A DNA stretch of 63,554 bases, counting the filler, from Globobulimina sp. (lineage: Eukaryota), in the NCBI GenBank assembly GCA_003354225.1. It is 31 parts of 31 records of this genome, joined end to end, with 100 filler letters (N's around TTAATTAATTAA, not from the genome) between each part and the next. Parts side by side here need not be neighbours in the genome. Positions count along the whole stretch, not along the records: positions 24,655 to 26,607 come from PIVH01010245.1; positions 26,708 to 28,660 come from PIVH01010246.1; positions 28,761 to 30,713 come from PIVH01010247.1; positions 30,814 to 32,766 come from PIVH01010248.1; positions 32,867 to 34,819 come from PIVH01010249.1; positions 34,920 to 36,872 come from PIVH01010250.1; positions 36,973 to 38,925 come from PIVH01010251.1; positions 39,026 to 40,978 come from PIVH01010252.1; 23 more parts are not named here. The stretch is one strand, 5' to 3'. The notes beneath the pieces are model-generated. The model did no database searches, was not told the DNA's origin, and worked only from the letters and a program-made list of their open reading frames with translations. Each line of letters begins with the position of its first letter. The first letter of the stretch is position 1. The position numbers were made by a program, and so were the translations under genes. Positions 1 through 63,554 of the stretch are shown piece by piece.

Positions 1-1349
1 CGAAAAATAAATTGAAATAAGAGGTTTCCATCATGTCTAACTTCAGCAGATATGCGGTTAAATTCTGCCATAAAATATGTAGTTTTCCTTTCTGTGAATG
101 TTTCAACAATACATAGCCACCAATCACTGCCAATGTACAATTTAGTTTCCAGGCTTACCAACGATAGAACAAATAAATAAAAAAATATTCCAAGAATCAT
201 CATTGCAAACGAAACAATGATATCTTGCCACTCATCAGGCGTTTCTTGGAGAACTTCATGTGTTTGAGACTGAACTGTCATTTCTAAGTTGCGCTTTGTT
301 TCTTGACTTTCTTGCCTTTTCCAACAGCATTTATGATAACCACAACCACCACAACGCTCCAAAATAGATAGGATACAGCGAACCAAACCAAACAAAATAA
401 AAATAAATATACTCATCGATAGCATCAATGCCAAACCAAAGACGAACACCGATGGAATAATATGAGTGAAAACGCATCCTATTAATACAAAATTGATGAG
501 TACTTTTTCAAGAATAATAACTATATTCATGGATAATGGATATTTTTTAAGCTTGATTAGATTCCGTTTGTTCTGAAGTAGAATTACTGTCAGAAGCACA
601 TGTTTCATATTCGGACTATTCAATAATATTAAATTCAAACATTGATATCGCTTCCAGCCACTTTCTAATTGATTCATTTTTTGCCCCATACTCATTATAT
701 CCAAATACCACTGAAAAAGCGATAGAACAAACATAACCATCATGTATCCCAAAAAGAAATATTTTTTAAAAATACGTTGATAATTTCTGTTCTGATAACA
801 TTGTACTTTGAGGTCCTTTCCATCCCAAACCTGGTGATTGATGTACCATTGACCGTTAATATATTTTGCTACACAAAATATCTCATTACAAAAGTCAGTG
901 AATTTAACCGTTTGGTTGAAATATACTTTACTTTGGTCGGAGCCAATTGCATTTTTTGGAAATCGAAGCGTCAAACCCAACTCTTCCTGCACAAAATACC
1001 AAAACGTTGGCTGTGGAAATGCAAGTCCTGCTTCTTCCAAATTATATGTGATAACATAATGACTCCAATGATCTGGATGCACGATTTTATCAAAATAAGC
1101 ATGGTCCACTCTTTGGAATTCCAGTTCAGCCCATCCCGCGAAATCCAAAATAGCAGATAATCCTACATTGATTCTAACATATACACTTTCGTGATTTTCA
1201 GTATTAACATATGTTTCAATTATTCCATCATTGGCCTCCATCTCTTTATTCTCTGAAAATAACTCACTTTTAATCACAGCAAAATCAGTGGAGTTTGAAC
1301 CAGGATGTCCAGGAATTACCTGTTTCTGCTTAATATGCTCTATGCCCAT
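1..1349 (-). CDS. Hypothetical multi-pass membrane protein, >=449 aa, 3'-truncated (absent from the ORF track)
   Basis: Manual translation from ATG at 1349 (MGIEHIKQKQVIPGHPG...) stays open to the contig edge. Several hydrophobic segments lie in the C-terminal half. Confidence 0.75.
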   Translation of the reverse strand, partial: MGIEHIKQKQVIPGHPGSNSTDFAVIKSELFSENKEMEANDGIIETYVNTENHESVYVRINVGLSAILDFAGWAELEFQRVDHAYFDKIVHPDHWSHYVITYNLEEAGLAFPQPTFWYFVQEELGLTLRFPKNAIGSDQSKVYFNQTVKFTDFCNEIFCVAKYINGQWYINHQVWDGKDLKVQCYQNRNYQRIFKKYFFLGYMMVMFVLSLFQWYLDIMSMGQKMNQLESGWKRYQCLNLILLNSPNMKHVLLTVILLQNKRNLIKLKKYPLSMNIVIILEKVLINFVLIGCVFTHIIPSVFVFGLALMLSMSIFIFILFGLVRCILSILERCGGCGYHKCCWKRQESQETKRNLEMTVQSQTHEVLQETPDEWQDIIVSFAMMILGIFFYLFVLSLVSLETKLYIGSDWWLCIVETFTERKTTYFMAEFNRISAEVRHDGNLLFQFIF

Positions 1350-1437
1350 TGGAGACAACCATAAATTTAGAAATTTTATCGTATTATTATTGTGTGTTGC
1401 GTTTTATCGATATTATTCACATAAGAAAAGGCAAAAA

Positions 1438-1955
1438 ATGTCGAATCAAAATACAAAGAATCAAACATTTACGGAAACAATAAAATCTATAACATTACAA
1501 AGAGTATACAGTGAGACCAAAGAATATTGCATTAGCTTTGCTAAACGCCGTCCCATTGTAGCCACCTTAATTGCCCTTGAATTAGGAAGTTGGGCATATT
1601 TAGGATTAAAAAAATTTTCACAGAAATTTATTTGGTGGAATACCGTCTTAGAACTTGAAATCAAAGGAGATTATACCATGGTATTTAGCATTTTCATCTA
1701 CACACAAAATTGTTGAAATTTCCTGAAAATAATCCATAAAAATACATAGAAACCACCGGATCCTTTGCAAGAGATTTTAAATCCATCAAAGAAATTGTCG
1801 TTTTTACAATTATTGCATACCATTCATGGCGCAGCTAAAGATAAGCGAGTCCGCGCATTGTTACTTCGCATCGAACCTGAATTTATTATTGGCGTTGGAC
1901 AATGTGAGGAATTGCGAGCAACGCTGTTACAATTTAAAGAGAAGTATAACAAAGC
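1438..1955 (+). CDS. sppA: Signal peptide peptidase SppA/protease IV (S49), N-terminal part, intron 1681-1749
   Basis: Spliced product VLELEIKGDYTM|KPPDPLQEILN..LSFLQLLHTIHGAAKDKRVRALLLRIE..GVGQCEELRATLLQFK matches the N-domain pattern of 67K SppA. The GT-AG intron restores the frame. Confidence 0.75.
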
Positions 1956-2055
1956 NNNNNNNNNNNNNNNNNNNNNNNNNNNNNNNNNNNNNNNNNNNNT
2001 TAATTAATTAANNNNNNNNNNNNNNNNNNNNNNNNNNNNNNNNNNNNNNNNNNNN
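1956..2055. other. Artificial contig spacer (first of 30; last at 61503-61602)
   Basis: N44-TTAATTAATTAA-N44 recurs about every 2.05 kb. The 12-mer gives stops in all six frames. Contig lengths fall monotonically from 1955 to 1952. Confidence 0.99.
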
Positions 2056-2291
2056 ATGGTTCTGGATAAACCAAGGGAAGAAGACGAAATAGTGCGTGTG
2101 CACGGCATAGAAATTGTTTATAGCCGAGATGACAAAGACATATTAAATCAAACAGTTATATATGCCAAAGATATAACTTCCGCGATAAACCTGCATTTAA
2201 ATCGACAATAACGGAGGAATATGGCACTAAGCCCGATCCAGAAACACCTAAAAAGCCCGTTAATAAATGGAGCAGCAGACTTAAAAAATGG

Positions 2292-2837
2292 ATGATTATA
2301 GGAATGGGTGTTGGCATATTATATTATTTTGCAATGAGGAAATTGCAAAAGGCACTGGATAACATAGATTTGAATGATTTGACAGAGATATATTCAGAAG
2401 GTGTGAATCAAGGTTTTATTTGGTATTATAAACATTTGGGCGTAGGGATGGTTCGCGAAGATGATAATATATTAAATCTATTTGAATGTAATACAAAGAA
2501 TGAATTATTTGCAGTTAAAACAGAGAATGAAGCAGCATTGCAAGATATGTTTGATTCAAATGAAAAATGCATGAAAATACAATTTGAGATTTGCAATAAA
2601 GATAAGTCAATATTGGGTACAGTTACTATGAAATTATTGCCCCAAGTTAAAGATGGAAGTGTTGGAAGTTTTATGATGAAAGATTTGGATGGAAAAGATG
2701 CTAAGTTACACATCTTCCTATCAGTGACCATGGATAATCATCAAGAAATAATGGTATTCAATAAAATATTGTCTGAGACTGATTATGACGCTGATTTAAT
2801 GCACCAATGGTTTGAAGATCATGAAATAGAAATATGA
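2292..2837 (+). CDS. Hypothetical protein with one TM segment; true start probably upstream
   Basis: 181-aa ORF whose frame is also open upstream of the Met. Hydrophobic stretch IIGMGVGILYYFAM. Confidence 0.55.
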   Translation: MIIGMGVGILYYFAMRKLQKALDNIDLNDLTEIYSEGVNQGFIWYYKHLGVGMVREDDNILNLFECNTKNELFAVKTENEAALQDMFDSNEKCMKIQFEICNKDKSILGTVTMKLLPQVKDGSVGSFMMKDLDGKDAKLHIFLSVTMDNHQEIMVFNKILSETDYDADLMHQWFEDHEIEI

Positions 2838-2899
2838 CCTCAGTATAAAAAACATTTTTGTCCTTGCACTTCAGATTAGTCTTATCATATCAACATAAA

Positions 2900-3946
2900 T
2901 CAAGCATTTCGCAAAATCTCCACACAAATTTGTCTATATTTCTGGGTTTTTTTTAATTTTGTCAGATATTTTGAAAATTTTGGGTCGTTTTTAATAATCG
3001 ATAATTGATCGCCGTTCATTGCTTTTAGCGAAGTCAACCAAATCATAATATTCCGCTTCGCCTCATACGCAGTTATGAATTTATCTAAAATCTGTTTGGT
3101 TTTATTATTTGATGTTTTTATTGTCTTCGATTTCTTATTTTTATTTAATTCGTTATCACTTAATGGTGATAACGAGGGCGAATCTGATAAATCCATACTA
3201 CTCTTTCTTCTCTTTTTCGTTTTACTCATTCTTTTCTCAATCCGCTGTTTATTCATTTCTTTGTTTTTAATGAATTTTTCTTGCTGTCTCATTTGAAACG
3301 ATTTATCCCTCTCATCCCCACTCAGCGAGTCATCCTCGCTCTCATTGCCATAGATATCGCCTTGAAATATGTCATCGCTCTCACTCTCACTGTCCGTGTT
3401 CCTGTCTCTTATCATTGACTTCCTCATTGATTTCCTCATTGGTTTCATATTTGGGCTGTTTTTTCTTTGTCTTTTGGGTGGTGGTGGTTTGCTTATTTTA
3501 TCCATGTCTCTCTCTCTTCGTTTCTTACCACTTTTTGGTTTATATTTGTCCCATTCAACCAATAATGTTTTCGATTGTTTTGTTGATATATTTTCAATGC
3601 ATTGTATTAATGGTTTTATTTTGTTGAAAATGTGTGTATTTAAGATAATTATTCCATTTTTATAATCATCGGATAGTTTAATTAATATATTATCGGCGTT
3701 TAGATTTGATTTGTTTTTATCGCAGATTTGCTTATAAATACACATTAATTTATTAATTTGAGCGCAATCGTTGATACTTTGAATCTCAATTTTGATATTT
3801 TTGATATTTTGTTTGTATAAATTTGAGTTTATTTTGTCTGAAATTGTGATGTTTTTGTTGATTACATTGGTGATAATATCATTTAGTGATAAATTATTTG
3901 GGTTTTTTTTATTAAATAATGGAAATGGCAATAATTGTTTTGACAT
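2900..3946 (-). CDS. Hypothetical Lys/Arg/Ser/acidic low-complexity, probably nuclear protein
   Basis: 348-aa ORF with NLS-like KKRRER and PPPPKRQRK motifs. Confidence 0.6.
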   Translation of the reverse strand: MSKQLLPFPLFNKKNPNNLSLNDIITNVINKNITISDKINSNLYKQNIKNIKIEIQSINDCAQINKLMCIYKQICDKNKSNLNADNILIKLSDDYKNGIIILNTHIFNKIKPLIQCIENISTKQSKTLLVEWDKYKPKSGKKRRERDMDKISKPPPPKRQRKNSPNMKPMRKSMRKSMIRDRNTDSESESDDIFQGDIYGNESEDDSLSGDERDKSFQMRQQEKFIKNKEMNKQRIEKRMSKTKKRRKSSMDLSDSPSLSPLSDNELNKNKKSKTIKTSNNKTKQILDKFITAYEAKRNIMIWLTSLKAMNGDQLSIIKNDPKFSKYLTKLKKTQKYRQICVEILRNA

Positions 3947-4146
3947 AATGCGAATTAATAAACTAAAAACAGTGCAAATATATTTTGAATTAAACGTTAT
4001 TTTCTCAAATNNNNNNNNNNNNNNNNNNNNNNNNNNNNNNNNNNNNNNNNNNNNTTAATTAATTAANNNNNNNNNNNNNNNNNNNNNNNNNNNNNNNNNN
4101 NNNNNNNNNNTCTACAAGTCATGAACACTCTACAAGTCATGCACAG

Positions 4147-4188
4147 TCTTGTACATGAAATGTTGTAGAATTCTACAAGTTGGGACAA
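4147..4188. repeat. 42-bp dispersed repeat containing the 16-bp palindrome TTGTAGAATTCTACAA (copy 1)
   Basis: Identical to 15679-15720 on an unrelated contig. Confidence 0.9.
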
Positions 4189-4340
4189 CGCCTTTGTTTG
4201 TCTTTCAAAATCTAGTCAGCCATTATCTGATGGAAAAAAAAAGTTTTTCAAAAACAGCTTTACCACTCTTGACACTAGCAAATATTGCCTGGTTATTTTT
4301 TTAAACGACATTCTAAAACGTTTCAATAAATGCTAAACAG

Positions 4341-6061
4341 ATATTTTTTGAGAGCGATGCGGGAAGTTTAGGATTAAAAAGAAATAAACGATTAAGTACA
4401 ACAAATATAAATGATAAAGAAGGCGAGATTGAACATAAAGAATCGGGTATTGGTGCAATAAAAGGAAACTATGGAACACTTGAAAGTAATGATGAAAAAT
4501 CAGAAATAGATATTATTGACATTATCCAGGATAAAATGGGTGGCAAATCAGCAACAAATATTAAGTATGAAACAATTGAGTTATTTCCCAGATGGAAGAT
4601 ATGGAATTACATCGCATTTAATCAAGCATATTTATTTCGATATTCCTTCAGAATGTGTGATGTTTTCAGTCGTTTAATGATTTTGGCATTGATTTGGTGC
4701 TCATTGAGTGGGACTGTTACATTTTTTATTTTGATGTTTGAAGTATTGACTGTTGTTGTTTATGCCACACAGAAAGGAAAATATAATTTTTTCCAATTTT
4801 TAGTGGCAACGTATTTCAGCGAAGATAATAAAAAACAAACTGTGCGTTATTGCTTTTTCCGACGAATCGAGTCGTTGGTTTATTTGATTATAGTTTCCAT
4901 TGTAATTTTATTTGGCGATCAATATAATAATGACAATAAAATCAATTGTTATCAGAATTACTGTGAGGAAACAGCGTGGAATCAATATTATGATGTTGAA
5001 TGGCAAGGATCTGCACAATGTTCTGACGATGATGCTAAGCGTATTTGTATTGCCATTACTGCCGGAGATCGAAGTGAATGTGATTGCCAATTGTATCAAG
5101 AAGTATTTCTTACCAAAATATTATTACTCTTAGCATGGTCCTTTGCTAATTTAAGTGGTGATGTATTTTTTGGTATGTTATATATATTCATCACTGTACC
5201 GAGCTATATAATGTCAATAATATACAAAAAGGAGCATTCAATTCAATGAGAGATAAGTTTGGAACAAATGAACGTAATATAATGAATGTAATGGATAAGA
5301 GAGACTGGAGTGCATTCAGTGAAATGGTCCAATTTGGATATAGAATGAATAGAAAACAAAAGAACAAAGATACCGGCGTCGAAACATCCGCATTGTCCAA
5401 GTTTTTAGATCGAGTACCGGCAAATCAATTTAATTGTGATGATATTGAAAACATGGTATTATTTGGAGCCAATATAAATGATAAATGTATTAAACCAAAG
5501 GATGAGAATGATAATGATGAACCAAATAAAATTGGCGATAATGTATTAATTCGATATATTAAAATTACACCGATTGCAGAAATAAATGAGCAATTTGAAG
5601 ATGTTGTGGTCAAATGGTCAACACAGGGAATTGTTGGAGGTGATTATAATCAAAAAAGGGAGAGAATCTGTGTTGATTTAAATGCAAAGAATGAAAATGG
5701 ATATACCGCGTTTAAGGTTTATTGGGAAAAAGCACAATATTTAAGGAGACAAAAATTAAGGGAGAGAAAATATATTTTAGAAGAACGGAAATGGCATAAA
5801 TTACATTATGAATATGATTTAAAAAAAAAACGGTCGTCGGGATTGTTTTGGATTTTCGATGCATCCAAAGTCGAAGATATCGAAGAAAAAAATACTACAA
5901 AACGAGAACAATCCCTAGACGTAGTCAAATTTTTGATTGATGAATTAAAATGTTCTGTGCAACCGCAGTCATCAAGTAATATTATATTTGAATATATGAA
6001 AGTTAATCGTAATAATTTAAATAATCGTGATTGGGATTCGTTGGCTTTTTTTTACAATTAA
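4341..6061 (+). CDS. Multi-pass membrane protein (XK-related-like) with ankyrin-like C-terminal region, intron 5173-5231
   Basis: The intron joins ORF 4536-5249 in frame to ORF 5246-6061 (FFG|AFNSMRDK). RMCDVFSRLMILALIW is XK-like. FGANINDK, DLNAKNENGYTAF and LDVVKFLI are ankyrin-like. Confidence 0.55.
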
Positions 6062-6165
6062 CCATNNNNNNNNNNNNNNNNNNNNNNNNNNNNNNNNNNN
6101 NNNNNNNNNTTAATTAATTAANNNNNNNNNNNNNNNNNNNNNNNNNNNNNNNNNNNNNNNNNNNN

Positions 6166-7677
6166 TCGTCATCACCGTCAGCATTATCAACACCATAATG
6201 AAACAAAGCTATACACGCGAGATCCTGCACTTTACTGGTGGCGACTCTCTGAAGTTCTATAGAATCTTTGGACTGCGTCAGTTTAACGAAATAACCCGCT
6301 CTCAATGCGAAGCGAAGTTATGTGAATTTGAGAAGTATTACCAAGGTCAGATGTGCTCAGTTACAGATTTTAATAACGGGCTTGAACGGTATGACAGATT
6401 TTAAGAAGATCCATACGTTCACCTCCGATTTCAAGAATAAAGTCGATCAAGTTATGATTGACAAAGAATCAATTTTATTATTAGACTTTCAAGCGAATAC
6501 AATGAAGTTGCAGCAGTTCACAACGACGAATCAAATTTATTTGCCACATTTATATGATAAATCTATTGAGGAATTACAACATTTGTTGGATGTTATTATC
6601 CCACCGGAAGTCGTTGAGCCACCACAACTTATTCACCGCAATAACATTTTAAATCATATTGCGAATGATTCAACTTTGAATATATCCAACATTCACCCAA
6701 CAAATGTTGATGTTGATTCAAACATGTCACTCCGTCTCGATGAATCCAATCATTTCATCGACAATACTCTTTTGGATATGAAGGTTGACGGTGACATTGA
6801 CATTCTGTGTGATTTAATGGCTTCTGAGTTCCGATACGGACTCACTGCCTACATCGCCTGTGGCTAAAACACCTCCTTCAGGTCATCCGGATGATGCTTT
6901 CAGCTCATAGTATTCATTGCCAAAATTTGTGGTTGGCGATGGAAGACCGTAATGCGATGCCGGTCGATCCAATTCCAGTTTATGACCAGAACCGACTGGC
7001 GATAGTACCTGAAATGTCCGATTCGGTGTGTTTTGATACACTGCCCTCACCACGCACAGATTTCATTAAGTTCCGCGATGATATCTTGCACATTGAAGAT
7101 AAGAACAGTATCATTTTTAACACATTGAACGCATCGAACCTGCCTCAAAATGCCGATATTTATACAACGATTAATGATCAATTACAAGCGGTGGCTTTGT
7201 CGCCTATTCCGTCACCACGCACCGCGGAGAAAAATGACATTATGGACCGCGGAGAAAAACATTATTTCATCCGTACGACGTCCAAAAGTCCGATTGCATC
7301 CGCGATTGTTATCAGATAACTCATCAACAACGTCGTTGTTGACACACTAGTCCAACATTTTAAGCCCGTCAGCTTTGACACGGGTGTTGCCGCTCAAACA
7401 TATTTTGGTAGCACCCGCAACCACAGTCCCTCAATCACAACAAACGGACTTTCACCAATTCAGAAATGCGATCCTTGCACAATCACAAGATCTGACTATT
7501 AGTACTGTTCAGCATCCATCAGAGGAGAAACAATCAACAACGCGACAGAATATGGCTGCAGCTTTCAATGATTTGCGGGATAATTGGCCCTCGCTGCATT
7601 ATGATCATGCTCATGGACGACGTCACCGTCAGATACGTACGTTCCATGACTCAGGCTCAGATGAACTGGTTTTATGA
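6166..7677 (+). pseudogene. Decayed coding sequence of unknown family
   Basis: Chain of same-strand ORFs separated by frameshifts and in-frame stops (e.g. TAG at 7348-7350), with internal peptide repeats PSPRTDFIKFRDDIL / PSPRTAEK / QTDFHQFRNAIL. Confidence 0.45.
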
Positions 7678-8881
7678 ATGTTTTATGACAGTTTTATTTT
7701 TAATTCAGTTGAATTTGTTTGACGTTATTTCCCGGCATGTAAATCCCACCTATTTGTATTGCACTTTGTTTTATTTTTATTCTCAATATTCATTTTTCTC
7801 AGTATTATCTTATTTGCTTTTTGTACATTTATAGTTATCATTATCCCCTTGAGGAGATATACGTAGTATATACTCAAGGGTTTATAGAGAAGATCAATCA
7901 TTTTTAATTAATTAATTAAAAATTTAACTTCAGACATTTGTAGATTTTCATGTTTGTAAGCCAATAACTCTTGTTCTATTGTGTCTTCATGGCTATAATT
8001 TTGTATTTATGCATTTAACCATTTTTTGTACATACTGTCCAAATTTAAAATTTTTTGGTGAAAAAATTCCTAAAGAGAGTTACTTAAGGAATGAGATCTG
8101 AGATATGAGATCCGAGATATNNNNNNNNNNNNNNNNNNNNNNNNNNNNNNNNNNNNNNNNNNNNTTAATTAATTAANNNNNNNNNNNNNNNNNNNNNNNN
8201 NNNNNNNNNNNNNNNNNNNNGAACGTCGGCCAGTGATGATGTAAAATAGATAGTTTGGGTTTATAAAGTAATGAAAGGACATCAGTAACAAATAGTTTAT
8301 TAATGAAAAATTTTTGTTTATGGGTATGTTAACAAGTCTAGTCAACTGTAAATAGAATCAAGTAAAGTGTGAAAATCCACTGAGATACAACTAGTGAAGT
8401 CAACATTTTCAGTCTGTCAGTGTGAACACCAGACTAGAATCAGTTAGAAAGTGAAAAGGGACAGATGTTGAGGAGAAATACACTTAAAGAGAGACAGAAG
8501 AAAGTGTATTGTCTCTGCAGCATAGATCCAGAGAGTAACTTCATTGACAACACCACAAATTAGAACGGAAATCTGATGATTCGAAAGGAACACGAACCAA
8601 ACATGTCCTTTGTGACACACGTCTAACACGCTACTATAAAAGGTCTAACAAGAAGACAAAATTTTTATTAAAGAGTTAAGTAAATTTCAACAACATGTAT
8701 ATCTTCAAAAACAACAACATCTTCAAAAACTGGATTCTGTAAAGTAAACAAAGTAAACAATAGTAATGAATGAGAAGAGGACTGCACTGGATAGAAGAGA
8801 GACAGAAGCGTCCAGTGTCAGCATCATCATCAAGATGAATCGATCAACTCCATGGTGCAACTCCATTCCGTGCTCGATTTT

Positions 8882-8894
8882 AAGCGGGGAGGGA
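8882..8894 (+). mobile_element. Polypurine tract of LTR retrotransposon
   Basis: AAGCGGGGAGGGA directly abuts the TG start of the LTR. Confidence 0.7.
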
Positions 8895-9330
8895 TGTTGT
8901 AGATAGCCTGGAAGGACACTGGACGATGATGAAATATGTACAGTAACCAGCCAAAACATAATCTAGTCAAGACCGGTTTAGCGGCTGAAAGCAGACAACA
9001 ACAGCAGACAACAATAACAGCTGATTACAAAGATATTTGCATACAAAGGTCATCCAGTTGCAAGAGTCATCTCTTATCATTATTACGATTTCTCATTATT
9101 ATTCTATCATTCTTGTTATTATTGTATTTTGTGACTTGTACGGTCTAACATGTTCATGTAGTAAATACCCCTTTATTATACTTGTGTTATAACATTATAT
9201 CCTAGGTACACCGATTGTAGGGACTTGTCCATCAAGCGAGCACCTTGTTTTGAGCTTAACCTTTTATTATATTGTATTTTACCCATTCCAAAGTCTCGCT
9301 CAACATTCAACATACTCGTCCCCTACAACA
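8895..9330 (+). mobile_element. Long terminal repeat (436 bp)
   Basis: Begins TGTTGTAG and ends CTACAACA (perfect 8-bp terminal inverted repeat, TG...CA). PPT lies on the left and PBS on the right. Confidence 0.75.
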
Positions 9331-9332
9331 AA

Positions 9333-9350
9333 TGGTGATCAGCGGTGGAT
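9333..9350 (+). mobile_element. Primer-binding site
   Basis: TGGTGATCAGCGGTGGAT starts 2 nt after the LTR end. Its complement ATCCACCGCTGATCACCA has tRNA 3'-end geometry ending in CCA. Confidence 0.65.
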
Positions 9351-9589
9351 GTTGATTTTCATCATCAGATTCGAACTCAAAAGTGTTGTCAGTGCAAGTG
9401 CGTGGCCGATTGAAAGCCAATGTTCAAATCAATGCAAGTGTATTGTCAGTGCAAGTGAACTGTCAACTCAACTGTCAACTCAATCGTCAATTTGGTGCAA
9501 GTCAATCAAGTGCAAGTGCAAGTGCAATTCAGTACAAGTGAACGACAAATCGGACGTCAACAATAAGTAATAATATTGATAAAGTAGTC

Positions 9590-10175
9590 ATGTCTTTTAA
9601 GCAATCACCTGAGCCGAAGGCCAAACGTAAGAAAGTAGATTCTGAGACAGTAGCTAGTGAGACATGTCCTAGACGTTCGAAAAGATTCGAACAAAAACAA
9701 CAACAGGGTATTTATTATAATCCGTATGTACCGAAAGTGAGAAAGGATCAATTTAGAAGGGGTGTAGAACGGATTGAAGAAGTGAGAAGGAGTAGAGTAG
9801 AGCGAAGTTTGCGTCAAGATAGAAGAGTGAGCGAAAGTCGCGATTTAGAACGGGAAAAACAAGACAAAATTTCGAATGTGAGTCGGTTATATCGGGCAGA
9901 CAGCTGTCCCGCGTTAGGTACTGCAGTTGGAGAAGTAAACGTGAGCAGGCCTGAAATTTCGTATGTATTTGAAGAAGGAAACGGTAGAGTAGTTTATGAG
10001 CCAGCCGAAGTGACAATAATTCGACAAAACGACCCTAATGATGAGTCAATGACTATTGTAAATACTCCCATTTTGTACGAAAATGCTAAAACAGTCAAAA
10101 CGTCAATTTTGTATGGAAATGCCAAAAGTTCGAAGCCATCTGAAAAGGCAGCCAAAAGTACTAAAAAAAAAGGTA
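9590..10175 (+). CDS. First ORF (putative Gag N-terminus) of the LTR element, 3'-truncated
   Basis: Basic ORF about 240 nt downstream of the PBS. Assigned by position only; no Gag motif is visible. Confidence 0.5.
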
Positions 10176-10275
10176 NNNNNNNNNNNNNNNNNNNNNNNNN
10201 NNNNNNNNNNNNNNNNNNNTTAATTAATTAANNNNNNNNNNNNNNNNNNNNNNNNNNNNNNNNNNNNNNNNNNNN

Positions 10276-11904
10276 TGGGTGAGGCGAAGAATTTGGGTTC
10301 AGAAAGAATTGTTCGATATTCTGCTTTGGGTCACGTCAAATCTTTTTTTGGATTTGGGAAGAAAACAAAAAGGAAAAAAGGAGCAGCTCATATTGGATAT
10401 TATACAATTGTAATGGGCAGAGAAGCAGTGATAAGATTGTGAGTTTTTTTTGTTTAGTTAAGTGTTGAACAGAAATGTGATGTCTCAAACTGTGTGGTTT
10501 ACAAACCCGCAATGTCAGCTATTTAATGACGACTATGAAATCATAGAAAGTGAGAAGTGTTCAAATGCAAAGCCAGAATTTGGTTCCATTCATACATGTA
10601 TTTGCAGACGAAAATATGATGCGGAATTATTTGTTGTTAAAAAGATATTAAAAGCCAAATTGACTGAAATCTTTCCCTCATCAGACGCCATAATCAAAGG
10701 TATCAAAAATGAAATTGCTGTGCTGAAGCAAATACATCATAGACATATTGTAAATATTCATGAGATGTACGAAACGAAAAGCATTCTCCATATGGTAATT
10801 GATCCTTGTCTTGGCGGACAGCTATGTAATAAATTAAAAATACAAAAACGTTTTGCCGAAACTCGCTGCAAACCCATTATCAAAATGCTTTGTATTGCTT
10901 TGGATTATATGCACGATCAATATTGCATACTTCATTGCGCTTTGAATCCAAATAATATTTTATTTGTCGATGATACGAATAACTCAAATGTAAAAATCAA
11001 TTTCCGTCTGAATCAGTCACCAAATAACAAAACGATAACAAATTATTCTGCGCCAGAAATAATTACAAACAAAGACAAAGATACTCATTTATCTGATATG
11101 TGGAGTGTTGGCGTTATTACTTTTGTGATGATATTTGGTTTCCATCCGTTTCGAATTAAAAATATAAATCCATTTAACACAGAGCGGGAACTGCAACAGT
11201 TTTGCAAATTAATTCGAAAAGGATTTCAAAATAAAATCAAAGTTAATTGAAAGTATACAATTTATTTAATTTACGTCCTTTATAGAAACACTTATAAATA
11301 TTAACAGAGTGGTTTTGGTGCTTTTTTCCCCGCTGCAATGAGTGGCATTTTATCCCGATGTGGCATGGATTTCATATCGCAATTACTTAAAAATAAAGCA
11401 AATAAAAGGATGACTGCTAAAAAGGCATTAAAACATCCGTGGATAAGAGATGTTGTTTTGAAAACAGATGGAAACCACACTGAAGAGGAAAAACTTGAAA
11501 AGTTTGAGAAAAAGAAACAAAGAAAGCTGAGGCTAACACATAGTAATTGTGATAGAAAGCAGAAGGAAGATATCTATGCATATGATCAGGAAATATTTAC
11601 CATTGACAGAGTACACGATGCCTTGAAAAATAACGACAAAAATGAAATTATTGAAATGTTTAATCTGTTGATGGAACAAAACAAAGAATATCAACAAAAA
11701 ATTGAAAAACTGCAACATGATAATGTTTCGCTGGAAAAAGTGATTCAAACGGTGTCAGCGCAGAATATGTCAATGCTATCAAGCAAATGTTATGAGAATG
11801 GACGATTATTTGATAAAACGAGAATTGAGGATATGATGACTCCATTGTCCACGGGTACGCCGGTTCGAACCTATGCGACACCGATCTATGGCATTGATTT
11901 GTAA
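10276..11904 (+). CDS. CAMK-like pseudokinase with coiled-coil tail, 5'-partial, introns ~10439-10518 and 11242-11307
   Basis: VVKKI, NEIAVLKQIHHRHIV, YSAPE, DMWSVGVI and ALKHPW are present. The catalytic loop reads HCALNPNN and DFG reads INF. The second intron joins KIK|SGFGAFFP in frame. Confidence 0.8.
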
Positions 11905-12038
11905 TTATTTTAATTTTAATTATTTTTACGTTTTTCTATCGATCATTTTTCAAAAATCTTGCAAGTGTTAACGTTAATTTTAAACAAATTATGCATGATA
12001 TATAAATTAAGGAAAAATAATATTTATTACAGGTACGT

Positions 12039-12230
12039 TTATTCAATTTCTTGCATCATAGTTTGTACAGTCTTTAATTCGTGCAAAAACGAGTCAAGTT
12101 GCGAGGAGGTCATATTTACATCGATTGGTTTATTATCTTCTTTTATTTTCAATTGTAATCGAACCAATGATTCGTTTACATTTTGTAATATCGATGAAGA
12201 TAAAACATAATCAACACTCCATTCGATGTT
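12039..12230 (-). CDS. COMMD4: COMM domain protein C-terminus (COMMD4-like), 5'-truncated, absent from the ORF track
   Basis: Translation NIEWSVDYVLSSSILQNVNESLVRLQLKIKEDNKPIDVNMTSSQLDSFLHELKTVQTMMQEIE* matches the COMMD4 pattern WRVDYxLSSS..V.E..V.L.L...ELK..Q..M. Confidence 0.75.
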   Translation of the reverse strand, partial: NIEWSVDYVLSSSILQNVNESLVRLQLKIKEDNKPIDVNMTSSQLDSFLHELKTVQTMMQEIE

Positions 12231-12654
12231 NNNNNNNNNNNNNNNNNNNNNNNNNNNNNNNNNNNNNNNNNNNNTTAATTAATTAANNNNNNNNNNNNNN
12301 NNNNNNNNNNNNNNNNNNNNNNNNNNNNNNAAAAACTCTTTTCAAATTAGGTAGTTTCGTAAATAAACAGTCATGAATATATACATCGATTTTTAATAGT
12401 TGCTTTGTATGCATATTGTGATCGTGTTTGCCTTCTAAAGGACAAATTTTAGTGTTGTTTTTGTTGTATATATTAATTGAGAACACATTGAAAGTTAAAC
12501 GGATTTTATATAGAAAGTGGATCTGTACAATAACACTTATAAAGGGATTGAAAAATTAACACAACAAAACAAAACAAAGATAGAATAAAAATATTATAAA
12601 TACTTTCTTATTTTGCATTGGTCAAATTATGGTCAAATTATATCTAATTTGTTG

Positions 12655-14039
12655 TTAAACCATATCTACAAATTGGCAGAAATATTTTTTAAAATCATCG
12701 AGATTTATTCGATCATTTTCATATTTAAATATTGATTCTAATAAAAACATTAAATCTCTGCCAACATAGTGTTGAATATTCCAATGTTGCAATAACTGAT
12801 ACACGGAATTATTGAAAACAAAACTAAATAATGGATCAGATTCATGTGCAATGTCCCATGGACACACTCCGGTCAATAATATAAATATCGATATGCCCAA
12901 ACACCAAATATCATTCTTCTTTGCATCAAATGCATTTTTGTTATTAAAAACCTCCGGTGATTTATAATTGTCCTTTCCGCAAAATTTATTGCTCATAAAA
13001 TGAGATTTTGTAAATTTTTGCGCTAAACCTTTTTTCATATATATTTATAGATTAACACATTAAAACAACTTATTTTTAAATATGTACACATACCGAAATC
13101 ACACAGTTTTATTTGAATATCGTCAGTAAGAAATTTAATCGTATCAATGTTACCATGATCAGTATCACATTGCACCTCAATTTGAACGTCATTGATTACA
13201 AAATTTTCAAGGGAAATATCAAAATGAATGACATTTTTTGAATGTATATATTCAATACATTCAATCATTTGTTTTAATATCACCAACACCAATTTTCTCC
13301 ACTCGGATATGTACAGTTTTTTTGATCCAATTAATTCATGCGATTTAACCGCGAATTGAAATAACGATGTTCCACCATCTTCCATTGCCAACCAATAGTC
13401 TGTTTTTCTATGCATTGATTGTTAGAAATTAATAAATTCTGTAGTTTCCGAACTAAGGTATTCGACAATCGACTCATTCGAGAACGAGTCGAATACCTTA
13501 AATAAATTAAAAAACATTGATAGTGTACATAGTATGCATACGTTTGGAAAAAGCCCTGGAATTTTACAATCGAATTTGGACAATTTTTGCTTTGGGTCAA
13601 ATATTTTAAAATACTTTGTTCTGATAATATATTCTCAGCAACTCTGTATAATGCATTTTTAATAATTGCCGTTGAATTTTCATGAAGGAATTTATTTGTA
13701 ATCTTAATTACTGATTTTTGAGTTGCGCCAAATTTATTTACTTTTTGGGCTTTCCATATCATTCCTTTGTGTTAATTATATTATGAATTGAATCGTATTA
13801 GTCTGTAAAGAAGAAAATGTGCGTATTAATTAGATAGATTTACCTTGTAAAGAGTCAGACAATTTTTTACCATCATTAAATCCAATATTTTGTAATATAC
13901 GCATGATATCGTCGTTTTGTTTATGTTCCTGTGCTATTTCATGGATTACGTTTGTTAAAGATGGAGATTTTGACGGCCATGGTTTTGGTGATTTGTTCAT
14001 TATGGCATTTACTTGCGGTGTTAAGTTTATATTTGTCAT
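12655..14039 (-). CDS. Ser/Thr protein kinase, 4 exons (introns 13765-13843, 13408-13541, 13029-13093)
   Basis: VIK, HFDISLEN, LCDFG, CGKDNYKSPE and DIWCLG are present. Three GT-AG introns splice the four ORF pieces in frame. Confidence 0.9.
13454..13500. mobile_element. 47-bp inverted-repeat (MITE-like) insert in kinase intron 2
   Basis: TAAGGTATTCGAC ... GTCGAATACCTTA is a perfect 13-bp inverted repeat whose outer TA could be a target-site duplication. Confidence 0.5.
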
Positions 14040-14669
14040 TGTTTGTTGTATGATTGTTGCACTTCAAAAAAAAATATTGTTCAGCAAAATTGACAAAAAT
14101 ATATGAGCAATTAAGCATGTTGAGCAACTGGTATGATTATACGCTCTTTTTGTGTAACATGATATAATACTAAATAGTAATAGACCCATAAACAATATTG
14201 TATAGATCAGGGGAATTTTACAATACTCTGCAAAAAATTGGAATTTGAAACTTGTTTCAAATTCACTACAATTGGCAAACAAGANNNNNNNNNNNNNNNN
14301 NNNNNNNNNNNNNNNNNNNNNNNNNNNNTTAATTAATTAANNNNNNNNNNNNNNNNNNNNNNNNNNNNNNNNNNNNNNNNNNNNTTGGATGGATAAATGT
14401 ATAAAAGCTATAAATAACATAACAAATATTTTTATGTGCAAAATATCCCTAGTAACTGTAATAAAAATAATAATTGGTTTAAATTTGCTTTTGATATGAA
14501 TTATGTTAAAAATCTGCAATGATATTATTTGATTTAAAATCTTGTTGAGATATTTAATATTATGCGGTTTTTTTTTGTTGAAAAACTTTGATAGACATTT
14601 TGAAGTAAAGTAGCAAAAGCATTGCGTCGTTAACACTTGTAAATATAAAGAAATTCAAACAAAGGAATA

Positions 14670-15517
14670 ATGGCATTACAAGAGTTAAAATATGCCTTTA
14701 AAACAAATAAGAAAAAAACCCATTATATTACATCCATCTTCATCTTCATCTCATGCATAGGTCGAAAGATTTGGAGGATACGCGATCAGTCGAATCGAAT
14801 GATGGATTAAAACAATTGCAAACCGTGGCAATTGCGCCAGCCTCATCATTTCGTGTACCATCCAACGAACACCGTTTACAAACACCATGGACATTATATT
14901 GGTTAAATAAGCAATATTTAGCACCGAATTCAAAACAGGAATTATATTTAAGTAATTTGCGTAAATTAGGTACATTTAACTCAATTGAATCGTTTTGGAG
15001 ACATTATTGTCATTTACAAAGACCAAGCAAATTGGAGCATGGATTTAATATTGCCCTATTTCGAGCTAATTTAGTTCCGGCTTGGGAGGTATATATAATA
15101 TTATATATTTTCAGGAAATTTCTTTTTATTTTCTATATAATATTATATTATATATCATATGTTTATATACAGTCCTTTCCAACCGGCGGTTGTTGGATTA
15201 TTAAGATAGCGAAAAGTGAGAAATTTTTGGATGGATTATGGGAGGAACTATTAATGTCAACAATTGGTGAAAATTTTTTAACGCCAGAATTAGTTGGTAT
15301 TTTATTGTCGATTCGAAGGGAAGTTTGTATGATTACCGTTTGGAACAGGGATAATACAAAAAATGATGTAAGGTTTAGAATTGGTGAACGCTTAAAAGAA
15401 TTATTAAATTTAGATGAAGAAAGTACTGTTGAATATAAATTTTTTGTGGATAGTGTTAAAGATAAATCAACGCATCGAAATGCTACGGCTTATACATACA
15501 CTATGGTTGACCAATAA
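14670..15517 (+). CDS. eIF4E: eIF4E-family cap-binding protein (class II/4EHP-like), introns 14684-14760 and 15089-15172
   Basis: HRLQTPWTLYW, SIESFW, PAWE|SFPTGGCW, WEELL..IGE and ITVWN motifs. Tyr sits at the first cap-stacking position, and the C-terminus is DKSTHRN. Both introns are GT-AG and preserve the frame. Confidence 0.9.
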
Positions 15518-15678
15518 CTTTTGCTTTTTTTTTAATATTGTTGTCTTTATTTTTTTATAATAGTATCTTACTTACAATTGAATTGATGATCATCATTATG
15601 TTTTATTTTATATATACATGCACACCGTCAGAAGAAAGAACTATTAAATGCGCGCAAGGCACTATATATGCAAGTCTT

Positions 15679-15720
15679 TCTTGTACATGAAATGTTGTAG
15701 AATTCTACAAGTTGGGACAA
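15679..15720. repeat. 42-bp dispersed palindromic repeat (copy 2)
   Basis: Identical to 4147-4188. Lies between the convergent eIF4E and NMD3 3' ends. Confidence 0.9.
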
Positions 15721-15774
15721 GAAAGCACATAATATAATGTCGTTTGTGAGGTGTTACACAACTACCTAGCTTAA

Positions 15775-16338
15775 TTAGTCATTATTATCATTATCCATTT
15801 CAACATCATTTGCTTTGATAACATCCAAAGGTATCTCATTAATTAATTCAATATCATCAATATCGTCCAAATCATTATTATCTTTTTCTTCATATTCATC
15901 ATATTGCTCATTTTTATAAATATTAATCTGTGCTCTTTACTGTTTATGTAATTTTATTTGATTTAAAAATATTTCGTAATCCCTAATTTTTTTTTCTTTC
16001 ATATATTTATCCATTTTATAATTATCGGCCATTTTTATATTATCCATTCGTTTTAATTTCCATTTTCTTTTTTTATTTAAATCATAATATTTTTGAACAA
16101 TAATAACATCCGCAATTTTATGTTTTTTTGCAAATTTTTTCATTTCATTTCCAAATAAATCAATTGTGTTCGATAATTTATTTATATCATATCCTTCAAT
16201 CATATCACCATCGGATAACCAATCCAAATTTGTAATACTTTCTAATGTTTCATCATTATTTTCTCCTAAATCAGTTTCGCGAATTAATTCAACCTCCCAC
16301 AAGTCGTTGGGTCCCACAGTGGAATGCGTGGATCCCTT
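15775..16338 (-). CDS. NMD3: 60S export adaptor NMD3, C-terminal part, with in-frame TAA at 15937-15939
   Basis: RETDLGEND, GDMIEGYD, DVIIVQK, RKWKLKRM, RDYEIFL and, after the stop, RAQINIYKN plus an acidic tail. Confidence 0.8.
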
Positions 16339-16531
16339 NNNNNNNNNNNNNNNNNNNNNNNNNNNNNNNNNNNNNNNNNNNNTTAATTAATTAANNNNNN
16401 NNNNNNNNNNNNNNNNNNNNNNNNNNNNNNNNNNNNNNCTTCTCCTTAGCTTGAGCTGTCCCCAGCTCATCCAAAGCAAGTACCATACCAGGTTACCATA
16501 TTATTTATGAAAGTGAAACAAGAAGTACGGC

Positions 16532-16788
16532 TCTAGCCAGAACAAAAAGATCTGTGTCAGGGCACAGACATACAAGGATCAGCAGTCAGCATACTTGTAA
16601 AATACGGACAAAATGGGGCACAACAAAATAAAAAACGGGCATACAGTACATAGGGGTCACAGGGCGCGGGTGTCCGAACAATGGGACACAAGAAAACAAA
16701 AACGGGGCACAAATATATATATATATATAGCACGGGGCACGAGGTTTTCCAACCATGAGGCACCATAAGAAAGAGCACATAGGCTAGA
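16532..16788. repeat. Cluster of degenerate GGGCAC motifs
   Basis: About 10 GGGCAC-like hexamers in one orientation within 230 bp of otherwise AT-rich DNA. Confidence 0.55.
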
Positions 16789-17555
16789 ATGCCAGAAAAT
16801 GCATAGAAGTAAGCATTGAACTTACCTTAGAGCAGTAAGTGTCACCGATGCCCGTAGCAACGTGTCTTGACATTTTCAAGCAGTGAAGGCAAGTTACTCA
16901 GGGTACCAGGGCACAAACAAACAGTAGATGTGCTACTGTATCACTGGCATAAGCGATAGTTAACAGTTATGACAGAAAGTGTTGGGGCAATATGATAGTC
17001 TCGATAAGCATAGCATAGAAAAGAAAAAGAAAACACTTAAAAACATGTACACATAAAACAAAACAAAACACACATACATAATAAACAACAACACCCAAAA
17101 TTATGACAAGTTACCAAGGGGAAATATAACAAATTCGAAGCACAGACGGCTCATAGCCAGAAATCACATAATTATTATTTTTTTTGTTATTTTCCAGGAA
17201 CTCTTTTTTTGTAATTTTTATATTTTTTTCTGTTACTCTTTTGACCGAAAATCATTTTAGAAGAACAACCAAATTAGCATAAATAATTACAATTTTTTAC
17301 GCAAAAATATACAAATTCAAAGTCAAGAATTGACTAAAAGTTAGAAAATATACTAAAATATAGAATGAATATTAATAATACTTACAATATTAATTGTAAA
17401 TGTGAATAATTATCAATAACACATACTGTGAGGTGTGTTATATGGTCTTCCCATTGGTAGGGAACCACCAGGTAAACACAAACACTTGTTTTCGAAATCA
17501 AAAGTCTACTTAGGGATATTAAAATTTTTGCATAATATCAACTCCGATAATAAGC

Positions 17556-18392
17556 TTATAATCTGATTTGTACTACTCGCATTTTGTGCCTGATTTCTAA
17601 ACAAGAGCCAAAATATAGTGTGAACTCAGTACAACCTATTATTAGCACTTTGTGGCATGCTAACCCAATGATATTTTCATATGGACTGCGTTCTATTTTG
17701 TGAATTCCAAACGCTGGAAGTAAAACGCCATGAGCAAACAATGTTATCAGCTTTGTGCGACTACTACTCTCGAGAAATTTCACAGAGAATACATTTATTC
17801 GTTTTTTTCGAGAATTGAATTCGCCAAACAAGGTTTGATCCGAACCTGTTGTGGCAGAAAACATTGGAAACCCTTGCAAAGACCATGGAAAACAACCAGT
17901 TAATAGTGATCGGCTACCAAATGATTGAGAAAACCTTGGTCCAAAACTGTGCCCATACACAGTAGTATTAGGTATTTCCAGTAATGCTGATGGAAAGCGA
18001 AAAATTTCGATGAGTTTCTCTGTGTTTTTCTCAGTTAATTGGTTTGACCTAAGCTGTGCGACATTGCTGAATAAGAATATAAACATTATTGCAGCAAAAA
18101 AACATTTCAGCCAGCCAAGTACCTTAAATTTCTCAGAATACTTAACTGCCTGAATATTACTGCATGCAATCTTTGGTGCTAAAGTATTGTTTGATTTACA
18201 AATTTGTTCGATATTTCTACTTTTACTGCACACTGTGGATATTTTGCCTTGTTCCTCCCTCGTTTTACTGCGAGCTCTGTGGCCGTTGACAATTGAAGTC
18301 ATTTCTGCCACTTCTGGCGCTTTGGTGCATTGGTAAAAGTACTCAACTGAGGGAACTACCTGCAGAGACAGATGTCTGCATAAATCTTCTGA
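17556..18392 (-). CDS. Hypothetical protein, 5'-truncated, one hydrophobic segment
   Basis: Frame open from the contig edge to 17556. No recognised domain. Confidence 0.35.
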   Translation of the reverse strand, partial: SEDLCRHLSLQVVPSVEYFYQCTKAPEVAEMTSIVNGHRARSKTREEQGKISTVCSKSRNIEQICKSNNTLAPKIACSNIQAVKYSEKFKVLGWLKCFFAAIMFIFLFSNVAQLRSNQLTEKNTEKLIEIFRFPSALLEIPNTTVYGHSFGPRFSQSFGSRSLLTGCFPWSLQGFPMFSATTGSDQTLFGEFNSRKKRINVFSVKFLESSSRTKLITLFAHGVLLPAFGIHKIERSPYENIIGLACHKVLIIGCTEFTLYFGSCLEIRHKMRVVQIRL

Positions 18393-18497
18393 NNNNNNNN
18401 NNNNNNNNNNNNNNNNNNNNNNNNNNNNNNNNNNNNTTAATTAATTAANNNNNNNNNNNNNNNNNNNNNNNNNNNNNNNNNNNNNNNNNNNNGCAAA

Positions 18498-20406
18498 ATG
18501 AATGTGTCTGATCGTGAGGAAAAGGTGAATGATGCGGTGGATAAAAACAGCAGTAAAAGCAGTATAAGCCGCTGTGAAATTGTATACAATGAAGAAGAGA
18601 AGAAGTTTGATGGTGATGTACAGGTATAATTGATATGTAATTTTGTACATAACTCAAACAACGTTAACTGTCAGACATAATTGTCAGATTATCAATACAC
18701 TGTCAGATAAAATGTTTTTTTATATGTAGACACTGCCCACAGTGGGCGACAGAGTCAGGTTAACCGACGACATTGCGGGGAAGGTATTGTTCATCGGACC
18801 AGTGTTGAATAAGAAAGGTACATTTTACGGGATCGAATTGGATGATATCTTCGCAGAGAAAGGCAAAAACAATGGCTCTTTTCGAGGGAAACAGTACTTC
18901 GAAACCAGGAAGAATGCATTAAATGGGATATTTATCAAAAAAGATCGAATTTTGCAGACTTTTGTAGGCCAAAATAAAAACAAACGCGTTGCAGTGGCTG
19001 ATACAGTTTATGTGGATAAGTTTGGCTGTCATGGCCGAATAAAGTTTATTGGACACACCCTGTTCAAAACTGGTGTGTTGTGGTACGGCATTGAATTGGA
19101 GGAGGCGTTGGGTAAAAATGATGGAAGTGTGGATGGTATTTTTTATTTTGAATGCGGGGATAAATACGGTACGTTTGTAAAAGGCAAAGCTTTTACCACT
19201 GTGCCGTTGTTGGGAGATATTAACACCGCGAATAATGCGCAACTGTCAATGCATTCTAATTCGACGATTTCGGCGGATGAGTATTTAATGCGAGTGGACA
19301 GTATGATGTCATTGGCATCGAATGCGTCCACAATGGATTTGTTCCACCAAAGGAAAAGATATGACAATATTTTTATGGATATACTCATGACAGAAAATGA
19401 TTTGGCGGGCTTCTGTTTGATTTGGATGATTGGCTTGGTTTATGTTATAATTCTAAGGTAAATCTGCATATTTTGAGTGCTATAATAATGATAAATATGT
19501 GCTCATCAATATATGTACAGAATAAAAGAGAATGAGAATGTGATAGATACGCAGTGGTACTCTATAATAAGCATTCCGTGCATCATCTGTCTATGGACGT
19601 GGCTGTTTAGTTATGTTATCACCAAATATACACTGAAGCGCGGTGGTCACGAATCTATGGCTAAGCCGTCTTTTTATATACCATTTATATGCAAAATAGC
19701 AGTGACAATGGTATTTTTCGCCCGTTTAATGTATTATATTCGACAAAGAGTAGGCAATGAGAAGGAATATTATTTAATATGCGATATGACGTTAATAAGC
19801 ATGTATATTCTTTGTGTGTTATCCGCGATAACCTCTGAAATAATAATAACCACAGTAATGGTCAGTTCCATCTTGAATATCGATCAATTTCTGTTATTTT
19901 GCCAGGGAAACGCGTTGTTTATAAACATTTTTTTGTTTATAAGTCGGCCAATTCTATGGGTGTACAATCGCTTGATTGTAATGTTTGTTTCATTTTATTT
20001 ATATTATTATTTGGTATTTGGAGTTGGACCAATTTGTGTATCAATTTGTAAGATCTCTGATGTACAGTTATTGTCACACATTGGTGTATTTACACTGTTA
20101 TTACCTTTCCATAATGTATTGTATCTGTTGGAATTTGATAAATGGAATTTTTCATTGTCGCAATATGATGATACTACACATGCAATATTTGCTGTTATCC
20201 AACAAGTATTGATATTTACTGCGATGTTTGATTTTGTTATGGATATTTGGAGCATTTATGTAGTGGGAAAAGAGAAATATAAATTTCAGAAACATGAACC
20301 ACGGAAACATCTTTCACGAATTCAGCTATTTCCAACAAGAAAACTTGCAAAACCTTCGAATTTAGAGGTTATACAAGAATCAAAAGAGAAAAGTTATCAA
20401 CAGTAA
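18498..20406 (+). CDS. Tandem CAP-Gly domain protein fused to a polytopic membrane domain, introns 18624-18729 and 19458-19520
   Basis: Two CAP-Gly motifs (YGIELD..GKNNGS, WYGIELEEALGKNDGSVDG). The introns splice in frame to a region with about 8 hydrophobic helices. Confidence 0.8.
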
Positions 20407-20546
20407 TTAAAATATTTATACACTTTATATTTTGCTCTGCGTTTGTNNNNNNNNNNNNNNNNNNNNNNNNNNNNNNNNNNNNNNNNNNNNTTAATTAATT
20501 AANNNNNNNNNNNNNNNNNNNNNNNNNNNNNNNNNNNNNNNNNNNN

Positions 20547-21698
20547 CCCGGGAGGTCCATCAAAAGATTTACTGTAAAAGAATAGATACACTCAGAGATA
20601 AATACTGGAATCACTCAAGATTTGAACTCTCCAAAATAGCCTCCAAAATAAACACAATTCATAATCAGAAATTTGTGCAAAAAACAATGGAAACGTTTGA
20701 AAATATCGCTGAAAATCCGCGAGATCTTTGGAATATAATCTGTGGAATGAATGGAATAAAAAATGATCAGTTTGAATTAATTTATAAAAAGATAAACATC
20801 AATCTCCCAATATACTTTCCTCAAATACTTGGTTTCAATGATACATAAATGGGTCTGGTTAGTAGACCAAATAGCAAACCATAATGCACCCATCAATAGA
20901 TTTGAATGCAAGGTAAATAGAGTGAATGATAATGAAATATTACACCACACTCGGAATGATACTTTTGATGATTGGCTACATTACAAGCACAAACTGAGAC
21001 CAAATGATCTCGTGTTTGCCACTGACTCTTCCTCGAAAAATGATCTGACAGGCATAGGTGTATACTGTGTCAACGACAACAAAGAAATAGAAATAGATCA
21101 ACCTGCTGGAGCAGTTTCCAATAATTATGGTGAGCTCTTGGCAATCTATAAATGCAAATTGTACATTGAGAACCATAATATAAATACAGATAATAGACGC
21201 ATAATTATCTTCACTGATTCGCTGAATAATTATCTTCCATTGATCACCACTCCAATAAAATACAGAAAGAAATTAGATTTCCCTGACCTGTATGAGAAAA
21301 CACAGAAATTCCTGATAGATTACAAAGTCATACTTTGGAAGATAAAATCACATACCAATCCAGAGCAATGGTTCAATCATAAAGCTGACAGACTTGCAGA
21401 TAAAGGGCGAATAAATATACTCAATAATAATAGACTTGCTCTTGCTGATAATGACCTGTTCGGAATGAATATAAAAACAAGGGTAGATATATCCACCCCA
21501 ACCTCCTTCTCCATTTGGCACGGCAGTGTAGTCTACGTGCAAGCTTGGAGCCAAGGACTCATCCTCCATATGGGGTGGAAGGGTCACTCCAACTTGGCTA
21601 AGTTTTCTACACTCAAAAAGACTCAGCACAATGATCGAACATTATTCAAGAAGCATCGAAAACAATTGCAAATTCTACGTCTATACATCCCCGGATAG
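20547..21698 (+). mobile_element. Retroelement-type RNase HI region (probably the 3' end of a degenerate non-LTR element)
   Basis: VFATDSS, NNYGELLAI, IIFTDS and KSH..NHKADRLA give the RNase H acidic tetrad. Upstream frames are broken. Confidence 0.7.
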
Positions 21699-22623
21699 TC
21701 TGCACATTGTAAATCGGAAATAGCATTTGTCATCCAATATTCATCATCACAAGTCTAACATGCATTTACGGAATTTGCTTGGACCAAATGGACGAGTCTA
21801 TGGAGATGGAAACACTAACAACGCATGCCACCATTTTTACACCTGATACCTCTCGTCATGACAGACCTACAACCACGAATCATTGAGGATGATTGCCAGT
21901 TTTATATAAGGTATACTCATCATTTTTCACTCTTGAATATAACGTATGTTGGTGATTTTCAAATTATTTTGGTGATATACAAATTATTTTCTGACTATTT
22001 CTATGTATTGCATATTGCAACAAATGTGAAAAGAAATGAAATGTAATCCACACCAAATGAATAAGATTTATAAATAGCACAAAGTCTTATCCAAATCATT
22101 TCATTCCATTCAACAGTAAACAAACCACATAAAATCACCAAAATCACCAGCGATTTCTGAAAAGTTATTTTTTTTCCAACATCTAAATTAAATGAAAATA
22201 TGAAAGTCATTTGGGAATGGATCAATGGATAACAGATATTGGCATTGGGTCATGCATCATGATGTCTCGTTTGCTATGTTTGGTATTTTTGATGGTATTT
22301 GCACAGCGTACGTAGAGGTGTTTTTGGATAAAATTATATCAAAGTGTGGTAATATCAAAGTGTGGTATGTACAATATTACAAGAACGGAAAAGGGTCATT
22401 GGTTACAGTAGTGTTCCCGATAAGAGATACGCATATGATTAGCTAATATATATGATTAGTGCTAATATATTGATCATATATATATTACCCAGCGAAGATT
22501 NNNNNNNNNNNNNNNNNNNNNNNNNNNNNNNNNNNNNNNNNNNNTTAATTAATTAANNNNNNNNNNNNNNNNNNNNNNNNNNNNNNNNNNNNNNNNNNNN
22601 CATTAATAAAATCTGATGCTGCC

Positions 22624-24114
22624 TCAAATATTATCGAAGCGTGTGCAAACGCATGCCCTCAAGATGCCATTGATATCACTCAAAAAAAAATTGATATGGG
22701 GCGATGTGTTTTCTGCGGAACCTGTGAACGTGTTTCGAATGGAGACTTTGTTGTTATTCCATAACGTTTTTAATAAATTTATAAATATTTGTTTGCAGAC
22801 CGTACTGTTATTTGTTTGGACAACAAAATTCTCAAAAATCAAATGAAAATATTCCAATGAACTTGTCAGATTTAATACTTTTGAACACCACTCATAATAT
22901 TTAATATTGTCATGCATCGATAATGTCAAATCGCGCAAGAAATGCATGGTTTCCATTTGTTTAAATGTATCATCCAAAACAAATATGCGTAGCTTAATAT
23001 GTAACGATAGTTTTTTTAATTTTTTATGTATGATAAATTGTAAAAATTTCGACATCCTCAACTTACATAATTCCATATACTCCGTTTCATGATTTTGTCG
23101 ATTTTGTCCGTTTATAATGCAATAATTTGCATTTACATTATTTGATTTTGAGGCAAATAATTCGCACCAAATATCCTCAATATCTTGCAACAAATTTGTG
23201 TTTAGATTATTATGGTTAAAAAATACATTTTTAAATATGGAACGAGTTGAGATTTTTAATTGTTTTAAATTTGCAAAATTAGTTGAAATATATTGCAACA
23301 ATGCAAAATCAATCCGGATATTATACAGTTGAATTAATTTAAAATGTGATTTATTTTTATGACAAATATGCGACAATGTTTGTGTAATATTATTGGATGA
23401 TGGAGGCTGATGATTCCATAATGACGAATCGTAGATATTTATCGACGACAATGCAGTTAATGTTGGAATAAAATTCATTTTAAATAACAGTAAATCTGTA
23501 AATATATCCTCAGAATGGTTGTATTGCAGTGATAAATGAGAAACGCTTTGCGATAATTTATAAAATGAAGGCAGTGGATGGTTGCTGAATTGTTTTGAGG
23601 TTTTCATAAATGATATCATTTTACGAGATAGCCAATGAGAGACTGTATGGATAAGTAATGGCTGACGCACCGCGTAAATAAATTGATGCGATACAAACTG
23701 TGTTGAGGTCAACAATTCCTTCATGTCAACGAATGTTAAAACATTTGATAATATATTTACTGGCATTTGACTGATATCATCAATGTATAGTATCGATTTT
23801 GCTTTTTTTTCATCGTTTTTGTCGTTTTCCTGTTGCGCGTTTTCTTTCTTTTCTTTATTTTTATCTTTATTGTTTTTGATGAGTTCATAAGCGATATCTA
23901 ATGATGATTGAATGGATTTGGATGATAATAACTCATTTTTACACAATTGAAATAATAATTGAGTGATATATTTATCATTTTGTTCAACTAAATCAGTTAT
24001 CAATGGCACGACTGCTGCAATAAATAAAGATTTAAATAATACTGGATCTGTCGAATGAGTTCGAAATAATTTGGTCAATTTCAAAATAGTAGATAGCTTT
24101 TCGGTGCTCATCAT
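22624..24114 (-). CDS. F-box-like protein with Leu-rich C-terminus
   Basis: ISQMPVNILSNVLTFVDMKELLTSTQFVSHQF is F-box-like. The ORF is 496 aa. Confidence 0.6.
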   Translation of the reverse strand: MMSTEKLSTILKLTKLFRTHSTDPVLFKSLFIAAVVPLITDLVEQNDKYITQLLFQLCKNELLSSKSIQSSLDIAYELIKNNKDKNKEKKENAQQENDKNDEKKAKSILYIDDISQMPVNILSNVLTFVDMKELLTSTQFVSHQFIYAVRQPLLIHTVSHWLSRKMISFMKTSKQFSNHPLPSFYKLSQSVSHLSLQYNHSEDIFTDLLLFKMNFIPTLTALSSINIYDSSLWNHQPPSSNNITQTLSHICHKNKSHFKLIQLYNIRIDFALLQYISTNFANLKQLKISTRSIFKNVFFNHNNLNTNLLQDIEDIWCELFASKSNNVNANYCIINGQNRQNHETEYMELCKLRMSKFLQFIIHKKLKKLSLHIKLRIFVLDDTFKQMETMHFLRDLTLSMHDNIKYYEWCSKVLNLTSSLEYFHLIFENFVVQTNNSTVCKQIFINLLKTLWNNNKVSIRNTFTGSAENTSPHINFFLSDINGILRACVCTRFDNI

Positions 24115-24655
24115 CAGCTCATGTGAGTCGACAAGTTTTTTAATATAACATCATACTGAGCCTACTGATGTTTGATAAAAGCAATCGATGGAACCAACGC
24201 CCTTATACAGTATTTGCGCTCTCAATTGCGTCTGGTAAATGTATGATCGACATATCCTAACTTGGATTCCACACAAATCCGAAAACAAAACAGGATTAGT
24301 ATCGTATAGGTTGTCTTTGCATGGATGGTGCTGTATTTGTTATGCATTCCGAATATCATCAAATAAAAGATTTACTATGAATTACATTGCTGCCTTTGCT
24401 GTTACCCCGCTCGCAGTCGTTTCGTCAGCCTTTATATCATCACATATCTCAATACAATGTTATAAGCACTATATCGATATCAATGACCCGAAGATATTTA
24501 ATTTAAATTATCAAGCATTATCAATTTATGATTGGAACAGTAATTTTCATAAATNNNNNNNNNNNNNNNNNNNNNNNNNNNNNNNNNNNNNNNNNNNNTT
24601 AATTAATTAANNNNNNNNNNNNNNNNNNNNNNNNNNNNNNNNNNNNNNNNNNNNT

Positions 24656-25780
24656 GAACGTAATGAGGATCGCTGTGTCAAAAAAATACTATTATTTGGA
24701 CTATCTAATTGTGGCAAATCAACCATCATGAAACAATTAAGAATAATACATGGCGATAGCTATTCATACAGAGATAGACTGATATTTATTGATATAATCC
24801 ATAAACAATGTTTATCGCAAATGAACATAATGATACAATACTTATTAAATCACAATGACAATCCATATAATAAAATGTCCAAACAATTACTGGATGCAAT
24901 ACAAAATATAAACGATATCAAAACAGAAAATATAAAATTAAATAATTCAATCGTTTCCTCTATAAAATATTTGTGGAACACTCCAGCAATACAAAGAATA
25001 TTTGAAATGAGAAACGAATCACCAAATTTAAATTTATTTGAATGTACAGAATATTTTTTAAATGATATTGATAGAATCAATGAAAACCAATACATTCCAA
25101 CTGATAAAGATATTGTTTTTGTCAATCAGAGACATACAAAAAGTGAAAGCATTCAGGAACTTCGATTTCGAATACATTCTCATAACTTTTTGATGATTAA
25201 TATTGATCAAAACGTAGAGAGTCTTAATAAATGGTTTCATTGCTTTGATATGATAGCTTCTCTCATATTTGTTGCATCATTACCTTGCTATGATTCTGCT
25301 TGTTTTTACAGTTTACATTTATTAGTATTTGGATATATAAATAATATGCCATTTGATATGGATATCCCATATGATTTAATTGAACTAATTTCAAATTTTT
25401 GTCCTTCCGAATTAATATCAAATACAATGAGTGATCAGTTGGAATTATTTGACAATGTATTAAATGATATATTTTTAAGGCGCACCTCAATGGTATTATT
25501 TTTAAATAAAAAAGACGAATTTCATCGTAAAATACAGTCGATTCCAATTACAGTATGTTCATCGCTTAAAGAGTATGATGGTGATACTCAATCATACGCG
25601 GACAGTTTGGATTTTATTCGATATACTTTTGAAAGCTTGAACAGGAATCCAAGAGAAAGACAAATATATACACATACGACATGTGGTACAGATAGAGATA
25701 ACTTAGAAAAGACATTCAATGATGTACGTATGATCTGGGTATCACAGTCTCTGTGTGCTGGTTTTCCCAATTTATTGTAA
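24656..25780 (+). CDS. Divergent heterotrimeric G-protein alpha subunit, 5'-truncated, with internal insertion
   Basis: KILLFGLSNCGKSTIMKQLRIIHG, YIPTDKDI, KWFHCFD, LFLNKKD and HTTCGTD are present. DVGGQ is replaced by NIDQN. Confidence 0.9.
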   Translation, partial: ERNEDRCVKKILLFGLSNCGKSTIMKQLRIIHGDSYSYRDRLIFIDIIHKQCLSQMNIMIQYLLNHNDNPYNKMSKQLLDAIQNINDIKTENIKLNNSIVSSIKYLWNTPAIQRIFEMRNESPNLNLFECTEYFLNDIDRINENQYIPTDKDIVFVNQRHTKSESIQELRFRIHSHNFLMINIDQNVESLNKWFHCFDMIASLIFVASLPCYDSACFYSLHLLVFGYINNMPFDMDIPYDLIELISNFCPSELISNTMSDQLELFDNVLNDIFLRRTSMVLFLNKKDEFHRKIQSIPITVCSSLKEYDGDTQSYADSLDFIRYTFESLNRNPRERQIYTHTTCGTDRDNLEKTFNDVRMIWVSQSLCAGFPNLL

Positions 25781-25934
25781 CGCAACTTTGGACATCGCGG
25801 AAAAGTGAACGTTCACTAGTTTTGCATGAATTATTTCTGTCGACTATGATTTCGTTTGTGTTGACTCTGTTTCTTTTGTGAACAGTGACTGAGACCGTGA
25901 CTGCACAAAAAACTATGCAAATATTCATTTGTAA

Positions 25935-26607
25935 TTATTCCTGGTTTTGTTGATAAATATTGCATAAATTATTATACATTGTAGCATGCTCAGTATACTG
26001 TAAGCTATCAACCGATCCGTTACCTTCTCCATTTATGCCATCAGCACATCCAACTTCACTTGTTTTTAAATATATTTTTTTATGCAATTCAGCATCACAA
26101 AAATAACCCAATGCAGCTGCAATAGCCTCTGTTCCCCAATTACTTACTCCCGCTGTAATTAGAAAATCACAACCAATCACACATCCAATTTTATCTCCAT
26201 GTTTAATATTTCTCCTTATATTTTCAATAACATTCCCCATTCCACACTCATTGCCACCATCACCAATACCAACGGTTCGAATTCGTTTTATATTTTTATT
26301 CACATAGTCAAATAACGCCGCACTTTGCCCACATTTCTCACTGACATCTCTCGCTGACATTGTCCTAAATTTTCCATCAGCTCCAAATCCTGCTAACTCC
26401 GATGCTATCAATATATCCACATCTGAAAATTGTTTATTTTCTACAAAATCGTTCTTAAAATCCATGTTATCGCTACATACGTATAGCTCCAACTTATTTT
26501 CTAATGTTGATATTTGATTGAAATAAGTGACCAATGGCTGAATTGCTGCATTATTTATGGGATCTATCATCATTGTTACTTTTTTATTTTGTTTTAACAA
26601 TGAATAG
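25935..26607 (-). CDS. DGLUCY: D-glutamate cyclase-like (DUF4392) C-terminal part
   Basis: TVGIGDGGNECGMG and LITAGVSNWG signatures. Confidence 0.8.
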
Positions 26608-26830
26608 NNNNNNNNNNNNNNNNNNNNNNNNNNNNNNNNNNNNNNNNNNNNTTAATTAATTAANNNNNNNNNNNNNNNNNNNNNNNNNNNNNNNNNNNNN
26701 NNNNNNNAGTTTTATGCGTTTTTGGAAAATTTATCAATTTCGATCATTTTACTTGGGAACTGATTTTCGGTCAATTTTCGTTTACAATTTTTCAGAAGGA
26801 AATGTAGATAAAAGTGGATTTTTGGCAACA

Positions 26831-28660
26831 ATGACCATAGTAACAATGGAGGATAAAGAAGAATACAATGTCAATAAAATTGTCGCTAACAAACAGGGTT
26901 ATCCTTGTAGTGATCAAATTGAAGCTATTGTTATTCCTCGTCTTTCTGTTATAATGGATTTAGATGATGACATGTTGGCAAAAATATTTACTTATATCAG
27001 CCATATTTCAAAAAGAATGGAAATAGAAGAAATTTGTAAAAGATTCAAGCATATATCATCGACTAATACTAATAGTTGGAAAGGAATAAATAGTCTTGAT
27101 TTGGGTAAGTGTTAGTGTTGGAATTTGCATATAGGTGTGTTTATTTTTGTTTGTGTATAAAAGATTTGCTAATTATAACTGGCATATTGGTCTGCATTTG
27201 AGAGGTGACGAGTGTTGTGTAGAATAGATAATATACAATAGTGTACATACTGTACATGTTAGTTAATGTGCAGTAGTGTTTTTGGATTGAGATTTATATC
27301 AAAGTGTTTATTGTATTCGTTTTTACAGATTACCGTTGCTCCAAAGACTATCGTGATGAACATATGGTTATTTCTGGTTTATTGAATAGAAAATATTTCA
27401 TTCGATATGAAAAATGGCCTGCTTGTGTTCAATTATTAGTCGATCGAACAATTATCAGACGACTTACTGTACGTTACGGAATCGACGAGGAAGATCCGAA
27501 TTATGTTGTATGTAGTGAAATCAATGAAATACTATTTTCGAACAATATTGTCAACCAAATGCAACTTAACTATCTGAAATGGCATTGTCGCGAAGGCGAT
27601 TGTTATATGTATGGTTATTATGATAGGGATATGGGCGATCATTCTCGCGATTTACCAAATTTATTCAAAAGGCTCTTTATTCATTGTTTAACGATTTGTC
27701 AACCTTATTTGAAAGACTTGGTTATCGTATCACCGCCTAGTGAATTTTGGGGTAGTACGGAATGTGTTGATGGCAAAGAAGAACTTTCTGCTTTGCAAAT
27801 GGTCGAATATTGTAATAAATTAGAAACCTTTGGTATTCAATACGATGACCGTTGGTTTCATAATGATTTTGACTTGGCAAAATTTCTTATTGGAAAGCGT
27901 TTGAACAAATTGGTTTTTGCCCGAATACATAAATTAAGACAATTGGATGATATTGCTAATGTTATTAGTAATGCAAATCTAGATGGAGTGAAAAATCTCT
28001 CATTGACAAGTAAAGAAAATATTATAGGGATTGAAATCGATTTTGTTGACTTTTTACCTGAAGAATATGGAAAAAAAATCCAATGTATAACGCTAAATGG
28101 AGTATTTGAAGACATCTTGACGCGCTGTCGTGATATCCCTTCCAAGTTTCCAGAATTGCGAAAATTGAAAGTATCTCGTGTTACCTTATATCGTCGTATA
28201 AGAGGACAGGAAGAACTTGATGAAAACGTTGAAGATACGAAGGTATATTATTATTATTTTTATTTATAAATAGGAGTTTTGTTTTGTTGTCCGGATCCTT
28301 TGTAGAAAAAACGGTTCCACTTTGGACGTACAGTATGTACAATATACTTTAGTTTAATGGTAAAAGGACATTGGTTTATTTTTAGTTATTTCGCGACATG
28401 ATCCATTTTTTCGATGAATTTGTTGATTCACGTCTTGGTCTTGAAATAATAATAGACACCCTATACATGCCAGGTCCATTTTCTCGCTTTGATGGATTCA
28501 CTCATCGTCTTGATAATGCCATTGTTCAACATAACTATGGAAAAGATGAGGGTCAGCAAATTGTTATTCAGTTCAGTGATGAATTGGCAGAACCTGAGGT
28601 GGAAATTGAAAAAGGCGGTAGGAAGATAGAAATCAAATCGATTGTTGATGATTATTATCG
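26831..28660 (+). CDS. F-box/LRR-like protein, introns 27105-27328 and 28243-28385, 3'-truncated
   Basis: IMDLDDDMLAKIFTYI..IEEICKRF is F-box-like. Both introns join the three ORFs in frame. Confidence 0.65.
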
Positions 28661-28802
28661 NNNNNNNNNNNNNNNNNNNNNNNNNNNNNNNNNNNNNNNN
28701 NNNNTTAATTAATTAANNNNNNNNNNNNNNNNNNNNNNNNNNNNNNNNNNNNNNNNNNNNTATTTTGATGACGATTTTTTTAACTTACAATTTTGGTCCA
28801 CA

Positions 28803-30026
28803 ATGGCAATGAAGTTCATTCCAAAAGGACTTGAGTTAATTAAACAAGCAAAAGGATTTGAAGAAACCCATGATTACCAACAAGCATTAAAATGTTATTC
28901 AATGGGAATTCAATATCTAAAAACAGCCCTAAAATATGAAAAAAATGACAAAGTAAAGAAAGCTATAAAATCAAAAATAGAGAAGTTTGTAAGGAGAGCA
29001 GAACAAATCAAAAATAATCATATTAAACATAAACGTGCTGAAAATGGTGCAATTAGTGGTAACATTGAAAAAATAATTTTTGGATTTTGTCATAAAAGTG
29101 AACAATTATTACATATAAATATACCAAAAGATATTATGCGTGAAATTATTTTATTTTATCATCTTCATTCAATACAACATTTCATTGAAACACCAAAAGT
29201 AAAATGGGATCATATTGGAGGATCACAAAATATTAAATTGCATCTAAAGGAATATTTGATTTTACCCCTTAAATTTCCTCAATTATTCGCTGGGAAAAGA
29301 AGGCCAAATTATGGCTTATTGTTATATGGACCGTCCGGTGTCGATAAAACACATTTAATCCGAGCAGCTGTTACAGAATCAATTGCAATCAATAATGATG
29401 AATCTGACACTGTATTTTTTAATATTTCATTGAAAGAGTTACTTCAAAATGCTCCAACATACGGTGCAGAAACAGAGAAATTGATTCGAAGCATATACGA
29501 ACATGCGAGAAGTAAGAAAAATGCAGTAATTTTATTGAATGATATCGAATGTCTAACCGTAGGACGTTCATATAACAAAAAGGATGACTTTATTAGACGG
29601 TGTAAAGTGGAATTCTTAGTGCAAATGTCATGTGATGGCAACAGGAATTGTCATATTTTTACAATTGCAGTGACCCCAAAACCATGGGATTTAGACCTTG
29701 CATTAAGGCGCAAATTCTGTAAGAGATTATATGTTCGAATGCCAGATCAAGATGAAAGAAGTGAAATATTTAAAATTCAGATTCGTTTGATATTTGGAGA
29801 CAATTCACCGAATTTGAATGACAAAGATTATAATATAATGGCACAAAAAACAGATGGTTTTAGTTGTGGTGATATTCGGAGTGTACTGCAAAATTGTTTG
29901 GCGTCAAAATCGAAACAATTGGAATTGAGATATTTGTTGGAAATTATACAAAATATAAAACCATCTGTTGATGCAACAGAAGTCAAAAGATATGTTGATT
30001 GGACAAAAGAATTTGGGATGGAGTAG
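28803..30026 (+). CDS. VPS4: Divergent Vps4-like MIT+AAA protein, intronless, degenerate Walker motifs
   Basis: N-terminal MIT domain, ILPLKFPQLFAGKRRP, RRCKVEFLVQM and C-terminal WTKEFG. Walker A reads GPSGVDKT and Walker B reads LLNDIE. Confidence 0.85.
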   Translation: MAMKFIPKGLELIKQAKGFEETHDYQQALKCYSMGIQYLKTALKYEKNDKVKKAIKSKIEKFVRRAEQIKNNHIKHKRAENGAISGNIEKIIFGFCHKSEQLLHINIPKDIMREIILFYHLHSIQHFIETPKVKWDHIGGSQNIKLHLKEYLILPLKFPQLFAGKRRPNYGLLLYGPSGVDKTHLIRAAVTESIAINNDESDTVFFNISLKELLQNAPTYGAETEKLIRSIYEHARSKKNAVILLNDIECLTVGRSYNKKDDFIRRCKVEFLVQMSCDGNRNCHIFTIAVTPKPWDLDLALRRKFCKRLYVRMPDQDERSEIFKIQIRLIFGDNSPNLNDKDYNIMAQKTDGFSCGDIRSVLQNCLASKSKQLELRYLLEIIQNIKPSVDATEVKRYVDWTKEFGME

Positions 30027-30813
30027 ATCGAATAATTATTACTGTTTTGTTTAGTGATATCGATCGGATTTGGTGTTATAAAAATCATGATTGCAATCTA
30101 AAAATTACACGACGTAACTTTGCCATTCAAATTGATATACATTAAGCTATAAAATATTTTTTCGGTAAAGCCTATAAAATAATAATATAAACAAACAAAC
30201 CAAACATAAACCAACCAAAAATAAAAAAGTCAACGATTTTGAAAATAAAATTAATGAAACTCAACATTCGTTTACCATCCATGTATACATGGTTCAATGT
30301 GGATTGCTTAATTAAGTGGTTGGCAATGCTTTGAACTACGATATTTTCACTGAACCTGAAAAGAATCATATTTATTATCAATCAACAAAAACAAAAACAA
30401 GAACACAATACTCGTATTTTGCTACGTTATGAACAGAAATATAATATTTAAAACAAAAAATGATATCATATGATCTTCCTTAAATTCAGAGAGCGTAGAA
30501 GCACAACGCATAATTTCTATTATTAGCGGAGGAGGCATTGTTGACATTAATTCACCACATTTTAACGAATCTTGTTTGTTTATAGACAGTTTCCATTCTG
30601 ATTCTTTTAGATGTTGTAAGCATGGAAAGCGTTTCTGTATTCGATGTAATATTGATTATAAATTCAATGCCAAATTAGTTTGAGATGTTTGGTGCTGATG
30701 GTTCAATTAAATANNNNNNNNNNNNNNNNNNNNNNNNNNNNNNNNNNNNNNNNNNNNTTAATTAATTAANNNNNNNNNNNNNNNNNNNNNNNNNNNNNNN
30801 NNNNNNNNNNNNN

Positions 30814-32766
30814 TGATAATCCAACAGAAATTATTAAACGCTTCGTGGATACATCAAATGAACAGCAGTTAACAAAAATTTATGATATTTTAAAAAGCGC
30901 CAAATTAGAATCAGAAGCAAATGTGGACTTAAATGATAATAACACAGCAGCGCGTTTTAATATACTTTCAACCACATCAATATCCCATATTTGTTCCTAT
31001 TTAACTCGATATGATATCCAATGTTTGAAAGTAACCTGTTCGCTCTTAGGGATTATATGTATCAATGAAATGAGAAAAATCAAAATTGGTACCATCAATT
31101 TTAATGAAATATCAATGCACAAAAATTATAAATATTTAACAAAATTAAGTGAATTTTCGACGCATCAGTTAATAAAATACAATTCCTATAACCCGTCAAT
31201 GAAATGTTCCACGTTGTTGCAGCTCTGGCAAAGCCAATACAACATACAAGTGACTGATATGATATTATTCAAAATCTTTGATGACAGATTATTGCCCACA
31301 TTATCCACTATAGCACATTTTCCATTTTCTGCAGATCGCGATAATTATAACAATGGTATAAAGTTTCTATGCTCGCTGACATCGCATGTCGGCATTATTG
31401 AATATATGAATGAATTGCAGCATGAATATAAAATCCAAGACATTAAAGGTGGGATGAAATCAGTTATCATTTTCGATAAACATAAAATACGTTTATTAAA
31501 TAATCAGATTCCAGCGCAAATTACGCAAAACGATTATATTGTCATACTCAATTATTTTGATATTGCAACACAAACAGTTGAATTTCTACAATTGCTTTGC
31601 ATTCAGAAACAGGCGGATGACGCTGGGGAAACACATAGGTCTCTGACTGTCAGAGCTTTCAGTAATTATATACAAAATAATTTTGATAAATTGCTCTCGC
31701 GATTTGAAATAGATGAAACAATAAAAAATATTCTAAGTAGTATCGATATTGAGGCGCAAAGAATTATTTTGTGTGCTGATAATATCGAATTGTTCAAATT
31801 CTATGAATGGAATGAAACCGATAAAAGTAAGTTGAGTCGACGCGAATTATCACATGATTTAATACCAAATACTTTTATATCAAACATTAAAATATTCGTA
31901 TTTCAAATAAATGATAATTTTATTCAATTTAATGAATATCTGAACCAAACCAAACAAAAATACCAACATAAATGTTTAAAACCGTTTTATTTCAATGCTC
32001 AAGATTTTATGTCCGATTATAATTTGATTGAGAAAACATTTAAATTGAGTTATTGCAGCAATATAACGACATTAACATCCAAATTAAAATATTTTTACTC
32101 AAACTCCAATGAAGAGAACAAAATTAATTCTAGCATTTTGGATAAAATCATTGATAAAACTCGTAACAAATTCAATATTGAACTTGAAGTGACACCGTTT
32201 ACTTCATTCGGTTTAATTCGAAGAATAATATCGTCAAAATTAGATGATATAGTCCCACCAAATAATATTGAGATTTACACAAAAAAAGAAGGTTCAGGGT
32301 TTGCTTATGGTGGATATATTTATGCAAGAAAGTCATGGAAATCCGTAATAGATAATATATCAAAGTATAAACCAAAAACTGCATATCATACATATAATAC
32401 ATCGAGCTTTTTTTTACGGTTATCATTTGGTATCACGTTGTATGACACAAAACGCATTGAACCGAATTGTACGTTATACAGAGTTCGCATATTTTTGCCA
32501 TGCTTTGCCAATGAAGTAATTTTGCCCAAAACGCCATACATTTTAAATATTAAATATTTTAAATGTTTTTTAGTGAAAGATTTTGTCAAAGAAATTGTAA
32601 ACAAGGCAGCTCATCCACTGTTTTCAAAGAAGTTTTCAAAGATTTTATCGTATTTTGAAGACATTGGAAATAATGAAAACAGCAAAAACTGTCCAATTAT
32701 GATCAGTAGTTATTGTGGTTATAATTCGTGCTATAATTGTTTAGATAGAAACGATGAATTCAGCAT
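30814..32766 (+). CDS. Large hypothetical protein with N-terminal F-box-like motif, partial at both ends
   Basis: Open across the whole contig. FNILSTTSISHICSYLTRYDIQCLKVTC is F-box-like. Confidence 0.55.
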
Positions 32767-32866
32767 NNNNNNNNNNNNNNNNNNNNNNNNNNNNNNNNNN
32801 NNNNNNNNNNTTAATTAATTAANNNNNNNNNNNNNNNNNNNNNNNNNNNNNNNNNNNNNNNNNNNN

Positions 32867-34464
32867 TATCAATTGGAATCTATGAAGAAATTCATTCAAG
32901 CAACGCCTGGCACGAAAGAGATCCGCGGCCAATGGGCTGCCAATTTAGCCAATGATTCTATGATGGTCTCGTTTGGCAATAATAACGAAGTCATTTTATT
33001 ATTAAAAATTGGTTGTTTTATTGACAAATTGCATATAATGTATGAGGAGAATGGTGTATTGCGTAAAAACAGTAAAATACGCAAACAAACACTAAAAACC
33101 TCCTGTTGGGGATTGGAGAAAACACAAAAATCATTAAAATTTGATAATAGTGTTATTATTCAAGAGAATTATGGTATTGACTTATTTGCAGATTCAATAT
33201 TAAATATATCGCCAATTATTGTATATGTTTGCAAGAAAAGAATAAATCGATTGTATGTTAATAAATTGCGTATAAATAATTCAATAATAAATTTAAATAA
33301 GCGACCATTTCACATTCGAAAAATATTAATACCATCATTAACAAACAAGGAACAGCAATTACTACGATTAAAATATGGAAATACATTATTAAATAAAGGC
33401 TGTACCAAAGCAGGAATCAAGAAATCAATCAAAAAAAATAAATCAATAATTATAAAAAAAGAAAATAAACATAAATATAACACAAACAACACAAAGAACG
33501 AAAATAGCACAGATGAGTCGACTGAATGTGACCAAGATAGTGATTTTAATCCAGTCAAACCAAAAAAAATGGACACAGACGATGATGAAAATGATAATGA
33601 TGATAATGATGATAATGGTTTTTATCCAATAAAAAAACATCATAAAAAATATCTAAATGATTCAACTTCACTTATTTCCATGGACCCAATTAAAGTTTGG
33701 TTTTATCCTTGCACTCAATTGCTAGCATTTATAGTTTACTTTATACCCTTTGTTATTACATACATAATACATAGGAACCAAAGACAATGGGTAAAGATTT
33801 ACAATCATTTACAACAAATTCATATCAGTTTACACCACAAGAACCAATTGCAATGTATGATGCAAATATGGATTTTAATACAAATACATTTGATTCCCAA
33901 TCGCAATCACATCCACATCCCAATATCAACATGCCTCCAATCACAAATTTCAATGATGATCCATTAAATTGGGATATTGATCAGTTTGCTACGCCAATTA
34001 CTCGTTTTCCATCCATCAGTTCAATCAATTCAATAAATAATGACTTTCCAAACCATTTTGAATTTAATGACCCAAACTATCCATTAAATGATATGGATTT
34101 GGATCTACATCACAATTACAACAATAACCATAATCATAATCATAATCACAACCTTTTCCCACTCCCACTCCCACAAACACCATATATTGATCATAGCCAT
34201 ATTGGTGTACCATTTGTGAACCATAATAATAATCCTCATAATTATGCTAATAATAATAATATGAATGAAATGCAGCAATTAAGGCAACAAAATGAGTTAT
34301 TATTACGTCGCGTAGCTGATCAACAACGACAAATTGAATTTTTAGCAACACAAATTGGTACAGTACGTTCTGAGCATTATGCATATTATCCGGGGCCATA
34401 CAGACGAAATCCCTTAAAAAGAAGAAGAATCAGTTCTGATGCGTTATTGCCACCGGCTGCATAA
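32867..34464 (+). CDS. Hypothetical regulator-like protein with acidic, Asn/His-rich and coiled-coil C-terminus, intron 33695-33774, 5'-truncated
   Basis: The intron joins DPIK|EPKTMGK in frame. Coiled coil LRQQNELLLRRVADQQRQI and NLS-like KRRR. Confidence 0.55.
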
Positions 34465-34919
34465 AGTAGTTTTTGCAGAATAAATAAATTTTTGTATCTC
34501 GTAATCGATCTCGTTTGCAGGCGGTAGAAATTCCTTAAAGATACTTTTTATTTTTTGTTTTTCTGTTTAAATCTGTATTTATTTTTCTTTCATCTTCTTT
34601 TCACTCATTTTAATTTATTTAAAATCCGTTTGTGATTGTTGTGTGTGCACATATTTGAATTTATGGATTGAATACAATTTCTGTGATTTTGTATCCTTTG
34701 TAATGTATTTATATCCATCATTTTCAAAATCTTTTTATATTTAATCACAAAAAACAACTGTGGATGTCTGAGAAATAACATATTTATTTTTTTTTGTATT
34801 TGCAATGAAAAATGTCAGANNNNNNNNNNNNNNNNNNNNNNNNNNNNNNNNNNNNNNNNNNNNTTAATTAATTAANNNNNNNNNNNNNNNNNNNNNNNNN
34901 NNNNNNNNNNNNNNNNNNN

Positions 34920-35617
34920 AAAACTTGAAAGCGCGGTACATGTCTTGCAAAATAAGAAGCAAATATGCAGTCTTTGGATATATTAGAAAAACCGAGAATG
35001 AATTGACATTAACCAATGTTCCATTGTTAATTATGCATTTGTGCATGATATATTATCATATTCCCGAATATTTTAGCAAATGCTGTGATGGTATTACCTT
35101 GTCATCAGACCAGAAAACAATAACCAAAACAAGCAGTTGTGGTTTCAGCGACTGTTGGCAAAATACAACGTATGGATATGATTGGATTGAATCGGTGTCC
35201 AATGTTGTGGCAACGTGGAAAATGAAAATTAATCGTACGGGTTGTTCTATTTCTATTGTTGCTGACGAACATGCTACGAATGAAGGCATTGATATGAAGG
35301 GAATATTGGGATTTGGCATGGATTCAAATGATCAGATATTTTATTCAGTTTATCAAAGTGGAACCATCCAATCCCATGCAATCATTAATGGCCAAAGTGA
35401 TATTATATTGGATAAAGGAGATATCATTTCATTCATTTTAGATTTATATGAATCAAAGATAAAAATTAGGAAAGATGATGAAACTTACACTTTATTTTCA
35501 AATATTGAAAAAAGGAATGATGTGAAATATAAACTGGCTGTTTCATTGCGTGACTATGTCGGCGATCAAAGTTCAATCACTTTACTAAGTTATTCCAATC
35601 AATTTACACATAACTGA
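34920..35617 (+). CDS. SPRY/B30.2-like protein with N-terminal FGYI..VP motif
   Basis: ITLSSDQKTI, WKMKI, KGDIISFILDL and YKLAVSL fit a SPRY-like beta-sandwich. Confidence 0.6.
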
Positions 35618-35836
35618 CGCTCACGATTTTTTTAAACAACAATTTATGTCCTTTCGTCTTAACTGTTCTATTTTTATATCCTTGCACTCAGTGAACAATT
35701 TGTCCTTTAAAAGCATATCCCTTACTGAATTTACTTGGATTATTTGGGAATGAAGTGGTTGATATTGTTGATGTCCCGAAAAAAATCATCTGCTGCACAA
35801 TTTAACTAAATCACTCGAGTGTTTTTTGCGTCAGGA

Positions 35837-36872
35837 ATGGCAGCGATTAAACGAACAAAAACACAGATTTATGAAGGCATTTTATACAAACAAGGTCGTA
35901 GGAACAAAGCATGGAAAGAGAGGTTCTTTGTGTTATACAGCGACCGTACTATGGCATATTTTACCTCAGAATCAGATTGGGACAAAGGGAAACCAATGGT
36001 ATCACAGATCAACTTGTCATTGACACGAAGCATAGCGCCATCCACTAAGAAAATGGACCTCAACGCAAACTCAGTTGAAAAGCAAATGAAAAAAGTCAAA
36101 AGTAGACGTGGTAGTTTATCGCGTAAATGGAGTATAGATTTTGGCGCCATATTCAGCAATAAAAAGGGCGCCGGCGATGATGAGCAGGAATCAGACGAAG
36201 AGAATGATGGTGAAATCGCCTTTATCGAATTGGTTTTAAATCAACAATTTACGTTCGAAATAGTTCAAGCAAAGCGAACGTACAGTTTATGCACTGACAA
36301 TCCGACCAAATTCAATAAGTGGCTGAACAAATTAGAAACGACTACGTTTGGCAGGAAAGTGTACAAAGGCTGGTTATTGAAACAATCAGAAAGGAACAAG
36401 AAATGGGATAAGCGATGGTTTATCATCTATGATACCAAAGAGATGCGGTACTATGACGATGCAACGCGTGCTGTGTCGCGAGGATTGGCCATATTGACGC
36501 AGTTGAAGAAGATTACGAAAATGGATGATGAGAAAACGAAAAAGAAATATAAACAAACTAATGTGCTCAAATTGGAATTTAAGCAAAGAACTATGTTGTT
36601 ATCGTGTACTCCATCCGATGATAGGGTATGTTTTTATAATTATTTTATCCTCGCACTCTCGTCTCGATCTCTTATGTGTTGTAATTGTGATATTGTGCAA
36701 AGTGTGAAAAATGTTTCCAGTGTGTGATGTGAGCATTGATTTAAAGATTTTCTTGAAGTGAAGTGAAGTAAATGCTTGAGTTTTCCATCATGGCGTCCCC
36801 TTTTAATGCAGTGAGTATTGCATATGTGTGCTTGTTGTGTGTGTGTAGCGAATATGGTTCGATAAGATGTGT
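35837..36872 (+). CDS. Tandem PH domain protein, intron 36626-36848, 3'-truncated
   Basis: YEGILYKQG..WKERFFVL and YKGWLLKQ..WDKRWFII. Splicing supplies the terminal Trp (DDR|RIWFDKM). Confidence 0.85.
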
Positions 36873-37369
36873 NNNNNNNNNNNNNNNNNNNNNNNNNNNN
36901 NNNNNNNNNNNNNNNNTTAATTAATTAANNNNNNNNNNNNNNNNNNNNNNNNNNNNNNNNNNNNNNNNNNNNTCCCCCCTCCCCTGCTCGATAAGTTGTA
37001 TACATTTTATTCAATTAGCGTAGAAACGCTTTTCAGATCCAGAAACTGTTTGCTATAGGTTTGTCTTTGGTTTGTTCTGTGTTTGTCTGCAAATCAACAA
37101 ATTTATAATTTAATTTTCGGTATACAAAAGGTGGGTTATCCAAACAGTTATTAAGGTGGGTTATCTTTTGGAATATCGTTCATTTGTTTAGCTAAACACC
37201 TTAAGAGCCCGGTAATACAAATAGAATATTATACAAAAACAAAAACAGAAAAATGATTTAGAAAATAGAAACCGACCAAAACATGCAGAACGAAAACAAA
37301 AACGTTGTGTTTTTATTCAATGTTCTTGTTCTGATCAAAAAAAAAAGCATATACTAAGTATTAAGAGAA

Positions 37370-38925
37370 TCATTTTTTTTGCGGTAATCCATAGCCACAA
37401 ATAGCTAACAACAACTTCTTATAATCTCCAGACACTGCACTTTCATCTTCAAACCATTGGTTTAACGTCAATCCATCACCATGACTCTGGTTGAATACAC
37501 CTGTCACATTTTGCAAATCCACATCAGCCCTCGAAATGATCACTCTTTGCAACAAATCATTATTAGTGCCTGCCCCACGCATGGACACTATCAACAAATT
37601 CGCAAAAAAATCATACGGTTTACACGCAAACGACTCGATAATCATCATTGCTTTGCCTGTATCACCGCCACCAAACTTATCCTTAATCGCATGATTCAAT
37701 GTCCATTTCAACGACACGTCGGGGAAAATCTTACTAATTTCACGAATCTGCGTCCACGACCTCGTCGTAAATATCTCCACAAACTTTGCCTTGGTATCAC
37801 TGTCTTTCTTCCCTTTCAATAAACCATTCAATACATTGGCATCGCTGTGGGCTGCCCGGACATCAACGCTTCCATTTGCCGGCCGCTTGCCTTCCCACAA
37901 TCAGCACAAATATTTGGCATAATTGCCCACTTTGCCTTTGCTCGTATCTTTGCGGATTCTGTCCAATAAAGGGATGCCTTTGTACCACGCATTGCGCATA
38001 GCGGCGATCTGAATGGCTGTCCGAGTGCAAATTATCTCGTTCAATAATTCTGTTTTGAATCCCAAGCCCTCCACGCCGTCATCCACTTGAATGGCGTCGT
38101 ACAAACCGGTGGGTTGCCACAATCCGACCACCACTTTCTTGAAGCTGCCACTTAGGATTTTCTTGAGGTCCTTGACCAAATTGCAGGGCTTATTCTTTTT
38201 ATCCGTTTTCTTGTTGTATGCCTCGGCGATTTGCATTCTCTGTGCCTGCGAATAGCTCACCGTCACTGTGATGATCGTGTCGTTTCGGTCTGCTTTATTC
38301 GCCAAGGCCGCCGCCACTGTATTTGCTGCTTTGTTTGCTTGCGAATCAGAGAAGTGTTCGAATGCGGCAATGGATGGCGTTGCATCGGCAAATGGCTGCT
38401 CATGAGTCCCTGCATACGATTCTTTTTTTTCTTTTTCTTCTTTGCTGTCCTCTTCTTCATCTTTGCTGTCTTCTTGTTGCTGTTTTTCTTGTTGCTGCTG
38501 TTCGATTAGCAATTCCATCGCGTCCAACTCTTGTTGCATTTTACCGATTGTCAATTCTTGCGCAGCTACGTCTTTCTTTAACTTATCGTTTTCGTCGAAC
38601 ATACCTTGGCTTTCTTGCTTTGATAAATTAAATTGAGTGATTTGGTTTTTTTGGCTTTCTAGTTGCCGTTGGATGGCTGCCTTTTGTTTCGATAATTGCT
38701 GTTTTAATCTTATATTCTCCATTGATAAACGTTGGAATTTCCCGTCTAAATATAATAAATGTAACATATATATGAAGTACAATACCGTATATATATATAT
38801 ATCGTTTATACCTGAATCTGAATCTGATTGTTTGCTTTTGTTTGGCTGTTGAGCCATATGACTGATTTTCTCTTTTTGTTGTTGTATGGCATAATCCTGG
38901 TCTTGTAGCTTGTTTTTTAAATTTT
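37370..38925 (-). CDS. Annexin with N-terminal coiled coil, in-frame TGA at 37901-37903, intron 38746-38811, 5'-truncated
   Basis: LKKILSGSF, GLGFKTELLNEIICTRT, MRGAGTNNDLLQRVIISRA and SGDYKKLLLAICG mark the annexin repeats. Confidence 0.85.
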
Positions 38926-39484
38926 NNNNNNNNNNNNNNNNNNNNNNNNNNNNNNNNNNNNNNNNNNNNTTAATTAATTAANNNNNNNNNNNNNNNNNNN
39001 NNNNNNNNNNNNNNNNNNNNNNNNNGGCAATTCGTTGGGAACGAAATTGTATATTCCAAAGATTTTCTATTCATATATTGTTTTGTTGATGAAATCCATC
39101 GATAAGGAAACAATTCCTCCCAAATATAAGCAGTTGAAATCTGTGTTGAAATTCTATACATTGGAAATGATTCAGTTGATGCCAGCGGCACAGAAAGAGG
39201 TAATGACGAAAGAAATTTATGATTCGTATTTTTTAATATATTTACAGGAGATTATTGATAAAAGATCGCATTTAATTGCAAAGACATAATTGTATATATT
39301 GTGTTGCGTTGAATTTTGTGTTTGATACAGGTCTTTTTTATACAGATAGTTAGCAAATGAGTCGAACGTACGGATTTTGCCGGAATTTAGCAGTGTTGTT
39401 TTGTGGCGGAAAATAGCATTCTTGAATTAATAGGTGGTTACAATTAAATACTTCAAACAATTTGTAGCACAAATCATGTCATTA

Positions 39485-40623
39485 TCACATACATAGATTA
39501 ATGTATGGCGGCGGATTAATTCTTTTTAATGCAATAATATCATGAATTTGTTTCTCATATTTCCTATTTATATCAATCCTAATCCGGCCATGTCCGCCAT
39601 TCGCATACAATCCCCATTTGCCACCGTAACCCCCTCTTGCTTGAATCAATGATTCTTTGTCCATTTCAATCGTATCATTTATAATTAAATGAATAGAGCC
39701 GCCCGAACCGGCACCAGCGCCGATCATTGCATCCCCACCATTCGCAGTGATACATCCATAATTTATCAATTTATTACATTCTATAAATATGGCACCGCCG
39801 CCATCACCGCCAAGATTGCAAATGGATCCACCACCACCAGAGCCTAAATGCAATACAGTTAAATATTTATCACCATAAATTTCGCCGCCTTTCCCTGTGT
39901 TATCAATGCCAGATTTTACATCTTCACTCATTTTCCCATGGCCTCCGCGCGTGGAATATCCCCCACCGCCTTTTTATTGTTTTTTTAATTGATAAATGCG
40001 GAGAATTGAACATGTACAGTTACTACATACCGGCACCACATGTCTCTAATCCTGCACCTTTTAATTTGTTTTTTGTTGCAGATAAATGCGCCGAGAATGC
40101 ACAGATTTTGAGTGCATGACATACCTCCACCGCCTACATTTGGTGATATATCATGGAGTGTACCCATCGCATTGCAGGACTCGCCGGATGTGAAATATCC
40201 GCCGGATATATAGCCACAACAATCCACTTCAATTTTGCCGCCTTTTTCAATGATAATATTACCTTTGCACTTTAATAATAATCGGCCACCAACAAAAGGA
40301 CTGAATTCTGAGGAGATGTACGTTAATATTAGTTGTTGGATATCAGTGGAATAGTTTATTACGCTGTGATTACTCCAATGGCATATTAACATATCTACTT
40401 TATATGGAGCGATGCTATGTTTTTTATTCAGATTTTCATTTCTTTGCCGTTTATAGTTATTACGGCCTAACCATGGCGATATTGTCAGTGTGCATCCTTT
40501 ATCAATGTGTATGTTATCAAATTCATGAACTATATCGGAGTCCAATTCCAATAGATTTGGATCGTGGTTCCACAGTTGATGTTGTTTTAGTTTTTTGAAT
40601 TTCATTTCTAAATTGGTAGACAT
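39485..40623 (-). CDS. Glycine-rich repeat protein (GSGGG / GGGAIxI / GSGGSI), intron-containing
   Basis: LGSGGGG, GGDGGGAIFIEC, ITANGG, GAGSGGSIHL and GGHGRIRI across two ORFs. Exact splice sites near 39970-40110 are not resolved. Confidence 0.6.
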
Positions 40624-40787
40624 TGTTTGTTTTGATGATATGTATGATAATTAATGAAAAGAATTGAGACGTTTGATACGTCGAAAGAATTAGATTTGTT
40701 GCTTTCAAAGCGCAGATGACCAAAAAAACTTTGAATTGAAGTTTCCGTTAAATATGGCAACGTCCATTTGTTGTATGCATGAAGAAA

Positions 40788-40958
40788 GAGCTGCAAAATA
40801 TGGATCTCTTCTAGAAGTAAACAACATACCTGCAAACAATGTTATTTATACATATTATTATGACATGACCATACAATCGAACATGTATAAATACTGCTTC
40901 TTTATATCATCGATAAACTTATGGGGTATAATATTTCCATATCTAAAGTTTGCATATG
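40788..40958 (+). repeat. Dispersed repeat family, copy A
   Basis: Aligns by eye to the reverse complement of 41335-41481, with substitutions and a ~20-bp insertion. Confidence 0.85.
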
Positions 40959-41078
40959 GGTGTTTATTTTTTTACCGTNNNNNNNNNNNNNNNNNNNNNN
41001 NNNNNNNNNNNNNNNNNNNNNNTTAATTAATTAANNNNNNNNNNNNNNNNNNNNNNNNNNNNNNNNNNNNNNNNNNNN

Positions 41079-41197
41079 TGCTTTGTGGTGGCGGACACGA
41101 TATGTTATTACGTGCAGCGATAATAAATTGGTTCATATCCTATTATCCAACAATTTATTATTCATAAACGAGAGCAAAACGAGTGGCAAATCCTTTT
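41079..41197 (+). repeat. 119-bp terminal direct repeat of contig (left)
   Basis: Identical to 42913-43031. Confidence 0.95.
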
Positions 41198-41334
41198 GCG
41201 ACGCTGGTGCCTCACGTGGCGACTAAATTCTTTTCGTTGGGTAAAATTCTTAATTAATGGACCTACTTACTGAAACTTAGTGGAAATGAAAACTGATTCC
41301 TAACATCTTGTTACCGCTTGCACTTTGCGATCAA

Positions 41335-41481
41335 CATATGCAAAATTTAGATATGGAAATATTATACTCCATGAGTTTATAATGATATAAAGAAGCAGTA
41401 TTTATGCATGTTCGATTGTAAGATGATGTTATAATAATATGTATAATAACCTTGTTTGCAGGGATCCATATTTTGCTGCTC
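41335..41481 (-). repeat. Dispersed repeat family, copy B
   Basis: Reverse-complement homolog of 40788-40958. Confidence 0.85.
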
Positions 41482-41663
41482 CTTCTTTATACTCGGTATA
41501 CAACAAAAAATCACGATCGGTGTATTTGGTTTATGGATGGTGCCAATTTGCCCGGTCACGCATAGTAAAAGCAGGAATTAAAACGCTTCTAAAATTGCGT
41601 CTGCGATCATTAATTAGGCCGGAGGTTGTTCTTATAAATTGAGACTTAGGAGATAGGCCATCC

Positions 41664-41832
41664 TTAATTGAGGCTCTTAAAACAAAAAAACGTTGCTATA
41701 TATACAGGAGTATAGCATTTCTACCTATCATGGGATGGGTGGGCACCCAATTTGGCCTCCATAGATAGTATCTAACTATCCTGTGCATATTCATACTTTT
41801 TTTTTTATTTTTGTTTTAATGGCCTCAATTAA
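41664..41832. mobile_element. MITE-like element with ~25-bp terminal inverted repeats
   Basis: TTAATTGAGGCtcTTAAAACAAAAA ... TTTTTGTTTTAAtgGCCTCAATTAA (23/25 complementary). Confidence 0.5.
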
Positions 41833-41922
41833 TTGCAAAATGTTTAATATTTATAAATAAGATTCAGATCAAATCTGAGATCGAAGGACAGAAACGTATA
41901 CAAAAACTGTCAATCACAATAA

Positions 41923-42357
41923 TCAGAAGCTCTCTTTGTATGCTCCACCCCAAGGCAACGAACCCCACTGAGTATCAATCTCATGAAGAAGATTTCTCTC
42001 CAACCTAAGTTGATCCATTTCAAATGAATTCTCGTAAGGCGAGTCGTGAGCTCTTTGCTTTTTCAATTTCTTTTTTGTTTGACGGCTTTGTGCACTCATT
42101 CTTTTTTGCTCTTTCTTCCTTTTTAATTGATTTTGATGTTTCTTACTTTGAAAATGATTTTGTTCATTTGAATCATCTCCAACAGATAATTGATGTAAAT
42201 GTTTTTTGCCATTCAAATGAGATTCTCTATCACGGCCATTCATTGTTCTTCTGCAAACATTGCAATAAAATGGATATGTCTTTTTAGGCACCCAGACAGA
42301 GTTTTGTTTCTCACTTTTGCGAGCTTTGTTCTTTGGCACCCAAACCTTGCGGGACAT
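41923..42357 (-). CDS. Small basic protein with matrin/U1-type C2H2 zinc finger
   Basis: FYCNVC..MNGRDRESHLNGKKH, plus a duplicated VWVPK motif. Confidence 0.7.
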   Translation of the reverse strand: MSRKVWVPKNKARKSEKQNSVWVPKKTYPFYCNVCRRTMNGRDRESHLNGKKHLHQLSVGDDSNEQNHFQSKKHQNQLKRKKEQKRMSAQSRQTKKKLKKQRAHDSPYENSFEMDQLRLERNLLHEIDTQWGSLPWGGAYKESF

Positions 42358-42592
42358 GTTTGCAAAAAGGATTTTTCTTTTTAAAAGAATGTTTTTAAGT
42401 GTAGAACTCTCACATTGTTGTGCCAACAATCTGTGATCATTTAGGTCAAGAAACGTTTTTATTGTACCCAATCACAAATAAGTAAAAAAAAAAGTCCTTC
42501 ATATATTAATAACAACAATGAACATAAGAAAATTAGTGAAACATACATTTATATGAAACAGAAAGACAAAAAACAATTAAAATCTACACTAT

Positions 42593-42970
42593 TTACACAC
42601 AAAGCCGATCAATATGCATATTTGTATCGACAGCAACAAACGTGCTATTATGGCCAGCAAATATTCTCTTGATTTGTTGATCAATGTCGGGCTGATTCTC
42701 AAACGTCAACAATATCGGCCTTAATATTATATTCTCCACACTCTCACTGCCAAAGCCGTCCTGCTGCACTTGCCGACATTGATAATATTCATTGCAACCA
42801 CAGACAAACACTTTCCTTTTCTTCGTAATAATCACAGTGTGATTCGGACCACAGCAGATATCTCCGATCAATTCCGCCTTCAACAATTGCTTGGCACCAA
42901 CTGCTATCTGCATGCTTTGTGGTGGCGGACACGATATGTTATTACGTGCAGCGATAATAAATTGGTTCAT
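42593..42970 (-). CDS. RCC1-repeat protein, terminal exon/fragment
   Basis: IGDICCGPNHTVII..KVFVCGCNEYYQC and IKRIFAGHNSTF. Confidence 0.7.
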   Translation of the reverse strand: MNQFIIAARNNISCPPPQSMQIAVGAKQLLKAELIGDICCGPNHTVIITKKRKVFVCGCNEYYQCRQVQQDGFGSESVENIILRPILLTFENQPDIDQQIKRIFAGHNSTFVAVDTNMHIDRLCV

Positions 42971-43031
42971 ATCCTATTATCCAACAATTTATTATTCATA
43001 AACGAGAGCAAAACGAGTGGCAAATCCTTTT
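42913..43031 (+). repeat. 119-bp terminal direct repeat of contig (right)
   Basis: Identical to 41079-41197. Confidence 0.95.
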
Positions 43032-43412
43032 NNNNNNNNNNNNNNNNNNNNNNNNNNNNNNNNNNNNNNNNNNNNTTAATTAATTAANNNNNNNNNNNNN
43101 NNNNNNNNNNNNNNNNNNNNNNNNNNNNNNNGAATTATGATGAGAATTATTATTCGTTGAGCAGTTAATTGAATTTGTATGATATTTTTGTTGAATTAGC
43201 GACTGATTACTTGGATATATCAAACCGGACCGTAATAAACATGCTTCTTCTTCTTTGGAAGGATCAATATTACGAATAAACTCAGAATATGATGTAAATT
43301 TGCAATCTGTTCCTTTTTGTGCCATTCTTAAGTTTAAAAACAGTTTTTGTGCCGGAATTAAACGGTCCGATGAATAATAACAGAAATGCGCACGCAACAA
43401 ATTATTGATATG

Positions 43413-44606
43413 TTATAATTCCTGTTTGTTTATTGACTGTTTATATGCTATATAATTTTCATAACGTTCCTGTTGAATTTTTGCAAGTTGTTTTGTGAAA
43501 AATAGTTGAAACTCTGCTTCCAATTTTTTGTCCCATTTAATAGTTTGAATGTGTTCAAAACTTTTTGAATATGATTCCCCTTTACTGATTTGATTAATTT
43601 TATACAAATCGTTATATTCCAATTCAAAACCTAAAATTTGTCCATTATCCGCAATCTGTTGCTTGTTATTGCGACCAGATAACGCAACAATTCCTTGCTG
43701 CATTGCCCATTTTAATATTATTTGTGATGGAGTTTTGGAATATTTAGTTGCTAATTTTCTAATCAATTTATCTTTTAACAATGCATTATCTCCGGTTGGG
43801 TTAATAAGTTCATCTGAAACAACAATGATTCTTTCGCGAATCATATATTTTCTTAATTTTTTCCGAGTATTATATGGATGGAATTCAATCATATTTACTG
43901 ATGGTTTGTATTTTGCAAACAACAGTAATTCCTTTAAATGCTCCTTTTCAAAATAACTCACTCCTAAATTTATACAAATTCCATCTTCTTTCAACGACTC
44001 CAATGCCAACCAGGTTAAACGTCGTATTTTAGCAGATTCATATAATTTATCCTTTGTATTGCTGTTAGCATCAAAGATTACTTTTGGACCACCCATTAAA
44101 CACAAATTAATATTTTTAAATTGTATTCGTTTTAGAAACATTTGGATGGCATTTATTACCGATTTATAGCCATAGTTTTGTGGTTCAATGGTTAATGATA
44201 AAAATATTGATGATCTGCGCACCCCGACAGCTGATATTGCTCTTGCAATATATTTATAATTATTGTATGATAATGAAGTATGAATATATCTGTATCCTAA
44301 ACGTATTGCAAACACTAAAGATTCATATAAATTGTTTTTATTTTTCGCATTTATACCGATTGCGGGTATTTCAGTGCCACCATATAAATCATATGTTGTT
44401 ACATCATAATGTGGATCAAATATGTAATCAAACCATTTCTTTTCATCAACATTCCATTTGTGTTCAACTCTTTCTTCTTCAGTTTCCCAATCTAATGGAA
44501 AATCAGGTGTTACAATATCTTCACTCAGTTTAGTATTTACAAATTTGCAGAAATGCATCATAGTAATAAGCAAAATACAAGACATTTGAATAGAATGTTT
44601 TTTCAT
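43413..44606 (-). CDS. Aldo-keto reductase-fold protein with signal peptide and C-terminal KQEL
   Basis: IPAIG, LGYRYIHT, LGVSYF, PSVNMIEFHPY and KTPSQIILKWAMQQG. Hydrophobic N-terminus. Confidence 0.85.
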   Translation of the reverse strand: MKKHSIQMSCILLITMMHFCKFVNTKLSEDIVTPDFPLDWETEEERVEHKWNVDEKKWFDYIFDPHYDVTTYDLYGGTEIPAIGINAKNKNNLYESLVFAIRLGYRYIHTSLSYNNYKYIARAISAVGVRRSSIFLSLTIEPQNYGYKSVINAIQMFLKRIQFKNINLCLMGGPKVIFDANSNTKDKLYESAKIRRLTWLALESLKEDGICINLGVSYFEKEHLKELLLFAKYKPSVNMIEFHPYNTRKKLRKYMIRERIIVVSDELINPTGDNALLKDKLIRKLATKYSKTPSQIILKWAMQQGIVALSGRNNKQQIADNGQILGFELEYNDLYKINQISKGESYSKSFEHIQTIKWDKKLEAEFQLFFTKQLAKIQQERYENYIAYKQSINKQEL

Positions 44607-44825
44607 TGTTAGACTGCGGGACGAAAACTTAACGATGAATTTGATTGGTTTTTTGCAAACCCAATGCAAACTTTATATGGATCGATATGTATACAAACGG
44701 GCGGGTTATCTAACCACGGGGGTTATGTATCAAAACTCATCGTTTATGTTTAAGAGAAAATACTTAATAATAATAAATAACAGAATCATTTATAATAATA
44801 ATAATAAACTGTACATATTTCAGAA

Positions 44826-45083
44826 TCACAAATAACCTCTAACAAGAGCAGTATGCCCATCAGCACACTGATCATCCATCCATTCTCCGGGATCATTTTC
44901 AGTACCAAACGCACATTGATCAATAACATATTGCCATGCACTGCTCTCCGTTTCCCTATATCTCCATGCAATTACTGCGTGTTGATGCCCATTTGCAATA
45001 TCCGTATCACCTGTAATCGTATAAGCTGATCCATTATAATACTGATCAGTGGCATCATCGACCCAAAAAGAATTTATTTTCCA
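44826..45083 (-). CDS. C-terminal fragment of a hypothetical, probably extracellular protein (absent from the ORF track)
   Basis: Open frame WKINSFWVDDATDQYYNGSAY...QCADGHTALVRGYL* from the contig edge. Confidence 0.5.
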   Translation of the reverse strand, partial: WKINSFWVDDATDQYYNGSAYTITGDTDIANGHQHAVIAWRYRETESSAWQYVIDQCAFGTENDPGEWMDDQCADGHTALVRGYL

Positions 45084-45707
45084 CNNNNNNNNNNNNNNNN
45101 NNNNNNNNNNNNNNNNNNNNNNNNNNNNTTAATTAATTAANNNNNNNNNNNNNNNNNNNNNNNNNNNNNNNNNNNNNNNNNNNNCAGGATAGAAATCTTG
45201 AATCGTCAAATCTATCATGAGACAGATTGGCAACCAATTAATCCATTTGGACACTATTTTGTAGAAAATATGCATTGTTTTGGAATCGCTATTACTTTTC
45301 TTTTGTGTCATTGTGAATTTTCATAAAAATACAGAATAAATTCAATGTATAAATTGCAATTATAAAAAATGTTATAAAAATGTTCATAATTTTCATAATC
45401 ACGCGGCATACTCCACTTTCATAATCCTGAAAACTAATGAGACATTTTAGACGCCCTGAATTGAGTATGTCCAACTGAAACATATTAATTTTAACAATTT
45501 TAAGAGAGAACAGTTCTTATATTGCGCAACATCATCAAAACTAAGGGAATTGATACCAAGCTCATAGGTTATCTCAATAATTAAAATTCAAAAATCGAAC
45601 ACAAAACAAAGCAGATAAAAGAACATAAAAATTATACAAAATAACATAGTATAGATTTATAAATATTTATTGATTATTATTATTATTTTACACATGATTT
45701 TTGTCAA

Positions 45708-45980
45708 TTAATTTTTATTTGAATTCAAAATTGGTTCTTCTTCATCTAAATCTCTCTCTTGAATTAATTGTTTGAGATTCTTCTTTAATTCACATTTATT
45801 TGCACGTTTTTTACCAATTTTATACGCACAAAATAACATAATTAAAACCAAACTAACTAAGAATAATGCACCATAAATAAACTCTGTATATGGTATTGAA
45901 ATTGTACTTTCACAGTCTGACACCGATGAATCATCACATGGTGAATACATTCTAGTCATCAGATCCGATATAAAGGTCAT
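45708..45980 (-). CDS. Small single-pass membrane protein
   Basis: FIYGALFLVSLVLIMLFCAY followed by basic KIGKKR. Confidence 0.45.
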   Translation of the reverse strand: MTFISDLMTRMYSPCDDSSVSDCESTISIPYTEFIYGALFLVSLVLIMLFCAYKIGKKRANKCELKKNLKQLIQERDLDEEEPILNSNKN

Positions 45981-46132
45981 AATGATAAGTTAAATGTTCG
46001 TGATAGATACAGGTGTCGGTTTGTAGAGACGGCTAATTTACTACTAGTATATTAGAAGGATTAGTCGTTTGGATAAAATGATACAGGTTTTTTGAGTATC
46101 TTCAAAACACTAAGAAAACAATTACTAAGACA

Positions 46133-47137
46133 ATGGCACCTTGCCAAGCAAACTTGTTGAGATCGCTCAACTATTCATTGTTACTATTCTTAGTTATCGT
46201 ATTAATCAATTTATTAAACAAAGAATCGTATGGTGATAAATTATATGTGTCACCATCACAAAATAATTCCCTAACCAATGCACTATTTCATGTAGCACAT
46301 AAGACACAGAGTCATCCAAATCTGTCACACACTGTGAATGTACCAAATCCATCACACACAAATATTGCACAAAGGCCAACTCATACAATGAACACAAAAT
46401 ACATCAAATCTACACTTAATGAAACCATACCAAAACTACGCAATTTCGCAGTTCCAAATATCCGCAATTTCGCAGTATCAAATATCATCAAACTCACAGC
46501 AAATCCATCACATACACGTTCTACATCGACCTTATTCCTCAAAAATACAGCACCTCCCATTACATTGAACAAAATGACATTACGCACAATCGCATTATAT
46601 CTAGACAACGTAACAATAACTGATCACAATCCACATACTATCAATGTAACATGTTTACAAATTTTTATTTTCAATGTTTACATATTAATTTCTTTAAACA
46701 CTTTTAACATTAAACTATCGATGTTCGTGATAAAAATGGGATTTATGTTTTGCTTTTTGCAAACTGAGATAGTAAAACTAATGAACAAAAATGAAAAACT
46801 AATTAATTACCAGGTGTTTTTCAACACCACCAAAACTAAAATGTTAACAACTATTTTACCATCTGTTTTTATGTTGGAACATCAAAACAGATTGGATTTT
46901 AATATACAATTAGCCACACACAAGAACTACAGACAACTTACGAAAAAACTCATCCAGAAAACACGAAAAATGGTTAAGTATAACTGTATAATATCTTGCA
47001 ATATAATGTAAATGGGCTGATAAGCCCCACAAAAATGACTCAAGAAGATAAATGTCATAGAATTCACCAAATAATGATTTCCAAACAAATTGATTTTCTC
47101 CTGCTCCAAGAATGGAGTGCCACTTTGCGATATGCAA
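46133..47137 (+). mobile_element. 5' part of a non-LTR retroelement ORF running into an APE-type endonuclease, frameshift near 46990
   Basis: LQYNVNGL...IDFLLLQEW matches APE motifs I-II. The upstream 292-aa ORF abuts it in another frame. Confidence 0.6.
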
Positions 47138-47237
47138 NNNNNNNNNNNNNNNNNNNNNNNNNNNNNNNNNNNNNNNNNNNNTTAATTAATTAANNNNNNN
47201 NNNNNNNNNNNNNNNNNNNNNNNNNNNNNNNNNNNNN

Positions 47238-47867
47238 AGCTCCATACAACATTATTGTATATGATGTTCCTCGTTCAATAGACAGTGAATGTGCAAGTAA
47301 TGTACCATTAATATGCCTATATTCAATAATTGTTCCTACACAGAATGTTAACGATGCTATTTGTAAATAAGCATCCAACCATTTACCAGATACTCTCATA
47401 GAATGATTATATTGCAATAACAGATTTGTCCAACCAATGGAATTCAACGATGTTTCACTGACTGATATTTGATTTAATTTAATCTGTTTAGGAATGGATT
47501 TCATCATTCTTCTGCGTATACTCTTTTTTTTTGATTTGAAATACGTTTCTACAGAATTATAACCATCAATATCCATCGACATATTACCACATCTCATGAC
47601 TTTTGTTAATGCGCTTAAAAAATCCATCAAAATGTGAGTGTATAATATGCGTAATGGATATATTAATAATGTAAGTGCTGTGAAATATATTCTAATGAAT
47701 AGTAAAAATTCAATATGAACTGTTAATAATAGTATAAATGCATAGAATGATAAACGAAAATAAATTGCGATGGAAATAGGAGGCATTGCAGCAATTATAA
47801 ACAATAAAATGATTGGCGAATACATCAGTATTTTACCTTGCATTGCAAAACTACTCAATAATGCCAT
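47238..47867 (-). CDS. Membrane-anchored GNAT/FemAB-like acyltransferase, 3'-truncated
   Basis: N-terminal TM helices, then DIDGYNSVETYFKSKKKSIRRRM and YRHINGTLLAHSLSIERGTSYTIMLYG. Confidence 0.45.
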
Positions 47868-47958
47868 GTCTGTTTCAGACTGAAAATATAGTGTTAGTAC
47901 TTAAAAATTAAAATATATATACAAATTAATTTATACAAGAAATGTTTACGCTCAAATG

Positions 47959-49190
47959 TTATTTTGTAAGTTGACTCGAAAGCACCTTCCCCGTGAAAGC
48001 AATCAATATCGCAACTAAATATCCTTGAAATACAGTGACAGAATTGCCATTAAGAGTTGTTCCCATTACAGACGGATAAATTGGATGTTGTTCACAAAAT
48101 TCAATCATATTTTCCAAAGCATTCATCATAATCCAATTATCTTTCAATTCCTTTTCTTTATTTGATAAATCCCCTGTTTTAGTAAACAATTCTGTCACAA
48201 TATCATCTGATATAAAATTATTTGAATTTTGTTTAAATTTTAATTGCAATAATTCCTTTTTCAACATCTTAATATGTTCTTGTTGCTGTTTGTAAGGCCT
48301 TATCAATGCACCAAATACTATCCAACTCATTATCATTGCAACCGGTGTCGCCAAAGCAAATAATGTCGAATATCGCCGTTGAGGCAATTCACGAATAAAT
48401 TGAATTGATGTGCTGAGTTTCCATGCATCATTGTATGGCTCTGAGGTCGTCCATGATAAATCAAAAAAGATTGAAATAAAAAGCCATAGAGCTGCATAAT
48501 CAGTGTATATTAATTTATTTGATTTATAAATAGGAACAAAAAATAAATAGTAATTAACTTAGAAGAATTGTACAAATAAACAATGGTACCACTCCGAATT
48601 GAAGCTGTTGATAAATGACTGGCAATTCCCATTTCAATACAAATTGTTGCATATTCCACCATTGTTCAATATCTTTAAGAGATTTCACATCGATTGGATT
48701 TGCAATTACTTTCATAATTTCATCCATTTGATTTAATCGATAAATAATTCGATATAATGTTGTAAATAATAATCCCAATCCAAACAACGCTAAAATTGAA
48801 TTGAATGCAACCAGCGGTATCCACCATTTCCACGATTTTTTGTCGCCATCATATTCCACATTTTCATAAAATTCGTTCAACAAAGCAATTATAAGTGGAG
48901 CAAATGCAATTAAGACAGATGTCAAAAACATTAAGAATGCATATATTGTGGTTAAATTACATGTGCATATGGTTTGCAATTGCATATGCATTGTTTTCCT
49001 ATTCCGCATTTGACAATTGCAATGTTTACCGCCTGCAATTCAATAAACAATATGTTAGTATGGCATTATCCATATATATACTATATATTATATGGAAAGT
49101 TTTTTTATTCAGTTCAATTTAGCTTCTGTCCAGTTGATTTTCTAAACTTTCTTTTTACAAATAAACATCCGCCATGGTTGAAACTCTGTG
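47959..49190 (-). CDS. Multi-pass membrane protein, intron-containing, 5'-truncated (PHTF/7TMIC-like C-terminus possible)
   Basis: Several TM helices, a long cytosolic coiled segment, then IEFCEQHPIYPSVMGTTLN and a final TM. Confidence 0.5.
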
Positions 49191-49602
49191 NNNNNNNNNN
49201 NNNNNNNNNNNNNNNNNNNNNNNNNNNNNNNNNNTTAATTAATTAANNNNNNNNNNNNNNNNNNNNNNNNNNNNNNNNNNNNNNNNNNNNATGATGGAAT
49301 GGAAAAGGCATTTTCAAGTAGATTGATTTGGGTGATAATAAGCCAGATAATAATTAAGATGATGAAGCTTAGTGTAACGCGTTTGAAACCTATTCTGTTC
49401 ATTGAATAGTTCGTGTTTCAATGTATATCAGAAATTGAATGTATATGTATGTATAGTACTTCATTTTGAAGGCGCCATGTTAGTAGAAAATGAAAAGACA
49501 GAATTTTTGGTAGCAAAAAACTTTCATTTTCTACAAGTTCCGACTTTTTACGCCCAAAATCCTTACAATTAATATGATTTACTAGTTTCCTATTACATGT
49601 CT

Positions 49603-50580
49603 TCAAATTCTTGCTTGTTTTTCGTTAACAGAGATATATTCGTCCAAACAATATTCCTCACATTTAATTCCTCCAAAAAATGTTCCTGTTTTCAGATGAA
49701 TATTACCTAAAATTAGTTGAATTGGTAACGCAATGCCTTGCGATATTGATTTCTTTTTATCTGATTTATAATTTTTAACCATATCTGTCCCAACAAGTCC
49801 CGGAGTGCAACAATTAATTAAAACATTCTTATTATTAAACATATCCATTGTTGGTGCAATAAAACATGTAAATGTATTAATACATGCTTTACTAAATCCA
49901 TATGAATGCAATCGAAATCCTGAATCATTATCATTTGTACGATATGCATCCAAAAATGCATTGATTAGTGCTGTTAATTGATCCAAATCAATATTTTTAT
50001 TTAATAATATTTGTTTTTTAGTTTCACTCATTTTTGATACATTGAGTGGTGCGCCGCCACTCGATATATTTACAATTCGTGAATCATTTTTATTCAATAA
50101 AGGCCCAAAATATTTTGTAACATTCACTGTTCCCCAAAAATTTGTTTGTATGGTATTTGTAGCAATATCTAATGTTTTATCCTTTGTACTCATTTCAGGA
50201 AATATGCCCGCATTATTTACAATGCAATACAACTTTAAATTGGATCCAAATTTACTTTGTAATTCTTTTGCTGCATTTTCAATTTGTCTTTCCTTACTTA
50301 CATCCATTATTAATGTTGTTACTCTGTTTGTAAATGATGGTGACGTATTTATCAATTTTTGATAGGATTCATTAATTTTAGATTCATTACGCCCACTTAA
50401 TATTACGTAATAATTGGATGTATTCTGCAATAAATATTTTGCAATGCCAAATCCAATACCTTTATTTGAACCTGTTATTAAAATGCGTTTAATATTTTTA
50501 TCAAAATTTGAATATAATGTATAGCCAATTACTGCTGAAAGGGCAGCAAATGCAATTTCAGTGTATAATTTTGAAGCCAT
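49603..50580 (-). CDS. Short-chain dehydrogenase/reductase, carbonyl reductase-like, N-terminal membrane anchor
   Basis: ILITGSNKGIG, VNNAGI, IVNISS, YGFSK and CTPGLVGTDM. Confidence 0.9.
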   Translation of the reverse strand: MASKLYTEIAFAALSAVIGYTLYSNFDKNIKRILITGSNKGIGFGIAKYLLQNTSNYYVILSGRNESKINESYQKLINTSPSFTNRVTTLIMDVSKERQIENAAKELQSKFGSNLKLYCIVNNAGIFPEMSTKDKTLDIATNTIQTNFWGTVNVTKYFGPLLNKNDSRIVNISSGGAPLNVSKMSETKKQILLNKNIDLDQLTALINAFLDAYRTNDNDSGFRLHSYGFSKACINTFTCFIAPTMDMFNNKNVLINCCTPGLVGTDMVKNYKSDKKKSISQGIALPIQLILGNIHLKTGTFFGGIKCEEYCLDEYISVNEKQARI

Positions 50581-50621
50581 TGTTAGCAAACAACCAGTCA
50601 GCAACAACTCAATTCAAAACA

Positions 50622-51236
50622 ATGCCATCCCTTCCTTCCAAAACATTTATAAAATATTATCCATGGAATGTTGAAAACAATATTTCAAACTATCAATCGC
50701 AAAATCCCATGAAACAATGTTACAAAATTACACTACAAACGGCATTATGTGTAATATTAACATTTTCTACAATTTGTCCATTTTTGGATTGGTTTGTGGC
50801 GCATCATCATAATCTCTATGAACATAAATATAAAATGTATTTTGTGTACAATATATATTTTGGATTATTGCCAATTCCATTCTCAGCTTTATTATTTATC
50901 ATTGTATGTCGAAATATAATACGCAAAAATATAATAATTTTGATTGTAACGGTTATTTCATGTATTTTAGTATCAATAACGTGTACATTGTCATATTTGA
51001 ATCATGAAAATATATATATTGGACAAATGATATCAAAGGATTCGAAATGCTGCAATGTTATCAATTGTAATTATTTTAACCCATATTGGTTATCCATTAC
51101 ATTATATCCTATAACAATATTAATTATACCATGGATTATATGCACCTGCATGACCGTAATACGTATACAAACCAAATCAAACAACAATGACAGGATTAAT
51201 AATCAATTAATTAATGCACGCATGGATAAGAATTAA
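50622..51236 (+). CDS. Hypothetical 4-TM protein
   Basis: Four hydrophobic segments and a Cys-rich loop (KCCNVINC). Confidence 0.55.
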   Translation: MPSLPSKTFIKYYPWNVENNISNYQSQNPMKQCYKITLQTALCVILTFSTICPFLDWFVAHHHNLYEHKYKMYFVYNIYFGLLPIPFSALLFIIVCRNIIRKNIIILIVTVISCILVSITCTLSYLNHENIYIGQMISKDSKCCNVINCNYFNPYWLSITLYPITILIIPWIICTCMTVIRIQTKSNNNDRINNQLINARMDKN

Positions 51237-51543
51237 CAATTTNNNNNNNNNNNNNNNNNNNNNNNNNNNNNNNNNNNNNNNNNNNNTTAATTAATTAANN
51301 NNNNNNNNNNNNNNNNNNNNNNNNNNNNNNNNNNNNNNNNNNTGAAATTGTATATAAAATGTGTTTATTTGCTTACGTGTACACGTATCAAACTACGTTA
51401 ACCCCGATCATTACAATAAAGACTAGATAAACGTGCCATAATTAAACGCTTATTAAAACTCAATTTTTCAATTGATCGAATAATCCGTGCAATAAAAGTA
51501 TATGAGGTATCACTATCACACACATCATTATCATATGACATAA

Positions 51544-53073
51544 TTGCAAATAACTCCAATATTTTGCATACAGCATAATTATGGTAAGCATTATGATTTT
51601 AATGCATTGATAGAAATCATTGTTCGTTTACAACGCAAAGACGCCGCAAAACACGACATAAATGGCATCGATTCGAAGGAAGAAGAAAAACGAAACACAA
51701 CCAAATATATTATCGATGATATGAAAGATAACACATACTATTCCCAACACAACTCATTATCTCTAAGTGTCAGCAGCAGCGCACATAATATACCAATCAC
51801 TATGGACACAAACAAGAAACATAAAACAATACAATTACTACGCAGACACACCACCGAAAATGTAGTGTTGAACGAAAACTATCAATACAAAACACATAAA
51901 ACACGTAAAACGCATAAAACAAAACAAAAAACACACACAAAGCACCGCAAATCCATATCAATTGAATATGAACGTTACGCAAAAAGCAAATGTAATAACA
52001 ATTGCGATGCGTTTGTATCATATATGAGCTTATCCGCAGTGAGTGCACTATCATTATATGACAACATTGACCATCGTGATTTTGTAGGCAAATTTTGCAT
52101 CGCCACTATAGTTGAAATTGACTGCAACAATAAGTATAATATTCGCATTCATTACGATGGATATTCGGACAATAAATATGATATTTGGTGTAATTATAAA
52201 AACGAGTTACATCGCTTTGCAAAATATCGATCCATTTCACGTCGCGTTCAGAGCAAAAATAGCAGTCTGGACCGGGACGGCCACACTGACGGTGCCCGAG
52301 TGTATAAATGCGATATTTCCATCGGAGATTTTGTATTTTTGAATCCGATTTATACGCGATTTGGTAATAAATGGTATCGTGGGATTATTAATAGATTCGA
52401 TAAGAAATCTGATCAAATTCAGATTGCTTTTAAGCCAAAGAAAACGAGCAATGACCATGTATTATATTGGAGTCACATTGATAATATGTGTGAGATTAAA
52501 GCCTATCATAAAAATGCGCCGATAATGGAAGCTTATGAGTTACAGCAATTACCGGAACAAATAACCACTGCCAAGGTTGCCGTGAAAAAGAAGAAAGGAA
52601 CAGAGACGTTAACAGCTAAAATGAACGAGAGTTGTTTTAGTGAATGGACGAGTCAACAAGTGATTGAATGGATAAATAGCATTGAAAATGGCAAGTTTAA
52701 TGACGAGATATTCGATCATTTTAAACAACAAATTGAAATTATTCAATTGAAAGGTTATGAGTTAACTACTTTGAATGAAACGGCGCTGAAATTTGCAGGC
52801 TTATTGAATAAATTTGATAGGAAAGTAATTATAAATAATATCTTGAATTTAGTGAATAAGAATAATATGCAATCGACGCAGACAGCGCTCACAAATTATG
52901 ATGACATAGTTGAATATAGTTTGGATGGCAAGGAGACGATTGATATTGATTTGAATTTGAAATTAAAGAAATGTAAAAATGAATTGCAATGTGGTGGGAT
53001 AAGTGATGATGAGCAATGTAAAGATGATATTGTATTGAATGAGGTGATGGGTTTATGGAAATCAAATGTATAG
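51544..53073 (+). CDS. Protein with Tudor/MBT-like modules and a SAM domain; 5' end uncertain
   Basis: DNIDHRDFVGKFCIATIVE..IRIHYDGY..KYDIW is Royal-family-like. SEWTSQQVIEWI..LKGYELTTL..DRKVIINNI is SAM-like. Confidence 0.7.
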   Translation: MQITPIFCIQHNYGKHYDFNALIEIIVRLQRKDAAKHDINGIDSKEEEKRNTTKYIIDDMKDNTYYSQHNSLSLSVSSSAHNIPITMDTNKKHKTIQLLRRHTTENVVLNENYQYKTHKTRKTHKTKQKTHTKHRKSISIEYERYAKSKCNNNCDAFVSYMSLSAVSALSLYDNIDHRDFVGKFCIATIVEIDCNNKYNIRIHYDGYSDNKYDIWCNYKNELHRFAKYRSISRRVQSKNSSLDRDGHTDGARVYKCDISIGDFVFLNPIYTRFGNKWYRGIINRFDKKSDQIQIAFKPKKTSNDHVLYWSHIDNMCEIKAYHKNAPIMEAYELQQLPEQITTAKVAVKKKKGTETLTAKMNESCFSEWTSQQVIEWINSIENGKFNDEIFDHFKQQIEIIQLKGYELTTLNETALKFAGLLNKFDRKVIINNILNLVNKNNMQSTQTALTNYDDIVEYSLDGKETIDIDLNLKLKKCKNELQCGGISDDEQCKDDIVLNEVMGLWKSNV

Positions 53074-53394
53074 ATACAAGTATTATATATTTCTTCTTCT
53101 CTATCATGGCTCTCTATATATTTTTAGTTTTGTGTTTTTTAATAATTGGGGGTTTTTTTACAGTTTATATGAACATATTGAAATATTTTTTTGTTGTATT
53201 GTAATATTCGAAACAGTTGTATGAATTCAGTAAATAGAATGAATGTTATATTGTCATTAATTCAATTCGATATTTGCTTGTTATTACATTAAAANNNNNN
53301 NNNNNNNNNNNNNNNNNNNNNNNNNNNNNNNNNNNNNNTTAATTAATTAANNNNNNNNNNNNNNNNNNNNNNNNNNNNNNNNNNNNNNNNNNNN

Positions 53395-53724
53395 ATTGGA
53401 CTTTGCGGCATCCGACGCCTATCGGGGTATGTATAACTTATAACTCGCGAGGTCGCTCCATTCATTCATGCTCCGGTCCTGCGAGGGCCTGCGTGCCCCT
53501 CCAGTCCTTGACAAGCTCTCCATCTTGTATAATAATGATGATGCGTTTTTTCTTCGTCGTCTTCCTTGAATATCATTACCTGAGAAGGCAAAATCATCAT
53601 CTTTTTTGTCGATGTTAACAGCATTTTTTATTGATTTCCCAACTGATTTTGCAATTGAGCTTAATGATGAAGTCGGAGTGGAAGACTTTAATCGATGTCG
53701 ACTATTTTGTGCTAATGGTCTCAT
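53395..53724 (-). CDS. N-terminal fragment of a Ser/Arg-rich hypothetical protein
   Basis: ATG-initiated 101-aa ORF near the contig edge. Confidence 0.35.
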
Positions 53725-54021
53725 TGATACTTAATTAATTTAGTACTAAATTGGTGGATATTTATAGATAGATGGATAGATTTATAGATAGATTCGATTC
53801 TAATTTTAGAGTATAAAAAAGTTTATAATCGATATATTTGTCGAAATTGCGATTGTCATAATTTGAAACAGCAGCTGCATTTCCGATTCTTCTACGATTA
53901 TTTGCAGATTACATACTGTTTCCTGTAGACAGGGAGGGTTTTGATGACAACATCACTAGAATTATTGTATTTGGTTGGTGTTTTCTGTTATTATCGGTTT
54001 TTTGTTCAAGCTAGAAAAAAA

Positions 54022-55346
54022 TTAATTAAAATCTTCATCTGAATTCAAGAAATTATCATCAATAAATTGCTCCGATGCCAAAGACTGAAAAGAGCCAAAA
54101 TCAAAATGTGCAAAATCACCAGCCGATTTTCTTGAGAATAACAATTGTTGAGAGCTTAATTTATCTGATTTTATATCATCATTATTATCATCGATTCCAC
54201 CATCGATATCATCAACACTTCCTCTGCGTTTTCGTCCTTTTTCATTGTTACTATTTTGGAATTCATTATTTTCTCTATAAGTATTATTGAGTGACGGAAT
54301 ATGCATTTTATTATTTATGTTGACTGCATTTTCATTTTGTATTAATGCAGTTTGGGCATATAAAAAATTAACAATTTGTTTCTGTTGTGATAATAACGAT
54401 GAACCATATTTTGAATGTGACATTGAATCATTTATTTTCCAATACCATTTTAAAAATGCAATCAAATCCACAATGAATGAAACAAATAATAAAACAACAA
54501 AATTAATATATCCGTATTCATTGTGTAAAACAAAAAAAAATAAAATTAATTCAATCTGCGATATGATAATTGGAAATATTAAAAAGCATAAAGGGAAATA
54601 TGTTCGTCTCTCTGGCATCACCCTTCCATATTGAACCATTTTTTTGTACATAAAAAAATTCATCACAAATACGAGTGCACTTATTAAGGAGTTAAGGTAG
54701 TACAGGAATGGGAATTAAAACATTGATCCGTTATTATTCTTACTACAAAATCCGTTATTTTAATTCCTGTGCATGTACTACTTTATACTTTATACCTCAA
54801 TGGGATTAATATTGGAATGACAAATCCAAATATAATTATAATTTCTAAATATGATATAATTGCCGCATAGGCTGAATCTGGCCGAAAATGGCGAGATGCA
54901 AAAAACCAAAAACCACGTTTACAATTAAATCGTTCGAATACCAACCAATATCTGCAAATAACTAAGAAGGACATAAACAGATTCCATACAAAATGGAGTA
55001 ATAATGTCGTGCCCCAATACTCGAAAAAATCTCTCATACAATATTGCCAATTACATGTCGAATTATCTTCAAATCCAACATTACAAATATCGGAATCATG
55101 CAATATTTCAATGTGTCTGTTGATTGAATACGGGATTAAATTATTAATAGATGTGTAATATATGGTATTTACATCAACATTAAACAATGGATTATCTGTA
55201 GTTAATGACGGTGTTTTATAGCAACTCTCCCAGAACAATATCCAATATGCACCACATTCGTTTAATAATAATACACAGCAACAAATTGGAAAAACAATGT
55301 TTGTGATTGAACGTAAAATAATAATTAAAATCGCTCGCATTTTATA
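54022..55346 (-). CDS. Multi-pass membrane protein C-terminal part with cytosolic tail, one intron near 54690-54790
   Basis: Two consecutive TM-rich ORFs on the same strand. Confidence 0.55.
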
Positions 55347-55576
55347 NNNNNNNNNNNNNNNNNNNNNNNNNNNNNNNNNNNNNNNNNNNNTTAATTAATT
55401 AANNNNNNNNNNNNNNNNNNNNNNNNNNNNNNNNNNNNNNNNNNNNATTATATTCCTTGTGTCATGGTGGGGATGTCTATACTTTCAAGATGAAATGAGC
55501 TACTTTTTGCGTTAACAAACCGCTTCAAAAATGCATAAAACACATCCTTGCACACGATGAGTTTTTTTTGCTAACG

Positions 55577-57398
55577 ATGCGAACTCATAATGGCAACCAA
55601 AATCAATCCGGTGCTAACACCCAAAACGACGAAACAATACAACAATTAGATGCTCTCCGTTCCGATTTGTGTCGTCCCGATGCAGTGATAGACCCATCGA
55701 TCATCAGTACCTTACGTAAATTCACCGGTTTATCCGCGCAAATGTATGGCTCCAATTCAACTGGCAAACAATCGGAAATCTTAAAGAAATACTTAATGGA
55801 AGGACAGTCCTTATTGCTCGAAAACTATTGCGGTTACACAAAACTGTGTAATTTATTACTTGATTGGATGAAAAATATCCAAGATCCCAAAACCATCAAT
55901 CAAACTTTTATCCGCATATTAAAAAAATCCGCCATTGAATTATATGAAGAATTCAATGACAATGACAATGAAAATGAGCACGAAAATGATTCGCAACAAA
56001 GAATAATCTCAACCATTGATGAAATAACCAAATCCTACGGCGATACGCGAGTATCCTATCATGGTTTTAGTTTATTTGAATTTGAGGATAAATTTAAAAA
56101 CCATTTGCATAAAATCCTGTTATTACGGAACGTCAATGGGAATAAAGCTGACTATCAACGTAAATGCCAACGTTTTGTCAGTTATTGCTGTAAGAATGAA
56201 TTATATTATTTATATTCGCGGAGATTGTTATCTGTGTTACGCGAATTAAATGTTTTTAACAAATTAGATTATGCACTATCAAATATTGAAAGTAAATTGG
56301 ATGAAAATATGCATTTAATGGTAAATAACAACAATAAAATGAAAGAATTATCCATTTTCGGCGCTGGCATTGAGTTTGAGAGTGAATTACGTGTTCCATA
56401 TTGCGAGTTATTACGAAAAGGTTGCTTCACCAAAGCCGATATAAACAAAGTTTATAATTATTATTATCAGCATTATATTCATAATAAAGCCATAAATTTG
56501 CGTTTCTTGCAAAACAAACAAGTGATAAATTATTTATATCACACTTTATTTATTCCATCGGACAAAAACCGCGCAAATATAAATAAAACGTATATTTCTC
56601 AGTATATTTTTTTATTAAATTATGCATTATTTGAAGCTGAAATATCTAAAAAAGAAAATCAAAACGATAATACACAATTATTTGATAAACAAATGCAAAT
56701 TTTGAATAATTTGAGCGAGATTTGCCGGGATTGTAATTATGGTTTGACACTGTCTGAAGATGGCGAGAAACAAAATATTTTATTTAATGGTATCAGAGAC
56801 AGTGGCATTGCATTTGGAATATTAATCTGGATCAATCATTGCATGTTTATTAAGTCAGACACTTATTTTGAAGAGAATTTTGAGCCGTATTTAACGCCGT
56901 TATTAGTGGCTTTAATTGCAGATATTGCCACTTTGCACATTTTCTTAAGACATAAAGTGGCCGTATTTGCATATAATATGATTTATAATATTGGCGGGCA
57001 AACAACTTCGACATTAGCCACTAAGTCGGCTGCTTCCTTTGATGCCAAAACGACTTCTTTTTCATCCATAAAAAATATGCAAGTCATAAAAACTATGTTG
57101 GATATTATGATTTATATCATTCAGTTGGGAGAATATTTGTTGGTCTTTGACATTATCAATAAACGGCCAAATGATTTAATTAAATTGGATCGCTCCTTGC
57201 ATCGACATTTCATTACCAAAATTATCCAAACGTGTTTGCCGCCATTGCCGAAACAGTTTATTCTTTGCATGTTTAAGTTGGTAAAAGATAAGCATATTAT
57301 TGCTGCGATAAGGAATGATTTAAAGACGACACAAATTGTGAACAAATTTGTGGAGAATCATAAAGATATTGCACCTGATGATGCAAATATTATTTTAA
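55577..57398 (+). CDS. NELFCD: Negative elongation factor C/D (TH1-like), 3'-truncated
   Basis: DAVIDPSIISTLRKF, LLLENYCGYTKLCNLLLDW, IAFGILIWI and DRSLHRHFITKIIQTCLPP parallel the conserved TH1 blocks in order. Confidence 0.75.
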
Positions 57399-57550
57399 NN
57401 NNNNNNNNNNNNNNNNNNNNNNNNNNNNNNNNNNNNNNNNNNTTAATTAATTAANNNNNNNNNNNNNNNNNNNNNNNNNNNNNNNNNNNNNNNNNNNNAA
57501 CGTGTTAGTGCTTGGTCACTGTTTTGTAAATTTGAGACTAGAATTAATTA

Positions 57551-58791
57551 ATGGCCTCAGTAGAATTTATAGCACAAACACCGATTGAATGGATACCCAA
57601 GTCATTATGTGGATTATTCACATTTATTATAAACATTGTAATATTGAAACATGAACGAGAAAACAGAAAACATAAAGCAACATTATTTGTAACCAAAATG
57701 TCAAAGATCACCTCATTATTATGCATCGTATCCGGTTTATTATTTGGATTTTTTCTTTTTGTTGCAACGTTTAACGTATTTTGTTATTTTTCAACTCCAA
57801 TGATAGTCTGGCTCTCATATTGTCAAGCAATATTTATGGGATTCTATCAATTACAGAGACTATATTATTGCTTCTCTGCCACAAAAGTTCATTCTGATAA
57901 AGGTACTTTATCTCGATTTATATGTCCAAAACAACGATTCGATTAATATTCGATCGCATATTCTATTTATAATAAAAAGGATATCGGAATTGGGTATTTG
58001 TTGCGATGTACGCAATTGGCGTCATTCTGTTTATTAATGCATTTATTTGTATCTGGTTTTTTAATTACTATCCCATTGCATGCGGCATCGATAAACGTTT
58101 TGCAGGGATATCAAAAGAATATGAATCCTATGATACTGGTACAGACACAGACACTGACACTGATCCTCAAAACGATATTGATGTGCCACCAGAGGAGATT
58201 TGGAATTTTGGAATTTTGTTTGTTTGGATTTGTTGGGATTTAATTGCTTTGATATTGTACATCATCAAAGTGGCGTCATTTAAGAAATTTAAATCGGAGC
58301 AGATTGAGGTTTATCATCGAATCATGTCCATATTAAATCGGGTGACCATATTAACGGCTTGTTATAACATCATGTTGTTAGTAATACTATTTTTTGCACT
58401 CATAATATCAATGTTGGAGTTGTTTCATATCGTTGCCAGTGTTTTAGGTGTAATGATGATTGCATTGTCCGTAACGACAGTATCTTATTCCATGTATTTA
58501 ATGCAAGAACATAATACATCACAATACAAGAAAGTGTTAAACTTTCTATATCGTATCAAATGTCATTATTATTGTTGCTGTTGTTGTAAATCGTCAATTG
58601 AATGGGAAATCAGATTACATTCAGATGAAACGAATCTGGTTGATATGGTCAACAGCAACAATAATGATAAGGATAAAGCGCAAAACAAAGAGAATAATGA
58701 TGATACAATGGTAACAACAACTGATTTCTCGATAGAATATGCACATTCAAATGTGAAGGAACTAAGTATTGAAACAACAATGCAAAAATAG
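57551..58791 (+). CDS. 7TM GPCR-like protein, intron 57903-57979
   Basis: About 7 hydrophobic helices, QRLY after TM3, Cys cluster and Ser/Thr tail. The intron joins SDK|GYRNW in frame. Confidence 0.7.
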
Positions 58792-59027
58792 TTTTTCTTT
58801 GTGTGTTTTTTGTATAGGATATACATTTTTTTGTGCCTGCTCTAAATTCCGTGCAGTATTAACTATTAATTTTTGAGTGTTAACTTTTAATTTTTAATTT
58901 TTTATGGCTTTTGTGTGTTTGGTTAGTACTTACTTCCAGTTTTTTATTTTTATCTTTGCACTCGCATTCGCAGAACGTTTTTTCCAAGGGTTTCAGGGTC
59001 TTATTGCTCTTATATTTTAATATAGTA

Positions 59028-59450
59028 TTAATTATTTATAATATGAAACACTTCATAATCACGCACAACAAAATGCCAATATTTATTATGAACTTGAGTC
59101 AATGATCCAGTTAATATATTTCCTTTTAAATTGACAAAACTCTCGCCATCACTTCTCGAATCTGTAATATTTGCCGCATTCACAACAAGCAAATCATGTC
59201 CTTTTCCAAAACATGGACCATGCGATGCATAATGCTTCACCGCTTTACTATGACATGATTGCTTAATTGGATATATTTGAAAATCATTTTTATTATTTTT
59301 ATTATTTGCATTCAAATCTCTACATAAAAATAAAAAACAACTGGCATCAGTATGCCATTTATTGTCTGACGACCATCCTATTTTACTATAGCCACCAAAT
59401 ACATTTCCAAGGTTGGACTCAACCAAAACAATTGTTTTTTTCTTCCCATC
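59028..59450 (-). CDS. TLDc domain C-terminal part, 5'-truncated
   Basis: GNVFGGY, CFLF, GPCFGKGHDL and DYEVF. Confidence 0.85.
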   Translation of the reverse strand, partial: DGKKKTIVLVESNLGNVFGGYSKIGWSSDNKWHTDASCFLFLCRDLNANNKNNKNDFQIYPIKQSCHSKAVKHYASHGPCFGKGHDLLVVNAANITDSRSDGESFVNLKGNILTGSLTQVHNKYWHFVVRDYEVFHIINN

Positions 59451-59550
59451 NNNNNNNNNNNNNNNNNNNNNNNNNNNNNNNNNNNNNNNNNNNNTTAATT
59501 AATTAANNNNNNNNNNNNNNNNNNNNNNNNNNNNNNNNNNNNNNNNNNNN

Positions 59551-61502
59551 TGTTGGACTCTGTATTTTTGATCTATCGCTAGCTGATTGTGTTGATGCTG
59601 CGGTAGCTCCTCTTTGAAATCGTGTTGTTGGTGTATCCGTTGCTGGTGCGTTTGCTGTTGGTCTAGATCTCCGTGTTGGAGATGGTGTGGTAGGTGCTTC
59701 TGTAGGTTGTATTGTTGGATGTTCTGTTGGTGCATTGGTAGGGTTTATTGTTGGAAATGGTGTTGGTGACACTGTTGGAAATGGAGTTGGTGATAATGTT
59801 GGTCCATTCGTTGTTGGTTGCAGTGTTGGAGACTGTGTGGCAGCTGCTTCAGTAGGCGGTTGTGTGGGTATAGGTATAGGAGATGGCGTGTTTGCAACGC
59901 CAGCTTGACAGCTACTTTTACACAATTGAGTAACATTATAACTATATATACAGTCTTGTAAACAATTTAAAATTGCAATCTTGTCACATCCAATGCATTT
60001 ACCACCGTTATGATAATACCAGATCTCTGACTGAATTAAGGTCTGTCCGCCATTTACGGTCCATCCTTCGCTCGGATGATTATAATAATGTTGTTCTTTA
60101 CATTCTTGATATCCATACGATGAATAATCTGACCATACCCAATCTGTCCACTCTGTACCAAAATAGTACTCTTCTTGTTGCGGTAATCGGACAAACCTAT
60201 TTTTAGACGTTTCGCAGATAAACGCATAGGGTTCGCAACTAATATGTGGTGTATAGTAAGCATGGAACATTACGGAAAACTCATCACTGCCATAATACTG
60301 AGATGAGCATTGATTAGGTGATGCACCAGAAATATACACCGGCATTTCAGTCATCTCACCGGCATATAATGCGTAACATGTCAATACTGTTTGTGTTGCA
60401 TTCGTATCATGATATTCTAGCATTAAATTAAAATATTTGCCGTCAGATCTATAATCTACGGAGGCGGTATGTATTCGTGCATCAAAATGAGCAGCAATCG
60501 GCAACAAATAATAGATTTCTTTTGTAAATCTGGAATATACGGAATCAACACCATTCATACCTAAGTATTTAATTTGTCGTTCAAAAATCACACAACTTAA
60601 TTGTGCGGAAAAAAGGATTCCGTCTCAGTAATTTTACGGCATTTTTTGAAAATGAATACATACCGCCAACAAATCCTTTGCCGACATAGTCATATTTGCC
60701 TGCGAATACAGGTTCGCAGGGTGGGTCAATTAAACAACTGTTACCGTCGCAAATGCCTTCAGTCTCAAACCAACATCGGTCCTTAGTATCTGAACAAAAT
60801 GTACTTCCGCGAGTACTAAATTGACACTGGTTTATGTTTGAGGAAAGCATTGAACATCTATCAATTGGGGTGACTGAGTTAATTCCTTTCCCCCACATTG
60901 TAACCTCAGCAAGTCCCCATTTGCACGTTGAATGAGCGGATTCGCCACTTTCGGCATACCAGTCTTGATCACAATTATGTTCATCCCATTGCTTAAAGCG
61001 AGCAGCTGCGTTTGCGTCAGAGTACCAATATAATGGTTTCCTTCCTGCAACAGAGGTGCCACAATATGTGCATCCCTCACACCACTCTAATAAACCGCCA
61101 TTGGTATTTCCGCCATATGTATATCTGCCCAGTGATGTGTTGCGAGAGCAATTTGAAAACATTCTGTGCAAATTATGTAGAAGCTGTTGGAATTTCTCTT
61201 CACCATTTGGGAAAGCACTCAGTTCACCGCCTGGTGGAAACATTGGACAAAACCCTTTCCAATAACATGATGTATCTGTATCTATATAGCAATGTTATAT
61301 TATTTATGATGATTGATTTAGTTCTGATTTATGATTGATTAGTTTGCATATATATATATATATATATATAAATGTATCGGAATTGTAAATTGATAACAAA
61401 TCACAAATTGTACTGTTTCAATTAAGAGGATTTCCAGATTAAATTGTATGGTTGAATTTTACCAACAACTGACGAATCATTCCAAGCGGAAATTGGAAGG
61501 GA
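59551..61502 (-). CDS. Cys-rich extracellular protein with mucin-like PT repeats, intron 60561-60663 plus an upstream intron, partial at both ends
   Basis: The intron joins FVG|GMNGVD. PTxxPT repeats, and a C-type-lectin-like ending CEPYAFICE. Confidence 0.6.
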
Positions 61503-62042
61503 NNNNNNNNNNNNNNNNNNNNNNNNNNNNNNNNNNNNNNNNNNNNTTAATTAATTAANNNNNNNNNNNNNNNNNNNNNNNNNNNNNNNNNNNNNNNNNN
61601 NNTCTGAGGCATAACAAGCGTTCGTGTGATCACATATTACTGTACAATCTTCTCCAGGTAAGCAATAGATTGACATATGGTTATATTTAAGTGTGCTATG
61701 TCCTCGAATGATATTAGCGTTATGAGGTGCTTGTGTTTTGTGTGTTGAATTGTCATTGTGTTTGTGTAGGAAATATGTGGTACGATGACTGTTACTTACC
61801 TAGTATAGCGATGACTGCCAGAAATACATGGAAAGATGCCATTGTATTTTATTTGCACGTGGATACTTAACTTTAGAGCTGAGTTTTTTTATTCATGGGA
61901 ATAGAATCTTCATCACAAACACAGTGGCAACATAAAAACTATTTGTTGTGCTGTACAACACTGGAGGACAAGAATGATATACACAACTTATTCAAGAAAT
62001 GAAACATTATTCTAACAGATGTGATTTATCGATATCCAACAA

Positions 62043-63524
62043 ATGATGCTCACCAATGTTCCATTTACAATTGTATTTATCCTGAATCTATTAACAAGAT
62101 TCCCACTGTCATTGGTTTCAGATGATCATAATAATGGTGGTCAATCGTCTACGTTCAAACGCTATCTTGTCAAATGCATTGAAAAATATTTTCTTGACAA
62201 CCACAAACCAGATGAAATACCTTTATTATATGCGATAATATGCGATTACATATCAGATAGTTTAACAAAATTGAGTTTTGATCACAAACAATTGAAACAA
62301 CATTACAAAACACTAAAACGCGAATCTATAAAATATCATGAATCAGCAGTCGAATATTTAATGAGGCACAGTCACAATGAATCAAGTAATTTAACATCAG
62401 ATTTATCCAAATCTTTCGCAAAACTATTACAAGAAACACAGTCTACGTTGTTGCCTATGGATTTTTTAAATAAATTGACCGCCCGCAACAATGACATTGC
62501 TTCAACTTTGAAAAGATGGAATTCTTGCAAAAATTCAATTTTTTTGATGAACGAATCATTTAAACTTTTTGTTGTGGGCCACAGAAATTATTCAATATAT
62601 CATCGCGACTCTGACGATTTTTGCAAAGCTGGCTTTGTGTTTGTTTGTGAAATGGCAAAGCGAATGATACAGCATGATTTTCCTAAAAAATATAAAAAAT
62701 CAACGTATCAGAAAAGATACAAATATTTATTAAAAATAGCATTGAAATCAGTGACGAAATACATCGGAACTGATGGTGATGTTGAACGCTATGGATTGTA
62801 TCATATTTATTTGGGATATTATTATGCGATATTTTGCAGAAAAAAGAATAATTTGGAGATGTCACTCAGATTTTTGTATACGGGGATTAGTATAATCCAT
62901 AAATATGATAAATATACGCAGACATTGTTGGATGTCTACATTTTTGTTGTGTGGATCGAAAAAGCGTTATGCAATTTCGATGAATGTATCAAAGTTATAA
63001 CAATGCGTATGGATTTTAATCGGTATTATAAGTTAACAGTGGAATTGAATGAGGATAAGGAGGCTTTGAAGGAATTGGAAAGAATACAAAAATTGAATAA
63101 ATGGCAGAAAAAAGCGTATGCTAAAAAATATTGGGTTTACCATTTACAAACAAGGAAATATGCCACTTTAAAAGATCCGATATATTCACAATCTTTGTCT
63201 TCGTGGACTTATTATTTTGAACATGATGAATGGTATCAAGTGATGAAGAATATTTGTATGATGAAAGAATGCAATTATTCAAAATGTAGAACAAAGAGTG
63301 TTAAGTTGCGTAAATGTGCGAAATGCAAATCTGTATTTTATTGTTGTAGAAAACATCAAAAGATTGATTGGAATACAAAGCATAGCATTGAATGTCAATT
63401 ATCCAACGAAAGAAATCCATTTATTACCCTGAAAAACACAATAAAGCGTTGGAAAGAGTTGGAGTATTACGACAATGTTGTGCGACGTGATAAACATGTT
63501 CGCTTAGTAGACATCTTTAGTTAA
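62043..63524 (+). CDS. zf-MYND protein with helical (TPR-like) N-terminal region
   Basis: ECNYSKC..LRKCAKCKSVFYCCRKHQKIDWNTKHSIEC. Confidence 0.85.
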   Translation: MMLTNVPFTIVFILNLLTRFPLSLVSDDHNNGGQSSTFKRYLVKCIEKYFLDNHKPDEIPLLYAIICDYISDSLTKLSFDHKQLKQHYKTLKRESIKYHESAVEYLMRHSHNESSNLTSDLSKSFAKLLQETQSTLLPMDFLNKLTARNNDIASTLKRWNSCKNSIFLMNESFKLFVVGHRNYSIYHRDSDDFCKAGFVFVCEMAKRMIQHDFPKKYKKSTYQKRYKYLLKIALKSVTKYIGTDGDVERYGLYHIYLGYYYAIFCRKKNNLEMSLRFLYTGISIIHKYDKYTQTLLDVYIFVVWIEKALCNFDECIKVITMRMDFNRYYKLTVELNEDKEALKELERIQKLNKWQKKAYAKKYWVYHLQTRKYATLKDPIYSQSLSSWTYYFEHDEWYQVMKNICMMKECNYSKCRTKSVKLRKCAKCKSVFYCCRKHQKIDWNTKHSIECQLSNERNPFITLKNTIKRWKELEYYDNVVRRDKHVRLVDIFS

Positions 63525-63554
63525 TCTATCATTGTAGTTACAGACGGCTTAAAT

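Follow-up and report, generated by a model that had tools for sequence, protein, structure and literature searches.

Three peptides encoded in a G-alpha paralog, a Vps4-like protein and a SPRY-domain protein of Globobulimina sp. are copies of one real, previously undescribed, autonomous module of ~40 residues. They were found in a 63,554-nucleotide stretch of DNA, hereafter the window, which comprises some 31 contigs of ~1.95 kb joined by N's. The original prediction listed four peptides, at 25310-25402, 29061-29159, 34958-35056 and, on the minus strand, 40318-40404; all four translate as quoted at these positions and lie on separate contigs. The further claim that they are four copies of one module stands for the first three, and falls for the last, which lies in a Gly-rich ORF and is recovered by no profile. 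As judged from profile searches, many mutually unrelated proteins in a protist lineage carry the module, which is mobile across host domains, in line with the mobility first proposed for it.

A predicted two-helix module family

The consensus of the module, which is predicted to form a helix-loop-helix, is LLVFGYIR..E..L-loop-[ND]IP.[DE]II.LC..FYH. Helix 1 is amphipathic (…[KE]LLVFGYIR..E..L) and is followed by a loop of 2 to 10 residues, and helix 2 ([ND]IP.[DE]II.LC..FYH) is capped by an invariant Pro and is almost entirely hydrophobic, with hydrophobic residues at 8 of 9 positions. Conservation across copies is strong for the Gly (39/40), Pro (39/39), Tyr (35/40) and Val (33/40), and for Ile27 (34/38), Cys (30/39), Phe (29/39) and the second Tyr (32/38). 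The module starts within 25 residues of the protein N-terminus in 25 of 40 copies, the remaining ones being internal.

A profile built from the three copies was searched against 1,835,955,588 (1.84 billion) proteins and returned 22 matches at E≤0.001, of which 17 are true, full-length relatives and five are LRR-repeat false positives, as judged from their sequences. Iteration of the profile added 17 module-bearing proteins. A scan of 135 proteins yielded 40 module copies in 38 proteins, 19 of these copies being the training set of the scanning profile. A second profile was derived exclusively from 16 sequences outside the window and run over its 1292 six-frame ORFs. This external-only profile recovered all three copies, at 69.1 bits for SPRY (E = 1e-20), 41.5 bits for Vps4 (E = 4e-12) and 19.3 bits for G-alpha (E = 3.6e-5); no other ORF exceeded 12.8 bits. 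The similarity of the three copies is far beyond chance. Since their DNA identity is only 45-53%, the spread of the module appears to be old and selected rather than the product of recent repeat activity.

The peptide at 40318..40404 (minus strand) gave no match at E≤10 with the 3-copy, 19-copy or external-only profiles and is absent from the 135-protein scan. It was thus rejected as a module copy and, since neither the near-invariant Gly nor the Pro of the family is present in it, is treated as a chance resemblance. Gly-rich ORFs had no match in Pfam.

The module itself has no match among PDB sequences and no detectable relative in Pfam, PDB sequences or the literature searched, and nothing in Pfam, PDB sequences or the Atlas connects it to a known hub-binding domain.

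Hosts of the module

Module hosts comprise SPRY proteins (six assigned by Pfam at E≤0.01, and the window protein assigned by its fold), two RasGEF proteins, two G-alpha proteins, the Vps4-like protein, a Ras/Rab protein (a Rab-like GTPase) and a tubulin-like fragment. The commonest architecture places the module N-terminal to a SPRY domain. Both RasGEF relatives, P0098 and P0120, carry two copies each. The host identities originally assigned in the window hold.

The G-alpha paralog (24656..25780, plus strand; Pfam G-alpha 4.1e-74, 250 bits) is truncated at its 5' end by the contig start. Its module copy (25295..25417, plus strand; 48.2 bits with the 19-sequence profile) is inserted after 'CYD' and before the conserved 'N.M' of G-alpha, which we take to be the end of strand β4 and the residues preceding helix α3, respectively, so that the site, in a surface loop, would be the switch III loop. 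The insert is absent from 8 of the 9 aligned relatives, and the motif is present in only 1 of 88 G-alpha matches. The exception among the aligned relatives, the 43%-identical P0005, has an equivalent insert in frame at the same site; the insert is thus coding. Contigs from related strains are colinear through the insert. Alignment with the relatives reveals a degenerate switch II (25196..25234, plus strand; INIDQNVESLNKW versus FDVGGQRSERKKW in relatives), in which DVGGQ is replaced by NIDQN, with loss of the DxxGQ Gly and of the catalytic Gln. An Asn is aligned opposite the switch I Arg. The paralog still has the P-loop GxxxxGKST, NKKD and TCGTD. Of the differences listed, 16 of 32 are synonymous in the comparison with run X6 and 8 of 12 in that with run X2, for a random expectation of 0.19; this excess between strains indicates that the gene is not a decaying pseudogene.

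The Vps4-like protein (28803..30026, plus strand) comprises MIT, AAA and Vps4_C domains by Pfam and matches yeast Vps4 (5uie) with a phmmer E-value of 8.4e-59. Its module copy (29046..29177, plus strand; 58.5 bits) occupies the flexible MIT-AAA linker, and aligns opposite the Ser/Gly-rich linker of yeast Vps4, to which it is unrelated in sequence. The segment is thus absent from canonical G-alpha and Vps4, as had been stated. Alignment to yeast Vps4 identified several further changes, all on the plus strand: a variant Walker A, GPSGVDKT instead of GPPGTGKS (29328..29351); a pore loop in which KWMGE has become YGAE plus inserted residues, with loss of the pore-loop Trp (29448-29471); a degenerate Walker B, ILLNDIEC instead of IIFIDEVD, in which IDE has become LND (29529..29552); and a sensor-1 motif changed from GATNIPW to AVTPKPW, with Asn replaced by Pro (29667-29687).

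Outside the window, the module precedes the GTPase domain of the Rab-like host P0124, in which DTAGQ is replaced by DVSHK and which has no Cys at its C-terminal end. Catalytic motifs are degenerate in 4 of 4 assessable NTPase hosts, a proportion that may be unremarkable depending on the base rate of such paralogs in the organism. The P-loop is kept in these hosts, as is NKxD in the G-alpha and Rab-like hosts. The proposal that the module was grafted into dead-enzyme paralogs is supported in that the G-alpha and Vps4 hosts are catalytically degenerate. The G-alpha, Rab-like and Vps4-like hosts resemble pseudo-GTPase and pseudo-ATPase scaffolds in that the P-loop is kept and catalytic or switch residues are lost; they differ from them in that all bear one and the same added module.

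The third host (34940..35617, plus strand) is a 225-residue protein comprising the module and a SPRY domain, with a mean pLDDT of 81.4 in the AlphaFold2 model. The module copy lies at the extreme N-terminus (34943..35074, plus strand; 74.5 bits) and is modelled as a helix (residues 2 to 21), a loop and a second helix (residues 29 to 39), with the host domain directly after, at a pLDDT of only 50-68 over the motif. A helix-loop-helix is also predicted, at the level of secondary structure only, at both sites in P0098. The window protein has no Pfam match, and P0102, one of 19 aligned relatives, matches Pfam SPRY at 26.9 bits for a cutoff of 26.3. Fold searches with the model revealed similarity to the RanBP10 IUS-SPRY (VIA Z = 17.6, rmsd 3.3, 170 residues aligned), the HERC1 SPRY (Z = 17.3) and, with Foldseek, the TRIM67 B30.2 domain (3.3e-8). 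The predicted structure of this host thus has a SPRY/B30.2 β-sandwich fold. The top fold matches of the SPRY part belong to solved E3 assemblies, including SPSB3-EloBC (8okx), CTLH/GID receptor modules and TRIM B30.2 domains, in which SPRY is the substrate-recognition domain.

Possible docking, self-association and other roles

The reading that we place first, tentatively, is that the module may be a docking module tying its hosts to one common partner, or hub. A shared external partner would be expected to impose just such conservation of the same residues independently of the host, and it is from this that we infer the common partner. The module would then link unrelated hosts to one hub, as F-box and SOCS box do in logic, without detectable homology to either, and the degenerate NTPase hosts would serve as nucleotide-locked binding scaffolds that are delivered to the hub or recruit it. 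The hub itself may be of E3 type.

The F-box, a three-helix unit of ~45 residues that begins LP.E, is the Skp1-docking module of SCF receptors, and FBXO45 combines it with a SPRY domain. Both F-box and module are short, helical, promiscuous across hosts and usually N-terminal to a recognition domain. Of the 40 copies, 12 have a second helix that fits the F-box helix-1 pattern hP.[DE]hh..hh..h, against a mean of 0.0 after shuffling. However, the module has no Pfam F-box match (PF00646/PF12937) at E≤10, is modelled with two helices only, and its FGYIR helix precedes the 'IP' helix, instead of two helices following it. Conceivably, the FGYIR-IP hairpin arose convergently in this lineage as an equivalent of the F-box or SOCS box. 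It would then connect SPRY receptors, along with nucleotide-locked pseudo-enzyme forms of G-alpha, Rab and Vps4, to a ubiquitin-ligase hub or a comparable one, and the dead copies of these core signalling and trafficking enzymes would act as substrate receptors for the enzymes' natural partners; we regard this more specific version of the docking reading as rather unlikely.

A possible alternative, which we consider less probable than docking to a hub, is self-association, in which two hairpins would form a four-helix bundle that dimerises or hetero-pairs the hosts, or that forms within one molecule where two copies are present. The paired copies in both RasGEF relatives and the hydrophobic character of helix 2 fit such a self-pairing bundle at least as well as they fit hub docking. 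The conserved hydrophobic residues, among them I,I,x,L,C,L,L,F,Y in helix 2, exceed what a lone hairpin buries, and the nearly invariant Gly midway along helix 1 would be typical of a close helix crossing. The hairpin termini are close together, as suits insertion into a loop or linker. RIIa/Dpy-30-type docking domains and LisH are small helix-turn-helix dimerisation motifs that may resemble the module in their ~35-40 residues, two helices, Pro-capped second helix and aromatic-rich end, and LisH occurs together with SPRY in RanBP9/10, with which the SPRY part matched best in the fold searches. However, no segment matches RIIa, Dpy-30 or LisH in Pfam, and pure homodimerisation motifs usually drift among paralogs, whereas here the residues are kept across unrelated hosts.

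It is improbable that the module serves to localise its hosts or to associate them with membrane or cytoskeleton, or that it acts as a lid that packs on the host domain within the same molecule to regulate it. Both helices are very hydrophobic, the Cys is conserved, and G-alpha, Rab, RasGEF and Vps4 are membrane-proximal proteins; P0124, with its missing C-terminal Cys, may need another targeting device. The hydrophobic runs of 7-9 residues are nevertheless too short for membrane insertion, and a lid would not remain so conserved on unrelated folds.

The original prediction took the module to be SOCS/BC-box-like and to recruit Elongin BC/cullin or Skp1, with the dead enzymes as baits. The SOCS box (PF07525) and VHL box are Elongin BC/cullin docking modules, and SOCS boxes lie C-terminal to the substrate-binding domain. 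The SOCS box resembles the module in size and in being helical, has SPRY and GTPase hosts of its own (SPSB, Rab40), which the module hosts parallel. The fold searches with the SPRY part also retrieved SPSB3-EloBC, and I..LC...Y in helix 2 resembles the L..LC...I of some BC boxes. A loose pattern of Cul2 type, hP..h...h, is shared by 38 of 40 copies (shuffled mean 4.0), a fit that only restates the IP..I...C conservation of the family. The strict BC-box pattern, [STPA]L...[CSA]...[AILV], however, is present in none of the 40 copies even when their flanks are counted in (shuffled mean 1.0), and the Cul5 'LP.P' in 2 of 40 (shuffled mean 0.8). Pfam searches at E≤10, in which the HMMER filters remove most matches above E ~0.1, revealed no family, SOCS_box, VHL and F-box included, for four motif segments, and no SOCS_box, VHL or F-box for 19 segments, which matched only GED, ASK_PH and AARP2CN, in one member each. 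Unlike a SOCS box, the module lies N-terminally or internally and is modelled with two helices, not three, and PDB sequences offer no match. The proposed SOCS/BC-box homology is thus not supported, and a diverged SOCS/BC-box or VHL-box that recruits Elongin BC and a cullin and makes substrate baits of dead enzymes appears quite improbable.

Chance similarity or unspliced in-frame introns, for which the AT-rich, low-complexity sequence and the chance resemblance of the rejected peptide might speak, are a negligible prospect given the external-only profile matches, the insert shared with P0005 and the colinear contigs of related strains.

Whole regulatory systems are built around small, promiscuous docking modules such as the F-box, the SOCS box and BTB. 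The ~40-residue module described here provides a short, defined bait for a partner search. Its repeated pairing with SPRY domains and with degenerate G-alpha, Rab and Vps4 proteins suggests the hypothesis that pseudo-enzymes are reused as scaffolds. A new docking module, if this reading is true, would amount to a new principle of regulatory wiring in protists of a little-studied lineage.

A conserved segment shared by three window proteins

The original prediction described four SOCS/BC-box-like peptides, within G-alpha, Vps4-like, SPRY-like and Gly-rich proteins. All four translate exactly as stated and lie on four separate contigs. A first profile was built from the three clear copies (25295..25417, 29046..29177 and 34943..35074, all on the plus strand). 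Searched against the six frames of the window, it recovered its own three members and nothing else, the fourth copy being absent. Among 1,835,955,588 representative proteins it gave 22 matches at E<=0.001, and reading of the sequences showed that 17 of them are genuine and carry the motif at full length. The five others are LRR-repeat proteins that aligned solely via repeated 'NQLTSINIPAEL' units and were rejected as false. With a second alignment, in which 16 external sequences joined the 3 window stretches (19 in all), 27 longer proteins were matched at E<=0.1, including 17 new ones. As a control, a profile of the 16 external sequences alone was run against 1292 six-frame window ORFs. It recovered the SPRY copy (69.1 bits, E 1e-20), the Vps4 copy (41.5 bits, E 4e-12) and the G-alpha copy (19.3 bits, E 3.6e-5), the best remaining window ORF scoring 12.8 bits; the Gly-rich ORF was not among the matches at E<=10. 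In total, 40 motif copies were found in 38 non-LRR proteins among the 135 proteins scanned, 19 of these copies having trained the profile. Metagenome loci searched with a 5-sequence alignment yielded 19 pattern matches, and no match was confirmed.

Because the profile searches recover the G-alpha, Vps4-like and SPRY copies and never the Gly-rich one, we consider on sequence grounds that the first three are real and that the fourth (40318-40404, minus strand) is a chance resemblance. The latter lacks the family-defining Gly (39/40 copies) and Pro (39/39). Two Gly-rich ORFs with GGGG or GxGxG runs are located in differing frames of a single contig (39488-39973 and 39988-40650, minus strand). Neither has a Pfam match, and they are probably one gene broken by an intron or a frameshift.

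Column counts define the first half of the motif as [KE]-L-L-V-F-G-Y-I-R-x-x-E-x-x-L and the second half, after a loop of variable length, as [ND]-I-P-x-[DE/L]-I-I-x-L-C-L-L-F-Y-H. In the AlphaFold2 model of the SPRY host, the motif comprises a helix (residues 2-21), a loop and a second helix (29-39), with pLDDT values of 50-68. A helix-loop-helix is also predicted at both motif sites of P0098, a two-copy RasGEF aligned with a second relative, P0120; this low-confidence model (mean pLDDT 37) informs on secondary structure only and is too poor for packing. The motif starts within the first 25 residues of the protein in 25/40 copies and is internal in the remainder. Pairwise nucleotide identity between the window copies is only 45-53%, which points to old conservation at the protein level rather than recent repeat activity and rules out a recent spread as a DNA repeat.

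Host proteins and their catalytic positions

The host is identifiable in 14 of the 38 motif proteins. The other 24 have no Pfam match at E<=0.01; they include several short fragments, and many of them can be aligned to the SPRY family. Six motif proteins have a SPRY match in Pfam (E<=0.01), and P0102 among them exceeds the curated cutoff. The third window host, a protein of 225 residues, is an additional SPRY host assigned by its fold. Its residues ~45-225 are modeled as a SPRY beta-sandwich (AlphaFold2 mean pLDDT 81.4) that resembles the TRIM67 B30.2 domain (Foldseek, 3.3e-8) and the RanBP10 IUS-SPRY domain (VIA, Z 17.6, rmsd 3.3 over 170 residues), the VIA alignments covering model residues 37-224 and thus barely including the hairpin. 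A search for near-length homologues of this protein found nothing, and the Atlas returned leads of SPRY type only. Two RasGEF proteins of ~900 residues carry two copies apiece, one preceding RasGEF_N and the other separating RasGEF_N from the catalytic domain. The remaining hosts are two G-alpha proteins, one Vps4-like protein, one Rab5/22/31-like GTPase and one tubulin-like fragment, P0125. The last of these scores 29.6 bits in Pfam, under the cutoff of 33, had no match in the PDB and was left out of the assessed NTPase hosts.

The G-alpha host of the window (Pfam 4.1e-74) retains its P-loop (GLSNCGKST), NKKD and TCGTD motifs. Alignment with its relatives indicates that switch II is altered from DVGGQ to NIDQN and that an Asn stands opposite the switch I Arg. 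A comparable loss of switch II (NVYQD) is seen in P0005, its closest relative. The Vps4-like host has an MIT+AAA+Vps4_C architecture, in which the motif stands in place of the flexible linker between MIT and AAA. Compared with yeast Vps4, this host is modified in Walker A (GPPGTGKS to GPSGVDKT), Walker B (IDE to LND), the pore loop (KWMGE to YGAE, plus extra residues) and sensor-1 (GATNIPW to AVTPKPW). The Rab-like host P0124 has DVSHKA in place of DTAGQE with a 3-residue insertion, and retains the P-loop, NKCD and ETSAK. In agreement with the dead-enzyme paralogs of the original prediction, catalytic residues are degenerate in 4/4 of the NTPase hosts that could be assessed; this proportion may not be exceptional, depending on how common such paralogs are in the organism.

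The G-alpha insert and its genomic surroundings

P0005 (43% identity) shares the G-alpha insert at the identical position, flanked by 'CY[DN]' on one side and, on the other, by the conserved 'N.M' leading into the following helix. The eight other aligned G-alpha relatives are without it, and the motif is present in only 1/88 G-alpha matches. Contigs from related strains are colinear across the insert. Among the differences listed, beyond which there are 38 more, 16/32 are synonymous in run X6 and 8/12 in run X2, versus a fraction of 0.19 expected at random. Even with this scope, the proportions show that the degenerate G-alpha is under purifying selection. The inserts appear to be coding. One contig from run X7 matches 25265-25294 and 25488-25515 and carries 94 different letters in place of the 193 bases of the window (25295-25487). 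The shortfall of 99 bases, or 33 codons, is roughly the size of the insert. We set aside a spliced form in favor of a canonical-length G-alpha paralog lacking the module in a related organism, a tentative assignment given flanks of only 28-30 bases.

The G-alpha gene is convergent with a D-glutamate-cyclase-like gene (25938-26606, minus strand; Pfam GLUCM-like_C 3.6e-41). In the spacer between them, the summed contig depth over 39 bases (25834-25872) is far above that of the flanks in 3/4 runs (129 vs ~5 in X1). This segment is also found within otherwise unrelated contigs and is probably a short dispersed repeat.

The window is AT-rich and eukaryote-like, with ~31 contigs of ~1.95 kb each separated by N spacers. 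Pfam protein-kinase domains are split across neighbouring ORFs in differing frames (12658-13421, minus strand; 10462-11901, plus strand), as expected from short introns; long in-frame ORFs are thus atypical of this genome. ORF 20796-21695 (plus strand), possibly a retroelement remnant, encodes an RNase H domain (Pfam 1.2e-6). F-box-like stretches such as 'MPVNILSNVLTFVDMKELL' and 'DDMLAKIFTYISH' were noticed by eye in ORFs 22627-24150 (minus strand), 26660-27115 and 30770-32818 (both plus strand); a Pfam scan of the first of these ORFs gave no match.

Relation to known modules and possible function

Four motif segments scanned have no Pfam match at E<=10, and 19 segments searched singly gave just three unrelated matches, each for a single member. 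The 19-sequence profile matched only Vam6 among PDB sequences (E 0.35, 22 residues), and the Atlas searched with the motif alone returned no usable match. Literature searches on Reticulomyxa, on foraminifera and on the motif strings found no description of such a motif.

The module is autonomous, since it occurs in N-terminal positions as well as within loops and linkers. It is too hydrophobic to exist by itself, and identical residues are kept on unrelated hosts. Together, these properties suggest binding to something that all hosts have in common, and docking onto a shared hub partner is, tentatively, the best reading. The main rival, self-pairing of the module into a helical bundle, is favored by the two copies in each RasGEF; we regard it as rather unlikely. 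A role in localisation or as a lid is quite doubtful. P0124 ends in '...GMVLL' with no C-terminal Cys, so that its prenylation is unlikely, and targeting to a membrane or a partner may instead be provided by its N-terminal module.

Specific recruitment of Elongin BC through a SOCS box, as first proposed, is improbable. The copies were compared with consensus patterns of the BC-box, the Cul5 and Cul2-type boxes and F-box helix 1. The strict BC-box pattern occurs in 0/40 copies and the Cul5 'LP.P' in 2/40; the loose Cul2-type hP..h...h, found in 38/40, merely repeats the IP..I...C of the family itself. The F-box helix-1 pattern occurs in 12/40 copies, for a shuffled mean of 0.0. Based on these counts and on the Pfam, PDB and Atlas results, we do not place the module among the SOCS boxes, VHL boxes or F-boxes. 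Finally, chance or an intron is scarcely credible for a motif that an external-only profile recovers three times.

Returning to the shared hub, an E3-type partner is the foremost candidate, given that the module is found chiefly with SPRY recognition domains. We rate the module, from its sequence, as a putative new promiscuous helical docking module with no relatives in Pfam, the PDB or the Atlas.
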